A stretch of 64,000 nt of DNA from an uncultured Methanosarcinaceae archaeon (GCA_963733675.1 CAVTET010000003.1:604157-668156), one strand, 5' to 3'. Shown: positions 1-64,000, counted from the first letter of the stretch. Numbers and translations are program-made. The notes: a model not told the origin generated them from the sequence alone.

Positions 1-7
1 AATTGTA

Positions 8-541
8 TCAATTCCTTAAATTTTCAATAACCTGTTTACCCCTTTTTGTGGGGATAATTGTTAATTCAGCTCCAGAAAATTTTATCTCCAGCATATCTAC
101 ATCAGCAATTCTATCCATTGTAATTGCAAGAGCTGCAACTTCCGAGTGAGGCTGATTGCCCACTGCGATATTCCAGTCAGCGAGGTAGTAAATTTCAGGA
201 GGGACCTTCTCTGCTCCTACGACAATCATAAGCTTATCACATTTTTTAAGTTCATCAGTAACATTGGGTAGATTGACCCCATACATCGAAAGGTGGCAAA
301 CTTTCCCACCACTAGCTTTCCACTCCTTGATTTCCTTATTGAAATCGACTTTATTTTTAATGTAAAAGTCCCCCCCCCAACGACTGACGACAGCCTCAAG
401 ACTCTTTACTACCACTGGGTCATCCGAAGCAAGAAGCATACCATCTGCACCAAGCAACCTAGCTGTCAAGCCAACATGTGTAGTGATTCTTTTATCTCTT
501 CCGGGGCGATGCCCCAAGCGCAACAAAATAATTTTTTTCAT
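8..541 (-). CDS. trm56: tRNA (cytidine(56)-2'-O)-methyltransferase aTrm56 (SPOUT)
   Basis: LRLGHRPGRDKRITTHV, HLSMYG, VVGAEKVP and NQPHSEVAALA motifs; start placed at MKKII. Confidence 0.93.
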   Translation of the reverse strand: MKKIILLRLGHRPGRDKRITTHVGLTARLLGADGMLLASDDPVVVKSLEAVVSRWGGDFYIKNKVDFNKEIKEWKASGGKVCHLSMYGVNLPNVTDELKKCDKLMIVVGAEKVPPEIYYLADWNIAVGNQPHSEVAALAITMDRIADVDMLEIKFSGAELTIIPTKRGKQVIENLRN

Positions 542-607
542 GCTCGTGCTAAAGCCTGAATAGGTATTAAAGGATTTCACTGAAAAAATGAAGAATATAA
601 AAGAAAA

Positions 608-2128
608 TTATTGGAATCCAAAATTTCCAGGGATTCTCCTCAAAAGCATACCTTCGACTACAATTGGATTCGTTCTCTGAGCTGTTGTCAATGCAGTTTC
701 GAGCTTGAACTCTTTTTCCGCATAGATAGTCAGAATTGAGTCTCGTTTCTTGACCGACTCACCCATTTTTTTATGGATAGCAACCCCAGCTCCCTTGTCG
801 TTAGGAGCACCTGCAAGCCTGGCAATTTCAATTATCCACTTATTGTCAAATTCTATAACGTATCCATCAGTAGAAGCAAAAAGATCAGCGGTATATCGTC
901 CAACCGGAATAGCATCGGATGTGATATTAGGGTCGCCTCCCTGAGCTTCAATGATCTGTTTCATCTTTTTAAGAGCTTTACCATTCCTGAGTGTTTCTAT
1001 CGCAAGTTCTTTACCATGGTCTTTCGGAGCTGCACCACCCATTTCTAGCAAAATACCCGCAAGACTAGCACTCTTTTCAATAAGGCTATTTGGGCCTTCC
1101 ATGCTTTCCAGCACTTTAAGAGCTTCCCTGACTTCCAGTGCTGGGCCAACCTTTCTTCCTATGGGAGAGGACCCGTAGGTGATGGCACACTCTATATTCA
1201 TTCCAAGCCTGTGCCCAAGATTAATCAGGTCTCGTGCCAATTTTTGCCCCTCCTGGATTGTAAGAATTTTTGTGCCAGCTCCTATAGGAATGTCTATTAC
1301 AACATTGTCAGCTCCAATAGCCCCCTTTTTTGCCATAATTGATGCAAGCATCTGGTAGTAAGGATCAATTGAGAGTGGGTATTCGACTCTGATTAGCTTA
1401 TCATCTGCAGGAGCGATGTTAGTGGCTCCTCCCCATACAAGAGCTCCTCCCACTTTCTCGGTTATCTCCTTGACTTCCGTAGAGGTAAACTCGACAGGAC
1501 AGAGGACTTCCATAAGGTCTGCAGTTCCACCCGCACCTGTGATTGCCCTGGAACTTGTCTTTGGAATCAAAAGTCCATTTGCAGCAACTATAGGAACAAT
1601 AAGAAGGGAAATCTTGTTTCCTGGAACTCCCCCTATGGAATGCTTGTCCATGATAGGATGTGTATCGAACTCGATCTTATCTCCCGTATCTATCATAGCT
1701 CTTGTCAGCCATTCTACCTCGTCATCAGTCATCCCATGGATATAAGTAGACGTTACAAAAGCCGAAAGTTCGACATCACTTAGGTTTTCCTCCACGATAT
1801 CATTTACTAGCATCTTGATTTCTTCTTGCAGAATAGGTTTTTTATCCATAATTTTTTTAATAACGGTTCCAGATTTTGAGCGTAATGCTGGTACAACTTC
1901 GACAGGTTTATCCCAGTCTTTGAAATGCCTGTAAATTTCGAAAAAAGCTCCAAGAACGCCTGGTGGAACCATGTCATCAGTTGTGTCCACAATAGCAGAG
2001 AGGCTTTCATGCCCACGAATGCGGATCCGCTCCCCGGGATTAACACCCAGTTCCTTCGCATCGGCAATATTCAACAACACTTTGTGCTGCCCTATTTTGA
2101 TATTAAGAGGTTCCAGCTTCAACTGCAT
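608..2128 (-). CDS. AMP phosphorylase (archaeal thymidine-phosphorylase family)
   Basis: DKHSIGGVPGNK, KTSSRAITGAGGTAD and ASIMAKK motifs plus the archaeal N-terminal extension; 506 aa. Confidence 0.93.
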   Translation of the reverse strand: MQLKLEPLNIKIGQHKVLLNIADAKELGVNPGERIRIRGHESLSAIVDTTDDMVPPGVLGAFFEIYRHFKDWDKPVEVVPALRSKSGTVIKKIMDKKPILQEEIKMLVNDIVEENLSDVELSAFVTSTYIHGMTDDEVEWLTRAMIDTGDKIEFDTHPIMDKHSIGGVPGNKISLLIVPIVAANGLLIPKTSSRAITGAGGTADLMEVLCPVEFTSTEVKEITEKVGGALVWGGATNIAPADDKLIRVEYPLSIDPYYQMLASIMAKKGAIGADNVVIDIPIGAGTKILTIQEGQKLARDLINLGHRLGMNIECAITYGSSPIGRKVGPALEVREALKVLESMEGPNSLIEKSASLAGILLEMGGAAPKDHGKELAIETLRNGKALKKMKQIIEAQGGDPNITSDAIPVGRYTADLFASTDGYVIEFDNKWIIEIARLAGAPNDKGAGVAIHKKMGESVKKRDSILTIYAEKEFKLETALTTAQRTNPIVVEGMLLRRIPGNFGFQ

Positions 2129-2174
2129 AAATAAACTCCTTCCATTTAGTTCTCTTGGCCTTTATACTTTTTTT

Positions 2175-3028
2175 GGTTCCGTTGCAAAAAATCCAAAAAA
2201 ATATGTGAATCTATAAGTAATGGATAAAAATCAAAATATTAAAGAAAAATGTACTAACATTATAAAACTATACCAAACAATTGATTAATGTATTTGACTT
2301 CACCAAGAACAGAGTAATTTAAATTATTGACTTGTCCTTTTTTGATCATATTTATAGCTTCAATTCCTTTTAAAGTCTTACTAGCAGATAGAAAAGACTG
2401 AAATCCTAACATTGGATTAACGATTCTCTTTATAGATCTGTGATCTTGTTCTATAATGTTATTCAAATACTTGATTTGTCGAATGCCTACGTTTTTAGGT
2501 AGTATTTTATCAATTTTTAGTTTATCTATAGCAGGTGGATAAGCTGGATTTTTATCTACAGTTATTACCTTTGGAATTTGACTATGATTAGAACTTAAAG
2601 CTTTCTTAAAGAATCTCTTCGCTGCCTTTCTATCTCGTTTTGAACTTAACATGAAATCAATTGTATCTCCATTTGAGTCAACTGCTCGGTAAAAATATTT
2701 CCATTTACCTTTTACTTTGATATAGGTTTCATCAACTCTCCACGAATCATTTGTTGGTCTTAAATGTCTTCTTATCTTCTTTTCTATTTCAGGGGAATAT
2801 TGATGTACCCATCTCATGATTGTTGTATGGTCGACTTTTACTCCCCTTTCTGCCATCATTTCCTTTAAATTTCTATAACTTAATGCATATTTTAAGTACC
2901 ATCTTACATTCAATAAGATAATTTCCCCTTCATAATGCTTCCATTTAAAGGAATTAGATAGCATACTACTATCTTTGGTTTTCTTTTTATTCTATTGTAT
3001 CATTAGAAAGAATTTTTGCAACGGAACC
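2175..3028 (-). mobile_element. IS6-family insertion sequence, apparently intact
   Basis: Terminal inverted repeats GGTTCCGTTGCAAAAA / TTTTTGCAACGGAACC; 8-bp direct repeat CTTTTTTT at 2167-2174 and 3029-3036. Confidence 0.95.
2260..2964 (-). CDS. IS6-family DDE transposase
   Basis: SWRVDETYIKVKGKW, YRAVD, NNIIEQDHR motifs; 234 aa uninterrupted. Confidence 0.95.
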   Translation of the reverse strand: MLSNSFKWKHYEGEIILLNVRWYLKYALSYRNLKEMMAERGVKVDHTTIMRWVHQYSPEIEKKIRRHLRPTNDSWRVDETYIKVKGKWKYFYRAVDSNGDTIDFMLSSKRDRKAAKRFFKKALSSNHSQIPKVITVDKNPAYPPAIDKLKIDKILPKNVGIRQIKYLNNIIEQDHRSIKRIVNPMLGFQSFLSASKTLKGIEAINMIKKGQVNNLNYSVLGEVKYINQLFGIVL

Positions 3029-3309
3029 CTTTTTTTAACAACAACTTTGTTCCAATTAATATCCATGAATCAAGACTTTCGGTAAATTTACCTAAACTAA
3101 AAACCAACAAAAAAGCCCGAAAAGGAGTCTTGAGGCTTGAGATCAAATTTAAAACTGAGGTTGCTTATTTACCGTGATATTATATTAATTAAATCCGTAA
3201 AATAAACTTATGGAAAAAAATAAATAACTGAAAAAAGACTGTTCATAATTTTTAGATTTTGCGGATGTGCACATATATATAATTTGTTTGCTGTTTGTCC
3301 ACTATTTAC

Positions 3310-3755
3310 ATCCGCCTGATACAGGCCTCATCTTCTTTCCCCATAATTACAATTATTTTACTATTTTATATGTTTATCAACCTAAAAGAACACAGTTTCA
3401 ACAATTACCCTCTTCTGAATTTTCTCGCTCTTTATACTAGGTTTCATTTTCATATATCTCTTAATTTGCAATCAGATGCAATCTAATTGTGGTAATTTTC
3501 CTTGCTAAAGCAATAATTGATTTTTCATACACAATTGATTTCTTCTTCCGGTTAAAAAAATTTATCTTAATTTGCTATTCTTCTTTCTTGCTACTGCCTG
3601 AACAATCTGCATTAGGATCCACCTCACTACCTTTGATCCTTTTTAGGATTCTTCCATTGCAAAATTTATCCGTAAGTTGTTATATATTCGGAAGAACTCC
3701 ATTCAATGAAGCAAGCTTATCTAATGACGGAAAATTCTTGAATTCTCCCATCTAG
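3310..3755 (-). pseudogene. Degraded IS110-family transposase, C-terminal part
   Basis: Minus-strand fragments FPSLDKLAS, DKFCNGRI, FFNRKKKSI, IIALARKI, broken by stops and frameshifts; boundaries approximate. Confidence 0.6.
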
Positions 3756-4742
3756 CAATTAGAGTTACTAAACCAATTCCTCCAAACATAGAAACTTACA
3801 TTAAAATTTCCACATCAATTTTGTAGTATGCATAAAATGATTGAAAATCAGAAAGACAAAAGGGGCTCAGAAATTCACTCTTTTTCAGTGGTGATAACCT
3901 AAAACCACAAAAAACTCGAAGATCTATAAGCGACGATTCTCGATCGAATATTGTTATCAAAATCGAAATGTTTCCAAAACATAGGTATTTTCAAAAACAA
4001 ATGTTTTGCCTTTATTTATGAGTAATGGATGGAATACTTACTCCAAGCGATATCAAATACCACTGAATTTAAAAAAAAATTAGTATAGTTTAGGTTGGTA
4101 AATACAATCCATAGATAAATCATTGAATAGTGATAATTCTATTCTTATCATATCCAAAAACAACATGATTCTATGTGTACAGGGCAATTTAATCTGAAAA
4201 TTGTTACCCTCTATAAACTGGAACTTAAGACGAAAAATTGGAAAGGAAAAAAAATTAATATTCAACATTAATTTCCTGCAAAATGTGTGAAAAATTGCTG
4301 AATTTACTGAATATCTGAACCAATGGTGGGGTACTTAATTTATGCAAATGTACTAATTATTCCAAAAGAGGACAGTAATCAAATAAATTTGGATGAAATT
4401 ATACTCTTTTTTCAAAACTGGGGAAGAACCAGAAAAAATTGAAAAGACTCGAAAATGATGGAAATACTGATTACAAACCTATATAGAAAAAACAAAACGA
4501 ATATGTTAAAATTATCAGGAAGTGTAACTTTGAGTGAAAATGGATTGAAAATCTTCAAAAATAAGTTAACTTCACAATGCTAAAGTAGCTACGGACATTT
4601 TATTGTACAAAAATTCCTTGTCAAGTTTTAAATCTTATGACAAAACCACAAAACTAAAAAAAACAGATAAAAAGAATATAGAAATAAAAATTAAAAAAAG
4701 TTAAGATGTTTGAAGCTCCAGGTTATTTTTCTCCATCCTTAA

Positions 4743-6290
4743 TTAATCTCTCAAAATAAGTGATGTTCCTGTCATATCCTGCGGTTTTGGAACGTTGAGG
4801 AGTTCCAGAAGAGTCGGAGCGAGGTCACATAGTTTTCCATTCTTAAGAGCTTTTACCTCATCATTTCCTACGTAAATGCATCTTACTGGATTTGAAGTAT
4901 GTGCAGTATGTGGTTCTCCTGTTTCCGTGTCTATCATCTGTTCGGCATTTCCATGATCTGCAGTTATAAGTGCGATGCCTCCCTTTTCTTTCAGAGTCGC
5001 TACAATCCTGGCCACGCAACTATCCACGACTTCTATTGCCTTTACTGCAGCTCCACATATTCCGGTATGGCCAACCATATCCATGTTTGCGAAATTAAGG
5101 ATAATAACATCATACTTTCCTGATCGAATTTTACTGATAACTTTATCCGTAACCTCATAAGCACTCATTTCTGGTTTAAGGTCATAAGTAGCGATCTTCG
5201 GAGAAGGGATAAGACAACGATCTTCTCCTTCATAGCATTTTTCCTGCCCGCCGTTAAGGAAAAAAGTTACATGGGCATATTTTTCAGTCTCAGCAATTCG
5301 GAGCTGAATAAGTCCCTTCTTACTAATAACTTCCCCAAACACATTTTTCAGCTTGTCTGGAAGAAAAGCAATGGGCAAATCTAGGTTTTCATCATACTGC
5401 GCCATGCAAACATAGTAAACCTTCGGACATTTTTTCCTCACAAAGTCTTCAAAGTTCTCTTTCACAAAAGCCCAGGTAAGTTGTCGCGCCCTATCTGGCC
5501 TAAAATTGAAGAAGATCACAGAATCATTATCTTTTATTGTTGCTTCAGGCTTTCCTTCTGAATCAATGATTATAGTTGGTTTTACAAACTCATCAGTCTC
5601 TCCCCTTAAATAAGCCTCAGAAACTGCAATCTCTGCGTTAGGAGCTGTATAAGGGGCAACTCCATTTGTTAGAGCTTCAAAGGCAATTTTTGTCCTATCC
5701 CAACGCTTATCTCTGTCCATTGCATAATACCGCCCTGAAACAGTTGCGATTTTTGCATCCCCATTTTGTTTACAAAAAGCATCTAGTTTCTTTATGTCGC
5801 CAAGAGCAGACTTTGGGGGCACGTCTCTTCCATCCAGAAAAACATGTATGTAAACTTTATTTAGCTTGTTTTCACTTGCAAGTTTTATAAGTGCAAAAAT
5901 ATGGGTCATATAACTGTGTACGCCTCCATAGGAGAGGAGTCCCATGAGGTGAAGGCTTGAGTCGTTAACTTTTACATTTGAAATCGCATTCAGAAAAATG
6001 GGATTTTTGAAAAAATCTCCATTTTTAATAGAGAGGTTTATTCGGGTAAGATCTTGGTATACTATCCTCCCCGCCCCTATGTTCAGATGCCCAACTTCAG
6101 AGTTTCCCATCTGACCCTCTGGAAGACCGACAGCCTCTCCGGAAGCTTCTAAAAAACACCATGGATATTCCTTCATCAAAATATTAAGGTTTGGAGTTAT
6201 AGCTGCCAGAATATCATTTCCTTCTTTATCTTCTCTGTATCCCCAACCATCGAGGATAATGAGCATAAGAGGTCTTTTTGTCTGTGTCAT
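4743..6290 (-). CDS. gpmI: 2,3-bisphosphoglycerate-independent phosphoglycerate mutase
   Basis: [41 protein letters not shown] motifs. Confidence 0.96.
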
Positions 6291-6567
6291 ATGAAGGGAA
6301 TTCCACAGTCGTTCATAAATAGATTGCTATGAGACTTTATGCTAACTGTTATTAGATTCCACAGGATGTGTTGAGAAATGTTAAAGAATATATATATGTA
6401 TTGATTTGTTGAAAATTAGACTTATCGACCTTAATTATAAGTATTAAAAATTACATATATAGCCTTGAACTAAAAAAAAGAGACCTCAAAAAAAGCAAAA
6501 GGTTTCTATATAAATTTTATTGAAGTTCATGTTAAACATCCGAATAACGGAAGGAGGATTTGATTTC

Positions 6568-7179
6568 ATGAGTGGAAACATTAAAGATATTACGAGCATC
6601 CGTGATGTGGCTGTAAATATAGCGGATAAAACCGCAAATCCTGCTCCTCTTGGTTTGATGGGTTTCGGAATGACTACTGTGCTTCTTAACCTGCATAACG
6701 CAGGATACTATTCACTGGGAGGAGTAATTCTTTCGATGGGCATCTTCTACGGTGGATTAGCGCAAGTTGTTGCTGGAATAGAGGAATGGAAAAAAGGCAA
6801 CACTTTTGGAGCTACTGCTTTCACCTCATATGGATTCTTCTGGCTCACTCTGGTGGGAATTGTTCTACTGCCTAAGTTAGGAGATAATTTTACTGCACTT
6901 GCTCTAACAGCAAAAGACTTTGCCGCATATTTATTCTTATGGGGAATCTTCACCCTGTACATGTTCATAGGCTCACTGAGAACAACAAGGGCTCTTCAGT
7001 TTGTATTCCTGTCGTTGACCATCCTGTTCTTCTTGCTTGCTGCAGGGACTTATCTGGGCAACCCAGCAATAACCAAAATTGCCGGCTATGAGGGAATCAT
7101 CGTAGGCCTTTCAGCAATTTATGCTGCCATGGGTCAGGTACTAAACGAGATGTATGGAGAGAAGATTATTCCTCTATAA
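6568..7179 (+). CDS. Acetate uptake transporter (SatP/GPR1/FUN34/YaaH family)
   Basis: [11 protein letters not shown] signature, about six TM segments; AGGAGG RBS before ATG 6568. Confidence 0.92.
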
Positions 7180-7213
7180 TATTTACCTACATTCTATAGC
7201 TGCACACAAATTA

Positions 7214-7303
7214 AGAGGATTTCGATATACTCTGAGTTTCACGAATCGTATATATGCCAATTATAAGCATATGACGAAATTAAGCGGTTTATCGAAATCT
7301 TCT
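7214..7303. repeat. ~90-bp MITE-like repeat, copy A
   Basis: Termini AGAGGATTTCGATATACTCT / AGCGGTTTATCGAAATCTTCT are inverted; core shared with other copies. Confidence 0.75.
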
Positions 7304-7699
7304 ATAACTTTTTTGCCTTTTTGCCCAATATTATTCATTGAAAGTTAGATTAATTTTTAAGCTACTGCTATATTGATAAAATAGAGGGCATTTTAGGTAC
7401 AGCTATGGAAAGTGGAATCTATAATGTGCATGTTTTGATGTTTTAATATCCTTATTTTTTAGACTTTTAAATATCTATGAGATCGAAAAAATTTATTATT
7501 AATTTCATTGAAACTGATTGTAGTCAATCAAAGCTACCAGTTATGATCGTTTTAATTGTTTCCTGTTAAATAACAGTGCACTTTTCTGAGTTAGATCGAC
7601 TGGAGTTATTGGATCGATTCTAATGGCTATTTTTACTCTCATTCTGTTGGATGGGTGACCTGAAGGTCAAATAAATTGCAAACTCATAAACCACGCGAA

Positions 7700-9415
7700 T
7701 CAAATTTCAATAAACTTTTCCAATTTTTCGCCTTCATTTACACGCCTGATAAAATCGGCCCTATCAATATACGGAAGTCCAGCAATAACTGAAGCGGCAA
7801 CTTTTCTGCTAATTCCAGGTAATTCTTTTACAAGGGCAAAAGAAGCCATGTTTATAGGCAGAGGATAAGGAATACTAGTAATCGAGCGCATCCCATGCCC
7901 GGTGACAATAACGTCAGTAAATCTTCGCAAAGGCAGAGATGCAGGAATCCCTATCAGTAAAGGATATGAACCAAGCTGTCTCCCAAAAGTAACTCCCTTT
8001 TCATGCACTTCACAAATGACGTCTCTGAGCACCGTACCATCTGGCACAACGCGCCGTAACATAGGAAGGTCAATAGTCTTTCGAACCTTTTCCTTATAGT
8101 CCATAAAGAGTTTCTTGTTTATCCTCCCAGCTTTTTCCTTCCTATAAATAGGCGTTCCGGGAAAGGCCATAACCTGGCGAATGTTGATCCTACGCAAGAG
8201 CATTCCAGAATCGAGCACATTCTTAAGGAAATAATAATTAAGTTGAAAAGTTTTTTTAGATTCTTCAATCAGCCCGTGCACAAAATTGACACCAGGAAGA
8301 ATTTCTGGAAGTCCGTTTGCCCCTCTAACTCTTCCATACTTATTCACAAGTTTAATTGCCTCAAAAACTTCGTCGGAGCTTGCCTTAAGACAGTTTGCTG
8401 CAATTACCCGTGGATCGGCACTTTCCATCCCGAATGCAGTCACGTCCCCTGCGGTATGATATTTAATTATTGTTTTAAGAATCTTCTCCGATTCCTGTGG
8501 ATAGGTGGCAAGAGTATTAGGATTCGCATTGTCCATATGTAGCACTGAAAGATCAGGAGCAGCATTCCGGATCCCCATATAAAGCCTTTCAATTATATCA
8601 GGCTCAGGCTTTGGAACAGGCCCTCCAATATCTATCCCATGATAGGAAAAGAGATCCGATTGACGCCCTATCCTAAAATAACTAGCTCCATGAGCATAAA
8701 GAGCTGATACTTCATTGATCACCTCTTCCACATTGCGGTAATCTGGAGCTCCATAAAAGGGTTCTGTACAGAAAGAGCAGTGAACCTGCCTGTTACAGCC
8801 TCTGTAGGTTTCAAGTTCACACATGCAATAAGGGTAATCCGGATGCTGCCGGATCAAAAAAGCCCCTTTCGGCCCCCAACGCCCAATTTCAGCTGTTGTC
8901 CTGAAGCGGTGCTCAATTACTTCCGGAATTTTCAGACATGATGGATAAATCCCACTTCCACTAGATCTTCTTTCAAATAGATCATAAACAAAAGCCTCTA
9001 TATCTATTCGAGCAATTAAGACGTTTTCAAGGATTAATAAATCTTCAGTACCTTTTGCAACTTCTCCACCTTCTTTGCTAAATCCTGATCTGATTGGACC
9101 GCCGAGTATTTTTATGCCACCTGCAACCCGGAAGATAGCCTCTATTTCTTCAAGGGTTATAGGGGAAGCCCGAAGGTATTTTCCGGGCACTGTCATTCCT
9201 GCAATAACAATCAAAATTTCTGCTCTTTCTATAAGTCCCCCGATATCAGGAGGATTTTCTCTCAGAGTGTCGATGGTATAGTAATGGATATCTTTTTCAT
9301 GAAGCCCGCGTTCTCTGAGAGCTCCTGCTATGTAACGTGGATATGGGGAAAGGTATGGAGGAACCCCCAGGCAGGAAGGTTCGTCCACATAGCCATCTAT
9401 AATAAGCGCTTTCAT
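7700..9415 (-). CDS. Radical SAM protein with C-terminal TRAM-like and helix-hairpin-helix regions (COG1031-like)
   Basis: IIDGYVDEP, ETYRGC-x5-CSFC, RRINIRQV, C-terminal LPGIS HhH-like motif. Confidence 0.85.
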   Translation of the reverse strand: MKALIIDGYVDEPSCLGVPPYLSPYPRYIAGALRERGLHEKDIHYYTIDTLRENPPDIGGLIERAEILIVIAGMTVPGKYLRASPITLEEIEAIFRVAGGIKILGGPIRSGFSKEGGEVAKGTEDLLILENVLIARIDIEAFVYDLFERRSSGSGIYPSCLKIPEVIEHRFRTTAEIGRWGPKGAFLIRQHPDYPYCMCELETYRGCNRQVHCSFCTEPFYGAPDYRNVEEVINEVSALYAHGASYFRIGRQSDLFSYHGIDIGGPVPKPEPDIIERLYMGIRNAAPDLSVLHMDNANPNTLATYPQESEKILKTIIKYHTAGDVTAFGMESADPRVIAANCLKASSDEVFEAIKLVNKYGRVRGANGLPEILPGVNFVHGLIEESKKTFQLNYYFLKNVLDSGMLLRRINIRQVMAFPGTPIYRKEKAGRINKKLFMDYKEKVRKTIDLPMLRRVVPDGTVLRDVICEVHEKGVTFGRQLGSYPLLIGIPASLPLRRFTDVIVTGHGMRSITSIPYPLPINMASFALVKELPGISRKVAASVIAGLPYIDRADFIRRVNEGEKLEKFIEI

Positions 9416-9674
9416 GCAAGTTCTCGTTTACATTTTTTAGAGATAGGACTTCAGCAGTTGAACTAAAAAATCAGCATCATTAAACCTTTAATAATCTCAA
9501 ATTAAATCTGAGCACAACATAAATTTCATTTGATCTCATACCTCAAGCTAGTAAGTATTGTGACATTTGAAGATGGTAGTATATATCGCAGTTAGATGTT
9601 AAATTACAAGTAATTGAAAAAACATAAACTTAGAAACGAAAAAAAATCCAACAAAAATATCCACGGAAAATAAG

Positions 9675-9747
9675 GGCCGGGACCGAGAATTGAACTCGGA
9701 TCGTAGCCTCCACAGGGCCACAGGATAACCTCTACCCTACCCCGGCC
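9675..9747 (-). tRNA. tRNA-His (GUG), G-1 encoded, CCA not fully encoded
   Basis: Reverse complement folds to a cloverleaf: acceptor GCCGGGG/TCCCGGC, anticodon loop CTGTGGA, T-loop TTCAATT. Confidence 0.95.
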
Positions 9748-9794
9748 ACAGGAGCATGGTAATTCAGATTTGAAGCAACCTATAAAAGGAGTTT

Positions 9795-9814
9795 ATTTAT
9801 ATAAAGTTTTTGCC
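9795..9814 (-). promoter_or_regulatory. BRE/TATA promoter of tRNA-His
   Basis: Minus strand GGCAAAAACTTTATATAAAT about 50 bp upstream of the tRNA. Confidence 0.6.
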
Positions 9815-10544
9815 GAAAAGGCCTCTGTTACAAAAATACCCTATGCTTGTTGATTAAGTGACAATTAATAAGTACTGAAGTAACTATATTGCTTTTAATA
9901 TTGCTTTATAAATAACACATCTATTGACTTTTTTTCAATATCATTACTAAAACATTATTTAAATTAAGTTAAAACTTTATTATTTTTTTACGAGCTTGAG
10001 CTAAAATCTGAAAACTAGGAAATAGTAAAAAGTATCGAATCTAAGTAAGTCTCTGTAAGACTGAAACTTTTGCCGTCAAATGCAGTTTTTTTTCTGTCTG
10101 AGTCCAGTATTGTGTGAGAAAAATTACTTTCAAAACATACACAGTTAGCTGATCGAGTGAAAGGTAGCCTCAAAAAATAGATTTCAAAAATGCAGATTCT
10201 CTTAGACTTCATCTTTTAAATGTTCTTATTGAACAAATAAATATGTACAAAGAAATCAAATCAGTACTTGAATTAAATTCATTACTGAGTTTTAGAACTA
10301 TAGAAAAAAACCAATCAATACCATCAATAGTAACTTGATAATTATCAAAACGCTTTCATACTTGCTTTATGAATCTTATTTCCTAAGCTTTGAATTTTTT
10401 GGTTGTTGAATTTAAGTAAACTTGGAACAATATTAATAAAAAACATATTCATCATATTTTGGCTGATGAGTATAGCATTGTTAATATATAACTACTACCG
10501 GTAAGACACTACTTATACTGTAGCAATTTCAATGGGGTGAGACA

Positions 10545-10901
10545 ATGGATTTTGCTTGTAAAGAGTTCCAAGTAGAAGATATAATTAAATGTGCTCTTAA
10601 TCTAACAAAAGCAGACCTCAAGGTTATGAAATATTTCTTAAAAGAAACAGACCAGTGGGCTGAAACTTACTTTCTTTCAAAAACTTTGACTCTGGACATA
10701 TCCACAATCCAGCGTTCCGTAAAAAAATTGCATGAAAAAGAAATTTTACAAAGGTCCCAGCAAAATCTGGATGGAGGAGGGTATGTTTTTAGATATAAAA
10801 TCCATTCTAGAACCAAAATAAAAAATATTATAATGATTGTAGTCAATTCCTGGGCAGATCGGTTAGGACAGGAACTGGAAAAATGGGGAAATGGAGAATA
10901 G
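10545..10901 (+). CDS. Winged-helix transcriptional regulator (TrmB/MarR-like)
   Basis: HTH segment LSKTLTLDISTIQRSVKKL and wing GGGYVFRY; GGGGTGA RBS. Confidence 0.8.
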   Translation: MDFACKEFQVEDIIKCALNLTKADLKVMKYFLKETDQWAETYFLSKTLTLDISTIQRSVKKLHEKEILQRSQQNLDGGGYVFRYKIHSRTKIKNIIMIVVNSWADRLGQELEKWGNGE

Positions 10902-11173
10902 TTTTTCCTACAAACTATAGCAAACGAAAAAAATCGGCCATATAGCTCAAAATTTTATTATTGGACAAAAATCGGATTCATGAAATGTAGAACTTCAGAA
11001 GCGTCTTTCCTGAAGATGCCATTAAATTCAATTTATTCCACTTTAGTTATTTGGAAAGAAATATAAATGTCTCCTGAAAAAGATAAACATTCCGAACCTA
11101 CGAGTATAAATCAAAAAGTTAAACAAAAAAGTATTTCTAAAAGCTGACATTAGCATGATCAAGTGGACATAGT

Positions 11174-11266
11174 AGAGATTATTCCGATAAACCTCTTATT
11201 CTTACTAGTCACCTATATAAAACTTATAAGAATATTATTAAATTTAGGAGTCTATTGAAATCCTCT
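11174..11266. repeat. ~90-bp MITE-like repeat, copy B
   Basis: TTCCGATAAACCTCT ... TCTATTGAAATCCTCT inverted termini. Confidence 0.65.
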
Positions 11267-11570
11267 ATAAATTATTCACAAATAAACTAAAACTTGCGAG
11301 AAAAAGAACATTTCAAAACGAGTACTGAACTATCATCAACACAGAAAACAGACCTTTCTGGAATTTTCGGTGAATCAATTAACTTTGACAGATTTGAACT
11401 TCATTATTACATATTATCCAGAAAATATCTTATAAAGTAAAAAATGTCAAAAGAATTAATAATTTACACAATGTAAATACAATTTTAATTCTAAAAATAG
11501 AGGTTAGATGTGTACATGAAGTTTTTTCTTGTTGCCTATTGAGAAAAATTGGAAACTAATAAGAGTAGTG

Positions 11571-11710
11571 GGAGTCAAATACGGAAAATAATCATTTCAT
11601 AAATTATTTGAGATAGTTTTATAATGTTGGTACATTCCCCTCGGATATTTTGCCTTTTATTCATTATCCATATATTTACATGCTTATTCTGAATTTTTTG
11701 CAACAAAGCT
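11571..11710 (+). mobile_element. IS6 right-end relic
   Basis: Aligns by eye with 25536-25663 (ATAGTTTTATAATGTT...TTTACATGCTTATT...TTTTTGCAAC). Confidence 0.7.
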
Positions 11711-11711
11711 C

Positions 11712-13125
11712 CCTAAGCCACTACGGGACGCTGCTATACAGAACTCAATCAATCCTGGACGTTATATCACTGATTATCTTCTCCATTTCATTCCAGGGGG
11801 GCTGAAATGCAGTGCTCCACTCTATAGTGAAGGCATACACTTTTCCCAGCTGGTTTGACGAAATTACGGCTATATACATAATCGTCTCCTGCACCTGATG
11901 TGGTATATAGATCGTAGGCCTGCTTTACCTCGTAAGTTCTGCCTTTTTTTGTTTCTTGTTCCGATACAGGTAAGGGTCCACGATAAGTCTGATTCATGTC
12001 ACAGGGATCTATCTAGGTGTGCACTAAAGCCAACGGGGTGAAATGGTTGGGAAAATCCCATAGAAAATCGTGATTCCTTTTTAGGTCAACTCCGATGCAG
12101 TTCGTATTTCCTCCGCTCGGAGCTGGGTTGCGATTGCGACGCCAGATAGCATTGTTGTTTTGGCTGTAATGCCTGCCATCTGGATTGACATCTGGGAAGA
12201 CATAGACGTTCAGCCCCTCTACTACGGAACGTATCTGGGTAGCATTGAAGGATTTGCCTCCATATGTCAAACCAGTCCCTCCCACGTAAGCTTCAAGGAG
12301 ATCGGTGGCGAAGTTGATGCAGATATCTGCTCTCTCCCCTCTCACGGGCGTGAACAGACCCTGTAAAGAACACCCCATCGCGGTTTGTGGCAGCACATTG
12401 TCCGATGCGTATGGCATGAAAGGTACGCTCCTCGACAGTCGTATTGGGGAGATTAATAAGTTCACAGATTCCAGGATGAGCAGCGGCAAGAGCAATAAGT
12501 GCCGATTCCACTTCATCAACATTTAAATATGTCATTGTTCTCTCACTCCATCCTGGCCAGTCCACGCGGTAGCTTCTTTCCAGCCTCAAAACGGTCGGCT
12601 TTGCCAATTTCCTGCTGGCGCTGGCGACCTACCTCTGTCGCATTCTCAACTATCTGTAATGATACCGATGCCCCTCATTTTTTCTGCCTGCAGACTTTGC
12701 AGCATATCCTTTGGCACATAGGCATCTATGGTAATTGCTCTGTCCGGCTGACGCTTTGAGCTCCCACCCAGATAGAGGTGCTTATCTTTCAATAATTCGA
12801 TGAGGCTTAGTTCATCAGGAGCGCGGATGACAACTGAGAATATTTTAGAATTGTCTGTTGGTTCAACATCAAGAAGCTTCGAAGTAACAGCGAGATTCAT
12901 CCTAATAATGTCCAGCGCGAATCCGTAGTGGATGTGATCAAGCGTATCATTAGCAGTATAGATATTGGAATTTGAGTTATCAGTTCCCTCGATCGTGATT
13001 TCCTAAAGTGCCTAAAATATGACTCTTTTCATATTACTTACGTCCTTAAGTTGACCGTTTGAGAATAAAATCTATATGGGGAGACCAGACCATTCGATAA
13101 AATAACAATATTCAAATTGTTTCAT
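11712..13125 (-). pseudogene. M14 zinc carboxypeptidase (carboxypeptidase T-like), frameshifted
   Basis: GSVHARE, VNPDG, WRRNR and GVDLKRNHDF motifs split over several frames; visibly GC-richer than flanks; ends approximate. Confidence 0.8.
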
Positions 13126-13771
13126 TTTGTTTACTCCACTCTATTTTTGAATATCTTTACTTCAAGCTCATGCCATACTAGCGAGTTGATAGCATCATGT
13201 GCAATTTTCTTTCCATCCCCTAGTCTTATTTTCAGATCACTGTTCCATAACTATTATACTTATTTATTATGATCCTTTTCACATTTATATCGATGAGCGT
13301 TGCCTATTATTTTGATAAATTGATGATTCTTTAAGTCGTAGGAATATACAAATATCTACCGATGAAATTCCAAATAAATGCAAAAAACAACAAGAAAAAC
13401 ATAGGTAATTTAAATTAACGTCTATAGATATAGTTTTAGGCTTCAATGAAAGTACGCTGAAATAAAATTATAAAAATTTTACCAATACAATTAAGTGAAA
13501 TATTTTCAGAAACATTATTAAATTATACTCTTCAATAATTCTCACATGCTGAAGAAAAGAGACGGCCTGGACGAAAGGTAAACGCCTGGATCTCGAAGGG
13601 CTTGTACTCTAAGGTAATGACTTAAAGTACAGGACAAGGACCGAAGCCATTATCAGTGGATTTGAACTTCTTGTAAAAAGTACAAAGTCAGGGCAAGGGT
13701 AGTACAAAAGCGAAATGGTGAAGTACAAGAAAATTCCCAAACAGAAGATCAACGAGAATCCATTTGAATAA

Positions 13772-15346
13772 TTATATACTCAGTTCTTTCTCAAGTGTTT
13801 CAGTAACTGTTTTAAAGATTTTCATCCTGGAATAGCGCTTGTCATTTGATTCCACAACAGCCCACTGAGCAGTTATGGTGCTTGTTTTCTGAAGCATCTC
13901 ATCAACAGCAATTTTATATTCTTTCCATTTGCTTCGATTTCGCCAGTCTTCATCGGTTATTTTCCATCTTTTTTCAGGATCATTTTGCCTGCTTTTGAAA
14001 CGTTCTAACTGAGTATCCTCATCAACTTGAAGCCAGAATTTGAGAATAATAGCTCCTGTCCCTTTAATAATATTTTCAAATTCGTTTATTTCTCTATAAG
14101 CACGTTTCCATTTATCTTCGCTGCAAAGCCCATCTACTCTTTCGACCAGGATCCTTCCATACCAACTCCTGTAGAAAATTGTTATGTGCCCTGTTTTAGG
14201 GATTCCTTCACAGAAGCGCCAAAGGTAATGATGAGCTTTTTCATTATCATTTGGTGGTCCTACGGGTACCACCTTGTAGATTCTGGGGTTCAACACTTTA
14301 ACTATATGGTGTATGTCTTCTCCCTTGCCTGCTGCATCCCAGCCTTCAAATATTATAACTATGGAACGCTTTTTCCTGAAAAGCTCGTACTGTAAGGTTT
14401 CAAGCTTCTGCTGAGAAAGCTTTTTGGACTCTTCGTATTCCTTAGGGATAATATGTTTTTGACAGGTCGACTTTATCCAAGACAGAGGAACTAAGTTCAG
14501 GGAGCTTTGATATTTCTCTATCCAGGTATTCAATTGTCTGCTGCCCTAGAGTACGGGTCATATTCTCAATATAAGTTTCGATGACCTGAATTGCAGTGGT
14601 GATAATCTTAAGGGTTGCAAAGTTTCTGTCATTTGCTCCCACTGTAGTCCAAGGAGCATAGGGCAGGTCTGTTTTTTCAAGCAGTTTTTCTATAATTGGA
14701 AGGCATTCATTATATTTATGAATAAAATCCAGTTCCTTTTCATTTTTCTTTTCGTATTCATAGAGTATTAGGAGAATACCTTTTTCTTGATTTCCCTGAA
14801 ACGATCTTCTTGTTCTTTTTCACTTATATGGAGGAAAAACTTTAGTATAAGGTATCCATCATCTGAAAGCTGGCGTTCGAAACAATTTATTTTTTCCAAG
14901 CATTTCACAAGTTTCTCTTTGGATTTTGTTTTCCAGAAATGTTTCATGATTGCCCGACTGTACCAACTCCGGTCAAAGATTGCAATTTTACCTCTTACCG
15001 AGATCAGAGCCCAAAAGTGTAGGAGGAAGGGGTTGAGCGCATATTCGTAGCAGTCAAAAGTCATTGTGTGAAAATCATATCCTCTCGGGTCCAAAGGTAA
15101 CATGAAACGGTTGATTTCTTCTCCCATCCCAGATGCGTGCCAGCCTTCGAAAACAAAAATGATGGGGATCTTCAATTTCCATGCCTTACGTTGTAGCTCT
15201 CCAAGCTTAACCTCAAGTATTTCCATACTTTCTTTATATTCATCGTTACTTACTGACAATGATAGATCAATATTTTCAAGAATGCTACGACCTCCGCTTA
15301 CCTGTGAAAATAGTATCGATTTATTCAGGTATTTGATTTTGATCAT
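13772..15346 (-). pseudogene. Polyphosphate:AMP phosphotransferase (two-domain PPK2), two frameshifts
   Basis: Tandem domains with FEGWHASGMG/FDRSWY and FEGWDAAGKG/FYRSWYGR; frame breaks near 14780 and 14455. Confidence 0.88.
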
Positions 15347-15506
15347 TATTAGGACTTACGCAGTTGAAATGAAAAATCAATAGCGTTAAACCGTTAACTA
15401 TCAAAAACCCAGTGTAAAAATTTTGGAAAGTCCGGCTACAATTATACCAGGAGATAAAATTAGAAGAGAAGGATATTCTACTAAATAGGTCGAGCTCGGA
15501 TAAGCT

Positions 15507-15588
15507 TTGCACTTAAAGTCCCTTTTGCACCTAAAGTTTGAGACTTGCACCTAAAGTCGGACTGAGATGACACTTAAGGTGCAAACTC
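15507..15588. repeat. Cluster of TTGCACYTAAAGT motifs (3 direct, 1 inverted), probable IS-end or MITE scar
   Basis: Copies at 15507, 15525, 15545 and inverted ACTTAAGGTGCAA at 15572-15584. Confidence 0.7.
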
Positions 15589-16293
15589 GTTGGATGAAAG
15601 CGCTATTAAACAATTAGTGACTCTTGAAGTTCTCTTTACCGAACAAACTTCGCCAGAATCTCTTTTCTGATTTTATCGACATCCTTGACGATTATTTCAA
15701 TATTTTCATTTTGTTTCTCTGAAACAACATTCATTTTTCGTTGTCATATTAAAAGCTTCATACATCGATAATTGTTTTGATTTTATTATGATTCGGAGAA
15801 ATGGTTCTCTAAATAAAGAGATTCAGAACTATTCTTTTCGGCCAAAATTATTTGACAGTTTTCAGGATTTTCATTAAAATTATCTCGTATTTGTAGTTTT
15901 AAACCCCATAAACTGAAAAAGATGCTTGACATGGAAGTTTTGTTCCATGTTAGCATTTTTGCTATACACCGTTGTATACATTAGTAAATATTTTTTTATT
16001 ATCCCTATAATCTGTCTAATTCAATATCAAAAATGTTGATACAAAATTTTGGAAAATAATTATCAAGAAGAAGATTATCTGGCCATTAATAATTAAAAAT
16101 TGATCAAAAATTTTTTGAGCCTAATATCACTTCTTCATTCCTTAAAAATATCAAAATCCCATTTCAACATAAAAATCAAATTTCAAATTGAGTTACAAAC
16201 TATACCTGGATCTTTGTATAAAAAATATTTCATTTCCTTATTCCACAGATGCCATTATAAAGGAGCTGAGGGGAATGATGTTTATTAAAGTTT

Positions 16294-18429
16294 TCAATAC
16301 TCGACTTTCGTAGATGCTATTTTTTCGGCAAGCTTTGATAGCACCTCGGTCCTCATTCCTTCTACAAACTTGATACTGCCAACGACAAGATGACCGCCTC
16401 CACTGACACCTGCACCTTTCATTTCTTCTCTAAGTTCCCTGACAATTCTTGGAATATTCATAAGAATCCCTTTCGAACGAATGACAGCAAAGTCAGGCCC
16501 ATATCCTATAGTCACTATAGCTTTATCGGGATTTTTTTTGACAAGTATATCGTGGACTTCCCCAGAGGTTTTCCCAGGTGGTGGAAAAGTGAATTTTTGT
16601 GCATAGTTTTCGACATCAATAACGTTCATGATAGCGCCATTTGCCAATTTCTGAGACTTAACATTAAAAAGACAAATTTCAAGTTGTTCTTGTATCATGA
16701 TATTTGCCTGCTCACAAAGGAGAGAGATCAGCTTATTATGGATAGCGTGATCACCTAGATCTAGGATATCATCGATAAGGCCTTTTCCACTGCTAAATTT
16801 CAGCCAAAACTGTTCATAATCCAGCGCTAAAGCCATTTCTTTCAATTCTTCAAGAGTGTAGTGGTTTGAAACCAGAGAGATATATCTTGCAGCTTCAGGA
16901 GCTTCCGAACGATCTCCAACTGCTGAAACAGCAGGAAGATGTTTTATTGTATCGCTAACTTTGGGATTGATCATACGAGCAATCTCAGTACAGAGCATAC
17001 CTGAAGTAACCCCAAAATCCCCTCCTACATGTGCAGGATTTACATGTCCTACAATATACTGATCGACTATCTCATCAGGATGATGATGATCAATAACAAG
17101 CATATCAATGCCATAAACCCCTGCCTGCCGCATTGAGGGGACATCCTCTTCTGTTGACCCGTTGTCCACAAGGATTACAAGCGGCATTTTTTGGCCATGC
17201 CTCGCGGAATCTTCAAGTGCAAATGAAATATCCCTTATAACGTCCGCAAGTTCATAAAAAGGCGCCTTCGAAGGAGCACGCTTGTAGAAATAATATTCTG
17301 CGTCTGTTCCACCAATATCAGTAATAAGGGGCAGTATAGCCCTCTCAATTGCAATTGCCGAGGTAATCCCATCAGCGTCAGCATGATGCCTGAGTATTAT
17401 GGGCCTTGAATGGAATATAGCTTTCTTAATTTCTTTAGCTACAAGGAGCATCCTGGGTTTGAGCTTTTCCATAATATCGCTTTTTATAAGGAAAGGAATG
17501 TCAGAAGGTGATGCTTTTTCATCAATTACCCTTTCAACTCTTTCCCTGACAACTGTCTCCTTTTTTCCAGTAAGCAATTTCATACTCATTACTTCTATCT
17601 GAATCTGCTCATCCCTCAAAGTTACTTCCCCAGTGATTGAAACAATCCTATCTACATCGATGTGTGGATAGGAGCGTTTCCCTGCGCTCTCGAAAGCTGC
17701 ACACTGGATAAATCCTCCCTCATCGTTAATCGTGAAAATAGTTGGTCCACTGGTTTGCTTTACCTGGATAACATCTCCTTCTATTCGGATGATCCTACCC
17801 TTCATACTTGAGTCTATTTCAGCAGAATTCTTAAGTGGGAGCTCTTTCTCAATCTCAATTGTTTCATATTTTGTAAGGTTTTTCGGAATTAGGTCGAGTT
17901 TTCCTCCGGCTTTGATGCTTTTTACCAGTACAATCACGGGATCCCCCATTTCAGGTAAGGTTCCTCCAACATTGCTGGAGTGCATAAGCCCCCTTATATG
18001 GGGATTAAGATCCACAAAAACTCCAAAAGATGCTTTACTGTTAACTATGCCATGGTAAAGTTTTTCTGCTTCCACATCCTTAATATCACAGGAATCATCA
18101 AGTGAATAAACATATTTAGAAATGGAGCAGGAATCGCAGATCTCATCCTCTGTATCCCGAAGTTCCAAAATACGCACTCCACAAACCTTGCAAGTATATA
18201 AATTTCCGAGCCCCTCGCAAGTTTTACATTGTAGGGTTATTTCAAGATTTCCAGTGCCCTTACATTTTTCACATGTTGCTCCTTCTTTCAGGAAGCTGTC
18301 AATATCTTTTTCTGAAAATTTCATGAAATCTACTGATTTTGACTTGCCTTTTCCCTTACATTGAGGACAGACATCAGTTGAAATAAATTCATAGCCACGC
18401 CCATGGCAATCTGGACATTCCTTACTCAT
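16294..18429 (-). CDS. Archaeal RecJ-like DHH exonuclease with DnaJ-type Zn finger, S1 and OB folds (COG1107-like)
   Basis: Repeated CxxCxGxG, S1 FGVFVDL, HHADADG, DNGST, DHH and GGGH motifs. Confidence 0.92.
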   Translation of the reverse strand: MSKECPDCHGRGYEFISTDVCPQCKGKGKSKSVDFMKFSEKDIDSFLKEGATCEKCKGTGNLEITLQCKTCEGLGNLYTCKVCGVRILELRDTEDEICDSCSISKYVYSLDDSCDIKDVEAEKLYHGIVNSKASFGVFVDLNPHIRGLMHSSNVGGTLPEMGDPVIVLVKSIKAGGKLDLIPKNLTKYETIEIEKELPLKNSAEIDSSMKGRIIRIEGDVIQVKQTSGPTIFTINDEGGFIQCAAFESAGKRSYPHIDVDRIVSITGEVTLRDEQIQIEVMSMKLLTGKKETVVRERVERVIDEKASPSDIPFLIKSDIMEKLKPRMLLVAKEIKKAIFHSRPIILRHHADADGITSAIAIERAILPLITDIGGTDAEYYFYKRAPSKAPFYELADVIRDISFALEDSARHGQKMPLVILVDNGSTEEDVPSMRQAGVYGIDMLVIDHHHPDEIVDQYIVGHVNPAHVGGDFGVTSGMLCTEIARMINPKVSDTIKHLPAVSAVGDRSEAPEAARYISLVSNHYTLEELKEMALALDYEQFWLKFSSGKGLIDDILDLGDHAIHNKLISLLCEQANIMIQEQLEICLFNVKSQKLANGAIMNVIDVENYAQKFTFPPPGKTSGEVHDILVKKNPDKAIVTIGYGPDFAVIRSKGILMNIPRIVRELREEMKGAGVSGGGHLVVGSIKFVEGMRTEVLSKLAEKIASTKVEY

Positions 18430-18820
18430 TAATATCAACACCGTTGGCTCTCTCGAACCTGCGTTTTCATAATTTATGCTGTTTATTATGGTTCAGAATA
18501 AATTTCTGAATTCAACATAATCTATTTCTTTTAATCAGCCTTTAAGTATAGTGATTCGCTAGGTTACCCTATCCATCCCTAAAAATCAATACATTCCTTT
18601 TACTTTCTTTCCTGCCATTCATTTTGTCTATATTTTGTATGTTTTACATCGATCATTATTTTATAGGCGATAGTCTTTTATAATTTAGTTTTTAGAAGCA
18701 TCTGTAGGTTTCTGCAACAATTAGGTATCTATTATAACAATATTACTGTCCTTTGGTAGCTTTCAAGAACCTGAGAAACTATAGACAATTGAAAATCCTA
18801 AACATGTAGTAATTATATAG

Positions 18821-18911
18821 AAAGGATTTAGATTGATCCATTAATTTGATCTTATGACTATAAATTGTGTGGCAATGAATCGAGAAAATCAGAGGTTTAT
18901 CGAAATCCTCA
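18821..18911. repeat. ~90-bp MITE-like repeat, copy C (reverse orientation)
   Basis: Right terminus AGAGGTTTATCGAAATCCTC matches consensus; left terminus degenerate. Confidence 0.7.
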
Positions 18912-19414
18912 ATAATTTACAGATTTTTCGTGAGATTACATTACACAAAATTCTTCAAATAAGAAAGCTTACTTTGAATTATTTTTAAGACAATACTTCA
19001 GATAAATTGTATTTAGTTCTCAGTATTTCTGAATCAATAATAATGCAACAAAGATCATGAATTATGGCTGGCTTCATCATTGAATTATTGTTTCTTGTAT
19101 TAATAGTTGTATTATTAATACTTCGCAATCTATAAATACTGTAGATGGTTATGAGAGGTAATCACTTTCATGGTCTCTGTAAGCTGTTTAAAAAAATTTA
19201 AAGAATTGAAGCTTTGTGAATGAAATAGGTAAATTTGAGATGTTTGTATCATTTCAACTACTAAAAATTGGAGCTTTAAGAGCAAAATCAATAAGAGGTT
19301 TCATAAGTAGAAATTAATGTTAAGCGATTTAAACTCTTCAATACTCAAATCACCGGATTTTCTCGGAATTCTCTTATATTTACCTTCTCTAAAATAAGGT
19401 GTCATAAAGTAGGT

Positions 19415-19720
19415 TTAAGTGTCCAAGTTTGAGCATTGTAGAAACTTTAAAGCATGTATGGGATATCCTCCATAACAACTGTCACATAACACAGTTACAG
19501 TGGGACTTTTACCCCATTGTCTTACCGTTTTTATCATCCCACAATTTTCTAATTCACCCAATACTTTCGGAAAAGCCCAATCCTGGATAGGTAAAAATGA
19601 ATTTATACCCTTCACGGTAACTACTAAATTTTTAGATTTCTCAAATCCTTTTAAGTGCCAAATATGCATAGCTACCCTGTAGGTATGTCCCACTGAATTT
19701 GAAGGTAACTTGCCTGACAA
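19415..19720 (-). CDS. Hypothetical protein or gene fragment downstream of purA
   Basis: 101-codon ORF, no recognised motif. Confidence 0.25.
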   Translation of the reverse strand: MSGKLPSNSVGHTYRVAMHIWHLKGFEKSKNLVVTVKGINSFLPIQDWAFPKVLGELENCGMIKTVRQWGKSPTVTVLCDSCYGGYPIHALKFLQCSNLDT

Positions 19721-19735
19721 GCTTACTAAATAGAA

Positions 19736-21010
19736 CTATTCTTTTTTAAAGGTTTGCGACCTGGCTGGACCTACTGAAATATAATTGATAGGTACTTTCA
19801 TAAGTTCTTCTAACCTTTTGACATAATTTTTAGAATTTTTGGGGAGCTCCTCAAAGGTTTTTACTTCAGTTAGATCATTTCCCCACCCTGGGAGATCTTC
19901 GTAAACAGGTTTGCAATCCAATAGGTCATCTGCGAGTTCCGGGGGATAATCCAATTTTTTTCGTTTGTAATTATAGCAAACACAGATCCTGATCGGGTCA
20001 ATACCTGTCAATACATCCAATTTGGTTAGAGAAATCTCAGTATACCCATTAAGAACAATAGCTTTTTTCAAGAGAGGCAGATCGAACCATCCGCATCTTC
20101 GCCCTCTACCGGTAGTTGTCCCGAATTCTCCCCCAGCTTTCTGTATCTTTTCTCCCAGTTCTCCTGTAAGCTCTGTGGGAAGCGGGCCGTCTCCTACTCT
20201 TGTGATATAAGCTTTAACTATAGCAATCACTTTGTCAACCCTTGTAGGACCTACCCCAAGGTTGGCACAGGCAGAACCTGCTATTGTTGAAGAAGAAGTT
20301 ACGAATTTTTGAGTACCATGTATCACATCGAGATGAGTACCCTGAGCAGCTTCAGCCATTACATGTTTTCCTTCATCGAGAGCCTCATTGATTTCTCTAG
20401 AAACATCGGTGACATAATAAGCAAATTGCCTTCCAAGTTCAGAATATTTATTTATCCGGGTAGGGTCTCTGACTATTTTCGGATCTCCTCCCATTGCTTC
20501 AATTTCTTTTTCTTTCTGGGGAGCAAGCTCCTCAAGTTTTGCAAGTAAGCGTTCGCTGTCCACAAGCTCAGCCAGGCGGATTTCGTCTCTCGCAACCTTA
20601 TCAATGTAAGCATTACCTATTCCGCGTTTCGTGGTTCCTATTTTTGTTTTCCTCGACTCTTCCCTTAGCAAGTCCATTTCTATATGATAGGGCATGATTA
20701 TACTCGTTTTTGCATCCACTCCAAAATTATCAGCATTTATTTTTATTCCATGTTGCTCAAGCATTGAAATTTCTTCAGCCAGAATTTTCGGGTTCAGAAC
20801 AACCCCAGGCCCGATAAGAACCCTGGTATCAAGAAGGATACCTGAAGGAATAAGATGCAGCTTGTAGATTTCATCCCCTACCCTTACTGTATGACCTGCA
20901 TTGTCTCCTCCCTGAAAACGAGCAACAATGTCATAATCCTTTGCAAGAAGGTCTACTATCTTTCCTTTTCCCTCATCACCGAACTGCGCACCCGTGATTA
21001 TTGTAAACAT
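19736..21010 (-). CDS. purA: Adenylosuccinate synthetase
   Basis: QFGDEGKGK, GGDNAGHT, GTTKRGIG, GTTTGRGRRCGW, TKLDVL motifs. Confidence 0.97.
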   Translation of the reverse strand: MFTIITGAQFGDEGKGKIVDLLAKDYDIVARFQGGDNAGHTVRVGDEIYKLHLIPSGILLDTRVLIGPGVVLNPKILAEEISMLEQHGIKINADNFGVDAKTSIIMPYHIEMDLLREESRKTKIGTTKRGIGNAYIDKVARDEIRLAELVDSERLLAKLEELAPQKEKEIEAMGGDPKIVRDPTRINKYSELGRQFAYYVTDVSREINEALDEGKHVMAEAAQGTHLDVIHGTQKFVTSSSTIAGSACANLGVGPTRVDKVIAIVKAYITRVGDGPLPTELTGELGEKIQKAGGEFGTTTGRGRRCGWFDLPLLKKAIVLNGYTEISLTKLDVLTGIDPIRICVCYNYKRKKLDYPPELADDLLDCKPVYEDLPGWGNDLTEVKTFEELPKNSKNYVKRLEELMKVPINYISVGPARSQTFKKE

Positions 21011-21667
21011 AAAGCCTGATTCTGGCTTAACCATTAATAAGTTTTTGTTTGCGTTATTTTTATTTAGGCTTCATGACAATCCCAAATTGAAAACATTTGT
21101 TCATTGTTACGAATGTCAGGAATAATATTGAACTGACCCAGAAAATAAGCTTGTCACGAATCCATAATCCATGCCTTTTAATGAGTTTTTTGGAGTAAGT
21201 AGACTGGATATGGAATCTTCCTTACATTCCGTACTTAATTAGCTTTTAATCGATGATATCAAAGCAAATTTGCTTTTTTAGTCCTATTAAACGATGATAT
21301 CTGACAAAGATGTATCTTCTTCCAGTTAATGCCATATACATCAATAATTTCATTTGATATTTTTGCCTAGAATTACCCACAATTCACAAAAACTTAGTTT
21401 ATGTACTTTGATTAGAGTTAAATTCAAAATTGATGATCTAAATTTCAATGAACCTACTTCATAAACGGGAACAAAAAACATTATTTAAAGAAATTCTCAA
21501 ACTGTGAGTTCCATTCAAGATCTAGAACTCTTAAGGCTCTCTAGATAACAATCAGTCTCATGATGTTGTGGAGGATTTCCCTATATAATGCCTCGAGAAT
21601 ATCCAGTAGATTGATCTAAAATACCTAGTCAAAAATGGACTAAGACTCGAATTTGAGAGATCTTACT

Positions 21668-21758
21668 AGAGTATTTCGATAAGCTCCCTAATTTTGTACT
21701 TTGCTTATAAATGGTAAATAAATGATTCACGAAAATTAGAGGTTGATCAAAATCCTCA
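21668..21758. repeat. ~90-bp MITE-like repeat, copy D (reverse orientation)
   Basis: AGAGTATTTCGATAAGCTC ... AGAGGTTGATCAAAATCCTC. Confidence 0.75.
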
Positions 21759-22257
21759 CTAATTAGTACATGTTTTAGTACAAAAATATGTTAATCGAAA
21801 CAATACGTTTAGAACCAGAATCTAAAGCTGGCATATATTTTATAATATGTAAATTTGTTTCTTGATTCTCTTTTATTCATACGATACAAAGTTATATCTT
21901 TTGTTTTCGATATTTTCGCTCCTTCAGAAAAATATGTGTTTATTTGAATATTTTTATTAGAAGAACTAACTTATGTCCATTATTTTCCAAATGATAATTC
22001 AATTTGTTCATTTTAGGCAAGTATTTATGATCAGAAACAATATTTCCTCATATAATATATTACTTGACTATTAATCATCAAATAACATTTTTTGAGATTG
22101 TCAGTTTTGATAACCAATTATTATATCCTATAAATATACAAGTTGCCTTGAATATACGGATATGTAATTATTTGACGAAATGGTATTCTCACAGTGTGTC
22201 TATCGATAGAAAACATAAAAATGTATCAAATTAAGCAAAATTTTGGAGATGAAACAA

Positions 22258-22626
22258 ATGAGTAAGCAAAAACTTTCCAGAATAATTAATATTTTGATAG
22301 CTGTATTTCTCATAGTAACATTAACAGTTGCTTCAGCAAGCGCATGTTCTAGTAAGTCGGTCAAAAACTCAAATTCGGTTGATAACAATATCCCTGTCGA
22401 CTCGAATCCGGTTAATTACGAAAATCCCAGCAATATGAATCCGATTAGCAACATGAATCCAGTTAGCAACACGAATCCGGTTAATTACGGAAACCCCAGC
22501 AACATGAATCCGGTTAATTATGGAAATCCCAGCAACATGAATCCGGTTAATTATGGAAACCCCAGCAACATGAATCCAGTTAACGGAAACCTTGATAATG
22601 GGTTTAATTCTAACAGTTGGATTTGA
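22258..22626 (+). CDS. Small secreted Asn-rich tandem-repeat protein (shared-leader family member 1)
   Basis: Signal peptide MSKQKLSRIINILIAVFLIVTLTVASASA; 11-aa repeats NPVNYGNPSNM with synonymous variation between 33-bp units; GGAG RBS. Confidence 0.8.
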   Translation: MSKQKLSRIINILIAVFLIVTLTVASASACSSKSVKNSNSVDNNIPVDSNPVNYENPSNMNPISNMNPVSNTNPVNYGNPSNMNPVNYGNPSNMNPVNYGNPSNMNPVNGNLDNGFNSNSWI

Positions 22627-24049
22627 ACATTTGGTTTGTCAGCTATAAGGCCTATTGGGTTCTACAAAAAAATAATTGAAACAAGAGATTTTTTTATCAT
22701 TTTCTGGATTTTTGATTGAGTGCAGCCATTAGCCGGTATAATTAATTGCACATTTTGTCAATACCAGAAGATATTAAAAAAATCTCTGGAATAAAGAACT
22801 TTCATTATAGTCCTCAAAGTAAAAATGAAGATTTCAAAAACTTAGACTAATGAACTTATCTACAAGTAGACTTACTGGTATTTTCGCAAATTTGCTGTAA
22901 ATTCAAAGCTGAATTTTTGTATACTATCTGTAATTGGGTTCTTCAAAGGTGTGATTTCTACCCGCAAAATTTCTTTAGAGTTTTGATTTCAAAAAAAGAG
23001 ATCCACTTTCTTATACCCTCTCTACTAAACTTAAATGTAGAGACTTTCAGTTATTCCCTAGGTTTTGAAAATCTGTGCATTTTTTCAATTTGATCCAAAA
23101 TTTTGATATTTTTACTGGAATTATGTGGCAACACTGCAGAAATTTTGAGAAAATGTATCATTTTTACTAAAATAATTGTTACAGCATAAATCCAAAATGT
23201 TGCTGCCTTCAGACATTGAATAATATAATTTCTATAAATATTGAATGTAAATGTTATTAGAACATGTAGAAATTAAATTGCTCCATAACTACATCAACGA
23301 TAAAGCTCCATTGCTTCAAACGAGACACTCTATATAAATCCAAGTATATCACATTATTGGACCTTCTGGCAAATTACATTATTAACTTCGTCAGTGATTT
23401 ACTTGAACGTACTGGTGGTTGATGCGGGGATTCGGCTAAGAACCTTTAGAATACCTAATTATGGCATCTGAACAAAACTAGGGAAAACGTGGAAATGCGC
23501 ATACAGGTGTTTACACATGGAGATTATTTTATATGAGATACTAACTGAAAAACTTGTTATTTCATGGAAACAATACTCTTTCGTTAATGAAACAACACCT
23601 AAAGTCAATCCCTATATCTCTTCACAAGCTACAATCGTCAATTTCTCCTGAAATATATGCCCATAGTACTCAAGTCAATGCGCCTAAATCAGGATGAAGG
23701 ATATCAGCTTACAAGTGCACTCTGGAATGATTTGAAGTATTTTGCAGATATCGATTTATTACTTTTCAAGATGGATAAAGAAACAGTATCAATGGATGTT
23801 CACACACCATCCAATATGGATAGTAAACAGCTTGATTTCCATCTTATTTTTGGCACTTTTATAATTAATTGTGCCAATTGTAGACCTAATGCAGCACCGA
23901 TAAAGCATAGACCATTACGATTTGCCTCTGATTTTTATAAATTATTTATCTGTCACTCATAATCATATGACACAATTTAGGAGTTTGTCAAAATTCTCCT
24001 TGATTAATTTTTTTTTGTGTCCTTTGGATATGTGGAAATATTTTCGGAT

Positions 24050-24335
24050 TAGAAGATATTCAAAATATGGAAGAGAATCAAAGTATAAGTAATAGTACAA
24101 ATAATATCATTATACTGAGCCCAGTTGACAAAAATATTTAATGCAAATGATAATTGTGGACAATGTGTTAGATTTTTGGAAAATATGAATTTCAGGGATA
24201 CATACTTTCTTGGGTCATAATGAGTAAAGAGTCTACAACTAGTAAATATTCTTGTTGAACAACTAAAGAATACAATCGAATTTGATAATGGTTAGGGAAC
24301 AAGTTTCAAAATACTATTTCAGAAAAAAGACTAAT
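24050..24335 (+). pseudogene. Histidine kinase HATPase C-terminal relic
   Basis: LQLVNILVEQLKNTIEFDNG*GTSFKILF resembles Methanosarcina HisKA_2-type kinase ends; left boundary uncertain. Confidence 0.55.
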
Positions 24336-24371
24336 TCTTTTGAAGTTTATTCATTATAAAGGAGAGGTACA

Positions 24372-24782
24372 ATGAAAAAAGCAAAAATTCTGGTTGTCGA
24401 AGATCAGAGTATAGTGGCTCTCAACATCAGGAATAAGCTGATAAATCTCGGTTATACTGTGCCTGGTACTGCATCTACTGTAGAAGAAGCCATAAGAAAA
24501 GCGAAGCTGACAAATGCAGATCTTGTTTTGATGGACATTATGTTGAAAGGGGATAGGGATGGAATTGAAGCTGCCCGTGAAATCAAACAGCAACTAAAAA
24601 TCCCGGTACTTTATTTGACCGCATATACTGATGATGAGACTCTCGCTAGAGCAAAAACTACAGAGCCTGCAGGATATATCTCAAAACCTTTTAAGGAAGA
24701 AGACCTGCATATCAGTATAGAGATGGCTTTGCACAAACAGAGAATTGAAAGAGAAGAGAGCGATAACCTAGTTGATAATTAG
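24372..24782 (+). CDS. CheY-like single-domain response regulator
   Basis: ILVVED, LVLMDIML (phospho-acceptor Asp), LTAY, YISKPF. Confidence 0.93.
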   Translation: MKKAKILVVEDQSIVALNIRNKLINLGYTVPGTASTVEEAIRKAKLTNADLVLMDIMLKGDRDGIEAAREIKQQLKIPVLYLTAYTDDETLARAKTTEPAGYISKPFKEEDLHISIEMALHKQRIEREESDNLVDN

Positions 24783-24808
24783 TTTTTTAAACAAAGAGCC
24801 AAAAAAAC

Positions 24809-25663
24809 GGTTCCGTTGCAAAAAATCCTTTCTAATGATACAATAGAATAAAAAGAAAACCAAAGATAGTAGTATGCTATCTAATTCCTTTAAATGGAAG
24901 CATTATGAAGGAGAAATTATCCTATTGAATGTAAGATGGTACTTAAAATATCCATTGAGCTATAGAAATTTAAAGGGAATGATGATAGAAAGAGGAGTAA
25001 AAGTCGACCATACAACAATCATGAGATGGATACATCAATATTCCCCTGAAATCGAAAAGAAGATAAGAAGACATTTAAGACTAACAAACTATTCGTGGAG
25101 AGTTGATGAAACCTATATCAAAGTAAAGGGTAAATGGAAATATTTTTACCGAGCAGTTGACTCAAATGGAGACACAATTGATTTCATGTAAAGTGCAAAA
25201 CGAAACCAATAAGTAGCGAAGAGATTCTTTAAGAAAGCTTTGAGTTCTAATCATAATCAAATTCCACAAGTAATAACAGTTGATAAGAATCCAGCTTATC
25301 CACCTGCTATAGATGAACTGAAAAATGATAAAATACTACCTAAAAACGTAAACCTTCGACAAATCAAGTATTTGAATAACGTTATAGAACAAGATCATAG
25401 ATCTCTAAAGCAAATCGTTAATCCAATGTTAGGATTTCAGTATTTTCTATCTGCTAATAATACTTTAAAAGGAATTGAATCTATGAATATGATTAAAAAA
25501 GATAAGTCAATAATTTAAATTACTCTGTTTTTAATGAAGTCAAATACATTAATCAATTGCTTGGTATAGTTTCATAATGTTAGTACATTTTCTTTGAATA
25601 TTTTGATTTTTATTCATTACTCATAGATTTACATGCTTATTTTGAAATTTTTGCAACGGAACC
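24809..25663 (+). mobile_element. IS6-family element, second copy with disrupted transposase
   Basis: Same TIRs as 2175-3028; transposase split into 24874-25191 and 25240-25518; flanks show no direct repeat. Confidence 0.93.
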
Positions 25664-25989
25664 ATATTATGTCTAGCTTGATCATGCATTCCCATTCTTT
25701 TTCTATATTATTAGTTAGCAATATTCAAAGATTATTCAGCAAGATGTGGAATATTTATCTACCTTCGTTTGAGTGTTATAATGTATTAAACTTCTAATAT
25801 ATGTTCACTCAGTTTGATAGTTAAATTGATATAGTCATATATATAATCACAAAATTTGTAAGTTTCTTACTTATAAATTTATTTTTGATCAAAATTCGAT
25901 CTTATAGTCGTAAATGCATCAATTATTTTTTACCTGCTTTATATATAATCCGACAAGTTCCTCTATAAAATATCTAAACTACGTGTTGT

Positions 25990-26540
25990 ATGAATTCCGC
26001 AATAACTATACAGAACGTGGTGGCATCCGCTACGTTGGCTGAAGATTTAGATCTACCTAAGATCGAAGCTGGGCTGGAAGGCACCGAATATAACAAAATG
26101 AAATTCCCGGGTCTTGTTTACAGAATTAAGGATCCTAAGGTATGCTTTCTAATTTTCACCACCGGAAAAGTGGTATGCACCGGATCCAGGAACGTCGAGA
26201 ACGTCTACATAGCTATAACCAATCTAACTAATACGCTCAAGTCCATTGGCTGCGAAAGGATAGATACAAAACCTGAGATTCATGTTCAGAACATTGTAGC
26301 TTCCGCAGATTTGGATGCGCAACTAAACTTGAATAGTATTGTTATGGCCTTTGGCATAGAAAACGTCGAATACGAGCCAGAGATATTTCCTGGGCTTGTT
26401 TATAGGATTAAGGTTCCAAAGTTAGTAGTGCTCTCGGCTCTGGCAAGTTGGTGATCGCGGGTGGCAAAACTCCGGAGGATTGCGTGGAAGGTGCGCGGAT
26501 CATCAGGACAGAGTTCGACAACTTCGGATTGCTTTATTAA
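25990..26540 (+). pseudogene. tbp: TATA-box binding protein paralog, frameshifted near the C-terminus
   Basis: Two TBP repeats (QNVVAS...FPGLVYRI); terminal [11 protein letters not shown]...DNFGLLY continues in another frame after ~26433. Confidence 0.9.
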
Positions 26541-26621
26541 ATATATCCTAGAAGTCTGTAAACTCGTAACGGATGCCACATACTAAATTGGGAAGTACAT
26601 AAGAGAATAATAGGAAAAAAT

Positions 26622-26822
26622 ATGCATATAACCAACAAGACAGAAACAGAAGATACGATATTTGAATTTACACTTTCTCACTCCGGCTCACCTAGAGACC
26701 CATTCGACCAGACCCTAGTATGCATTTTAAGAGGAAAAGACGGCTTAGGCTTTGCAGAAATAGACATCTCCCAGATAATAACAAGAACAGGCAACTTTAA
26801 AGAAAGAAAAATATCACAATAG
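26622..26822 (+). CDS. Hypothetical 66-aa protein
   Basis: ATG with purine-rich upstream sequence; no recognised motif. Confidence 0.3.
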   Translation: MHITNKTETEDTIFEFTLSHSGSPRDPFDQTLVCILRGKDGLGFAEIDISQIITRTGNFKERKISQ

Positions 26823-28022
26823 TACATTGAAGAGCCAGGAAATAGAAAGCCTGGTGAAAATATAGTAAAGAACAAACAACTAAAATTATTAAAAATATGA
26901 ACCCGATTATTGAAAGTGGGCAAAATATAAAATATCTAATTAGGCGAGTTTTAAAAGAATAGATGGGGTAATCAAAGGAAATACTTTGTCTGTATTTTGT
27001 AAAATCTGGCTGGACATGTCTTTCTTCAACCTGTGATTCTATCATTAAAGATTTTATGGAAGTTGGGTATGACAAAGACGAAAATGAATCCGTTTATAAC
27101 CACAATAAAATTCTTCACTGTTATTTTTGGGGCTCTGGTGGTCGTGATTATGGCCGTTTTCAAAATGCTATTGAGAAGACAGACTCGAGATAAAAGTAAA
27201 TTCCTTTTTCTTTGTTTTTTGTCTTATTTAATCCTGTTCGGACTTTAGCAGGCCTGGTGGGATGCTCGGATAAAAACAGTAAGTAAAGACTTTTCCTAAA
27301 ATGAGAATAGAAAACTAGTAATTATATTTTTTTTTGCAGCTGGAATAAAGCAAGCTTAAGATAAAAAAGGATGAAGGGCAAGCCAGAGGACAGGCCAGAT
27401 AATCCAATAGTTTTATTGGAAAACAACAGTATATTTAAAGGCCATTTATAAATCTATTTTAATAAAACATGTGTAAAACAGATCCTTTTCAGCCGAAAAT
27501 ATCCGAATATCAGCTAAAATCTCCCAAAATACAGAGTTTTCATCACAAAAAAAACTGTGTATTAATGAACCAATATAAAGTAATAGTAAAACTCACAGAA
27601 CAGAACGAAATAATGCTGAAATCCAATATATTCCCTTTATTTGATAAAGTGCTACTTTTATTGCAAACTATATCAACGATAATTCAAATACAATCCAATA
27701 AATGGTACACTAGAATGCACTGGTAAATTTCTAATCTGTAGCTGGACAAGGTCTAAACTAAAATACAGATGGTAAAAAAGCATACTTAAAGGATCGGAGA
27801 AAAAGATGCATGAATCATGTTTTTTCGATTGTAATGTTTTGATTTATAAGTGAATTTCATTTTTATTTCATATGGACCTAAGTTTAAATGATAATAAAAT
27901 ATAGCCATCAATTCAAGCAATTTATCAGAAATTCATTTATTATGCCTTGAAAAGATGGCTATGATGCTATTTCATTTTGTACTCACCAGCTCCAGACTCA
28001 GCGACTGTGCTCGTTAGATCCG

Positions 28023-28364
28023 TCAGTGATGGCCGTGGCCATGACCGTGACCGTGGCCATGATGGTGGTGATGGTGGTGGTGATGGTGGTGCCAGTGATG
28101 ATAACTGTCCCAGTATCCATCTCCATCGTATCCGTAGCCATATCCGGCTACTACAACTGGTTCAACTGCAACTGGTTCTGTATAATAACCACCATAATAA
28201 CCATCTCCCCAGTACCCGTGATGATGGTGATAGTGATGATGATGTCCATGGCCATGGCCATGCGGAGCAGCAACAGCTGCCATAGCTGTCATTGATGCCA
28301 CAAAAAGAACTGCTAGCAAAATAACCAATATCTTTTTTATTTTACTAGATGTTTGTTTCAACAC
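28023..28364 (-). CDS. Small secreted His-rich protein (shared-leader family member 2)
   Basis: GGAGTGA RBS; signal peptide MLKQTSSKIKKILVILLAVLFVASMTAMAAVA; about 30 His in the 81-aa mature part. Confidence 0.85.
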   Translation of the reverse strand: MLKQTSSKIKKILVILLAVLFVASMTAMAAVAAPHGHGHGHHHHYHHHHGYWGDGYYGGYYTEPVAVEPVVVAGYGYGYDGDGYWDSYHHWHHHHHHHHHHHGHGHGHGHGHH

Positions 28365-28669
28365 TTATTTCACTCCTTTATGACTAAAATTGATAATTGT
28401 ACTGGAATTTTTTCTTGGTAACTATTCAGGCTACAAAGAATTGATTGGTTGACATCTATTCTATTACGTCAACTACTTTTGATGAACTACATTACTTATT
28501 GAGTTTGTTAGTTATTTAAAATTAATTATAAAAAAAATAGCTTCTGAATAAAACTTCTTTTCCCATAAAATATTTTAACATTGGACTATTATTTAATATT
28601 AATATTGTTTTATTAAAAAGTAGGATGTTGAGCCAATATTTTTGCTGACAAAATTTCATTTTTTGTTGT

Positions 28670-28740
28670 TTGGGTTAAGTAGTTTCAAGTGCTCCATAAG
28701 CTCCACATGCTCTATAAGTTACATAAGCTCCATGAGTAAC
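28670..28740. repeat. Partial copy of the repeated element (TAGTTTCAAGTG anchor plus 9-bp periodic array)
   Basis: Units CTCCATAAG/CTCCACATG/CTCTATAAG/TTACATAAG/CTCCATGAG. Confidence 0.8.
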
Positions 28741-29063
28741 AGATATGTATCTGGTGTGTATCCTTCCAGTGAATCTTGATACTAAGGGTTGAAATAACGG
28801 TATACTCTAAATTGTTTTAAACTTTCACCTTTTTTTCTTTCCAACTGCATAAATCCTATCATATTTCTTTTATTGAGATGCAGATGTACTTTTTAATATC
28901 ATAGACTTTTTTAGACATACTTATTTATTTATAGCCCCCTTGTCTTATAATTAACGTGGTTTCTAATTATACTGATATACATAACATTAAAAAACCGTTT
29001 ATTTTGGCACTTGGCCTAGTGCATAGTAAAAATATCAAAATAATATTTAAAAGACGGTCTATT

Positions 29064-30218
29064 ATGGAAATGAAGTATAAAGTATTCTTTCTATTAATCA
29101 GCATGATTTTATTGTCGGGGACTGCACTTGCAACATCTCTGACCTTGAAATCTGTTTCACAGCCTTATTACATTGATCCACAGCATAATTTATGGCTCAA
29201 AGTCAACATGAATGGCAGCACACAACATTTCAATGCGTACAATACGCCTGGTTATTCTCCCAATGGAGATATAGTCATGTGGGCATACGATAATTTTAGC
29301 TCCGGCAGCTTAAATACATCAAAGTGGACAGCTTACAAAGAAGGAAGCAATAAGTCAACAGTAGAAATACAAAATGGATATTTGGTGTTGTCAGGCTCTG
29401 GTAACACATCTTCTGCGAACGTTGTGCTTAATAAGCCATTTACAAATGGCATCGAATTGGCAGTAAATGAAACATTAGCAGGGGGTACTAATGATGTTGG
29501 CACATTTACTGATGCTTCTTTTGGTGCAGGTACACTCGTAGGTGGGATAAGGGGAACAGATTGGTGGTACACAAGATTCGCTACAGGTGGGGGCTCATTC
29601 CAAAGCCAGGGAATATATAATGCGATGATTTGGGCAAACTCAAACAGTTCGGATGTTAGTATGCCCACTCCTGGAATCAGATTAAGTGATTACATAGAAG
29701 AGGGTATCCCACATACATTGGCATATAGTTATGATGCTTCTGGTAATGCAAATATGTACATGCTAAATATAACTCAAAATCGTCTCCCTTTATCTATACC
29801 TGATCCATACGGATATAACCAGTTCAATCACCCATCTCAAGATACTCTAGGGGCTTGGACTGTGTTTTACATTCAAGCAACTGAGAAAAATGGTGTATGG
29901 AAAGTTGGAGAGTTTACAACTCCCCACGCACCACTTATGGCAATCAAAAACACACAATATCTTTATACCCCAAAACAGTGGGTGCTATCACAAGGCGATT
30001 CACCAAAAAGTCATGGAGTCAAAAGAGAAATCAATGAAGTTTGGGGATATAAAACAGGTCACACACCAAAAATAAACGCAAAAAATATGGGAACATATAC
30101 TCAAATTGATGTTAAGCCAACCGATTTACAAAACGTGTCTAATTACCAGGTAATGATCCCTGCTAGTATGCTTAACATATCATCAAAGAGCGAGTCTCTG
30201 GATGTAGAGCGTGCATAA
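29064..30218 (+). CDS. Secreted beta-rich protein with DUF2341-like motifs
   Basis: Signal peptide MEMKYKVFFLLISMILLSGTALA; YYID..LWLKV, NGDIVMWAYDNFSSGSLNTSKW and NYQVMI segments; family call tentative. Confidence 0.6.
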   Translation: MEMKYKVFFLLISMILLSGTALATSLTLKSVSQPYYIDPQHNLWLKVNMNGSTQHFNAYNTPGYSPNGDIVMWAYDNFSSGSLNTSKWTAYKEGSNKSTVEIQNGYLVLSGSGNTSSANVVLNKPFTNGIELAVNETLAGGTNDVGTFTDASFGAGTLVGGIRGTDWWYTRFATGGGSFQSQGIYNAMIWANSNSSDVSMPTPGIRLSDYIEEGIPHTLAYSYDASGNANMYMLNITQNRLPLSIPDPYGYNQFNHPSQDTLGAWTVFYIQATEKNGVWKVGEFTTPHAPLMAIKNTQYLYTPKQWVLSQGDSPKSHGVKREINEVWGYKTGHTPKINAKNMGTYTQIDVKPTDLQNVSNYQVMIPASMLNISSKSESLDVERA

Positions 30219-30569
30219 GTGCAAAAATGTTAGGATATTATAAAATATCTTATTATAAAATAACCGCATGTTGTGAAGATAATCAGGTATAATGCTGCTG
30301 TTAAAGTGTCTGGTTTACCATCATTTTCATCCATTTTTTTCGTTCCGTGACATGACTATTATTCAGCACTTAATCGAAGATGTATGGTAACTTTTTACAA
30401 CATGTCATTATTGCCTTTTCGGATAGGTTTTTAGAGAAAAACAAAAAGTAAAGTTATTTTGGAACGTTATTTATATTGACTAAATTAATCCACTTAAGAG
30501 TCGAAGATGTTCCCCCATCTCCAGAAGTCTGTGAGCTTGGAGATGAGATGAGTCTGGATATGCTGGTGT

Positions 30570-30911
30570 TTATGTAGCTGGTTTTGTTTCTGGATCTTTT
30601 GATGCTGTTTCTGGAAATAGAGTTGCTCCTGCAAGATTTGGACTTGGATCTGAAGCTTTTGCGGGCTCTGCAGGTGCTGAAGCATTCACTGTGTATGGCA
30701 TTCCACCGTATGAAGGACAAATCCAATTACCGTTTACCCATACACAACCAGTACCATAGCCCCAGTAAGGATGAATTCCCCAGCCCCAAACGCCACCCCA
30801 GCGACCGCCGCCATGTGCACTAACTGCCACTGTTGTCACAGATAATACAAAAAGTACTGCCAGCAAAATGGTCAGTATCTTTTTTAATCTACTCACTTTT
30901 TGTTTCAACAT
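30570..30911 (-). CDS. Small secreted Gly/Trp-rich protein (shared-leader family member 3)
   Basis: Signal peptide MLKQKVSRLKKILTILLAVLFVLSVTTVAVSA; GGRWGGVWGWG, CVWVNGNWIC, Pro/Ala/Thr-rich tail. Confidence 0.8.
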   Translation of the reverse strand: MLKQKVSRLKKILTILLAVLFVLSVTTVAVSAHGGGRWGGVWGWGIHPYWGYGTGCVWVNGNWICPSYGGMPYTVNASAPAEPAKASDPSPNLAGATLFPETASKDPETKPAT

Positions 30912-31482
30912 TCAACTCATTCCTTTCTTGTTAGGTTTGATACAATCTTAATCTGGCTAGAAAACAATTTGTTGAGATCGGAGGTTTATTTTAACTTTCA
31001 TATGACTGTATGATAAACTTGTATTTAATATTTTTCTTTTATTTAATTATATTTTATGCTATTAAAATTAAAAATTGTGTTATTTACTCCAAAAAAAGAA
31101 TTTAGATATGTTACTGATTGAACAATCATTCGTCCAAATCAATTAAATTAAAAACTCAAAAATGTTGATATTTTACAGATGCTATGCCAGAAAAAATTTC
31201 GGAAAATATTGAGATTATCGATGTCCAGGTTTTTCTTACCTGGCTATCGAAAATATTTACACTTACAAGCCAACAAAAGTTTGTTAATATCAAGTAGGCA
31301 GTGTACTAGAGTTCTGCAAATTTTGAATGGTTATATGCCCTTTATTCATTACTTGTTCTTATTCATGGACCTAATTATCATTACAATTTACATTTTGACT
31401 CAAAATGCAATGCTTCTCTTGGATCTATGCAAGATGGGAATAAAGCTAAACTTATGAATAAAATTAAAAATTGTCCGAAAAA

Positions 31483-31510
31483 GTAATATAAAAATATATA
31501 TATGTAATAC
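31483..31510 (+). promoter_or_regulatory. Candidate NikR operator upstream of nikM
   Basis: GTAATA-N16-TAATAC resembles E. coli NikR GTATGA-N16-TCATAC and encloses a TATA-like run. Confidence 0.5.
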
Positions 31511-31626
31511 TTGACAATCTGTTTTCATAAGAATATTCTATCACTTACGAAGTTAGACTAATACCCGGTCAGAATAAGAATTTCAGCTTAGAACCATAGG
31601 AAATTAGTTAGGGGAAGATAGAATAA

Positions 31627-32352
31627 ATGCACATTCCAGATGGATATTTAGGGCCGCACACATATATTGCGTTTTGGATCATCGTGATCCCGATATGGTA
31701 TTATGCAGGACAAAAACTGAGCACAGAGCTCAAGTCCAAACAGGTACCACTGCTAGCATTATCAGCTGCGTTCTCATTTGTAATAATGATGTTCAACATC
31801 CCTGTTCCAGGTGGCAGCACAGGCCATTCCATCGGCGGTGGAATTCTCGCCATAGTCATAGGTCCCTGGGCAGCAATTATAGCTATATCTGTAACTTTGG
31901 TATTGCAAGCAATGATTTTTGGTGATGGTGGAATAACAGCCATAGCCACTAACTGCTTTAATATGGGAGTAGTAGTACCTTTTGTCGCTTAGTATGCCTA
32001 TAAGCTTATTAGCGGAAATTCAGAGATTACATCTTCTCTAAAAGTTATTGCTGCGGCTATCGCTGGCTGGATTTCTTTGACCATGGCATCTTTTTGTGCG
32101 GGCATTGAATTAGGAATACAGCCAATTTTAGAGCACACAGTTGATGGAGTCCCACTTTATATGCCATATACATGGAATGTAACTGTTCCTGCCATGGTAC
32201 TTGAACACGCTTTGGCATTTAGTATTCTTGAAGCACTGATTACAGCAATTATTTTTGCCTATATCCTGAGAACAGATACATCTGTATTTTACGGAGAGAA
32301 ATCTGAAGCTGAAATTAACAGAACAGAAATAATGAATGGAGTCACAATCTGA
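31627..32352 (+). pseudogene. cbiM: ECF Ni/Co transporter S-component (CbiM/NikM) with a single in-frame TAG at 31990
   Basis: MHIPDGYL N-terminus and PGGSTGH; frame stays open after the TAG to 32352. Confidence 0.88.
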
Positions 32353-32361
32353 GGTGAGAAT

Positions 32362-32685
32362 GTGGATAAGATGATAAGAAACTTATCTATTGGCCTGATA
32401 TTATTGATCATATTTGCGCCTTTATGTCTGCTTGCGGCAGGCACTGCATATGGTGAATGGGTACCAGATGAGCTTAAGGACCGTATCGGGTTTGTGCCAC
32501 ATGGGTTGGAAGAGCTCTCTGATTTATGGCATGCACCACTGCAGGATTATAATATCCCCCCCACTCCTTCTTTTAAGGATTCGAAGCTGGTATCTTCTGC
32601 TGGATACGTTTTGTCTGCAATAATCGGTGTAATAGTTAGTGGCGGTTTTTTATATTTAATTGGAAAGAAGGCAACTAAACACTAA
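32362..32685 (+). CDS. NikN/CbiN-like PDGLE-domain membrane protein
   Basis: TAYGEW, VPHGLE, APLQDY motifs with two TM segments; GAGGTGA RBS. Confidence 0.82.
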   Translation: MDKMIRNLSIGLILLIIFAPLCLLAAGTAYGEWVPDELKDRIGFVPHGLEELSDLWHAPLQDYNIPPTPSFKDSKLVSSAGYVLSAIIGVIVSGGFLYLIGKKATKH

Positions 32686-33402
32686 CAAATTAATCACGTT
32701 TAGAATCATGATGATCCAAATTTTAATTTTTTTAGGACGGAACTTAGATATATTGGGTATAAAAAGGCTCAATTACTTGATTTAATTGTTGGATTTACTG
32801 CATGCACGAAAATTGGATATATCATGAATAGAGTAGGCATAATATTGTGCCAATTTTAAAAATAGTAGATTGGAAGGATGGAGTGATAAAACCCTTCCAT
32901 AAAGCATGGTATTTTATTTTAGAAACCTGAAACCTGCAGCTGCCTAAACTATAGATACGGAATTCCATCACCATAGGTTCGATGGCTAATTTCAGATTGT
33001 CTTATTTTCGATATCTTTTGGATAGACATATGAATGTATAAAGACTTCATATTTAACATTTTCTTTTGTTTTTTTCATATTTTATATTATTAGGCTTAAA
33101 ACTAATATTACTCATTTTATTTTAAGTCAACCATTATTTCAATTTACTTTAGTTTCTGAATTATTATTCCTCACATATTATAAATCAATGTTTAAATATA
33201 ATCTAATAAGTGGATATTTAATTATACTAGTTATTATATAACGAAGTATAATTATAAATATACTTACTTCCATTTATTTTTTAAGATAGACTATTTAAAA
33301 TCGTAACGATTTTTACCAACGATTTGAGATTGGGAATAAATGGAAAAAATAACAGCCTTATAGAAATAATACAAAGTGAGAACAATTTTGGAGTGTATAT
33401 AT

Positions 33403-33732
33403 ATGGGGAAACAAAAATTTGACAGAATGAAAAAAACACTTAGCATTCTAGTGCTAGTCTTTTTAGTAGTATCAGCGACAGCTGTTGCAACTAGTGCAGC
33501 ACCACGTAATGGTGGTTGGTCGTGACGGTGGTTTTGGTCATGGTCACGGTAGTTATGGCGGCTTTGGCGGTGGCTGGGGACCTGGCTGGGGAGGACCTGG
33601 GTTCGGATTTTATCCACCTGCTCCCATGGCGATGGCGGAGATAGTGATGTAGTCTGCGGACCTTATGGCTGCTTCTGGAATGAGGCTACAGCATACATTC
33701 CGAAGGCTATCATAGCCGATAACGGTTGGTAA
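33403..33732 (+). pseudogene. Secreted Gly-rich protein, frameshifted (shared-leader family member 4; absent from ORF track)
   Basis: MGKQKFDRMKKTLSILVLVFLVVSATAVATSA, then GRDGGFGHGHGSYGGFGGGWGPGWGGPG and CGPYGCFW in shifted frames. Confidence 0.78.
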
Positions 33733-33889
33733 AAAAAGTGTTTTTTCGATGACTATAAAGCTTAAGTATTAATATAAATTAAAAACCCTAATATTTGTAA
33801 ATAAAACTATTGGCTTTTCATTAATTTCAGAGAAGGACAAAATAATAAGTGCTGTAGAAAACTCAAATGAAACAGAGCAATACAGATGA

Positions 33890-34250
33890 CCTTAAGGAAT
33901 GTCATTATTGCCCTGAAAATTAGGTGACCAACTCCTTTTATTATCCATGGAGATAACATCTATCAACATGAAATTAACAACAATAAAATATTTATTGTGT
34001 AATTAGTGAAAAAATCAACCAGATGCTTATATACTTTTCTGTTCTGAAGTTTTCTTTCTATGCTTGTGGTTTAGTTAATTAGTTTCAAGTGTTCCTGGAG
34101 CTCCAAATGTTCTAAAAGTCCCATAAGCTCCAAGAGTCCCAAAAGCTCCATGAGTCCGAGATCGATAAGGTTTTCTTACTATTGATGGCATTTAGGAAAT
34201 CCAGAGATTTAATCACAAAAACTGTGCCTATTTCTCATAACAGTCAAAAA
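33890..34250. repeat. Repeated ~350-bp non-coding element, full copy 1
   Basis: Colinear similarity with 37860-38340; hairpin at 33921-33962; 9-bp periodic array at 34081-34157. Confidence 0.8.
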
Positions 34251-34387
34251 TAAGGGTTGTGAGGCAAAAATAATATTTATGTAGTTTGATACTGCAATTC
34301 TTACCTTTGTGTACTTTTTTTCGGTGGTGAGAATGATTCACTTTCCTATTTGTGATGTTTTTCACTGGTTTTATTAAATAGCCAGAT

Positions 34388-34403
34388 TTTTTGCAACGGA
34401 ACC
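34388..34403. mobile_element. Solo IS6 terminal inverted repeat
   Basis: TTTTTGCAACGGAACC identical to the ends of the IS6 copies. Confidence 0.65.
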
Positions 34404-34766
34404 CATATTTTTAATTAAAACCAATGCAATACCTGAAAAGCAAAAAATTTCTATATTCATATCCTTCGTGTTTTACAAATTTAAACGTAGAATCTGAAAA
34501 ATAGCTATTTTCTCAAAAAGGTTGCTATTCAGACAACTGAAGAAACAACTATGCTTTTGATATTAAAAAAATCAATAGTAATCGTATTTCTTTTACTGAT
34601 TTCTATTATCTTGGCATTATCAGATTAACTTCTTTTTCCATGCTATATTTTGTTTTAAGAACGCTGCAAACACGAGATTCAGACATCCAAAGAGTTAAAT
34701 AATATTAATAAAATAAAAAATTTTGGAAATACTACACTATTAATAATTGACAAGGTGTGAAATTAC

Positions 34767-34899
34767 ATGAGTAAAGCAAAAAAGACACTTGTTATTCTAC
34801 TGGTAGTTGGTTTTTTTACTATCAGTGACATCTGCAACAGCAATCGCAAAAGGTGCAAAAGGCATTGGCGTAGCGATCAAGTTCGTCACGAAAGAGTAA
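34767..34899 (+). pseudogene. Leader-only relic (shared-leader family member 5) joined to an MsrB-like C-terminus
   Basis: AGGTGTG RBS; MSKAKKTLVILLVVGF[+1 T]LLSVTSATAIAKGAKG then GVAIKFVTKE*. Confidence 0.62.
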
Positions 34900-34905
34900 G
34901 GAAAC

Positions 34906-35601
34906 ATGTTCTGGTTTAAAGGAGGCTTTTTGATGCCAAAAATATTTATTCTTGCTCCTGCAACGCCCCACGCTTGCAGCATTGCAAACGCAAGCGCCAA
35001 AACATTGCCCGACATAGTGTACGACACGTCTTTGGTACAAAGTGTTGGAACCGCATTTTTCTCGCAAACCAGCATCGTCCTGGCTGGAGGTTGTTTTTGG
35101 GGTATCCAAGCCGTGTTCCAGCATGTCAAAGGTGTGATTGACGCTGTATCTGGCTATGCAGGAGGGGCAGCGGATACGGCACATTACGAAAGCGTTGGCA
35201 CCGGCAAAACAGGTCATGCAGAGTCGGTACAAGTGACGTATAACCCTGCGCAAATAACACTCGGGCAAATACTGAAAGTGTTTTTCTCGGTCGCTCATGA
35301 TCCCACTGAGCTTAACCGACAGGGTCACGACCACGGAACACAATATCGCTCAGCGATATTCTATTCGACTCAGGAACAGAAAGAAGTTGCTGAAGCTTAT
35401 ATTGACCAATTGCAACAAGCAAAAATATTTAAGGCTCCAATTGTAACCAGGTTGGAGCCTTTAAAGGCTTTCTACCCAGCTGAGGATTATCACCAAAACT
35501 ATGCAAGGTTTCACCTGTCTGATCCCTACATTGCGATCAACGATATGCCGAAATTGAAAGCACTTGAGAAAGAGTTTCCCAATCTTTACATAAAACAATG
35601 A
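34906..35601 (+). CDS. msrA: Peptide-methionine (S)-S-oxide reductase MsrA, bacterial type
   Basis: AGGCFWG, GKTGHAESV, HDPTELNRQG, AEDYHQNY motifs; start may be 34933. Confidence 0.95.
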   Translation: MFWFKGGFLMPKIFILAPATPHACSIANASAKTLPDIVYDTSLVQSVGTAFFSQTSIVLAGGCFWGIQAVFQHVKGVIDAVSGYAGGAADTAHYESVGTGKTGHAESVQVTYNPAQITLGQILKVFFSVAHDPTELNRQGHDHGTQYRSAIFYSTQEQKEVAEAYIDQLQQAKIFKAPIVTRLEPLKAFYPAEDYHQNYARFHLSDPYIAINDMPKLKALEKEFPNLYIKQ

Positions 35602-35690
35602 GTATGTTCAATGTTGTGCGAGCTTTCGTCGAAGGAGTCGGGTTGATCCTGACGTCTTGCACTTGCCGATTTTGCGATCATTCTGGCACG
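35598..35690 (+). pseudogene. 5' fragment of a DipZ/CcdA (DsbD-family) gene
   Basis: ATGA overlap with the msrA stop; MFNVVRAFVEGVGLILTSC, then LPIL and IILA after single-base shifts. Confidence 0.55.
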
Positions 35691-37005
35691 AAGTTAAAAG
35701 TCCAATGAAATTTATGACCTTATCAAAACTTGTAGTTATGTACCTTACATAGAATTATCTAGCAGGTATAATCAGATGAATGGACTATGCAGGGGCCTGA
35801 TGTCCCTGATTATGATTTTGAAACTAAATATGAATTCAGTTGTGGCAAATCTGAAATAGCTGATATGAAAATTTTGAAACATCATATAGTCAAATGTATT
35901 GAATTCGTGAAAATTCCAGAAAATCGATACGAAAGAGTTGGCTATATTAAGTATCATGATTCTAAGGTAGAGTCTTCACATCTGAAGCCGTGAGCATCCT
36001 ACATTAGAATCGTGAAAATGAGAGCTATCTAGTATTAAAGATACAAACGGAAAAGAAAATTGGACTGGGAAAAAGCTCGTTTATTTAAAATTAAATTGGG
36101 CTGCATTTGACGATACTTCTAAGTTGTAAGTAGGTAATAGTGCAAAAAATTGTAATGGAAAGTCGACGTAAAGAAAATACATATTTTTATTTTAAAAACT
36201 CTGCATTAGTAAAAACGACAAATTCTGTTCTTTGTGTTGAAGACTAATTTGGTAGTCCATTTATTCGTTATTGATAAGGCCTTAACACTTGAAGTACATA
36301 ACCTGTAACATTACACTCTCAATTTTAAAATTTTAGCGAGTTCTCATGGTCAACTTTCTAGGATTACTTAAACTAATCTCATATAAAAAAAGTAGGTTTT
36401 ATTTCTCACAACCTAAACCTGGGGTTTTCATGGCATAGCTGATCGATTTAATTATTTGTTTTTAAGTGTTGAATCTCAAATAATCATTTTTTAAATTTTC
36501 CCTTAAGGTGTTTCCAGTAATCCTCATACTTTTGCTCTTCAAGCAAGTATTCATTCAATCTTAACTCAAGAAGTTCAGGGGTCATTCTTTGGAACGACTG
36601 TTTGTGATTTGTCTCTGACATAATTTCTTAACATCTCCGAAAAGATTATCCTGTACCCGTGTTAAAAATAAAATAGTTGAAATAATAAAACACAATCAAA
36701 TATGCATCACATATTTCTCTTTATTAGATTGTGACCCAAGTTGAAGTAAGAGAACTTAACTAGGAGTTTAAAGAGTTAATTTTGAAATTATAGGTAATTA
36801 CTCCTGTCAGGATGCAATGCCTATATCTCCAACCAGTTTTTTAATTTTATTAATTGTTTCTTTTCATTTCTCATCACAAATACGATTACCCAGTTAAACA
36901 AGACTTCCTGTCGATTGTCCCTATAGATTCACATGTTACTCTGAAAGATCAGTTAGTTACATTCAATTTTCAGTTTTGGTGTTGTTAACCTGGATGTTAT
37001 TCACT

Positions 37006-37695
37006 TTATAATTGTTCACCTATAAATTGTCCATCTTGGTTTTGCCCACTTGGGTATTTCCAGCTTTGGTGTTGTTTATTGGAATGTTTTACGCCTTTGT
37101 GTAGCTCACCGGAGTATTTTGAACTGGGTGTTGCGGGTGCAAAAGATCCATATGTCGCATCGGTTATTAAACCGGATGTTGCAGGTGTTGCTAAACCATG
37201 TGTTCCTGTAGCTGGTTTTGCGCCTAATGGTTTTGACCACCCTGTTTTTGCTCCACTTGGGTACTCCTCACCTTGTTTTTGTTCACCTTGGTTCTTTCCA
37301 TATGGGAATTTTCCGCCTAGGTGTTTACCTGGGAATAGTTCTATATCTGAGAATTTTCCGTTTAGGTATTGTTCACCTGGGAATAGTCCACCTGGGAATA
37401 GTCCATCTGTGAATTGTTCACCTAGGTATTGTTCACCTAGGAATAATTCACTTGGGAATTGTTCGTCTTGGTTTTGTCTACCTTGATTTTGTCCGTTTTG
37501 GTCTTGTTTACCGGAGTATTTTTCACCTTGGTGTTGTTTACCGATATGTTTTTCGCTTTTGTGTTGTTCACCTGAGTGGTGGTGTTTTATTTCATCTGCG
37601 GCGCTTACTGCAGTAGCTGTCATTGAAATTATTAAAAAAAATACTACTAAAATAGCTAGTGCATTTTTTCTTCTTTCAAATGCTTGTTTTCTCAT
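37006..37695 (-). CDS. Secreted protein with GEQxx-type 5-aa repeats (shared-leader family member 6)
   Basis: Signal peptide MRKQAFERRKNALAILVVFFLIISMTATAVSA; 15-bp periodic coding repeats; GGAG RBS. Confidence 0.8.
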   Translation of the reverse strand: MRKQAFERRKNALAILVVFFLIISMTATAVSAADEIKHHHSGEQHKSEKHIGKQHQGEKYSGKQDQNGQNQGRQNQDEQFPSELFLGEQYLGEQFTDGLFPGGLFPGEQYLNGKFSDIELFPGKHLGGKFPYGKNQGEQKQGEEYPSGAKTGWSKPLGAKPATGTHGLATPATSGLITDATYGSFAPATPSSKYSGELHKGVKHSNKQHQSWKYPSGQNQDGQFIGEQL

Positions 37696-37859
37696 TTAAT
37701 ATAAACTCCATATTTTGTCTGAAATATATTGTATTGATACTTATGGTATAAACTGGTATAATAATATTACACAGTATGGTTTATATAAGCCTTTTTTATT
37801 TCATTTTCTAGCAATACAGAGATTAATTATGACAAAAAGAGGAAGAGGCAATAATAGTA

Positions 37860-38340
37860 ACCTAAAGATAAATCACTATTACCTTGGAAATTAGGTGATC
37901 ACACTTCTAAATTATACCTGGAGATCACATTTACCGACATGAATTAACAAAAATAAAATATTGTTTGTGTAGTTAGCAAGGTAATCAACCCGATGCTTTA
38001 AAACCTATTTTTTCCTAACTGTCTTACTCGTTCTGCAACAGACTGGGCTATTTTTGTTCTTAATTGGAAAGAAAAGATACAGAATCAATCCTATTTTACA
38101 GAACTTTAGGTACACTTACAGATCTATATAATTATTTTTCCCTTATTTTTCTATTTATGATGGTTGTTTAGGTTAATTAGTTTCAAGTGTTCCATAAGCT
38201 CTATATGCTCTATAAGTCACTAAGCTTCATAAGTGCCAGAAGCTCTATGAGTCCATAAATCAACAATGCTTTCTTATTACTGATTGCTTTTAGGAAATTC
38301 ATAGATTTCATTACAAAACATATGCATTAATCATCAGACA
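37860..38340. repeat. Repeated non-coding element, full copy 2 (with ~130-bp internal insertion)
   Basis: Colinear with 33890-34250; hairpin at 37892-37933; anchor TAGTTTCAAGTG at 38178. Confidence 0.8.
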
Positions 38341-38462
38341 ATAAAGAAAAATCATAAACCAGGTTGGAAAATTTGATAATGTCCGCTCACTCGTTAAGTT
38401 CTTCAAAAAGGGCAGGAAACTTCTTTTTTAGTGGTATGAAGAGTTTTTCGTCTAATTTAGTA

Positions 38463-38833
38463 TCATAAAATTGTTTCCACTTTAAAAAGTTGGTCAAGTG
38501 ATAATCCGTAAGCTTCTACAAGGAAAGCTGCTTCAAGGTTAGTCTTCTTAAGATTGGTCTTCTCAAGGTTAACTTCCACAAAGTAAGCGTTTTTAAGTTT
38601 AGCTTCTTGAATGTCTGCTTCTTTAAGGTTAACCCCTTTAAGGTAAACCCACTGAAGATTAGTCCCCACAAGATTAGCTTTTTTAAGGCAAGCTCCATAA
38701 AAATTAGTTTTTATAAGCTTAGCCCCCTCAAGGTTAGTTTCTCTAAGATTAGCTCCTATAAGATTAATTTTTTCAAGGTTAGCTCCTGTAAAATTAGCCA
38801 TTGTCAAATTAGACTCTAAAAAATTCGTTCTTC
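38463..38833 (-). pseudogene. Pentapeptide-repeat protein, 5'-truncated by IS5
   Basis: Serial (A/T)NLxx repeats run up to the IS5 terminus. Confidence 0.85.
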
Positions 38834-38836
38834 TAA

Positions 38837-39707
38837 GAGCCTATCCGAAAAATAATATACTTTCAATTTAAGATCATTTGTGGTAATGACAAAACTGAAA
38901 ATTGTTCAGGACTACGAAATTTCTGAAGATTATTGGACAAAAATAGAACCTTTACTACCTGTACCTAAGCCAAAAAAGAAGTCTGGAAGACCTAGAAAGG
39001 GTGACAGGGAAATAATGAGTGGCATCTTCTATCTCCTTGTTACTGGTTGCCAATGGAAAGCATTGCCACGATTTTATGGAGCCCCAAGCACTGTACATGA
39101 TCGATTTCAGGAATGGCAACTATCAGGCTTACTTGAGAGCATGTGGCTGGCTGGTCTTGTTGAGTATGATTTCGAAAAAGGATTAAGAATGGGAATGACA
39201 ATCAATTGATGGTGCTATGACAAAAGCACCATTAGATGGAGCTGGAACAGGAGCCAATCCTACTGATCGTGGCAAAAAAGGTACAAAAAGGAGTGTTTTA
39301 ACTGATGGTAAAGGCATACCACTTTCTGTTGTCGTTGATGGAGCCAATCGTCACGATAAAAAGCTTGTAAAAAGGACTTTAGACGCCATATTCTTTGAAA
39401 GACCTTCTCCAGAAGACATAATTCAGAATATATGCATGGATAAGGGTTATGATTTCACAGATATCAGAAAATTGGTTGAAGACTATGGTTATACTGCGCA
39501 TATCAAAAGTCGTGGAGAAGAAAACATAAGAAGGTACATACCTGGTTTTAGGGCAAGAAGATGGGTTGTAGAAAGGGCACATTCTTGGTTGAATAGATTC
39601 AGAGACTCCTTATAAGATGGAAAAAGAAAATTGAAAATTACCTTGCTATCCTACATTTAGCGTGCGCATTGATAACTTCAGATCAGCAGGACTTTTCGGA
39701 TAGCCTT
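38837..39707 (+). mobile_element. IS5-family element with disrupted transposase
   Basis: TIRs GAGCCTATCCGAAAA / TTTTCGGATAGCCTT, TAA on both flanks; TGCQWKALP, DKGYD, RWVVER; ORFs 38880-39209 and 39217-39615 with frameshift and stop. Confidence 0.92.
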
Positions 39708-39975
39708 TAAACGTTTTTTTAAAACTCATAGATAATTATTAAGTCTAGGCAAAATAATATAAGAGTCATATTTATAGGATTCAATGAGTAAAATTCAGAA
39801 GGCTCATCTTTCAACTGTAAGCAAGATATTGTTTTTTTGTAACTCTAAATTAGTACTCAAAAGGATCCATTGCGTCAAAATAGTTATCTTCCAATTTATT
39901 TTTGGCAGACTGAAATGCTATACTCGTAAAAAGGAGAACTGAGAATAAATGTAGTAGCTAGAAATTTGGGGAATG

Positions 39976-40707
39976 TTATTCTTCACTTTCCTTTGCAATT
40001 GCAACAAGCTCATTTATGCATGCTACAGCCATTGGTGTCCCCCCTCTTGTCCCAACACAACTGATGGAGGGGATTGGAATCTTCAGGTTCCTCAGCATTT
40101 CTTTGGATTCGGCAGCGTTTACGAAACCTACTGGAAGTCCAATAATAAGAGCTGGCCTTAAGCCTTTTTCAATAAGTTTGGAGACCATGATAAGAGCAGA
40201 AGGTGCATTTCCAATTGCAATAATGCTTCCATCTAGTTGTTTTCTGGCAGCCAAGAAACCTGCAGATGTGCGGGTTATTCCGTACTTGTTAGCGATTTCA
40301 GAATTCTGATCTTCATCTAGAACGCAAATGATTTTGGATTTGTGCCCTCTTTTTGTAATCCCTGCTTTTAACATATTGATATCTACAAAAATTGGGGCAC
40401 CTTTTTTAATAGTTTCCACGCCTACAGTAATTGGATCATGCATAAAATGCATAATTTCTGCTACTGATAGGTCCCCAGTGGCAATAACACAGCGCTGACG
40501 TAAACGATCTTCAGGCGTCTTATTCACAACAAGCTCTTGAATAATTGTCCAGCTTTTCATGTAAATAGCTTTGGCTTCCTCAGTTCTTGCTCCGGAATCC
40601 TTACAAATTTTTACAAATTCGGGATCTATATTTACTGTAGGCTCGATAAATTCCTCAAGGTTTTCTAGCTTTCCAATTTCTTCATTAACGCTTCTTTTAG
40701 TAGTCAT
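39976..40707 (-). CDS. cbiC: Cobalt-precorrin-8 methylmutase
   Basis: TRTSAG, IGNAPSAL, GLPVGFVNAAESK, GTRGGT motifs. Confidence 0.93.
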   Translation of the reverse strand: MTTKRSVNEEIGKLENLEEFIEPTVNIDPEFVKICKDSGARTEEAKAIYMKSWTIIQELVVNKTPEDRLRQRCVIATGDLSVAEIMHFMHDPITVGVETIKKGAPIFVDINMLKAGITKRGHKSKIICVLDEDQNSEIANKYGITRTSAGFLAARKQLDGSIIAIGNAPSALIMVSKLIEKGLRPALIIGLPVGFVNAAESKEMLRNLKIPIPSISCVGTRGGTPMAVACINELVAIAKESEE

Positions 40708-41497
40708 ATTTCTTATGATACCCCCTGGGAGTTATTATAAAATCCTTCTTTTTGGAATTCCAGATTCTAGAATCTATATTTCCAACAAGAATCGTGGTGC
40801 TCATATCTATCCAGTCTTCGTATTCCATTACTTTACCTAAGGTCGTTACAATCCTTTCCTCACCTTTGCCCCTTAAAGCATTCTTGACGAGTCCTACAGG
40901 TACGAAATCAGCCTTGTACTGACGGATTATTTCAATAGCCTTCAAAAAGTTGGATTGTCTCTTACGGCTTTTCGGATTGTAGAGTGCCATTACAAAATCG
41001 GCCTTTGCGGCAAGGTTAAGCCGTTTTTCTATTACATCCCAGGGAGTCAATAGATCACTCAGGCTGATGACTGCAAAATCCGTTACAACAGGGGCCCCAA
41101 GTATACTTGCTCCAGCTAGAATTGCAGTAACCCCTGGAAGAACTTCAATAACAACATCAAGACTCTCATGCTCAGCAACCTCAAGAACGATACCTGCCAT
41201 ACCATAGATGTTGGTATCACCGCCACTGATAATGACAACTGTTGAACTTTTTGCAAGTTCCACAGCTTTTCTTGCTCTGTCCACCTCTTTGCCCATATGA
41301 CTGCGGATTATTTCCTGAGTCCCTAGAAGACTCTCGATCTGGTCCAAGTAAGTATTGTTTCCAATCACATAATCGGCATTAATGATTGCATCTCGGGCTT
41401 TGATCGTCATCTGTTCAACAGATCCCGGCCCGATCCCTACGATGTAGAGTTTTCCTCCTTCTGCCTTATTTTGCGATTGCGATCGTGACTCTGCCAT
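40697..41497 (-). CDS. cbiH: Cobalt-precorrin-3 C17-methyltransferase
   Basis: VGIGPG, ISLSDLLTPW, LYNPKS, TPRGY motifs. Confidence 0.93.
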   Translation of the reverse strand: MAESRSQSQNKAEGGKLYIVGIGPGSVEQMTIKARDAIINADYVIGNNTYLDQIESLLGTQEIIRSHMGKEVDRARKAVELAKSSTVVIISGGDTNIYGMAGIVLEVAEHESLDVVIEVLPGVTAILAGASILGAPVVTDFAVISLSDLLTPWDVIEKRLNLAAKADFVMALYNPKSRKRQSNFLKAIEIIRQYKADFVPVGLVKNALRGKGEERIVTTLGKVMEYEDWIDMSTTILVGNIDSRIWNSKKKDFIITPRGYHKKYDY

Positions 41498-41819
41498 ATA
41501 CTTTTTTCCTAGAAATTAATTTTTTTTCTTCTGAAAGGGCAAGTGCTGCAGGCTCTGCAACTCCTTTTAATCCAAAAAGTGATGCTTTGGATGGTGAAGG
41601 GGGATTGTAGCTGTTTAACATCTGATCTGGCAAAAAGTCCACCGGAATTCCAAGCATCTTTCCTGCTTCCAGCAGCCCTCGTTCATTTTTCTTAAGTTTC
41701 GCAGAAGCTAAAACTGTAACTTCTTCAAGATTCAGGTTACACTCATCAAGCGCCTGTTTCACGGCTTCAACAACTTCTTCTTTTGTAATACCTCTGCGAG
41801 TCCCTATTCCAATAATCAT
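41466..41819 (-). CDS. cbiG: CbiG C-terminal domain protein
   Basis: IGIGTRRG, GVAEPAAL, VTIAIA motifs. Confidence 0.88.
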   Translation of the reverse strand: MIIGIGTRRGITKEEVVEAVKQALDECNLNLEEVTVLASAKLKKNERGLLEAGKMLGIPVDFLPDQMLNSYNPPSPSKASLFGLKGVAEPAALALSEEKKLISRKKVYGRVTIAIAK

Positions 41820-41924
41820 CAGTACCTCCTGTACACTTATTTTTCATTAATTCACCTACAAATTAATTGTATGATTATTAGCTAAAGTTAATTGTATCAT
41901 TATTAGCTATTACCTATAGGCTCA

Positions 41925-42419
41925 TTAGCTATTGCCTTTGCTGCTGTCAGTTGATAAAGTTTTACTCTGCCGTTTTCTTACAAGCACAGATACGTTATCG
42001 TCCACGATTATTATCCTGGGTCCTTTAATCTCAAGAATTTCTACTCCTTGGTCGAGGAATGCACAGTTTACAGCTACAGTGGATTGTTTATTGATAATTT
42101 CACACCTTTGTTTGCCTGCAATGCCCTCTACCGAGGGTTTACCGTGAACTTCAGTAGCTGTTGTAAGCACTGGAATTGCTCCGAGTTCCGAAATCTTTCG
42201 AGCGATCTCATTAGCGCCGTGATGTCCGCCTAGAAGAGGAATTACGAAGTTCAGGTTTGAATCCACTACAACCACAGCAGGATCTAACCACTTATTTTTG
42301 AGAAGGGAAGCAATATCTCTTACTACAATACCAGTGGCAAAAACGGCAACTATTGCCTTGTGATCTCTAAAAGCTATTTCGAAAACTCCTTTTTCATAGA
42401 GAAGTATGTCAGCTTTCAA
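41925..42419 (-). CDS. cbiG: CbiG N-terminal domain protein (cobalt-precorrin-5A hydrolase)
   Basis: ATGIVVR, DPAVVVVD, LGGHHGAN, TTATE; frame is open ~20 codons further upstream, so the true start is uncertain. Confidence 0.88.
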   Translation of the reverse strand: MKADILLYEKGVFEIAFRDHKAIVAVFATGIVVRDIASLLKNKWLDPAVVVVDSNLNFVIPLLGGHHGANEIARKISELGAIPVLTTATEVHGKPSVEGIAGKQRCEIINKQSTVAVNCAFLDQGVEILEIKGPRIIIVDDNVSVLVRKRQSKTLSTDSSKGNS

Positions 42420-42466
42420 GTGTTCTGCTAACTTTGCAGCGATTTCATGATTTCTCTTAAAAGTAA

Positions 42467-43195
42467 TTACAACGATTTCTGAGACATTCCGTATAGATGG
42501 GACCTCCTGTAGTTTGTGGGGTTAACAACTCCACCTATGATAATCATTGCTGATCGCATAATCCCTGCATCCTCCACTTTTTCTGCGATGTCTCCTACTG
42601 TCCCTGTGATAACTTTCTCGTCTTCCCAAGATGCATGAAAGATTAATGCAGCAGGTGTATCTTTCGGGCATCGGACTTTTTCCATAATTTCCCTTATTTT
42701 TTGAGTGCCCAGGAAAATCGCCATTGTTGTGTTATAAGCTGAAAGCTCGGTTATAAGGTCTTTTTCCATAGTTTTTCCTGCTGGACGGGTAATGATGAGA
42801 GTATCAGATATACCATTAAGAGTAAGCTGGGTACCAAGAGCAACTGCACTTGCAAATACAGAAGAGACACCCGACACTCTTTCCACTTTAATATCGTACT
42901 TTTTGAGCTCTTCCATCTGCTCTATGATAGCTCCATAAAGAGAGGGATCTCCGCTGTGGAGGCGAACAACAAACTTTCCTAAATCTACTGCATTTGCGAT
43001 CATTTTAGTGGTCTCTTCAAGAGTTAAACCGTAGCTATCTGCAGTCTTTCCCTTCGTGTAATTTAAGACCTCCGGATTTACTAGAGAACCTGCATAAATT
43101 ACGAGGTCAGCTTTTTCTAGCATCTCACGTCCAAGTACGGTAATTAGTTTTGGGTTCCCAGGACCTGCCCCTACAAAATATACTTTTCGTTCCAT
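42467..43195 (-). CDS. cbiF: Cobalt-precorrin-4 C11-methyltransferase
   Basis: [36 protein letters not shown]; start at MERKV. Confidence 0.93.
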
Positions 43196-43269
43196 CTTAT
43201 CATTCCTTTGCTTTCTTGTACTTATTCCAAAATCGTGTCCTGATTTCGCAGAATCTGATCTAGGATCTT

Positions 43270-43878
43270 TCATTTTTCCCCATAGATGATACTGAAATAA
43301 TTCCCTTTTTCTGGGATCTCTTCTTTTCTGCGAATTATAACTTCGTTGTCAGAAAAAAGTCTTTCTGCAAAAATAAATTCTTTATATCCTTCAGCTTCGA
43401 GATTTTCAACTATCTTTTTTGGCTGTGTGGCTTTCAGGTTAATCTTATACATAATCTCAGAACCGTCACTGACTTCAAAAGATCTATCAATTGTACTGTC
43501 AGTCCTTGCAGCAAAAGATGTGATCGAACTGATTCCAGGCACTGTTGAAAGCTCTATATCCAGATAATGTTTTTGAATGACTTTCTTTAGATGGGAAAAT
43601 GTCGAGAAAAAATTCGGGTCACCTATAAGACCGAAAGCTACAGTTCCTTTTCGCGCTTCTTCTGCTATTCTATCAGCACTTTCTTTCCAGTGAGAATTGA
43701 GAGTTTCAATGTCTTTTATCATGGGGAACTCAAGGATTTCGGCGTCCGCATAAGGAGCTACGAGGTCTTTTGCCATCTGACCAGGTACATATACCTTATC
43801 ACTTTTTTTTAAAACATCTACTGCTTTCAGGGTCAGAAGTTCAGGGTCTCCTGGACCAAGTCCTACTCCTATTAACAT
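43270..43878 (-). CDS. cbiL: Cobalt-factor II/precorrin-2 C20-methyltransferase
   Basis: [33 protein letters not shown]. Confidence 0.92.
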
Positions 43879-44075
43879 GTTATCACTCCGTAAGATTAAT
43901 TAAAATAAATGTAAAAGCATAATTCTGATTGAAACCAATTTTCGGGGAATTTACACCGGAAAGACATCTATTTTCTCAACATTACTGTAGCTTTAAAATT
44001 AATCAAAATTTAAATGAATGATAGTTGGCAAATAGACAAAAAACCCTGCCTATGTGTACATCTGCAGAATGCTGT

Positions 44076-44645
44076 TCAGGGAGCAATTTTGTAATTTATT
44101 GTTTTTCCAACAACGATGTATACAGCGTTTTCGGGTTTGAACATAGTTTCCCCTGCAATCTGTATACTTCTGGAGATCGAAATGTGGAGTACTTCATCAA
44201 AAATCGCAAGATTTTTCATTGCATTAATTGTTCTGACAACAGTTTCGATACGGACTGCATTTACCACAATGCTTCGTGCTTTTTTTTCAACAAGTAACTT
44301 AAGAACGGTAACAATATTTTTTGTTCCGCCAACAAAAGCACAATCTATAGAATCAACAAAATCTCTTGATCCAAGAATTTCTGAAGCTTCACCGGATAAA
44401 AGCTTGGCATTCGTGATGTTGAAATTCTTGAAGTTGATTTCGGTGGCTCTAAGTGCTTCTTTGCGGGTTTCTATTGCATAGATGGTCAGTCGTCGGGCAA
44501 TCCTAGATGCTTCAATTGATACTGATCCTGTTCCACAGCCGACATCTGCAAATATATCTCCGTCCTGCAGTCCCAGCTTGTAAAGTGATAAAGCGATGAT
44601 TTCAGGTTTTGTCGGACCACCGCTAACGCTTACTATTTTTGGCAT
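44076..44645 (-). CDS. cbiT: Cobalt-precorrin-6B C15-methyltransferase (decarboxylating)
   Basis: GPTKPEI, DVGCGTGSVSIE, FVGG motifs; heads the cbi cluster. Confidence 0.92.
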   Translation of the reverse strand: MPKIVSVSGGPTKPEIIALSLYKLGLQDGDIFADVGCGTGSVSIEASRIARRLTIYAIETRKEALRATEINFKNFNITNAKLLSGEASEILGSRDFVDSIDCAFVGGTKNIVTVLKLLVEKKARSIVVNAVRIETVVRTINAMKNLAIFDEVLHISISRSIQIAGETMFKPENAVYIVVGKTINYKIAP

Positions 44646-45599
44646 GTTCTACCTCAGGATAAAAGTGAAGCAAATGCATGAAATTACTCGTAAAATAAAT
44701 TACACTTTTTTAAAAAAATGGTAGTTTTTAAAATACTTATTTTCCCATAGGTAATTCGAAATTTTATAACCATGGAATAAGGTGAAGAAACTATTTTTTT
44801 ATTTCTTTTTTCCGTTTTTCTATGGTTCAAATTTGTATTCAAGTTTAATAGAGAGATGTATATCTTCGACTATAAATCCATTTTTATAAGTTATTGAAGT
44901 GTAATTCTCACTATATGTCCTATAATGTTACTAATTAATATAATTTAAATATCATGTAATTTTAATTATATCCCCTCAAAATTCGGACGGAGCTAATCTT
45001 CAGAATACTAATTTTAAAACATGCAAGAAGATAATCCTAAATTTAATTATCATATTATATTCATCAGATCAACTCCGTTATAAATATAACTTTTTATAGA
45101 TATACCTTATTATCAGTAAGAAAGGTATTAAAGGATAAAATAAGAAAAAAATTTTCATACGCTTGCTGAAAAAGGGAGAATTTTTCCACAATAAAAGCTC
45201 CCGCCTTTTTATCCTTTATCTACTTTAAATAGACAACATTTCTTGAATTAAAAGTGAGTTTCTTGGGACAAGAGATTGAAGTATTTTCTAGCGTGGTATA
45301 TGATGACAAAATGTAAATATAAACTAAATTATTATTTTGAAAGAAAGAGATTTTAACCATAACAGCATAGTGATAGCTTATTGTCGATCTATAAGCTAAG
45401 ACTTCATCATGGAGAAAAAATAATAAGTTTTCCCTAAAAAGAATACATTTCAAAAAGGAAGCTGAAGTTCCTAGGTCAAATAAAACTGATTTTCGGATCT
45501 TTATACATAATAATATCTTTTTCGCAGGAAAAACCCTTGCATTGAAAGCTTTTTTTATCGATGCAGGGCTATGCCCCCTGAACGAGAGGAGGAAAAGCG

Positions 45600-46961
45600 A
45601 TGAAAATTTACGAATCATATGAAGATCTGCCCAAAATAAAGCTGCCTTGTGGAAACGAAGTATTCATAAGTGACAGCACTATTCGCGATGGTTCTCAGAT
45701 GCCGGGGATAGTCTTGAGCAGAGAACACAAGCTTCAAATCTATGAGTATTTGCATGAGATCGGGATTGAAAAACTCGAGGCTTTTGTGTTCAATCAAAGA
45801 GACATAGACGCTGTGGAACTCATGTTCAACATAGGTTACGAATCTCCAGAGATCACTGGTTGGGCTAGAGCTTCAAGGGAAGATATTAATAAAATTTTGG
45901 AGATCGATGGGCTTAAAGAAACAGGAATTCTGATGTCTGTATCAGATACACACATTTTTTCTAAGATGAGGCTCTCAGGCAGAAAAGAAGCCGAAGAGAA
46001 ATATTTGGATGCCCTACAGTATGCAGTAGATCATGGCCTTCGCACACGGGCACATTTAGAAGATATGACAAGAGCAGATAATTACGGTTTTGTATTCCCA
46101 CTGGTTAAAAATATTCTGGAAATCGACCCTGAGTGTATTATAAGAGTATGTGACACTGTCGGATATGGGATGCCCTTCATGAATATTGATGAACCTTATG
46201 GAATCCCGAAAATAGTCCAATACCTCAAAAATGATATAGGGGTTAGAAATATAGAAACCCATATACACGATGATTATGGATTCGGGTCAGCAAGCTCAAT
46301 TGCAGGCTTCTGGCATGGGGCCAACTGGACAAGCGTAACCTTTCTGGGGATCGGAGAACGCGCAGGTAATAGTGAGATGGAAAAAATTCTGCTTTTTCTG
46401 GTAGATAGGGTAGAAGGCTTTGAGCGATACAACCTTGAGCCGGTTACCCGTTTTGCAAGATTCATGGAGAAAGAACTTGGGCTGCGAGTTCCGAGAAATA
46501 AGGCAGTTGTCGGGAAGAACATTTTCGCCCACGAGTCTGGGATCCATGCCTCAGGTGTCCTCAAAAATCCCTTTAACTATGAACCATATCTTCCAGAGCT
46601 GGTAGGAGGGAAGCGATTCCTACTCATCGGAGATTCCTCAGGTCTAGAAATCATCCGTTATAAGGTTCAAGAGACCTTAAATGACCTTCTTGACGTTGAA
46701 GCTATCGTTGAAAAAGATGACCCTAGGCTCTTGAAAATCCAAAAAGAAATTCAGAAACTTTACGATAAAGAAGAGAGGGTTTCCTGCATTTCGGATGAAG
46801 AACTCCTCGCATACGTCGAAAAGTACTTCCTTTATCAGCCGATTTGCAATCCTGCATATCAAAGTAGAAGAATACTGAAAAATAAGGGAAAAATATCTGA
46901 GTTTGAAGAAGGAAAAAGTGATGAAAAAAAGATGTATAAAGGTAGGGCTGAGAACAATTAA
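45600..46961 (+). CDS. DRE-TIM metallolyase (homocitrate/isopropylmalate/Re-citrate synthase family)
   Basis: DSTIRDGSQ, HIHDDYG, GIGERAGN, FAHESGIH; GAGGAGG RBS. Confidence 0.88.
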   Translation: MKIYESYEDLPKIKLPCGNEVFISDSTIRDGSQMPGIVLSREHKLQIYEYLHEIGIEKLEAFVFNQRDIDAVELMFNIGYESPEITGWARASREDINKILEIDGLKETGILMSVSDTHIFSKMRLSGRKEAEEKYLDALQYAVDHGLRTRAHLEDMTRADNYGFVFPLVKNILEIDPECIIRVCDTVGYGMPFMNIDEPYGIPKIVQYLKNDIGVRNIETHIHDDYGFGSASSIAGFWHGANWTSVTFLGIGERAGNSEMEKILLFLVDRVEGFERYNLEPVTRFARFMEKELGLRVPRNKAVVGKNIFAHESGIHASGVLKNPFNYEPYLPELVGGKRFLLIGDSSGLEIIRYKVQETLNDLLDVEAIVEKDDPRLLKIQKEIQKLYDKEERVSCISDEELLAYVEKYFLYQPICNPAYQSRRILKNKGKISEFEEGKSDEKKMYKGRAENN

Positions 46962-47002
46962 AAATTTAGATCTTCCTCTTGCTTTCTTCCTTCAGCTTCT
47001 TT

Positions 47003-48031
47003 TTATTTGAGAATTTTTGCTGTATATTTTGCAATTTCATCAGCCATTTTACTGAGTTTTGAGCTACCTCCGAGATCATAAGTTATATACTTGCCTTCTG
47101 AAATTATGTGCTCTGTAGCTTTGAATATAGCTTCTGAATTCTCTTTTTCACCTAGATAATCAAGCATCCAGGCTCCTGCAAGCACAGTTGCAACAGGGTT
47201 GACTTTATCTTGGTCTGCATATTTTGGAGCTGAGCCGTGTGCCGGTTCAAACATTGCGAACGAGTCTCCTATATTTGCAGAATAGATAAGGCCAATACTG
47301 CCTACGAGGGCTGAGCACTCCTCGCTGATAATGTCCATGAAAAGATTTGTAGATAATAGGATCTTTTTGTTGAAGATTTGTGGATTCTTGATAAGTTGCT
47401 GAGCAATGTTGTCTACGTGATAGGGCCATATTTCGATTCCCTGGTAAGCCTGCTTGACCTTTTCTACCTCTTCCAAAAAAGTGCCACATGTCTGCTTTAG
47501 TATATTACTTTTATGGATGGGCACAACAGTGTCATAGCCTCTTTTCTTAGCTTCTTCGAATGCATAGATGGCAATCTTTCTGGATGCTGTGCGTGTTACC
47601 TTCCGGATTGCAATGGAGACGTCGTCTGTGAGTTGGATTTCCTCTCCTATATATAGCCCTTCTGTGCCCTCGCGCACACAGACCATTTCCACATCTCCTA
47701 GAGGTTTACTTGAGTTGGGAAAAGTCTTGATCGGCCTTACATTAGCATAGAGATTATACCTTCTCCTTATAGACACAGCAACACTTTTAGGGGAACCAAT
47801 CCATCCAGGAGTAGTTGTCGGGCCTTTGAAACATACATCTGAGCTTTCAAGGATCTCCCAGGTCTCATTTGGAATCAGCGAATTTCCTCCGTTTTTCTCC
47901 CACCATTCAGCTCCTGCATCACAAATAACAAATTCAATATCTGTGCCTGTGGCTTCTGCAACTTTAAGCATTGCGTCTACAAGTTCAGGGCCTGTACCAT
48001 CACCTTTAATTACTGCTGCTGTTTTAGTCAT
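47003..48031 (-). CDS. Isocitrate/isopropylmalate dehydrogenase family protein
   Basis: GDGTGPE, KGPTTTP, LYANVRP, HKSNIL, FEPAHGSAP, TYDLGG. Confidence 0.92.
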   Translation of the reverse strand: MTKTAAVIKGDGTGPELVDAMLKVAEATGTDIEFVICDAGAEWWEKNGGNSLIPNETWEILESSDVCFKGPTTTPGWIGSPKSVAVSIRRRYNLYANVRPIKTFPNSSKPLGDVEMVCVREGTEGLYIGEEIQLTDDVSIAIRKVTRTASRKIAIYAFEEAKKRGYDTVVPIHKSNILKQTCGTFLEEVEKVKQAYQGIEIWPYHVDNIAQQLIKNPQIFNKKILLSTNLFMDIISEECSALVGSIGLIYSANIGDSFAMFEPAHGSAPKYADQDKVNPVATVLAGAWMLDYLGEKENSEAIFKATEHIISEGKYITYDLGGSSKLSKMADEIAKYTAKILK

Positions 48032-48351
48032 ATTATCACCGATTTTGATGTTCGGTTCAAAGAAACGTAGCTACTGAAAAGCTAAGAGGGTTAACTTATC
48101 AAAAATATGATACATATTATTGAATCTTCTCGCTTATTCAACGTAAAACTCTATATTTCAAGCTTTGGGTACAATAATTAAACTGAAAAATAAAGCATGA
48201 GAAGTAAAACTCCATTTATGAATACTTATACACATTTATAAAAAAATAAAATCAATATCTTCGCCCTGAAATAATTAAAATCATAATTTTTTATAAAATT
48301 AATCTGACTTGTATTCAAGTTCTAAAACTTCAATTAATTTTGAGGGGTAGA

Positions 48352-49194
48352 ATGCTCGCAAAGATTTCCGTTACTGATAATCATATGCATATAGATTCTA
48401 GAGCCATGGGTCTTGAAGCAGTAAAAGAATTTCAGAACTCTGGTGGGACTCATATAATTCTAGTCACCAAACCCAGCTGGTCCCTAGGGGTAACGATCAA
48501 AAAACCTGAGGATTACGTTACTGTTTTTGACGAAACAATCGAAATTGGATCAAAGATCAAGAAGATGGGAGTTGAAGCTTTTCCCGTGCTTGGAGTTCAT
48601 CCCGCGGAAATTTCAAGGCTCATAGAGCACATGGAACTTCAAGAAGCTATGGAGATAATGAAGAAAGGACTAGAAATTGCTTCAGACTATGTGGAAAAAG
48701 GCCTTGCCGTAGGGATCAAGTCTGGGCGTCCTCATTATCCTGTGACTGCAGAAGTTTGGGCAACTTCGAATGAAATCATGGAGTATGCTTTTTCGCTTGG
48801 AAAAGAACAGGACTGTGCTGTTCAGCTTCATACAGAAAATGTAGGGAAACCTGAACTTCAGGACATAACTGAAAGGGCGAAAAGAGCAGGAATCAAATTG
48901 TATAGGGTAGTGAAACATTATTCCCCTCCTCTGATAAGTGTCTGTGAAGAATTGGGAATCTTTCCAGGGGTTATTTGTTTTAAGGGAGCTATTGAACAGG
49001 CACTTGAAGAAGGAACACGGTTTATGATGGAGACAGATTATATTGACGATCTTGATAGACCAGGAGCAGTACTTGGCCCGAGAACAATTCCCAAAAGAAC
49101 TATAAAGCTGATGGAAACATATGGTGAAGAGCCTTTTTGGATCGTACACAAAGATAACCCCGAGAAGGTATATAACATCGAAATTGAGGTTTAA
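48352..49194 (+). CDS. TatD-related amidohydrolase-fold metallohydrolase
   Basis: DNHMH, GVHP, GRPHYPV, QLHTE, ETDYIDD. Confidence 0.87.
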   Translation: MLAKISVTDNHMHIDSRAMGLEAVKEFQNSGGTHIILVTKPSWSLGVTIKKPEDYVTVFDETIEIGSKIKKMGVEAFPVLGVHPAEISRLIEHMELQEAMEIMKKGLEIASDYVEKGLAVGIKSGRPHYPVTAEVWATSNEIMEYAFSLGKEQDCAVQLHTENVGKPELQDITERAKRAGIKLYRVVKHYSPPLISVCEELGIFPGVICFKGAIEQALEEGTRFMMETDYIDDLDRPGAVLGPRTIPKRTIKLMETYGEEPFWIVHKDNPEKVYNIEIEV

Positions 49195-49592
49195 AAGGTG
49201 TGAAATATGTTAGAAAATCTGGAAAAAAATCAAAGAAAACATTTTATAGAATTAATGATCAATAGATGCACTTTTAATCATTAAAGGATAAAAAGAAACG
49301 GTTTAAAAGTAAGATCTTCAGGATTATGTCTGCATGTTACTGAAATAAAATGAGCATAAAAATCTAACTCGTTTTCCTTAAAGATAGGTGTTTTACTCGT
49401 TTTTTAGAATTGATTAATAATTAATGGATATGACTAGCGTGTAAATGGGGTAAAGAGCATAAGGTGATAAATATCTGAGAGAAAAAAACTCTTCAAATTT
49501 AACCCTAACTTGCTCTCGGAAGGAAAAATCAGCCAAAGATTAAGTATGGCTGCCTAATAAGAAATGCAGTTAAAATTTATTCTCCTTGAAAC

Positions 49593-50078
49593 TTACTTCC
49601 GCTTTATTGTTACAATATCGCCCAAGGTAGTGTCTTTCTTTGTATGGGAGACTTCCGGCCCGGTTGCATCTACACGTTCGGTAATTTTAATTTTAAGAGC
49701 ATGTTCCAGCTTCTTTATAACTGAATCTTCGGGTATGATCTCACCGCGCTCTATCTTCTTGATCAGGGATGCTTTTTCCTTTAAATTTTCAGCTAGGTCT
49801 TCCTGAGACCAACCTTTTGCTTCTCTGGAATCCCGGATGATCTGAACATAGTTCTCCAGGAGCTCATTTCTCAAAATGTCAAAAAAGTCCTTATTCTGGC
49901 TCTTGTCAGTCCTTGTTACTGTACGAGCTATCGGAGAGACTTTTCTTGATACTGGAATTCGTTTCTCTACAGGTTTACCATACGGAGCACATTTTTGGCA
50001 GACTTGGAGTTCGCTGTTATCAATTGTTATACATAATGGCTTCTCGCGGATCTCTGCACCGCATATTTCGCACTGCAT
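49593..50078 (-). CDS. Archaeal multiprotein bridging factor aMBF1
   Basis: MQCEICG..CQKC Zn ribbon, Cro-type HTH, TLGD C-terminal motif. Confidence 0.93.
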
Positions 50079-50168
50079 TTTGATCACTTCGAAAACGCTA
50101 TATACAGTATGAACTTAAATAATATTCGGAGCTCCATGACTGAAAGTACCAAGAGTAAGGATGAAAGT

Positions 50169-51434
50169 ATGCGCAGTCACCTTGTTAAGTCCGGATCTGA
50201 GTATAATGGAATTGTACCTGGAGAGCGGGGGGAAGTAGCTGAAAGTATCCAGGATAGAGTGAGGCAACTTGAAAGCCGCAACAATTTTCTGGAAGAGCAA
50301 TGCAGCCAGATAGAGTCCGAAAAACGTTATTTGGAAAATCAAAAGATTAAATATGAGAGGGAAATACGAAAGCTGCAATCTGAGCTCGATCGAATGAAGA
50401 CCTCTCCGCTTATTATTGGTACTGTCATTGATGTGATTAAGAATGATAGGATAATCGTACGGAGCAGCAATGGACCTCAGTTTTTGGTTAATGTCTCACA
50501 ATATATCGACGAGAAAAAACTATTACCTGGGGCAAAGGTTGCTTTAAATCAACATACACTTGCTATTGCCGAGGTTATTCCTTCCGCTGAAGAGCCTTTT
50601 GTTGCTGCAATGGAAGTCCTCGAAAGTGTAGAGGTGGACTATGAACAGATAGGAGGTCTCGATGAACAAATACAGGAACTTCAGGAAGCAGTTGAACTTC
50701 CTCTCATCGAACCGGAACGTTTTGCTCGCATAGGGATCGAGCCTCCGAAGGGAGTTCTTTTGTATGGGCTTCCGGGGACAGGCAAAACTTTGCTTGCAAA
50801 AGCTGTGGCTCACAGGACAAATGCGACTTTTATCAGGGTTGTAGGCTCTGAACTCGTACAGAAATATATTGGGGATGGTTCTAAACTTGTGAGGGAAATC
50901 TTCGAGATGGCTCGTAAAAAAGCTCCAAGTATTATCTTCATCGATGAGCTAGACTCAATTGCAGCAAGGCGTTTGAATGAAACCACGGGTGCAGACCGTG
51001 AGGTTCAGAGAACACTTATGCAGCTTCTTGCAGAGATGGATGGCTTTGACAAAAGGAAAAATATCCGAATCATTGCAGCAACAAACCGCCCGGATGTTCT
51101 TGACCCTGCAATTCTAAGGCCAGGTCGTTTTGATAGGATTGTCTATGTTCCGATGCCAGGTATAGAAGCCAGAGGAAAGATTCTTGCGATTCACTGCGAA
51201 AGGATGACCCTTGCAGGAGATATTGATTTTAAGAAGCTTGCAAAAATCACCGAAGGGTTGAGTGGGGCAGACCTCAAAGCAATTGCCACTGAAGCAGGCA
51301 TGTTTGCAGTCAGGAAAAACAAGGAACTTATTGAGATGGAAGATTTTCTTGAAGCAGTAGGTAAGGTATCAATAGCTGTAGATACGCAGAAGATGATGCC
51401 GACTGTAAATCTCCCTGAAACTATGTTTGTGTGA
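50169..51434 (+). CDS. pan: Proteasome-activating nucleotidase
   Basis: N-terminal coiled coil, [21 protein letters not shown], terminal HbYX-like MFV; start could be 50136. Confidence 0.95.
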
Positions 51435-51489
51435 ACGGGAAACAAGCTGCAGAAGTCCCTCAAGGATCTTCTTCCCAATAAATAATTAT

Positions 51490-51579
51490 GGAGGATTTCA
51501 ATAAACCTCTGATTTACATGAATCAATTATATGTATTTTATAAGCATAGGATGATATTTATGGGTTTATCAATATACTT
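51490..51579. repeat. ~90-bp MITE-like repeat, copy E
   Basis: GGAGGATTTCAATAAACCTCTGATTT...TTATAAGCA...GGGTTTATCAATA. Confidence 0.7.
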
Positions 51580-51667
51580 TATGGTTTATGCGATATAATC
51601 CCTCAAAAACAACAATTTCCTCAAAAATTGGCAAACTATTTTTGCAATATGCGTGTAAATAACACTT

Positions 51668-52258
51668 GTGAGTTCATATTTTCATATTAAACGCGAGATC
51701 CGAATTTTGGGTATAGATGACTCTGCTCTTCTAAATGAAAAAGTGATGGTGATTGGGACTGTTTATCGGGGGGGGGACTGGATGGATGGAGTCCTTCGTT
51801 CGTATATTACCAAGGATGGACTTGATGCTACAGCAGTAATATGTAGGATGGTACTAAATAGTAAACATTATAGCCAGATAAGAGTGATTATGCTCGATGG
51901 AATCACATATGCAGGTTTTAATGTTATTGATGTAGAGAAGCTTTACAGAGAAACCGGAATTCCTTTAATTGTGTTTATGCGTTCATATCCAAATTTTGAG
52001 AAACTCAAATCTGCCCTCAAACATTTCCCTGATGGTGAAAAACGCTGGAAAATAATAGAAAAAGCCGGGGAAATATATAACATAGCTGGTGAGAAAGAAA
52101 GATCTTCCATATACATTCAAAAAATAGGCGTAAGCTTGGAAAATGTGGGTAAGATAATTCGGCTCTCTTCGACAAGAGGTAATATTCCTGAGCCTTTGAG
52201 AGTTGCCCATTTAATTGCAACAGGCATTATCTTGGGTGAATCCAGAGGAAAAGCTTAA
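51668..52258 (+). CDS. DUF99 family protein (endonuclease V-like)
   Basis: ILGIDD, DGLDAT, MLDGITYAGFNV, PEPLRVAHLIA. Confidence 0.88.
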   Translation: MSSYFHIKREIRILGIDDSALLNEKVMVIGTVYRGGDWMDGVLRSYITKDGLDATAVICRMVLNSKHYSQIRVIMLDGITYAGFNVIDVEKLYRETGIPLIVFMRSYPNFEKLKSALKHFPDGEKRWKIIEKAGEIYNIAGEKERSSIYIQKIGVSLENVGKIIRLSSTRGNIPEPLRVAHLIATGIILGESRGKA

Positions 52259-52707
52259 TTGCTTATATAATTCTTCAGGAAATATATGAGAATGATCTAA
52301 AAATGGGGATATGAATAATATTCAAATGTGAATATTAAAGTTTAGTCTTGATCGGGAAAATGCAGATAAGATAAATTTTGAAAAAAGGGAAAAGTAAAAA
52401 TACAGGAACGGCTTCAGAAATACAAAAATAAAAAAATGAAAATTTTAAGTGATAAAACTAAAGAATATTTGGAACAAAGAAAAAAACGGCTCTAGAAACT
52501 GTAAAGAGCAAAAACTTTATGTCAAGTAGATAAATAGGGAACGTTAATAAATGATTAAGCAAAATATTATGAAGTTAAAAACTGGCAAAGGAAAACTATT
52601 AAATTGGAAACCGTATATGTGATGGATAAAAATGAAGAGAATTTCGATAAATTCATTACTTCAGTCATATGCATAGAAATTGTGCACAAATGGCTCGTGA
52701 GAATCAG

Positions 52708-52798
52708 AGCGGATTTCGAGAAACCCCAATTTTTGGCTGGTTGCTTATAAGGCCTATATAAGCATTTTGTTAAAATTGGAGGTTTATAGAAACTCTCC
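52708..52798. repeat. ~90-bp MITE-like repeat, copy F
   Basis: AGCGGATTTCGAGAAACC ... GGAGGTTTATAGAAACTCTC. Confidence 0.65.
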
Positions 52799-52904
52799 TG
52801 AGGCTTATCGTCAATTCTCTAAACATATTCATTCTTAGAATGAAGTTGTTCTTTCCAATACTATTCGTTTAATATTACCCCTTATAATGGAGGAAAACAG
52901 TAGC

Positions 52905-54029
52905 ATGAAATCCATTGTGGAAGAAGCTCTTGCTCGATCTGCCCTGGAAGGTCGCGCACGGCAGGGAGAGTACTTAGACTCAGATTATTCTAATTCAGAC
53001 TTAGATACGGATGCTGAACTTGAAGAGATTCTTAGAAGCCTTAAAACAACCATTAAAGTGGTAGGTTGTGGAGGAGGCGGCTCAAACAGCATCCAGCGTA
53101 TGATGGGCGAAGGAATCCAGGGGGCAGACCTCATCGCCATAAATACTGATGCACAGCATCTTCTTCATATACGCTCCGGGAAAAAAATTCTTATAGGGAG
53201 AAAGAAAACCCGTGGACTTGGAGCAGGAAGCCTTCCCCAGATCGGAGAGGACGCTGCAATAGAGAGTATTGATGAAATTAACAAGCTTTTTGACGGCGCG
53301 GATATGGTTTTCATTACTGCAGGTCTTGGGGGGGGGACCGGGACTGGATCTGCACCGGTAGTAGCTGAAGCTGCAAGGGACGCTGGAGCCCTTACGATCG
53401 CAGTAGTAACCCTCCCATTCAGTGTGGAAGGTCATGTTCGGAGGACCAATGCAGAAGCTGGCTTGGAACGCCTGAGAGATGTTGCTGACACGGTTATAGT
53501 GGTCCCTAATGATAAGTTAATTGAAGTAGTTCCAAGACTTCCGCTTCAGGCTGCTTTCAAAGTCTCAGATGAAGTTCTTATGAGAGCTGTAAAAGGCATA
53601 ACCGAATTGATAACAAAACCTGGGCTCGTAAACCTTGATTTCGCAGATATTAGAACTGTTATGCAAAATGGAGGTGTTGCAATGATCGGTCTCGGAGAAG
53701 CAGAAGGTGATAATAAAGCTGTCGAGTCCGTACAGAAAGCTCTGCGGAGTCCGCTCCTTGACGTAGACATTTCAGGTGCGACCTCTGCTCTGGTTAACGT
53801 TGTCGGAGGACCTGACATGACAATTTCGGAAGCTGAAAGTGTTGTTCAGGAAGTTTACAGCCGGATAGACAAAAATGCTCGACTGATCTGGGGTGCCCAG
53901 ATTGATCCTGATCTCGAACAAACTGTCCGTACGATGATCGTAGTCACAGGAGTAACATCCGCCCAGATTTATGGTCATGGAAGTGACAAAAATATTACAT
54001 TTAGATATGGAATTGATTTTGTAGAGTGA
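52905..54029 (+). CDS. ftsZ: Cell division protein FtsZ
   Basis: [23 protein letters not shown]; GGAGG RBS before MKSIV. Confidence 0.97.
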
Positions 54030-54522
54030 TTAAACCAAAGAAAAATAGGATTAAAATATTCGATTGGAAAAAAATGCTGTTTTCCTTTATTAAGTAAGGA
54101 AGTATGATATTTTTTAATATTTTCTTGAAGTTACACTATAAATTGAATACAATCGATTCAAAACTCGGTAAATCATAACAAGTCTAAAGAGAAAGGGATA
54201 GGAATCTATATCCAATCGAAAATATTTTTATGGCAAATGCTTTATGTTGTCGATAAAATTGGGTATTGAAAACGAGAAATTTATGTTGACACGATTTGAA
54301 GTATTGTGAATAAAAATAATCCGAAATCTAAATTTCTGATTCATGTTTATCCGTATAAGTGATATCTTCATATAATAGGAATCAATAATATAACCCGCTT
54401 GGTACTTCCTAAAAGATAACACAATACATCTTGAGCGTAAAAAAAGAATTATGAAGCATATAGGATGAACTATGAACGAAAAACTCGAGATCAAATAATC
54501 TAAATACCTGGATGTGAATTTA

Positions 54523-54756
54523 TTGGTAGAATCTCCGTTTAAATGGAATATAACTGCAGAAAGTATTGGTCAGACTGCAGAAAGTATTGGTCAGATTATC
54601 CGGGCACACATTAGAGTCCTGAAGCTTACAAAAAAACCGTCCAGGGAAGAGTTCTTGACCATTGCCAAAGTTGCAGGTATTGGTATTCTGGCTGTGGGAG
54701 CAATAGGATTTATTATATATGTATTGTTGACGATGTTGCCCAAGTGGGTGGCCTAA
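54523..54756 (+). CDS. secE: Protein translocase subunit SecE/Sec61-gamma
   Basis: [14 protein letters not shown] plus one TM; ftsZ-secE-spt5 synteny; start 54514 or 54523. Confidence 0.92.
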
Positions 54757-55214
54757 TGAATGAAGATTCCCAGATATTTGTAATCAAAACCACAGCAAAC
54801 CAGGAAAGATCAGTTGCAACGGCCCTTGCCAAAATTTCAAAGAAGGAGAAACTGGATATAAGAGCAATTCTGGCTCCTGACGAGCTAAAAGGATATGTGC
54901 TTGTAGAGGCTCCCATATCTGGAATCGTGGAACTAGCAATCCAGACTATACCCCATGCTAGGGCTATTGTGAAAGGAAGTTCTACAGTTGCTGAAATTGA
55001 GCATTTCCTTAAGCCTAAACCAACAGTAACTGGTATCAAGGAGGGGGCTATTATTGAGGTTACTTCAGGACCTTTTAAGGGGGAGAAAGCTAGAGTTAAA
55101 AGAGTTGATGAAGGCCATGAGGAAATTACTGTAGAGCTGTTCGATGCTGTGGTCCCAATCCCTATCACCATCCGTGGCGATACTGTCCGGGTACTCAAAA
55201 GAGAACATGAGTGA
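54756..55214 (+). CDS. spt5: Transcription elongation factor Spt5/NusG
   Basis: KTTANQE, KGYVLVE, KOW motif [10 protein letters not shown]. Confidence 0.95.
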
Positions 55215-55536
55215 GCTAGTTATCTAGTAGAAAAAGAACGAAAAATTAAAAAGAAAAATTTCAGCTTATCAATGAATAGAATTACCAGTAATTCTCTAAT
55301 TTGATAGATTTTACTCATTAATGCAGCTTTTCTTACTAAAAAAGGTTCTTATGGCGTAGAATAAGTCTACAAAATAACAAATGTCAAAGAACGTAATGCA
55401 TATCTATGAATTGTATGAAGAGAACAAATGCATGAAGCTCATTTGTTGATTTTGATATTTATGATTCCATTAAATCCGGGATACGGATTGAAAAAGACGC
55501 TCAAACTTTATATTTATTAAAATCGGTGAAACTCAT

Positions 55537-56022
55537 ATGACAAGTATTGTTGAAGCACTTGTCCCGGGAGGAAAAGCGAATCCAGGACCACCTTTAGGTC
55601 CTGCTCTTGGTCCACTCGGGGTCAATATAAAAGAAGTGGTCGAAAAGATCAATGAAAAAACCAGGAACTATAATGGAATGCAGGTTCCTATAAAAGTAAT
55701 TGTTGATGACAAGAAAAATGTCGAAATCGAAGTAGGTATACCTCCTACTGCATCCTTGATCATGAAAGAGTTAGGAATTCAGAAAGGGTCAGGAAATGCG
55801 GGAAGTGAAATTGTTGGAAACCTTAGTATACCGCAGGTCGTAAAAATCGCCAGTATGAAAAAGGAAGATGTACTTTCTTATGATCTTAAATCAGCAATGA
55901 AAGAGGTAATGGGTACCTGTGTCCCGATGGGTGTGACTGTAGAGGGGTCCAAGGCCAAGGACTCACAGAAGGAACTCGAAAGTGGCAAGTTCGATGATTT
56001 ACTTGTCGGTGAGGAATGGTAA
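55537..56022 (+). CDS. rpl11: 50S ribosomal protein L11
   Basis: GGKANPGPPLGPALGPLG. Confidence 0.97.
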   Translation: MTSIVEALVPGGKANPGPPLGPALGPLGVNIKEVVEKINEKTRNYNGMQVPIKVIVDDKKNVEIEVGIPPTASLIMKELGIQKGSGNAGSEIVGNLSIPQVVKIASMKKEDVLSYDLKSAMKEVMGTCVPMGVTVEGSKAKDSQKELESGKFDDLLVGEEW

Positions 56023-56203
56023 GCCTACAAAACCATTTAAACTTTGATCCGTAGTTTCGTCACGTACCAATAGTTTTAAATCGAATACCACTAATAGCTC
56101 CAGAAATCTGAATACGGTTCTATTGAAACAAATTATAAATATTGATTATCGGTTTAATGTTTCAAGTGTGACAGATCCGGATTCTCTATAAGCCCAAAAC
56201 CAA

Positions 56204-56252
56204 CTGTAGTAAGCTTCTAGGGCTGCTTGAACAACGAGTTCAAATACTACAG
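56204..56252 (+). promoter_or_regulatory. Candidate structured r-protein mRNA leader upstream of rpl1
   Basis: Perfect stem CTGTAGTA/TACTACAG enclosing a TTGAAC/GTTCAA hairpin, adjoining the GGGAGG RBS. Confidence 0.5.
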
Positions 56253-56263
56253 GGAGGAACGAG

Positions 56264-56905
56264 ATGGCAGAACAAATTATACTGGAAGTTGTCAAGAAAT
56301 TACTCGAGATATCTCCAAAACGCAATTTCTCTGAAAGCGTGGATTTGGCGATTAACTTAAAAAATCTTGATATGAACCAACCGAAGAATAGGGTCGATGA
56401 AGAAGTAATCCTTCCACATGGGCTCGGAAAAGAACTGAAAATCGGTGTTTTTGCAAAAGGCGACGTGGGCTTGAAGGCAAAAGCCGCAGGTGCTGCGTAT
56501 GTTATTTCTGAAGACGAACTCGAAGAACTGGCAGCTGACAAGAATAGAGCAAGGACTCTAGCAAATGAATGTGACCTTTTTATTGCAGAAACTCAGTTCA
56601 TGCCGACAATTGGTAAGAACCTTGGTATTGTTTTCGGGCCCAGAGGAAAGATGCCTATTCCGTTATTGCCTAACAAGGATGTAGGTGAACTGATTCAAAG
56701 CAAAAAGAATGCTGTCAAGCTTAGGTCAAAAGACAAGCTTACTTTTCATGTGGCTGTTGGAATGAGGGCTATGAATCCTGAAGACCTTGCTGAGAACATT
56801 GAGACTATTGTAGCTAGGCTGGAACGTATTCTGGAGAAAGGAAAGCACAACCTTAGGTCGGTCTATGTAACGACAACCATGGGTAAATCAGAGAAGGTGA
56901 TGTAA
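56264..56905 (+). CDS. rpl1: 50S ribosomal protein L1
   Basis: RNFSESVDLAINLK, LPHG, GPRGKMP, TTMG. Confidence 0.97.
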   Translation: MAEQIILEVVKKLLEISPKRNFSESVDLAINLKNLDMNQPKNRVDEEVILPHGLGKELKIGVFAKGDVGLKAKAAGAAYVISEDELEELAADKNRARTLANECDLFIAETQFMPTIGKNLGIVFGPRGKMPIPLLPNKDVGELIQSKKNAVKLRSKDKLTFHVAVGMRAMNPEDLAENIETIVARLERILEKGKHNLRSVYVTTTMGKSEKVM

Positions 56906-57943
56906 ATGGCGGAAGAAAAGCATCACACTGAACATATCCCAAAGTGGAAGAAAGATGAAATCGAAAAAATAAAGAAACTCATACTTTCTCATAAGGTCTT
57001 CGGAATGGTAGGAATCGAAGGAATTCTTGCGATCAAGATCCAGAAGATTCGTCGGGACCTTAAAGACGTTGCGGTGGTTAAGGTCTCCAGGAATACGCTC
57101 ACAGAGCGGGCTTTAAATCAACTGGGGGGAAACATTCCAGGGATGAATAAATACCTTGACAAACAGACTGCTCTGGTGTTTACTAACGAAAGTCCTTTCA
57201 AGCTTCAAAAAGTACTCGAACAGACAAAGACCCCATCACCTATCAGAGGTGGCGCAATTGCTCCGGTGGATATTATCGTTCAGAAAGGGCCTACCAGTTT
57301 CCCGCCTGGTCCGATATTGGGTGAGCTCCAAAGTGCAGGGATTCCCGCTTCAATTGAAGCGGGAAAAGTTGCGATAAAGGACACAAAGGTTGTCTGTAAA
57401 GCAGGTGAGGCAGTCCCACAGAAACTCGCAACCATGCTCTTAAAGTTGGATATATATCCTCTAATCATAGGGTTGGACCTAAGAGCAGCCTATGATGAAA
57501 AAATGATTTATGAGCCTGAACTCCTTAAAATTGATGAAAACCAATACTTCTCTGATATTATCAGAGCAAATCAGAACGCTTTCAATTTATCTGTTAACAT
57601 TGCATACCCAACAAGTGCAACAATTGGCACTCTGCTTGCAAAGGCCTTTACAGAAGCAAAAAACCTTGGTGTAAATGCTGTTGTTTTTGATTCAGGAATC
57701 ATGGATACCCTTCTGTCAAGGGCCTATATTCAGATGATATCCGTTGCATCTAAAGTCGTAGAAGTCGGTGCGGATGCAGTAGATGATGACCTTAAGAAGG
57801 TTCTCGAGGCGGTACCAAGCGCAATAGCAGCCAAAGTACCTGATAAGAAAGAAGAAGTACAAAAAGAAGAACCAGAAGAGGTAGAGGAGGAGGACCATGC
57901 CGAAGAAGATGGGATGGCCGGTCTTGGTGCCCTTTTTGGATAA
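56906..57943 (+). CDS. rpl10: 50S ribosomal protein L10 (P0)
   Basis: WKKDE, KVSRNTL, GPTSFPPGP, acidic tail ending GLGALFG. Confidence 0.97.
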   Translation: MAEEKHHTEHIPKWKKDEIEKIKKLILSHKVFGMVGIEGILAIKIQKIRRDLKDVAVVKVSRNTLTERALNQLGGNIPGMNKYLDKQTALVFTNESPFKLQKVLEQTKTPSPIRGGAIAPVDIIVQKGPTSFPPGPILGELQSAGIPASIEAGKVAIKDTKVVCKAGEAVPQKLATMLLKLDIYPLIIGLDLRAAYDEKMIYEPELLKIDENQYFSDIIRANQNAFNLSVNIAYPTSATIGTLLAKAFTEAKNLGVNAVVFDSGIMDTLLSRAYIQMISVASKVVEVGADAVDDDLKKVLEAVPSAIAAKVPDKKEEVQKEEPEEVEEEDHAEEDGMAGLGALFG

Positions 57944-57979
57944 ACAAATTTACGCTAATTGAAATTAGGTGATAAAACA

Positions 57980-58303
57980 ATGGAATATATATATGCATCT
58001 CTCTTATTGCACAATGCTGGTAAAGCAATTACCGAAGAAGCAATCACTGCAGTCCTCAAGGCTGCCGGCATCGAAATAAACGAGTCTAGGGTAAAGGCTC
58101 TTGTAGCAGCCCTTGAAGGCGTAAACATCGAAGAAGCAATTTCAAAGGCTGCATTTGCCGCCCCTGCAGCTGTATCTCACACAGTTGCCACTCCTGCAGC
58201 CGCAACAAATGTTGTAGCAGCAGAAGTTCCTATTGAGGAAGAGGAAGAGGAGGATCATGCCGAAGAGGACGGAATGGCTGGCCTAGGCGCCTTATTTGGA
58301 TAA
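57980..58303 (+). CDS. rpl12: 50S ribosomal protein L12 (P1)
   Basis: [11 protein letters not shown], Ala-rich hinge, acidic tail GLGALFG; AGGTGA RBS. Confidence 0.97.
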
Positions 58304-58309
58304 ATATAT

Positions 58310-58349
58310 AAATGTTGGCGTATTATTTCGCCACATTTCTATACTTTTT
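58310..58349 (+). terminator. Hairpin and T-tract after rpl12
   Basis: AAATGTTGGCG ... CGCCACATTT followed by CTTTTT. Confidence 0.55.
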
Positions 58350-59125
58350 AGTTCTATAGTATATACCATAGTTTTCAAGTAAGTCTATTATTTGATACAT
58401 TTTAATTATATTGTGATAATCGCTCCAAAAATTTTATTATTTTTAAGTTCTAAAGTGTAGATTGTTCATAATACTATCAATCTATTTTCTTATTTTTTGG
58501 GTTATACTTTAGGGTGTATATCTCTCTTAATAGCCTGCTTAATGCTAAATTTCTTTCTTGATCAAATATTGGTAGGTTTGTTTTATTTAACTGTAGGCCC
58601 TTGCTCATATTTTTTATATCCCCATCAGTTGGTAATCAATAGTATCTATTGCATCAAAATAGATTTCGTTGAACTGATTTTTGATAGATTGAATATTTAT
58701 TCTCTTTTTCTGATTTGTAAAGTCATGTCAGTTGTGTGCAGAAATCATCTGAAAAAATTTGCAGGGAAAAAAAGTAATATATTAAAAAATGATCTTAACA
58801 ATTAATTTTTGATTAATTATAAAAAAATGAGCACTCTCAGCGTTTAAGAAAAATATCGATAAATTCATTTGCTAAAGGTTTTCAGTAAGTACGAATACGA
58901 CCTAAAAAGAGTGTAATATAATTTTCGTTTTTTCTTCTTCAAATCAATATTAATAGTAGCCATAGCGCGAATAAAGAAATTTGGGGTGAATAATCATACT
59001 AAAAGGAATCTCAATTCCATTCGGGTTCAAATGCATAATTCTTCAAACCACAATTTTTTCGGATATTTAGAAATTTCGCAGTCCTGCAATAATTAACCTC
59101 TATAATAATTGGAATTAAGGTTTTT

Positions 59126-59938
59126 TTAATTACAGCCAACGATCAGTGCCACAAGGTTTTGCCTATGATTTATAATCTCTTCTTCGGTTGCATTTTTCAA
59201 CCACTTTTCCCCTCCATGAATTACGTGATCTCCGCATATGAAAAAAATAGTGCCTTTTTCTGAATTTCGAAAAATGTTACCTAAATTCTCATCCATTTCT
59301 TTTGCAGCACTTTTCAGTTCTTCCCAGTTTTTTGCCCTGTGGGAAAAACGGTCAAGTGTTCTCAGGTGAACGGTCAGAATGTCGGTTTTCTCCTTGAGGG
59401 AACACACTGCATACTCAGTGATCCGCCGATCATAATCCAATATATCTTCGGAATCCGGGACTCCATGAAAGTTTTTTATTCGCCCTCTAAAACTCTCCGC
59501 ACCTCCAGACTCAATGACTGCTGATACGTTCATCCCCACCCTGTAAGCCCATTCCATTATGCTTTTAAGTTTTGGATTTTCAGAGTCTTTTGCCCTTTCA
59601 GCATAAATATCAGCTGTTGAAAAAATTTTATGCTCGTCTGGAGAGTATCCTGTAAAGATTGATGCAATAGCTGGAGAAGTTATTGTTGCCGGAGATTTGC
59701 ATTTAAATAACAGACCTTTCTTGACAAGCTCGTTCAAATTCTTCATTATTGGGAAAAGATGTATGTAAAGGGAGTACCCAAGGCCGTCAACTACGATAAT
59801 TACCATTCTTTTGTAGTCTTTTTTCTTTGTGTATTTAAGGACTTCAGGAATTGGTTTTCCAGTTGGTGGGGTCATAGGGATATTCAGCAATCTTGAAACT
59901 GTAGGGGCAATATCTATTAGGAGGCACTCGAAGATCAT
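59126..59938 (-). CDS. Alkaline-phosphatase-superfamily (nucleotide pyrophosphatase-like) protein
   Basis: IVVDGLG, TITSPAIASIFTG, DRFSH, GDH motifs. Confidence 0.8.
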   Translation of the reverse strand: MIFECLLIDIAPTVSRLLNIPMTPPTGKPIPEVLKYTKKKDYKRMVIIVVDGLGYSLYIHLFPIMKNLNELVKKGLLFKCKSPATITSPAIASIFTGYSPDEHKIFSTADIYAERAKDSENPKLKSIMEWAYRVGMNVSAVIESGGAESFRGRIKNFHGVPDSEDILDYDRRITEYAVCSLKEKTDILTVHLRTLDRFSHRAKNWEELKSAAKEMDENLGNIFRNSEKGTIFFICGDHVIHGGEKWLKNATEEEIINHRQNLVALIVGCN

Positions 59939-60225
59939 CGTTTGTTCACCATAAATTATCTGGGAAACCAGTTTATGAGTCTATTCGAAGACTCAGAAAT
60001 GTTTTTTCAGAAACTTTTATAATATTAAATTGTTTTAGCTTCTTTAGATCAAAAAGCATTGAGCGGATAATCTGTGAAATATAAGTTAAATTTTAATATA
60101 CTGTATATTATCTGGTTCTTTCAATATGTAGTGTACTTTCTCATAATTTTTTGGTACTTATGATTTTTCTGAAAAATCGTCACACCACCGAAAACTTTCA
60201 GTATAATATAATGAATTAGATCCAT

Positions 60226-60317
60226 TATCCAATAAATCACTGCTAATAAATAGTGACAATAAATATGAGGGAAAGAACTAGCGAGGAGATAAAATCATAG
60301 GTTTATAGAAATCCTCT
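60226..60317. repeat. ~90-bp MITE-like repeat, degenerate copy G
   Basis: Right terminus TAGGTTTATAGAAATCCTCT clear; left terminus poor. Confidence 0.45.
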
Positions 60318-60834
60318 ATACATTAGAAGAACAAATTTGCATGCAGTATCAAAAAGTGCATTGAAAGTGAAGAGCCTTCTACTTAATTTGGAGAGAATAA
60401 GTATAATCTCAATCATTGAAAAAGAGTGTGGGTAGATCTGGTGAGGAAATAATATCATGTATTTTTATATCAAATTGAAGCAATAAAAGAAATACTACAG
60501 CTACCTTATATGCGAACTAAATGTTTGCTTGATCCAAAGGAGCAAATCTGTATGCTAAGAGGAAGCTTTATGTTGAGCTTTAGGTAAAAATTTCATAAAC
60601 TAGAAAATTTTCAGTGATCTCAAGACACAATTATGTTGGGATATTATTCGATACATAAACATGTTTCCGAGTATACTTTCTTTCAATTTTCAGTGCGTGT
60701 GGTGATTAATAAGACCTCAAGTGACATAATTTTAGCTATTTACACTTGAAAAATAGTAGTACTCACACTTAGGCATAAAATAAAATCTAACAGATGTTTT
60801 AATCAAATTTACTTTATAGACGGTTTAATTTTCA

Positions 60835-61137
60835 GTCGAATACCCGCAGCTTGCTGCGGGGATGGAAAACTTCCCCGATAACCGTTGTTAAATAACAAAT
60901 TTATATTTTTTGCTACATTTGTACTGTAAATGGAATTAAGACGTGCAAATCATTGTGTATATAAAATCAGATATCACATGGTTTTTTGTTTGAAGTACCG
61001 TAAAAATCTTTTTTTAGGGACAGAACTCATCAACTTTTTGAAAAATGTATGCTTTGAAATTAGTGAAAGATACTGTTTTGAGTTTGAGGTAATTGGTAGT
61101 GATGGTGATCATGTACATCTTTTTGTTGGAGCTGAAC
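60835..61137 (+). mobile_element. tnpA: IS200/IS605-family left end and 3'-truncated tnpA
   Basis: Subterminal hairpin CCCGCAGC-TT-GCTGCGGG (60843-60860); ORF from 60930 with YHMVFCLKYRK and HUH motif DHVHL; catalytic-Tyr half missing. Confidence 0.9.
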
Positions 61138-61187
61138 TAACATAAATAACTGTATTGTTTATCTAGGATAAATTCTATTAAGTTAGT

Positions 61188-62324
61188 ATGAGTAATTCGA
61201 AGATCTTAAAAGATTACTTAAGGAAGTGCCAAGCAGATGGACTGACGGAAGAGACAATTGCAACTGCTGAATATACACTTATAAAGTTCATAGAATGGTG
61301 TGGAGATCGAGAATTAAAGGAGTTTACAACAGACGATGTTTACGATTATCTGGATTTTATAAATGCCTATACATACATCAAAGCTGGTAAGGCCGTTAAA
61401 TACTCACCTGGTACACAGCAACGAATTAGAACAGTTTTGAAAAAATTCTTGACCTCTATAAATCATGAACTAGGAGCCGTAATAAAGTTACGAACGCTAA
61501 AAAATGGGAAAATCCCCGAAGATATTTTGACTCGCGAAGAAATTGAAAAATTAATTGATTCATGTCGAAGTAACAGAGATCGGGCTATAATTGCTACTTT
61601 TTATGAAAGCGGAGCTAGAAGGGGGGAATTACTAACAGTTCAACTTAAACATGTGACTTTTGACGAGAATGGGGCAATCCTCAATATCCAAAAAGGGAAA
61701 ACAGGAAGTCGACGCGTTAGGCTTGTATTAGCTTCATCTTACCTTAAACAGTGGATTGACACGCATCCATTAAAGAATGATCTTGATGCTTACTTATTCT
61801 GTTCGACTAATTCTCCTTTTAGTGTCGTCACATTTGTAGGACTTGCAGATCAACTACACAAAATAGCAAGTAGAGCAGCTATCCAGCCAAAAAGAGTTTA
61901 TCCACATGCTTTTAGGCATGCCAGAGCAACCCACTTAGCTGAACAATTACCTGAACAACTTTTGAAAGAATATTTAGGCTGGACAAAATCAAGTAATATG
62001 GCGAGTATATATGTGCATATGTCAGGCCGAGATGTGGATAATGCTATACTTAAGTTGCATGGAATCGAGACTGCAGAAGCTACCAAAAAATTCATTGTTA
62101 ATAAATGCTCACGTTGTAAGGAAATAAATCCAGAAAATGCTTTATTTTGTTTTAAATGTGGGCTGCCACTTACGCAGGAAACTGCAACAACAGTAGAATC
62201 CGTAAAAACCGATTATATGCAACTCGCAGATCTAGACGAAATTAGAGAAATGAAAAATACATTAAAACAGGAGCTAGAAGAAATCTCTAAGCTGAAAGAG
62301 ATGATGCTTAAAGCTGGAAAATGA
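61188..62324 (+). CDS. Tyrosine recombinase/integrase with C-terminal Zn ribbon and coiled coil
   Basis: ESGARRGE (R), KGKTG (K), HAFRH (HxxR), LGW, YVH (Y); CSRC..CFKC. Confidence 0.95.
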   Translation: MSNSKILKDYLRKCQADGLTEETIATAEYTLIKFIEWCGDRELKEFTTDDVYDYLDFINAYTYIKAGKAVKYSPGTQQRIRTVLKKFLTSINHELGAVIKLRTLKNGKIPEDILTREEIEKLIDSCRSNRDRAIIATFYESGARRGELLTVQLKHVTFDENGAILNIQKGKTGSRRVRLVLASSYLKQWIDTHPLKNDLDAYLFCSTNSPFSVVTFVGLADQLHKIASRAAIQPKRVYPHAFRHARATHLAEQLPEQLLKEYLGWTKSSNMASIYVHMSGRDVDNAILKLHGIETAEATKKFIVNKCSRCKEINPENALFCFKCGLPLTQETATTVESVKTDYMQLADLDEIREMKNTLKQELEEISKLKEMMLKAGK

Positions 62325-62504
62325 TTTATATATAATTTTTAATGGATTTTATTTTAAGGAATTCTTATTTTAGCCCATATTTTTCTGGCTTGAAGTTGTA
62401 GTCTAAATTTGTTTTATCAATGCAGGTTGCTCGGGCTTGTCATGGCTTAATCTGTGGGCTTAAAGAGACGATGATTAAAACTGAAAATAACTATTTTGCA
62501 ATCA

Positions 62505-63704
62505 TTATGGGCTAATAATTTTTTCCTGGCATTTTTCGAAATAATTACTATAAAGTTTATCTAATTCTTTAAGTCCAGTTGTTGGGTCCTTTTCTTTATG
62601 AATAGAAATTAATTCATTTATTTTATGAACGAACTCTCTTTCTTCGGGGGAGGAGGTACCATCCATGACGTCTCTCTGAAAGCAGTGGTTGAAAATGAGA
62701 TCTGAAGTTACCGTATTTATTTCGTGGTAATATTTTATTCTAATTATTTTGTCGCTCAATATTTCAGGAAGTCTTTCCATTATTTTTTTGAATATCTCTT
62801 CAGAAGTCTTATTCAATATCTCTTGGGGCATTTTATGCAACTCTTCGTTGAGCATTTCTGGAGACTTTTCATGTATCTGTTTCATCATTTTTGGGATTAT
62901 TTCATTTGATATTTTTATAGACAACTCTTTTATAATTCGATTAGTTTTTTCTTCATGTGATTTATCTTCCATTGATGATGGTATTTCTTTTAACATTCGT
63001 TCGAATGTTTCTTTTGATATTTCCACACTCAAAAAATATTCTGAAAAGTTTTGAAACAAGTCTAATGTCAATGGATCTTTTGGGTATTCACTGTCAACAA
63101 TTTGTTTAATATTATGAATTTTCGAAATCCTTCTAATACATTTAATGTAAACTTCATGAATCAATTCTTTGAAACTTTGTTCCACAGCAATCAAATTTTT
63201 GATATATTGCTCTTCATTAAAGAGTTCCCCTAACTTGTAAAGTTCAGAAGCCCGGGCATACAATGTTTCAACGTCCGTTTTTATGCACATATCAAAAAAG
63301 GAGGATGACAGGAACAGCTGAACAAAAGATTTTTTTACACGCATAGAATTTTTAAGAGGATGCTCGGTAAGAAGACGCTCAATAAGGAGTATATCTAATG
63401 ATTTTCCACACGTATTTAACTTAATGTCTTCGAAATAAAATCTAATATTTTTCAAGTTTTTGAGTGTTGTTATATTCCAATAATTACGCAGACCGATTTT
63501 AGGCGGAATTAGTTCGATACATATAAGGTCTTGCAAATTATGCATGTGTTTATTAATAGTACTTTGATCCATAACTTCATATTTTTTCTTCAAATTATCC
63601 CTGATAACTGGCTCTGAGACAGGTCCGTTGTTTTTTAAAATGAATTCCAAGATGCTGGACTTCACTTCTTTATGTTTAAGGTGGGATCCTTTCGTTTTTG
63701 CCAT
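62505..63704 (-). CDS. Uncharacterised protein with N-terminal winged-helix domain, integrase-associated
   Basis: ILEFILKNNGPVSEPVIRDNL...DQSTINKHMHNL HTH-like segment; 399-aa open frame; TATA-like TTTAAATA upstream. Confidence 0.7.
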   Translation of the reverse strand: MAKTKGSHLKHKEVKSSILEFILKNNGPVSEPVIRDNLKKKYEVMDQSTINKHMHNLQDLICIELIPPKIGLRNYWNITTLKNLKNIRFYFEDIKLNTCGKSLDILLIERLLTEHPLKNSMRVKKSFVQLFLSSSFFDMCIKTDVETLYARASELYKLGELFNEEQYIKNLIAVEQSFKELIHEVYIKCIRRISKIHNIKQIVDSEYPKDPLTLDLFQNFSEYFLSVEISKETFERMLKEIPSSMEDKSHEEKTNRIIKELSIKISNEIIPKMMKQIHEKSPEMLNEELHKMPQEILNKTSEEIFKKIMERLPEILSDKIIRIKYYHEINTVTSDLIFNHCFQRDVMDGTSSPEEREFVHKINELISIHKEKDPTTGLKELDKLYSNYFEKCQEKIISP

Positions 63705-64000
63705 GTGTAATAATATGTATGAATACTATTTAAACATAGTTTATATTATATTAGCTTAAAATAGTGTATTGATAATTGAAAATTAATGACATAGGTTATT
63801 GATAATCTAGAACTCCTCTTATTGTATATCTGTCATAGCTTATGGCTGAGGTTAAAAGAAATGGTTTTCGATTTCGGAAAAAGAAAAATCTAAAAAGTAG
63901 GCTATTCTTTTTTAGTTCCTCTCCCTGTCGATTGGATCAAAAATCTGGATATAGGTAAGGGATATTTATTGAAAATAGAGATGTTAGATGACCACAGCCT

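Follow-up and report, generated by a model that had tools for sequence, protein, structure and literature searches.

YSIRK and KxYKxGKxW are conserved signal-peptide types of Gram-positive cocci, with Pfam families of those names; they head large proteins, either wall-anchored or serine-rich glycoproteins, and the KxYKxGKxW type is paired with an accessory Sec system. In the toxins of cone snails and the antimicrobial peptides of amphibians and insects, conservation of the signal extends to silent sites, and the mature peptides diverge or are replaced; these superfamilies are large, fast-expanding, and rich in pseudogenes, and they are eukaryotic, with propeptide processing and antagonistic roles. 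Some antimicrobial peptides are rich in Gly and His. Among metal-handling proteins, NikK and NikL are accessory components of the NikMNQO/CbiMNQO nickel-cobalt ECF transporters, small extracytoplasmic or membrane proteins beside nikM/cbiM and nikN, while Hpn and the His-rich loops of ZnuA and ZrgA are histidine-rich and metal-binding.

In a 64,000-nucleotide stretch of DNA from an uncultured Methanosarcinaceae archaeon, called the window here, an earlier note had picked out six small genes and proposed an undescribed system of six secreted proteins defined by one export leader. All six genes listed in Table 1 do begin with this leader at the positions given in the note, the alignment given in the note is correct, and the leader is far more conserved than the cargo. 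The six genes are not a local system, however, but a sample of a genus-wide multigene family with ∼93–103 copies in this genome, and the general Sec route is the most likely way out of the cell. We consider it probable that they represent a Methanosarcina-specific family in which one 32-residue Sec-type export signal is reused on fast-turning-over envelope proteins, whose destination after export would be the S-layer surface or the space beneath it.

Table 1. Leader genes and neighboring features in the window
Feature	Position	Strand	Description
Leader gene 1	22258..22626	+	122 aa from ATG; N/P/S-rich repeat cargo; E 2.4e-12 against 5-leader profile
Leader gene 2	28023..28364	-	113 aa, GTG start; His/Gly/Tyr-rich 81-residue cargo
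Module upstream of gene 2 (promoter plus 5′ region)	28365..28671	-	71 blastn matches; distal part a dispersed repeat
Leader gene 3	30570..30911	-	113 aa; profile match and 6-sequence alignment of mature part
CbiM (Ni/Co ECF substrate component)	31627..32352	+	Split into two ORFs here; PF01891, E 1.4e-40 and 5.8e-05
PDGLE-domain protein (NikN-like CbiM partner)	32362..32685	+	PF13190, E 3e-09, above cut-off
Leader gene 4	33403..33729	+	Pseudogene; subfamily with mature part ending ...AEQGW/AENGW
Leader gene 5	34767..34899	+	Short leader ORF; one extra T in T7 run at 34811-34817
msrA (peptide methionine sulfoxide reductase)	34906..35601	+	Directly behind leader ORF 5; PF01625, E 1.6e-59
Leader gene 6	37006..37695	-	229 aa; 197-residue Q/G/K/E/H-rich cargo; E 3.2e-17

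The family consensus from an alignment of 24 leaders is MLKQxxxRMKKVLAILLxVLFVVSLTAVAASA, and these 32 residues are near-invariant while the exported parts vary widely. The drop in similarity at the predicted cleavage site is as sharp as the earlier note had described, with conservation ending at codon 32. Information in 40 non-redundant leaders is 1.03, 1.32, and 1.02 bits at codon positions 1, 2, and 3, position 2 being the most conserved, and falls to 0.20, 0.29, and 0.19 bits in the 18 codons after the leader of the same members. The n-region is long and basic (M-[LG]-K-Q-x3-R-x-K-K), as in Sec-type (signal peptidase I) signals; all 24 aligned leaders have K3, at least 90% have K10, and R8 and K11 are each found in the majority. 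An uncharged hydrophobic core follows (x-L-x-I-L-L-x-V-L-F-V-x-S-x-T-A), and the C-terminal end is small-x-small (A-x-S-A), so that the segment VLAILLxVLFVVSLTAVAASA has the Sec-type core with small residues at −3 and −1; Ala occupies position 32 in 37/40 members. The layout is that of a Sec-type signal peptide with a signal peptidase I cut, and on this basis cleavage and export are predicted. A minority of members with Cys at +1 have the predicted layout of a lipoprotein signal. The leader of gene 1 ends ...ASASA and is followed, as in its paralogue (C5:78912-79208), by a Cys that looks lipobox-like by eye; the other five window genes lack Cys at +1, which is found in 19 of 152 leader matches among public proteins. 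An automatic cleavage rule gave Cys at +1 in 0/85 members of this genome, placing the gene 1 cut two residues earlier.

Other signal types were rejected. The consensus has a single Arg and no S/T-R-R-x-F-L-K context, RR occurs only in the leader of gene 6 and its paralogue (C3:543272-544000) and there without Tat hydrophobic context, and no Tat-signal family is among the Pfam matches of the window proteins. A class III (prepilin/archaellin-type) signal, a short charged leader with [KR]-[GAS] just ahead of the hydrophobic segment, does not fit the junction K-K-V/T-L, where position −1 is not Gly, Ala, or Ser. The YSIRK, KxYKxGKxW, and ESPR Pfam profiles matched neither the window proteins (E ≤ 1) nor 20 further members (E ≤ 1e-3), and membership in TIGR04207 (halo_sig_pep) was rejected at best scores of 13.2–17.0 bits against a cut-off of 24.6.

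Six-frame translation of the genome gave 62,576 ORFs, of which a profile of five leaders matched 93 at E ≤ 1e-3, with 79 remaining at E ≤ 1e-5; a 24-leader profile gave 103 matches, and a profile built from the leaders of other species only still gave 94. Matches were present in 56/58 other Methanosarcina genomes, with 87–118 in four and 0–33 in the other 54, and in 17/18 and 18/19 genomes of the genus in two further scans. In the remaining genera of this taxonomic family, 10/101 genomes had matches, weak and 1–2 each, and in other families of the order there were none in 12 genomes. The leader is restricted to the genus Methanosarcina, with weak traces only elsewhere, and it has expanded about five- to ten-fold in the subclade that includes this genome. 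Among public proteins, 653 clusters at 50% identity match the leader profile at E ≤ 1e-3, and 148 of the 150 best matches are at most 150 aa long. No curated family and no published description of these proteins was found, and the family is apparently undescribed.

Most exported parts are only about 10–120 residues long, have a high content of G, H, W, Y, and P, and match no Pfam domain. Trp is enriched 2.7-fold, Gly 2.5-fold, and His 2.4-fold, K, R, and L are depleted, and His reaches at least 8% in only 18/76 cargoes. The earlier view that each mature part is a different simple-sequence polymer does not hold for all cargoes: the relatives of genes 3 and 4 form subfamilies with conserved mature domains, and a few other members carry a cupredoxin, thioredoxin, or cytochrome b5 domain (Pfam). 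The mature part of gene 3 runs from an HGGG..W/G-rich stretch through C-x-W-V-x-G-N-W-x-C-P to a conserved tail rich in Pro and Ala, with relatives in Methanosarcina MAGs at 70–81% identity. In the intact relatives of gene 4 the mature part is conserved, with YPPAPYG and CGPYGC invariant in 21/21 sequences, whereas the frame of gene 4 itself is broken twice, by one TGA and one TAG within the match. Gene 5, frameshifted in its T7 run, is the other broken gene of the six: even read through, it has 17 cargo residues and then stops at a TAA that precedes the start codon (ATG) of msrA by two codons. Its counterpart in one other genome (G166) is intact, with 49 codons ending TGA TAA, and that in another (G152) has the same frameshift. 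Because many copies are short or broken, part of the family in this genome may be decaying. The cargo of gene 2 is identical at 60 of 81 residues to that of C1:165203-165646, which has a different upstream module.

The earlier note had tied its proposal to expression of these genes. RNA-library contigs, which may include DNA and are no proof of transcription, lie on several of them: on gene 1 (22569-22860), gene 3 (30504-30869 and 30563-30827), gene 6 (36565-37396, 37309-37641, and 37376-37734), and, with 0 gaps, on gene 5 and msrA (34740-35508).

Conservation of the leader extends to synonymous sites. The summed synonymous-codon entropy is 22.5 bits, whereas the codon usage of the genome would give 48.5 ± 0.7, and 0/2000 simulations were as low, although this test overstates independence because the sequences of one family are related. 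Other species keep the same codons, for example CAA for Q4 in 28/30 and ATT for I15 in 27/28. Such conservation at the nucleotide level would come from gene conversion among leaders, selection on codons for targeting, or both.

Upstream of the start codon, the TATCAA motif that had been reported for four of the six window genes is indeed there, and across the family it lies at −60 to −20 in 18/86 members versus 52/1423 upstream regions of controls. An extended version, TGTAT[CT][ATG]A, is found in 15/86 versus 8/1423, and the translation signal GGAG[TAG]G at −16 to −5 in 39/86 versus 2.4% of controls. The upstream module of gene 2 has 71 blastn matches, nine of which extend to a start codon and then a leader ORF. 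Its proximal ∼140 nt is common to ∼10 loci, all of which have a leader gene although their cargoes differ, and its distal part (∼140–250 nt before the start codon; query positions 55–165 of 307) is a dispersed repeat. The region is 90% identical to that upstream of C1:663377, with unrelated cargoes, and eight loci have a common 230–330 nt upstream plus the leader but differ in cargo, which in one case is a Cyt-b5 domain. Among 61 members, 29/50 pairs with a similar upstream region show no cargo homology, and 14/52 cargo-homologous pairs have upstream similarity at background. From these conflicting relationships, we conclude that upstream-plus-leader modules and cargoes have recombined and are mosaic. 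The cargoes turn over fast by slippage, frameshift, and replacement; the leader stays nearly unchanged, as do the promoter and 5′ region within subgroups.

Genes 3 and 4 flank a nickel/cobalt uptake module whose products match the Pfam models for CbiM/NikM (PF01891) and PDGLE (PF13190), and this cassette is repeated in the genome. The window CbiM starts MHIPDG and has an intact paralogue (L064, E 2.4e-58). Gene 4 holds the same place after PDGLE as in four other cassette copies, and the order CbiM-PDGLE-leader gene also occurs in two other species (G162 and G166). Of the paralogue ORFs, 8/10 for CbiM, 4/5 for PDGLE, and 3/4 for CbiN have a member no more than 4 kb away (expected 1.4, 0.7, and 0.6), an enrichment inflated by segmental duplication of one cassette. 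In other species CbiM-PDGLE is within 1.5 kb of only 2/17 loci of the AEQGW subfamily, and about 70 members have no nearby metal gene. The His/Gly-rich members may bind divalent metals. Among the functions offered earlier (matrix, adhesion, metal capture, or antagonism), only metal capture gained support, which is indirect and comes from His enrichment and the CbiM-PDGLE neighborhood.

Could the six leaders resemble each other simply as examples of the organism's usual signal peptide? Every part of the leader fits the general Sec n-h-c plan, but the profile scores of 553 signal-peptide-like N-termini are bimodal, with 480 below 10 bits, seven at 10–20, and 66 at 20 or above (55 of the 66 at most 150 aa), whereas members score ∼40–68. 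N-termini of proteins longer than 300 aa score below 10 bits in 70/73 cases, the secreted proteins examined by name (DUF2341-like proteins, a YncE-like beta-propeller, and a papain-type protease that carries a PKD domain) reach at most 4.8, and DUF1608 S-layer proteins of four congeners at most 6.3. The earlier note had said that an equally good fit to ordinary secreted enzymes and S-layer proteins would count against it, and no such fit is seen; the leader is distinct from the ordinary signal peptides of the same genomes, and we regard this explanation as barely credible. A leader that stays uncleaved as an N-terminal membrane anchor, tethering short low-complexity tails to the outside of the membrane, is unlikely. 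The uncharged stretch after K10-K11, at ∼21 residues, is long enough to remain in the membrane, and in an AlphaFold model of one member residues 2–32 form a single helix, the sole confident part. Set against this are the conserved small-x-small end with its Ala32, the end of conservation exactly there, and the lipoprotein-like Cys at +1 in some public matches. The Methanosarcina S-layer signal peptide is described as removed (PMC3361143), though it is a different, shorter peptide.

The conserved 96 nt might instead be above all repetitive DNA that marks the end of an element that moves or recombines, with many ORFs as by-products, given the conserved synonymous sites, the dispersed repeats in upstream and downstream flanks (53–82 loci each), the abundant insertion sequences in the genome, and the many truncated or frameshifted copies. 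A repeat of this kind fits poorly with highest conservation at codon position 2, a beginning always at the start codon with a strong Shine-Dalgarno at fixed distance, frames that stay open behind the leader for 40–230 codons, the same leader heading recognizable domain proteins, its retention across the genus, and the RNA-library contigs on members, and we give this reading little credence. We give equally little to antagonistic, archaeocin-like peptides resembling the animal toxin and antimicrobial-peptide families. Small size, a conserved leader with variable cargo, and the Gly/His-rich composition fit such peptides, and there are sub-threshold matches to YxzE-like bacteriocin (E 5e-4) and lactococcin 972 (E 0.013), but these fall under curated cut-offs and lie partly on the leader, the K/R/L-depleted cargo does not resemble cationic amphipathic peptides, redox or metal domains make up some cargoes, and genes for immunity, processing, or export do not recur in the neighborhood. 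Within 4 kb of the 93 loci, the families that recur comprise transposases, CbiM/PDGLE/CbiN, TPR proteins, beta-propellers, sensor kinases, and unannotated proteins. As far as recurring neighbors go, this agrees with the earlier statement that no modifying enzyme or dedicated exporter is nearby, and a RiPP/bacteriocin-type locus was rejected since modifying enzyme, leader peptidase, and dedicated transporter are all missing from that set.

Within the preferred reading, a multigene family built on one reused Sec-type signal, we tentatively suggest a further step that we think possible though doubtful: promoter plus leader may act as a recombining export cassette, and some products may be extracellular nickel/cobalt-capturing ECF partners in sulfidic habitats. 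Gene conversion would keep the 96-nt leader stretch uniform as a joint for new coding sequence, either slippage-born simple repeats or whole redox or metal domains, which would thereby gain a ready promoter, an export signal, and a ribosome site upstream; the nickel/cobalt-capturing product line would consist of the His/Gly-rich members next to CbiM-PDGLE. If true, Methanosarcina would have a built-in means to invent and shuffle envelope proteins. These are the main model methanogens, yet little is known of the zone that separates membrane, S-layer, and matrix in them; to this zone the family adds tens of unannotated small predicted-exported proteins per genome and about a hundred in the soil and peat subclade. 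The leader is a precise archaeal targeting signal and a possible secretion tag in M. acetivorans, M. mazei, and M. barkeri, and its silent-site conservation and mosaicism make it a good case for codon constraint by export signals and the birth of secreted genes. If His/Gly-rich members do capture nickel or cobalt, this bears on how methanogens acquire the trace metals that limit methane production under sulfide, a need described in PMC10617489.

Compared with known systems, the leader is like YSIRK and KxYKxGKxW in being a lineage-restricted n-region motif on an otherwise Sec-type signal that heads many unrelated, often repetitive exported parts, but those are bacterial and have another motif, and here Pfam scans of 26 proteins of the family gave no match to either type and there is no recurrent accessory exporter. 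TIGR04207, found on haloarchaeal surface glycoproteins, is likewise a curated lineage-specific archaeal signal peptide common to paralogues, but belongs to another phylum and has large glycoproteins as cargoes. In position beside cbiM the leader genes are like NikK and NikL, a likeness of gene order, seen in the duplicated cassette and in the two other species. HGG/HHH-rich low-complexity tracts recall Hpn and ZnuA/ZrgA, whose ZrgA and ZnuA models gave sub-threshold matches (E 5.7e-4 and 0.02) that are far under cut-offs and composition-driven; unlike those proteins, the leader-family proteins have an export signal and are mostly also Gly/Trp/Tyr-rich. With the cone-snail toxins and antimicrobial peptides the family shares the conserved-signal, variable-mature pattern (silent sites included), its size, its fast expansion, and its pseudogenes, and it differs in that some of the Methanosarcina cargoes are ordinary redox or metal domains.

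The six window leaders that an earlier note had reported, and had taken as a six-gene system, were all confirmed in position, but the six prove to be a sample of a far larger family, with 93–103 matches in this genome (G000). When we searched its 62,576 stop-to-stop ORFs of at least 30 aa (3.92-Mb genome) with a profile built from five leaders, 93 ORFs matched at E ≤ 1e-3; tightening the threshold to E ≤ 1e-5 left 79, and to E ≤ 1e-10, 26. Both a start codon and a recognizable leader end are present in 85 of the 93, and in 76 of these the cargo (the part following the 32-residue leader) is at least 15 residues long; several of the 93 are short or fragmentary. A profile from 24 leaders, A1 (consensus MLKQxxxRMKKVLAILLxVLFVVSLTAVAASA), gave 103 matches, and A5, a profile for which all 22 leaders were taken from five other species, gave 94 even though it was built without any G000 leader. 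The contig with the densest leader genes is C13, with 8 in 50 kb; its repeated small genes (e.g., 20738–21694 and 45057–45883) have no Pfam match and by eye look like mobile-element or virus genes. Elsewhere in G000, a phage-integrase family gene (neighbor ORF L077, contig C1) recurs near members.

Outside G000, A1 matched in 17 of 18 and 18 of 19 genomes of the genus Methanosarcina. Among genomes from the family's other genera it matched in 10 of 101 (1–2 matches each, E 2.4e-5 to 6.9e-4), and among those from other families in the order, in 0 of 12. A5 matched in 56 of 58 congeners, with 0–33 matches in 54 genomes and 87–118 in four (G153, G162, G165 and G166), like G000; with only 134 candidates scored in these four and G000, their counts may be lower bounds. 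Relatives of gene 30911 are found in MAGs of Methanosarcina sp. or uncultured Methanosarcinaceae. A search of 1.84 billion public cluster representatives with the leader profile gave 653 matches at E ≤ 1e-3, of which 77 reach E ≤ 1e-10; among the best 150 of the 653, 148 are at most 150 aa long, and the leader begins at residue 1–3 in 137 of the 152 leader matches that they contain.

The leader is not merely the local signal peptide of the organism. Profile scores over 553 signal-peptide-like N-termini, picked by a simple heuristic that some membrane proteins pass too, were bimodal: 480 fell below 10 bits, 7 between 10 and 20 bits and 66 at 20 bits or more. The high-scoring group is one of small proteins (55 of the 66 are ≤150 aa), and of 73 candidates exceeding 300 aa, 70 scored below 10 bits. 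The earlier note had held that ordinary secreted enzymes and S-layer proteins scoring equally well would count against a distinct leader, and all scored at or below 6.3 bits. Six named secreted ORFs, comprising three papain-type proteases with PKD domains, one YncE-like propeller and two DUF2341-like proteins (one of them in the window), scored −0.9 to 4.8 bits. A DUF1608 search of G000 gave no more than one partial match, so the S-layer comparison was made in four congeners, including a close relative, whose DUF1608 S-layer proteins scored −1.6 to 6.3 bits. According to PMC3361143, the mature Methanosarcina barkeri S-layer protein begins at residue 25, and its signal is shorter than, and different from, the 32-residue leader. 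At least 10 paralogues make up the family of the DUF2341-like protein of the window, a family that has a conserved signal peptide of its own (MEMKYK...).

The claim that similarity stops at the predicted cleavage site was borne out by a sharp drop in information right after the 32-codon leader. Across a non-redundant set of 40 canonical leaders, a nucleotide carried 1.03, 1.32 and 1.02 bits of information at codon positions 1, 2 and 3, and over the next 18 codons of the same sequences 0.20, 0.29 and 0.19 bits; the 30 nt upstream of the leader start gave 0.49 bits. Some leader genes have the motif TGTATCAAA in their upstream region. Synonymous-codon entropy summed over the leader was 22.5 bits, against 48.5 ± 0.7 bits expected from genome codon usage, and 0 of 2000 simulated runs were as low, a simulation that overstates independence because the leader copies are related. 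Kinship notwithstanding, the silent sites of the leader are more conserved than the adjoining untranslated region. Minor codons are fixed at set sites (L2 TTG 22/23, S7 AGT 17/18, R8 AGA 26/27), and leaders of other species make identical codon choices (Q4 CAA 28/30, I15 ATT 27/28, V19 GTC 19/23, V30 GTA 16/16).

Gene conversion between leader copies, or selection for codons that aid targeting, may hold these silent sites constant. Bacterial signal peptides show a rare-codon bias. A structured RNA element as the cause was rejected, since alifold over positions −40 to +99 of 72 sequences gave no consensus fold and single folds had a mean z of −0.4.

Leader, upstream region and cargo are combined as in a mosaic. 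At eight loci the leader and 230–330 nt upstream of it are shared, and all resemblance ends where the leader ends; among the cargoes of these loci are a Cyt-b5 domain (PF00173), His-rich tracts and Lys-rich repeats. Gene 28364 matches C1:663377 (on contig C1) at 90% identity upstream and 87% in the leader, and the cargoes of the two are unrelated. The 28364 cargo is identical at 60 of 81 positions to that of C1:165203, and the upstream regions of this second pair resemble each other no more than random ones do (104 matches; 300 random pairs averaged 102 and reached 118 at most). Pairwise comparison of 61 members (1830 pairs) gave 50 pairs with a similar upstream region (at least 140 of 200 positions matching), 29 of them without cargo homology, and 52 pairs with homologous cargoes, 14 of them no more alike upstream than background. 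The upstream module also contains a dispersed repeat, which makes up its distal part. Three other intergenic repeats around leader genes occur at 73–82 loci each (see the table); those at 80 and 73 loci are over-represented near leader genes relative to their share of the genome.

The cargoes are not all unrelated low-complexity polymers, as the earlier note had them. Of 20 members scanned, 17 had no Pfam domain over cut-off, and the other three carry cupredoxin, thioredoxin and Cyt-b5 domains. Cargoes are enriched in W (2.7-fold), G (2.5-fold), H (2.4-fold), P and Y and depleted in L, R, E, I and F. His occupies position +1 in 11 of 76 G000 cargoes; among the 152 leader matches in the best 150 public proteins, it does so in 20 and Cys in 19. 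A Cys-bounded Trp motif, C-x-W...W-x-C, occurs in 9 of 76 cargoes. Cargoes ending C-x-W-x-W ... W-V-x-x-C after a His/Asp/Asn-rich tract include C13:23560–23880, C5:12989–13231 and C7:90252–90988; this Trp-rich end may be a small disulfide hairpin common to otherwise unlike cargoes. For the AEQGW subfamily (that of gene 33403), AlphaFold gave a mean pLDDT of 54, with the leader helix alone confident.

When ORFs lying up to 4 kb from the 93 loci were clustered for recurrent neighbors, CbiM, PDGLE and CbiN stood out: paralogue ORFs this close to members number 8 of 10 for CbiM (1.4 expected), 4 of 5 for PDGLE (0.7 expected) and 3 of 4 for CbiN (0.6 expected). The cassette consists of a leftward 30911-type leader gene followed by rightward CbiM, PDGLE and a 33403-type leader gene. 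It is present in the window, on C13, on C5 and on C1 near 1,008 kb; C1 near 356 kb has a split CbiM, a split PDGLE and the 33403-type gene without the 30911-type gene. These copies are segmental duplicates of 85–92% identity and thus not independent events. The same order occurs in G162 and G166, at 2 of the 17 33403-type loci examined in other genomes, and no more than 5 of 58 other congeners have the subfamily at all. We read this as a real but partial tie of the leader family to nickel/cobalt uptake, and any binding to transporter or metal is putative; a complex prediction of CbiM, PDGLE and the mature AEQGW-type protein scored 0.00, which speaks neither for nor against binding. G000 has about 10 CbiM paralogue loci, one of them in the window cassette, and several are split into two ORFs. 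No CbiQ or CbiO was seen beside the cassette copies inspected. Parts of the window DUF2341-like protein travel with the CbiM cassette in segmental duplications.

The six window genes all have leaders, as had been claimed, and two of them are broken. Gene 33403 has two frame changes, and where it aligns with an intact paralogue it contains one TGA and one TAG; in gene 34767 a T7 run (34811–34817) holds one T too many. Read through, 34767 encodes the leader and 17 residues and ends at a TAA two codons ahead of the ATG of msrA (PF01625, E 1.6e-59). Its G166 counterpart is intact (49 codons, ending TGA TAA). The frameshift is also present in G152. The RNA-library contig 34740–35508 has no gap, which means that the extra T did not arise from an assembly slip in G000 alone. 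Pyrrolysine read-through from this fifth leader ORF into msrA was rejected: the ORF ends in TAA, TGA or TGA TAA, never in TAG. The unusually heavy insertion-sequence load of G000 fits its many broken genes; the IS240-family element of the window has well over 100 copies genome-wide at ~90–95% identity.

Four RNA libraries, from three studies of soil and peat, have contigs that match the window at ≥93% likeness. DNA carry-over is possible in these libraries, and strand and ends are not given; stretches of the window without contig cover were left out as evidence. The contigs agree with expression of the leader genes and are no proof of it.

Positions of repeats, RNA-library contigs and neighboring features in the window
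Feature	Window position	Remarks
Intergenic repeat	33752–34240	80 loci in G000; 27/80 within 1 kb of a member
Intergenic repeat	34241–34425	82 loci in G000
Intergenic repeat	37833–38335	73 loci in G000; 21/73 within 1 kb of a leader gene
RNA-library contig	22569–22860	
RNA-library contigs	30504–30869; 30563–30827	
RNA-library contig	34740–35508	
RNA-library contigs	36565–37396; 37309–37641; 37376–37734	
IS240-family insertion sequence	24794–25682	transposase ORF split
DUF2341-like protein	28956–30218	secreted, 420 aa; DUF2341 match weak, sub-threshold
CbiM–PDGLE locus	31627–32685	in cassette
Pentapeptide-repeat-like ORF	38463–38807	by eye; flanks the region
Split DDE transposase, IS5-like	38880–39615	by eye; flanks the region

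The small leader proteins matched no Pfam or NCBIfam family over cut-off, Rfam gave nothing relevant over window 21500–38500, ESM Atlas scores were all under 0.8, and a word-index protein search with the leader region returned 18 matches, hypothetical or unnamed. None of the profile-defined signal families YSIRK, KxYKxGKxW and TIGR04207 was matched over cut-off by the leader proteins scanned. The family is not described in the portions consulted of the literature searched, including PMC9124975, PMC4158269, PMC11456600 and PMC3361143; the small-ORF lists of PMC11456600 may include members. On the sequence evidence, it is a predicted export leader, archaeal and genus-specific, with silent-site conservation and mosaic reuse. 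The nearest known systems are the conserved, lineage-specific signal-peptide types YSIRK, KxYKxGKxW and, in haloarchaea, TIGR04207, which the leader family resembles, and likewise the gene superfamilies that combine a conserved signal with a variable cargo.
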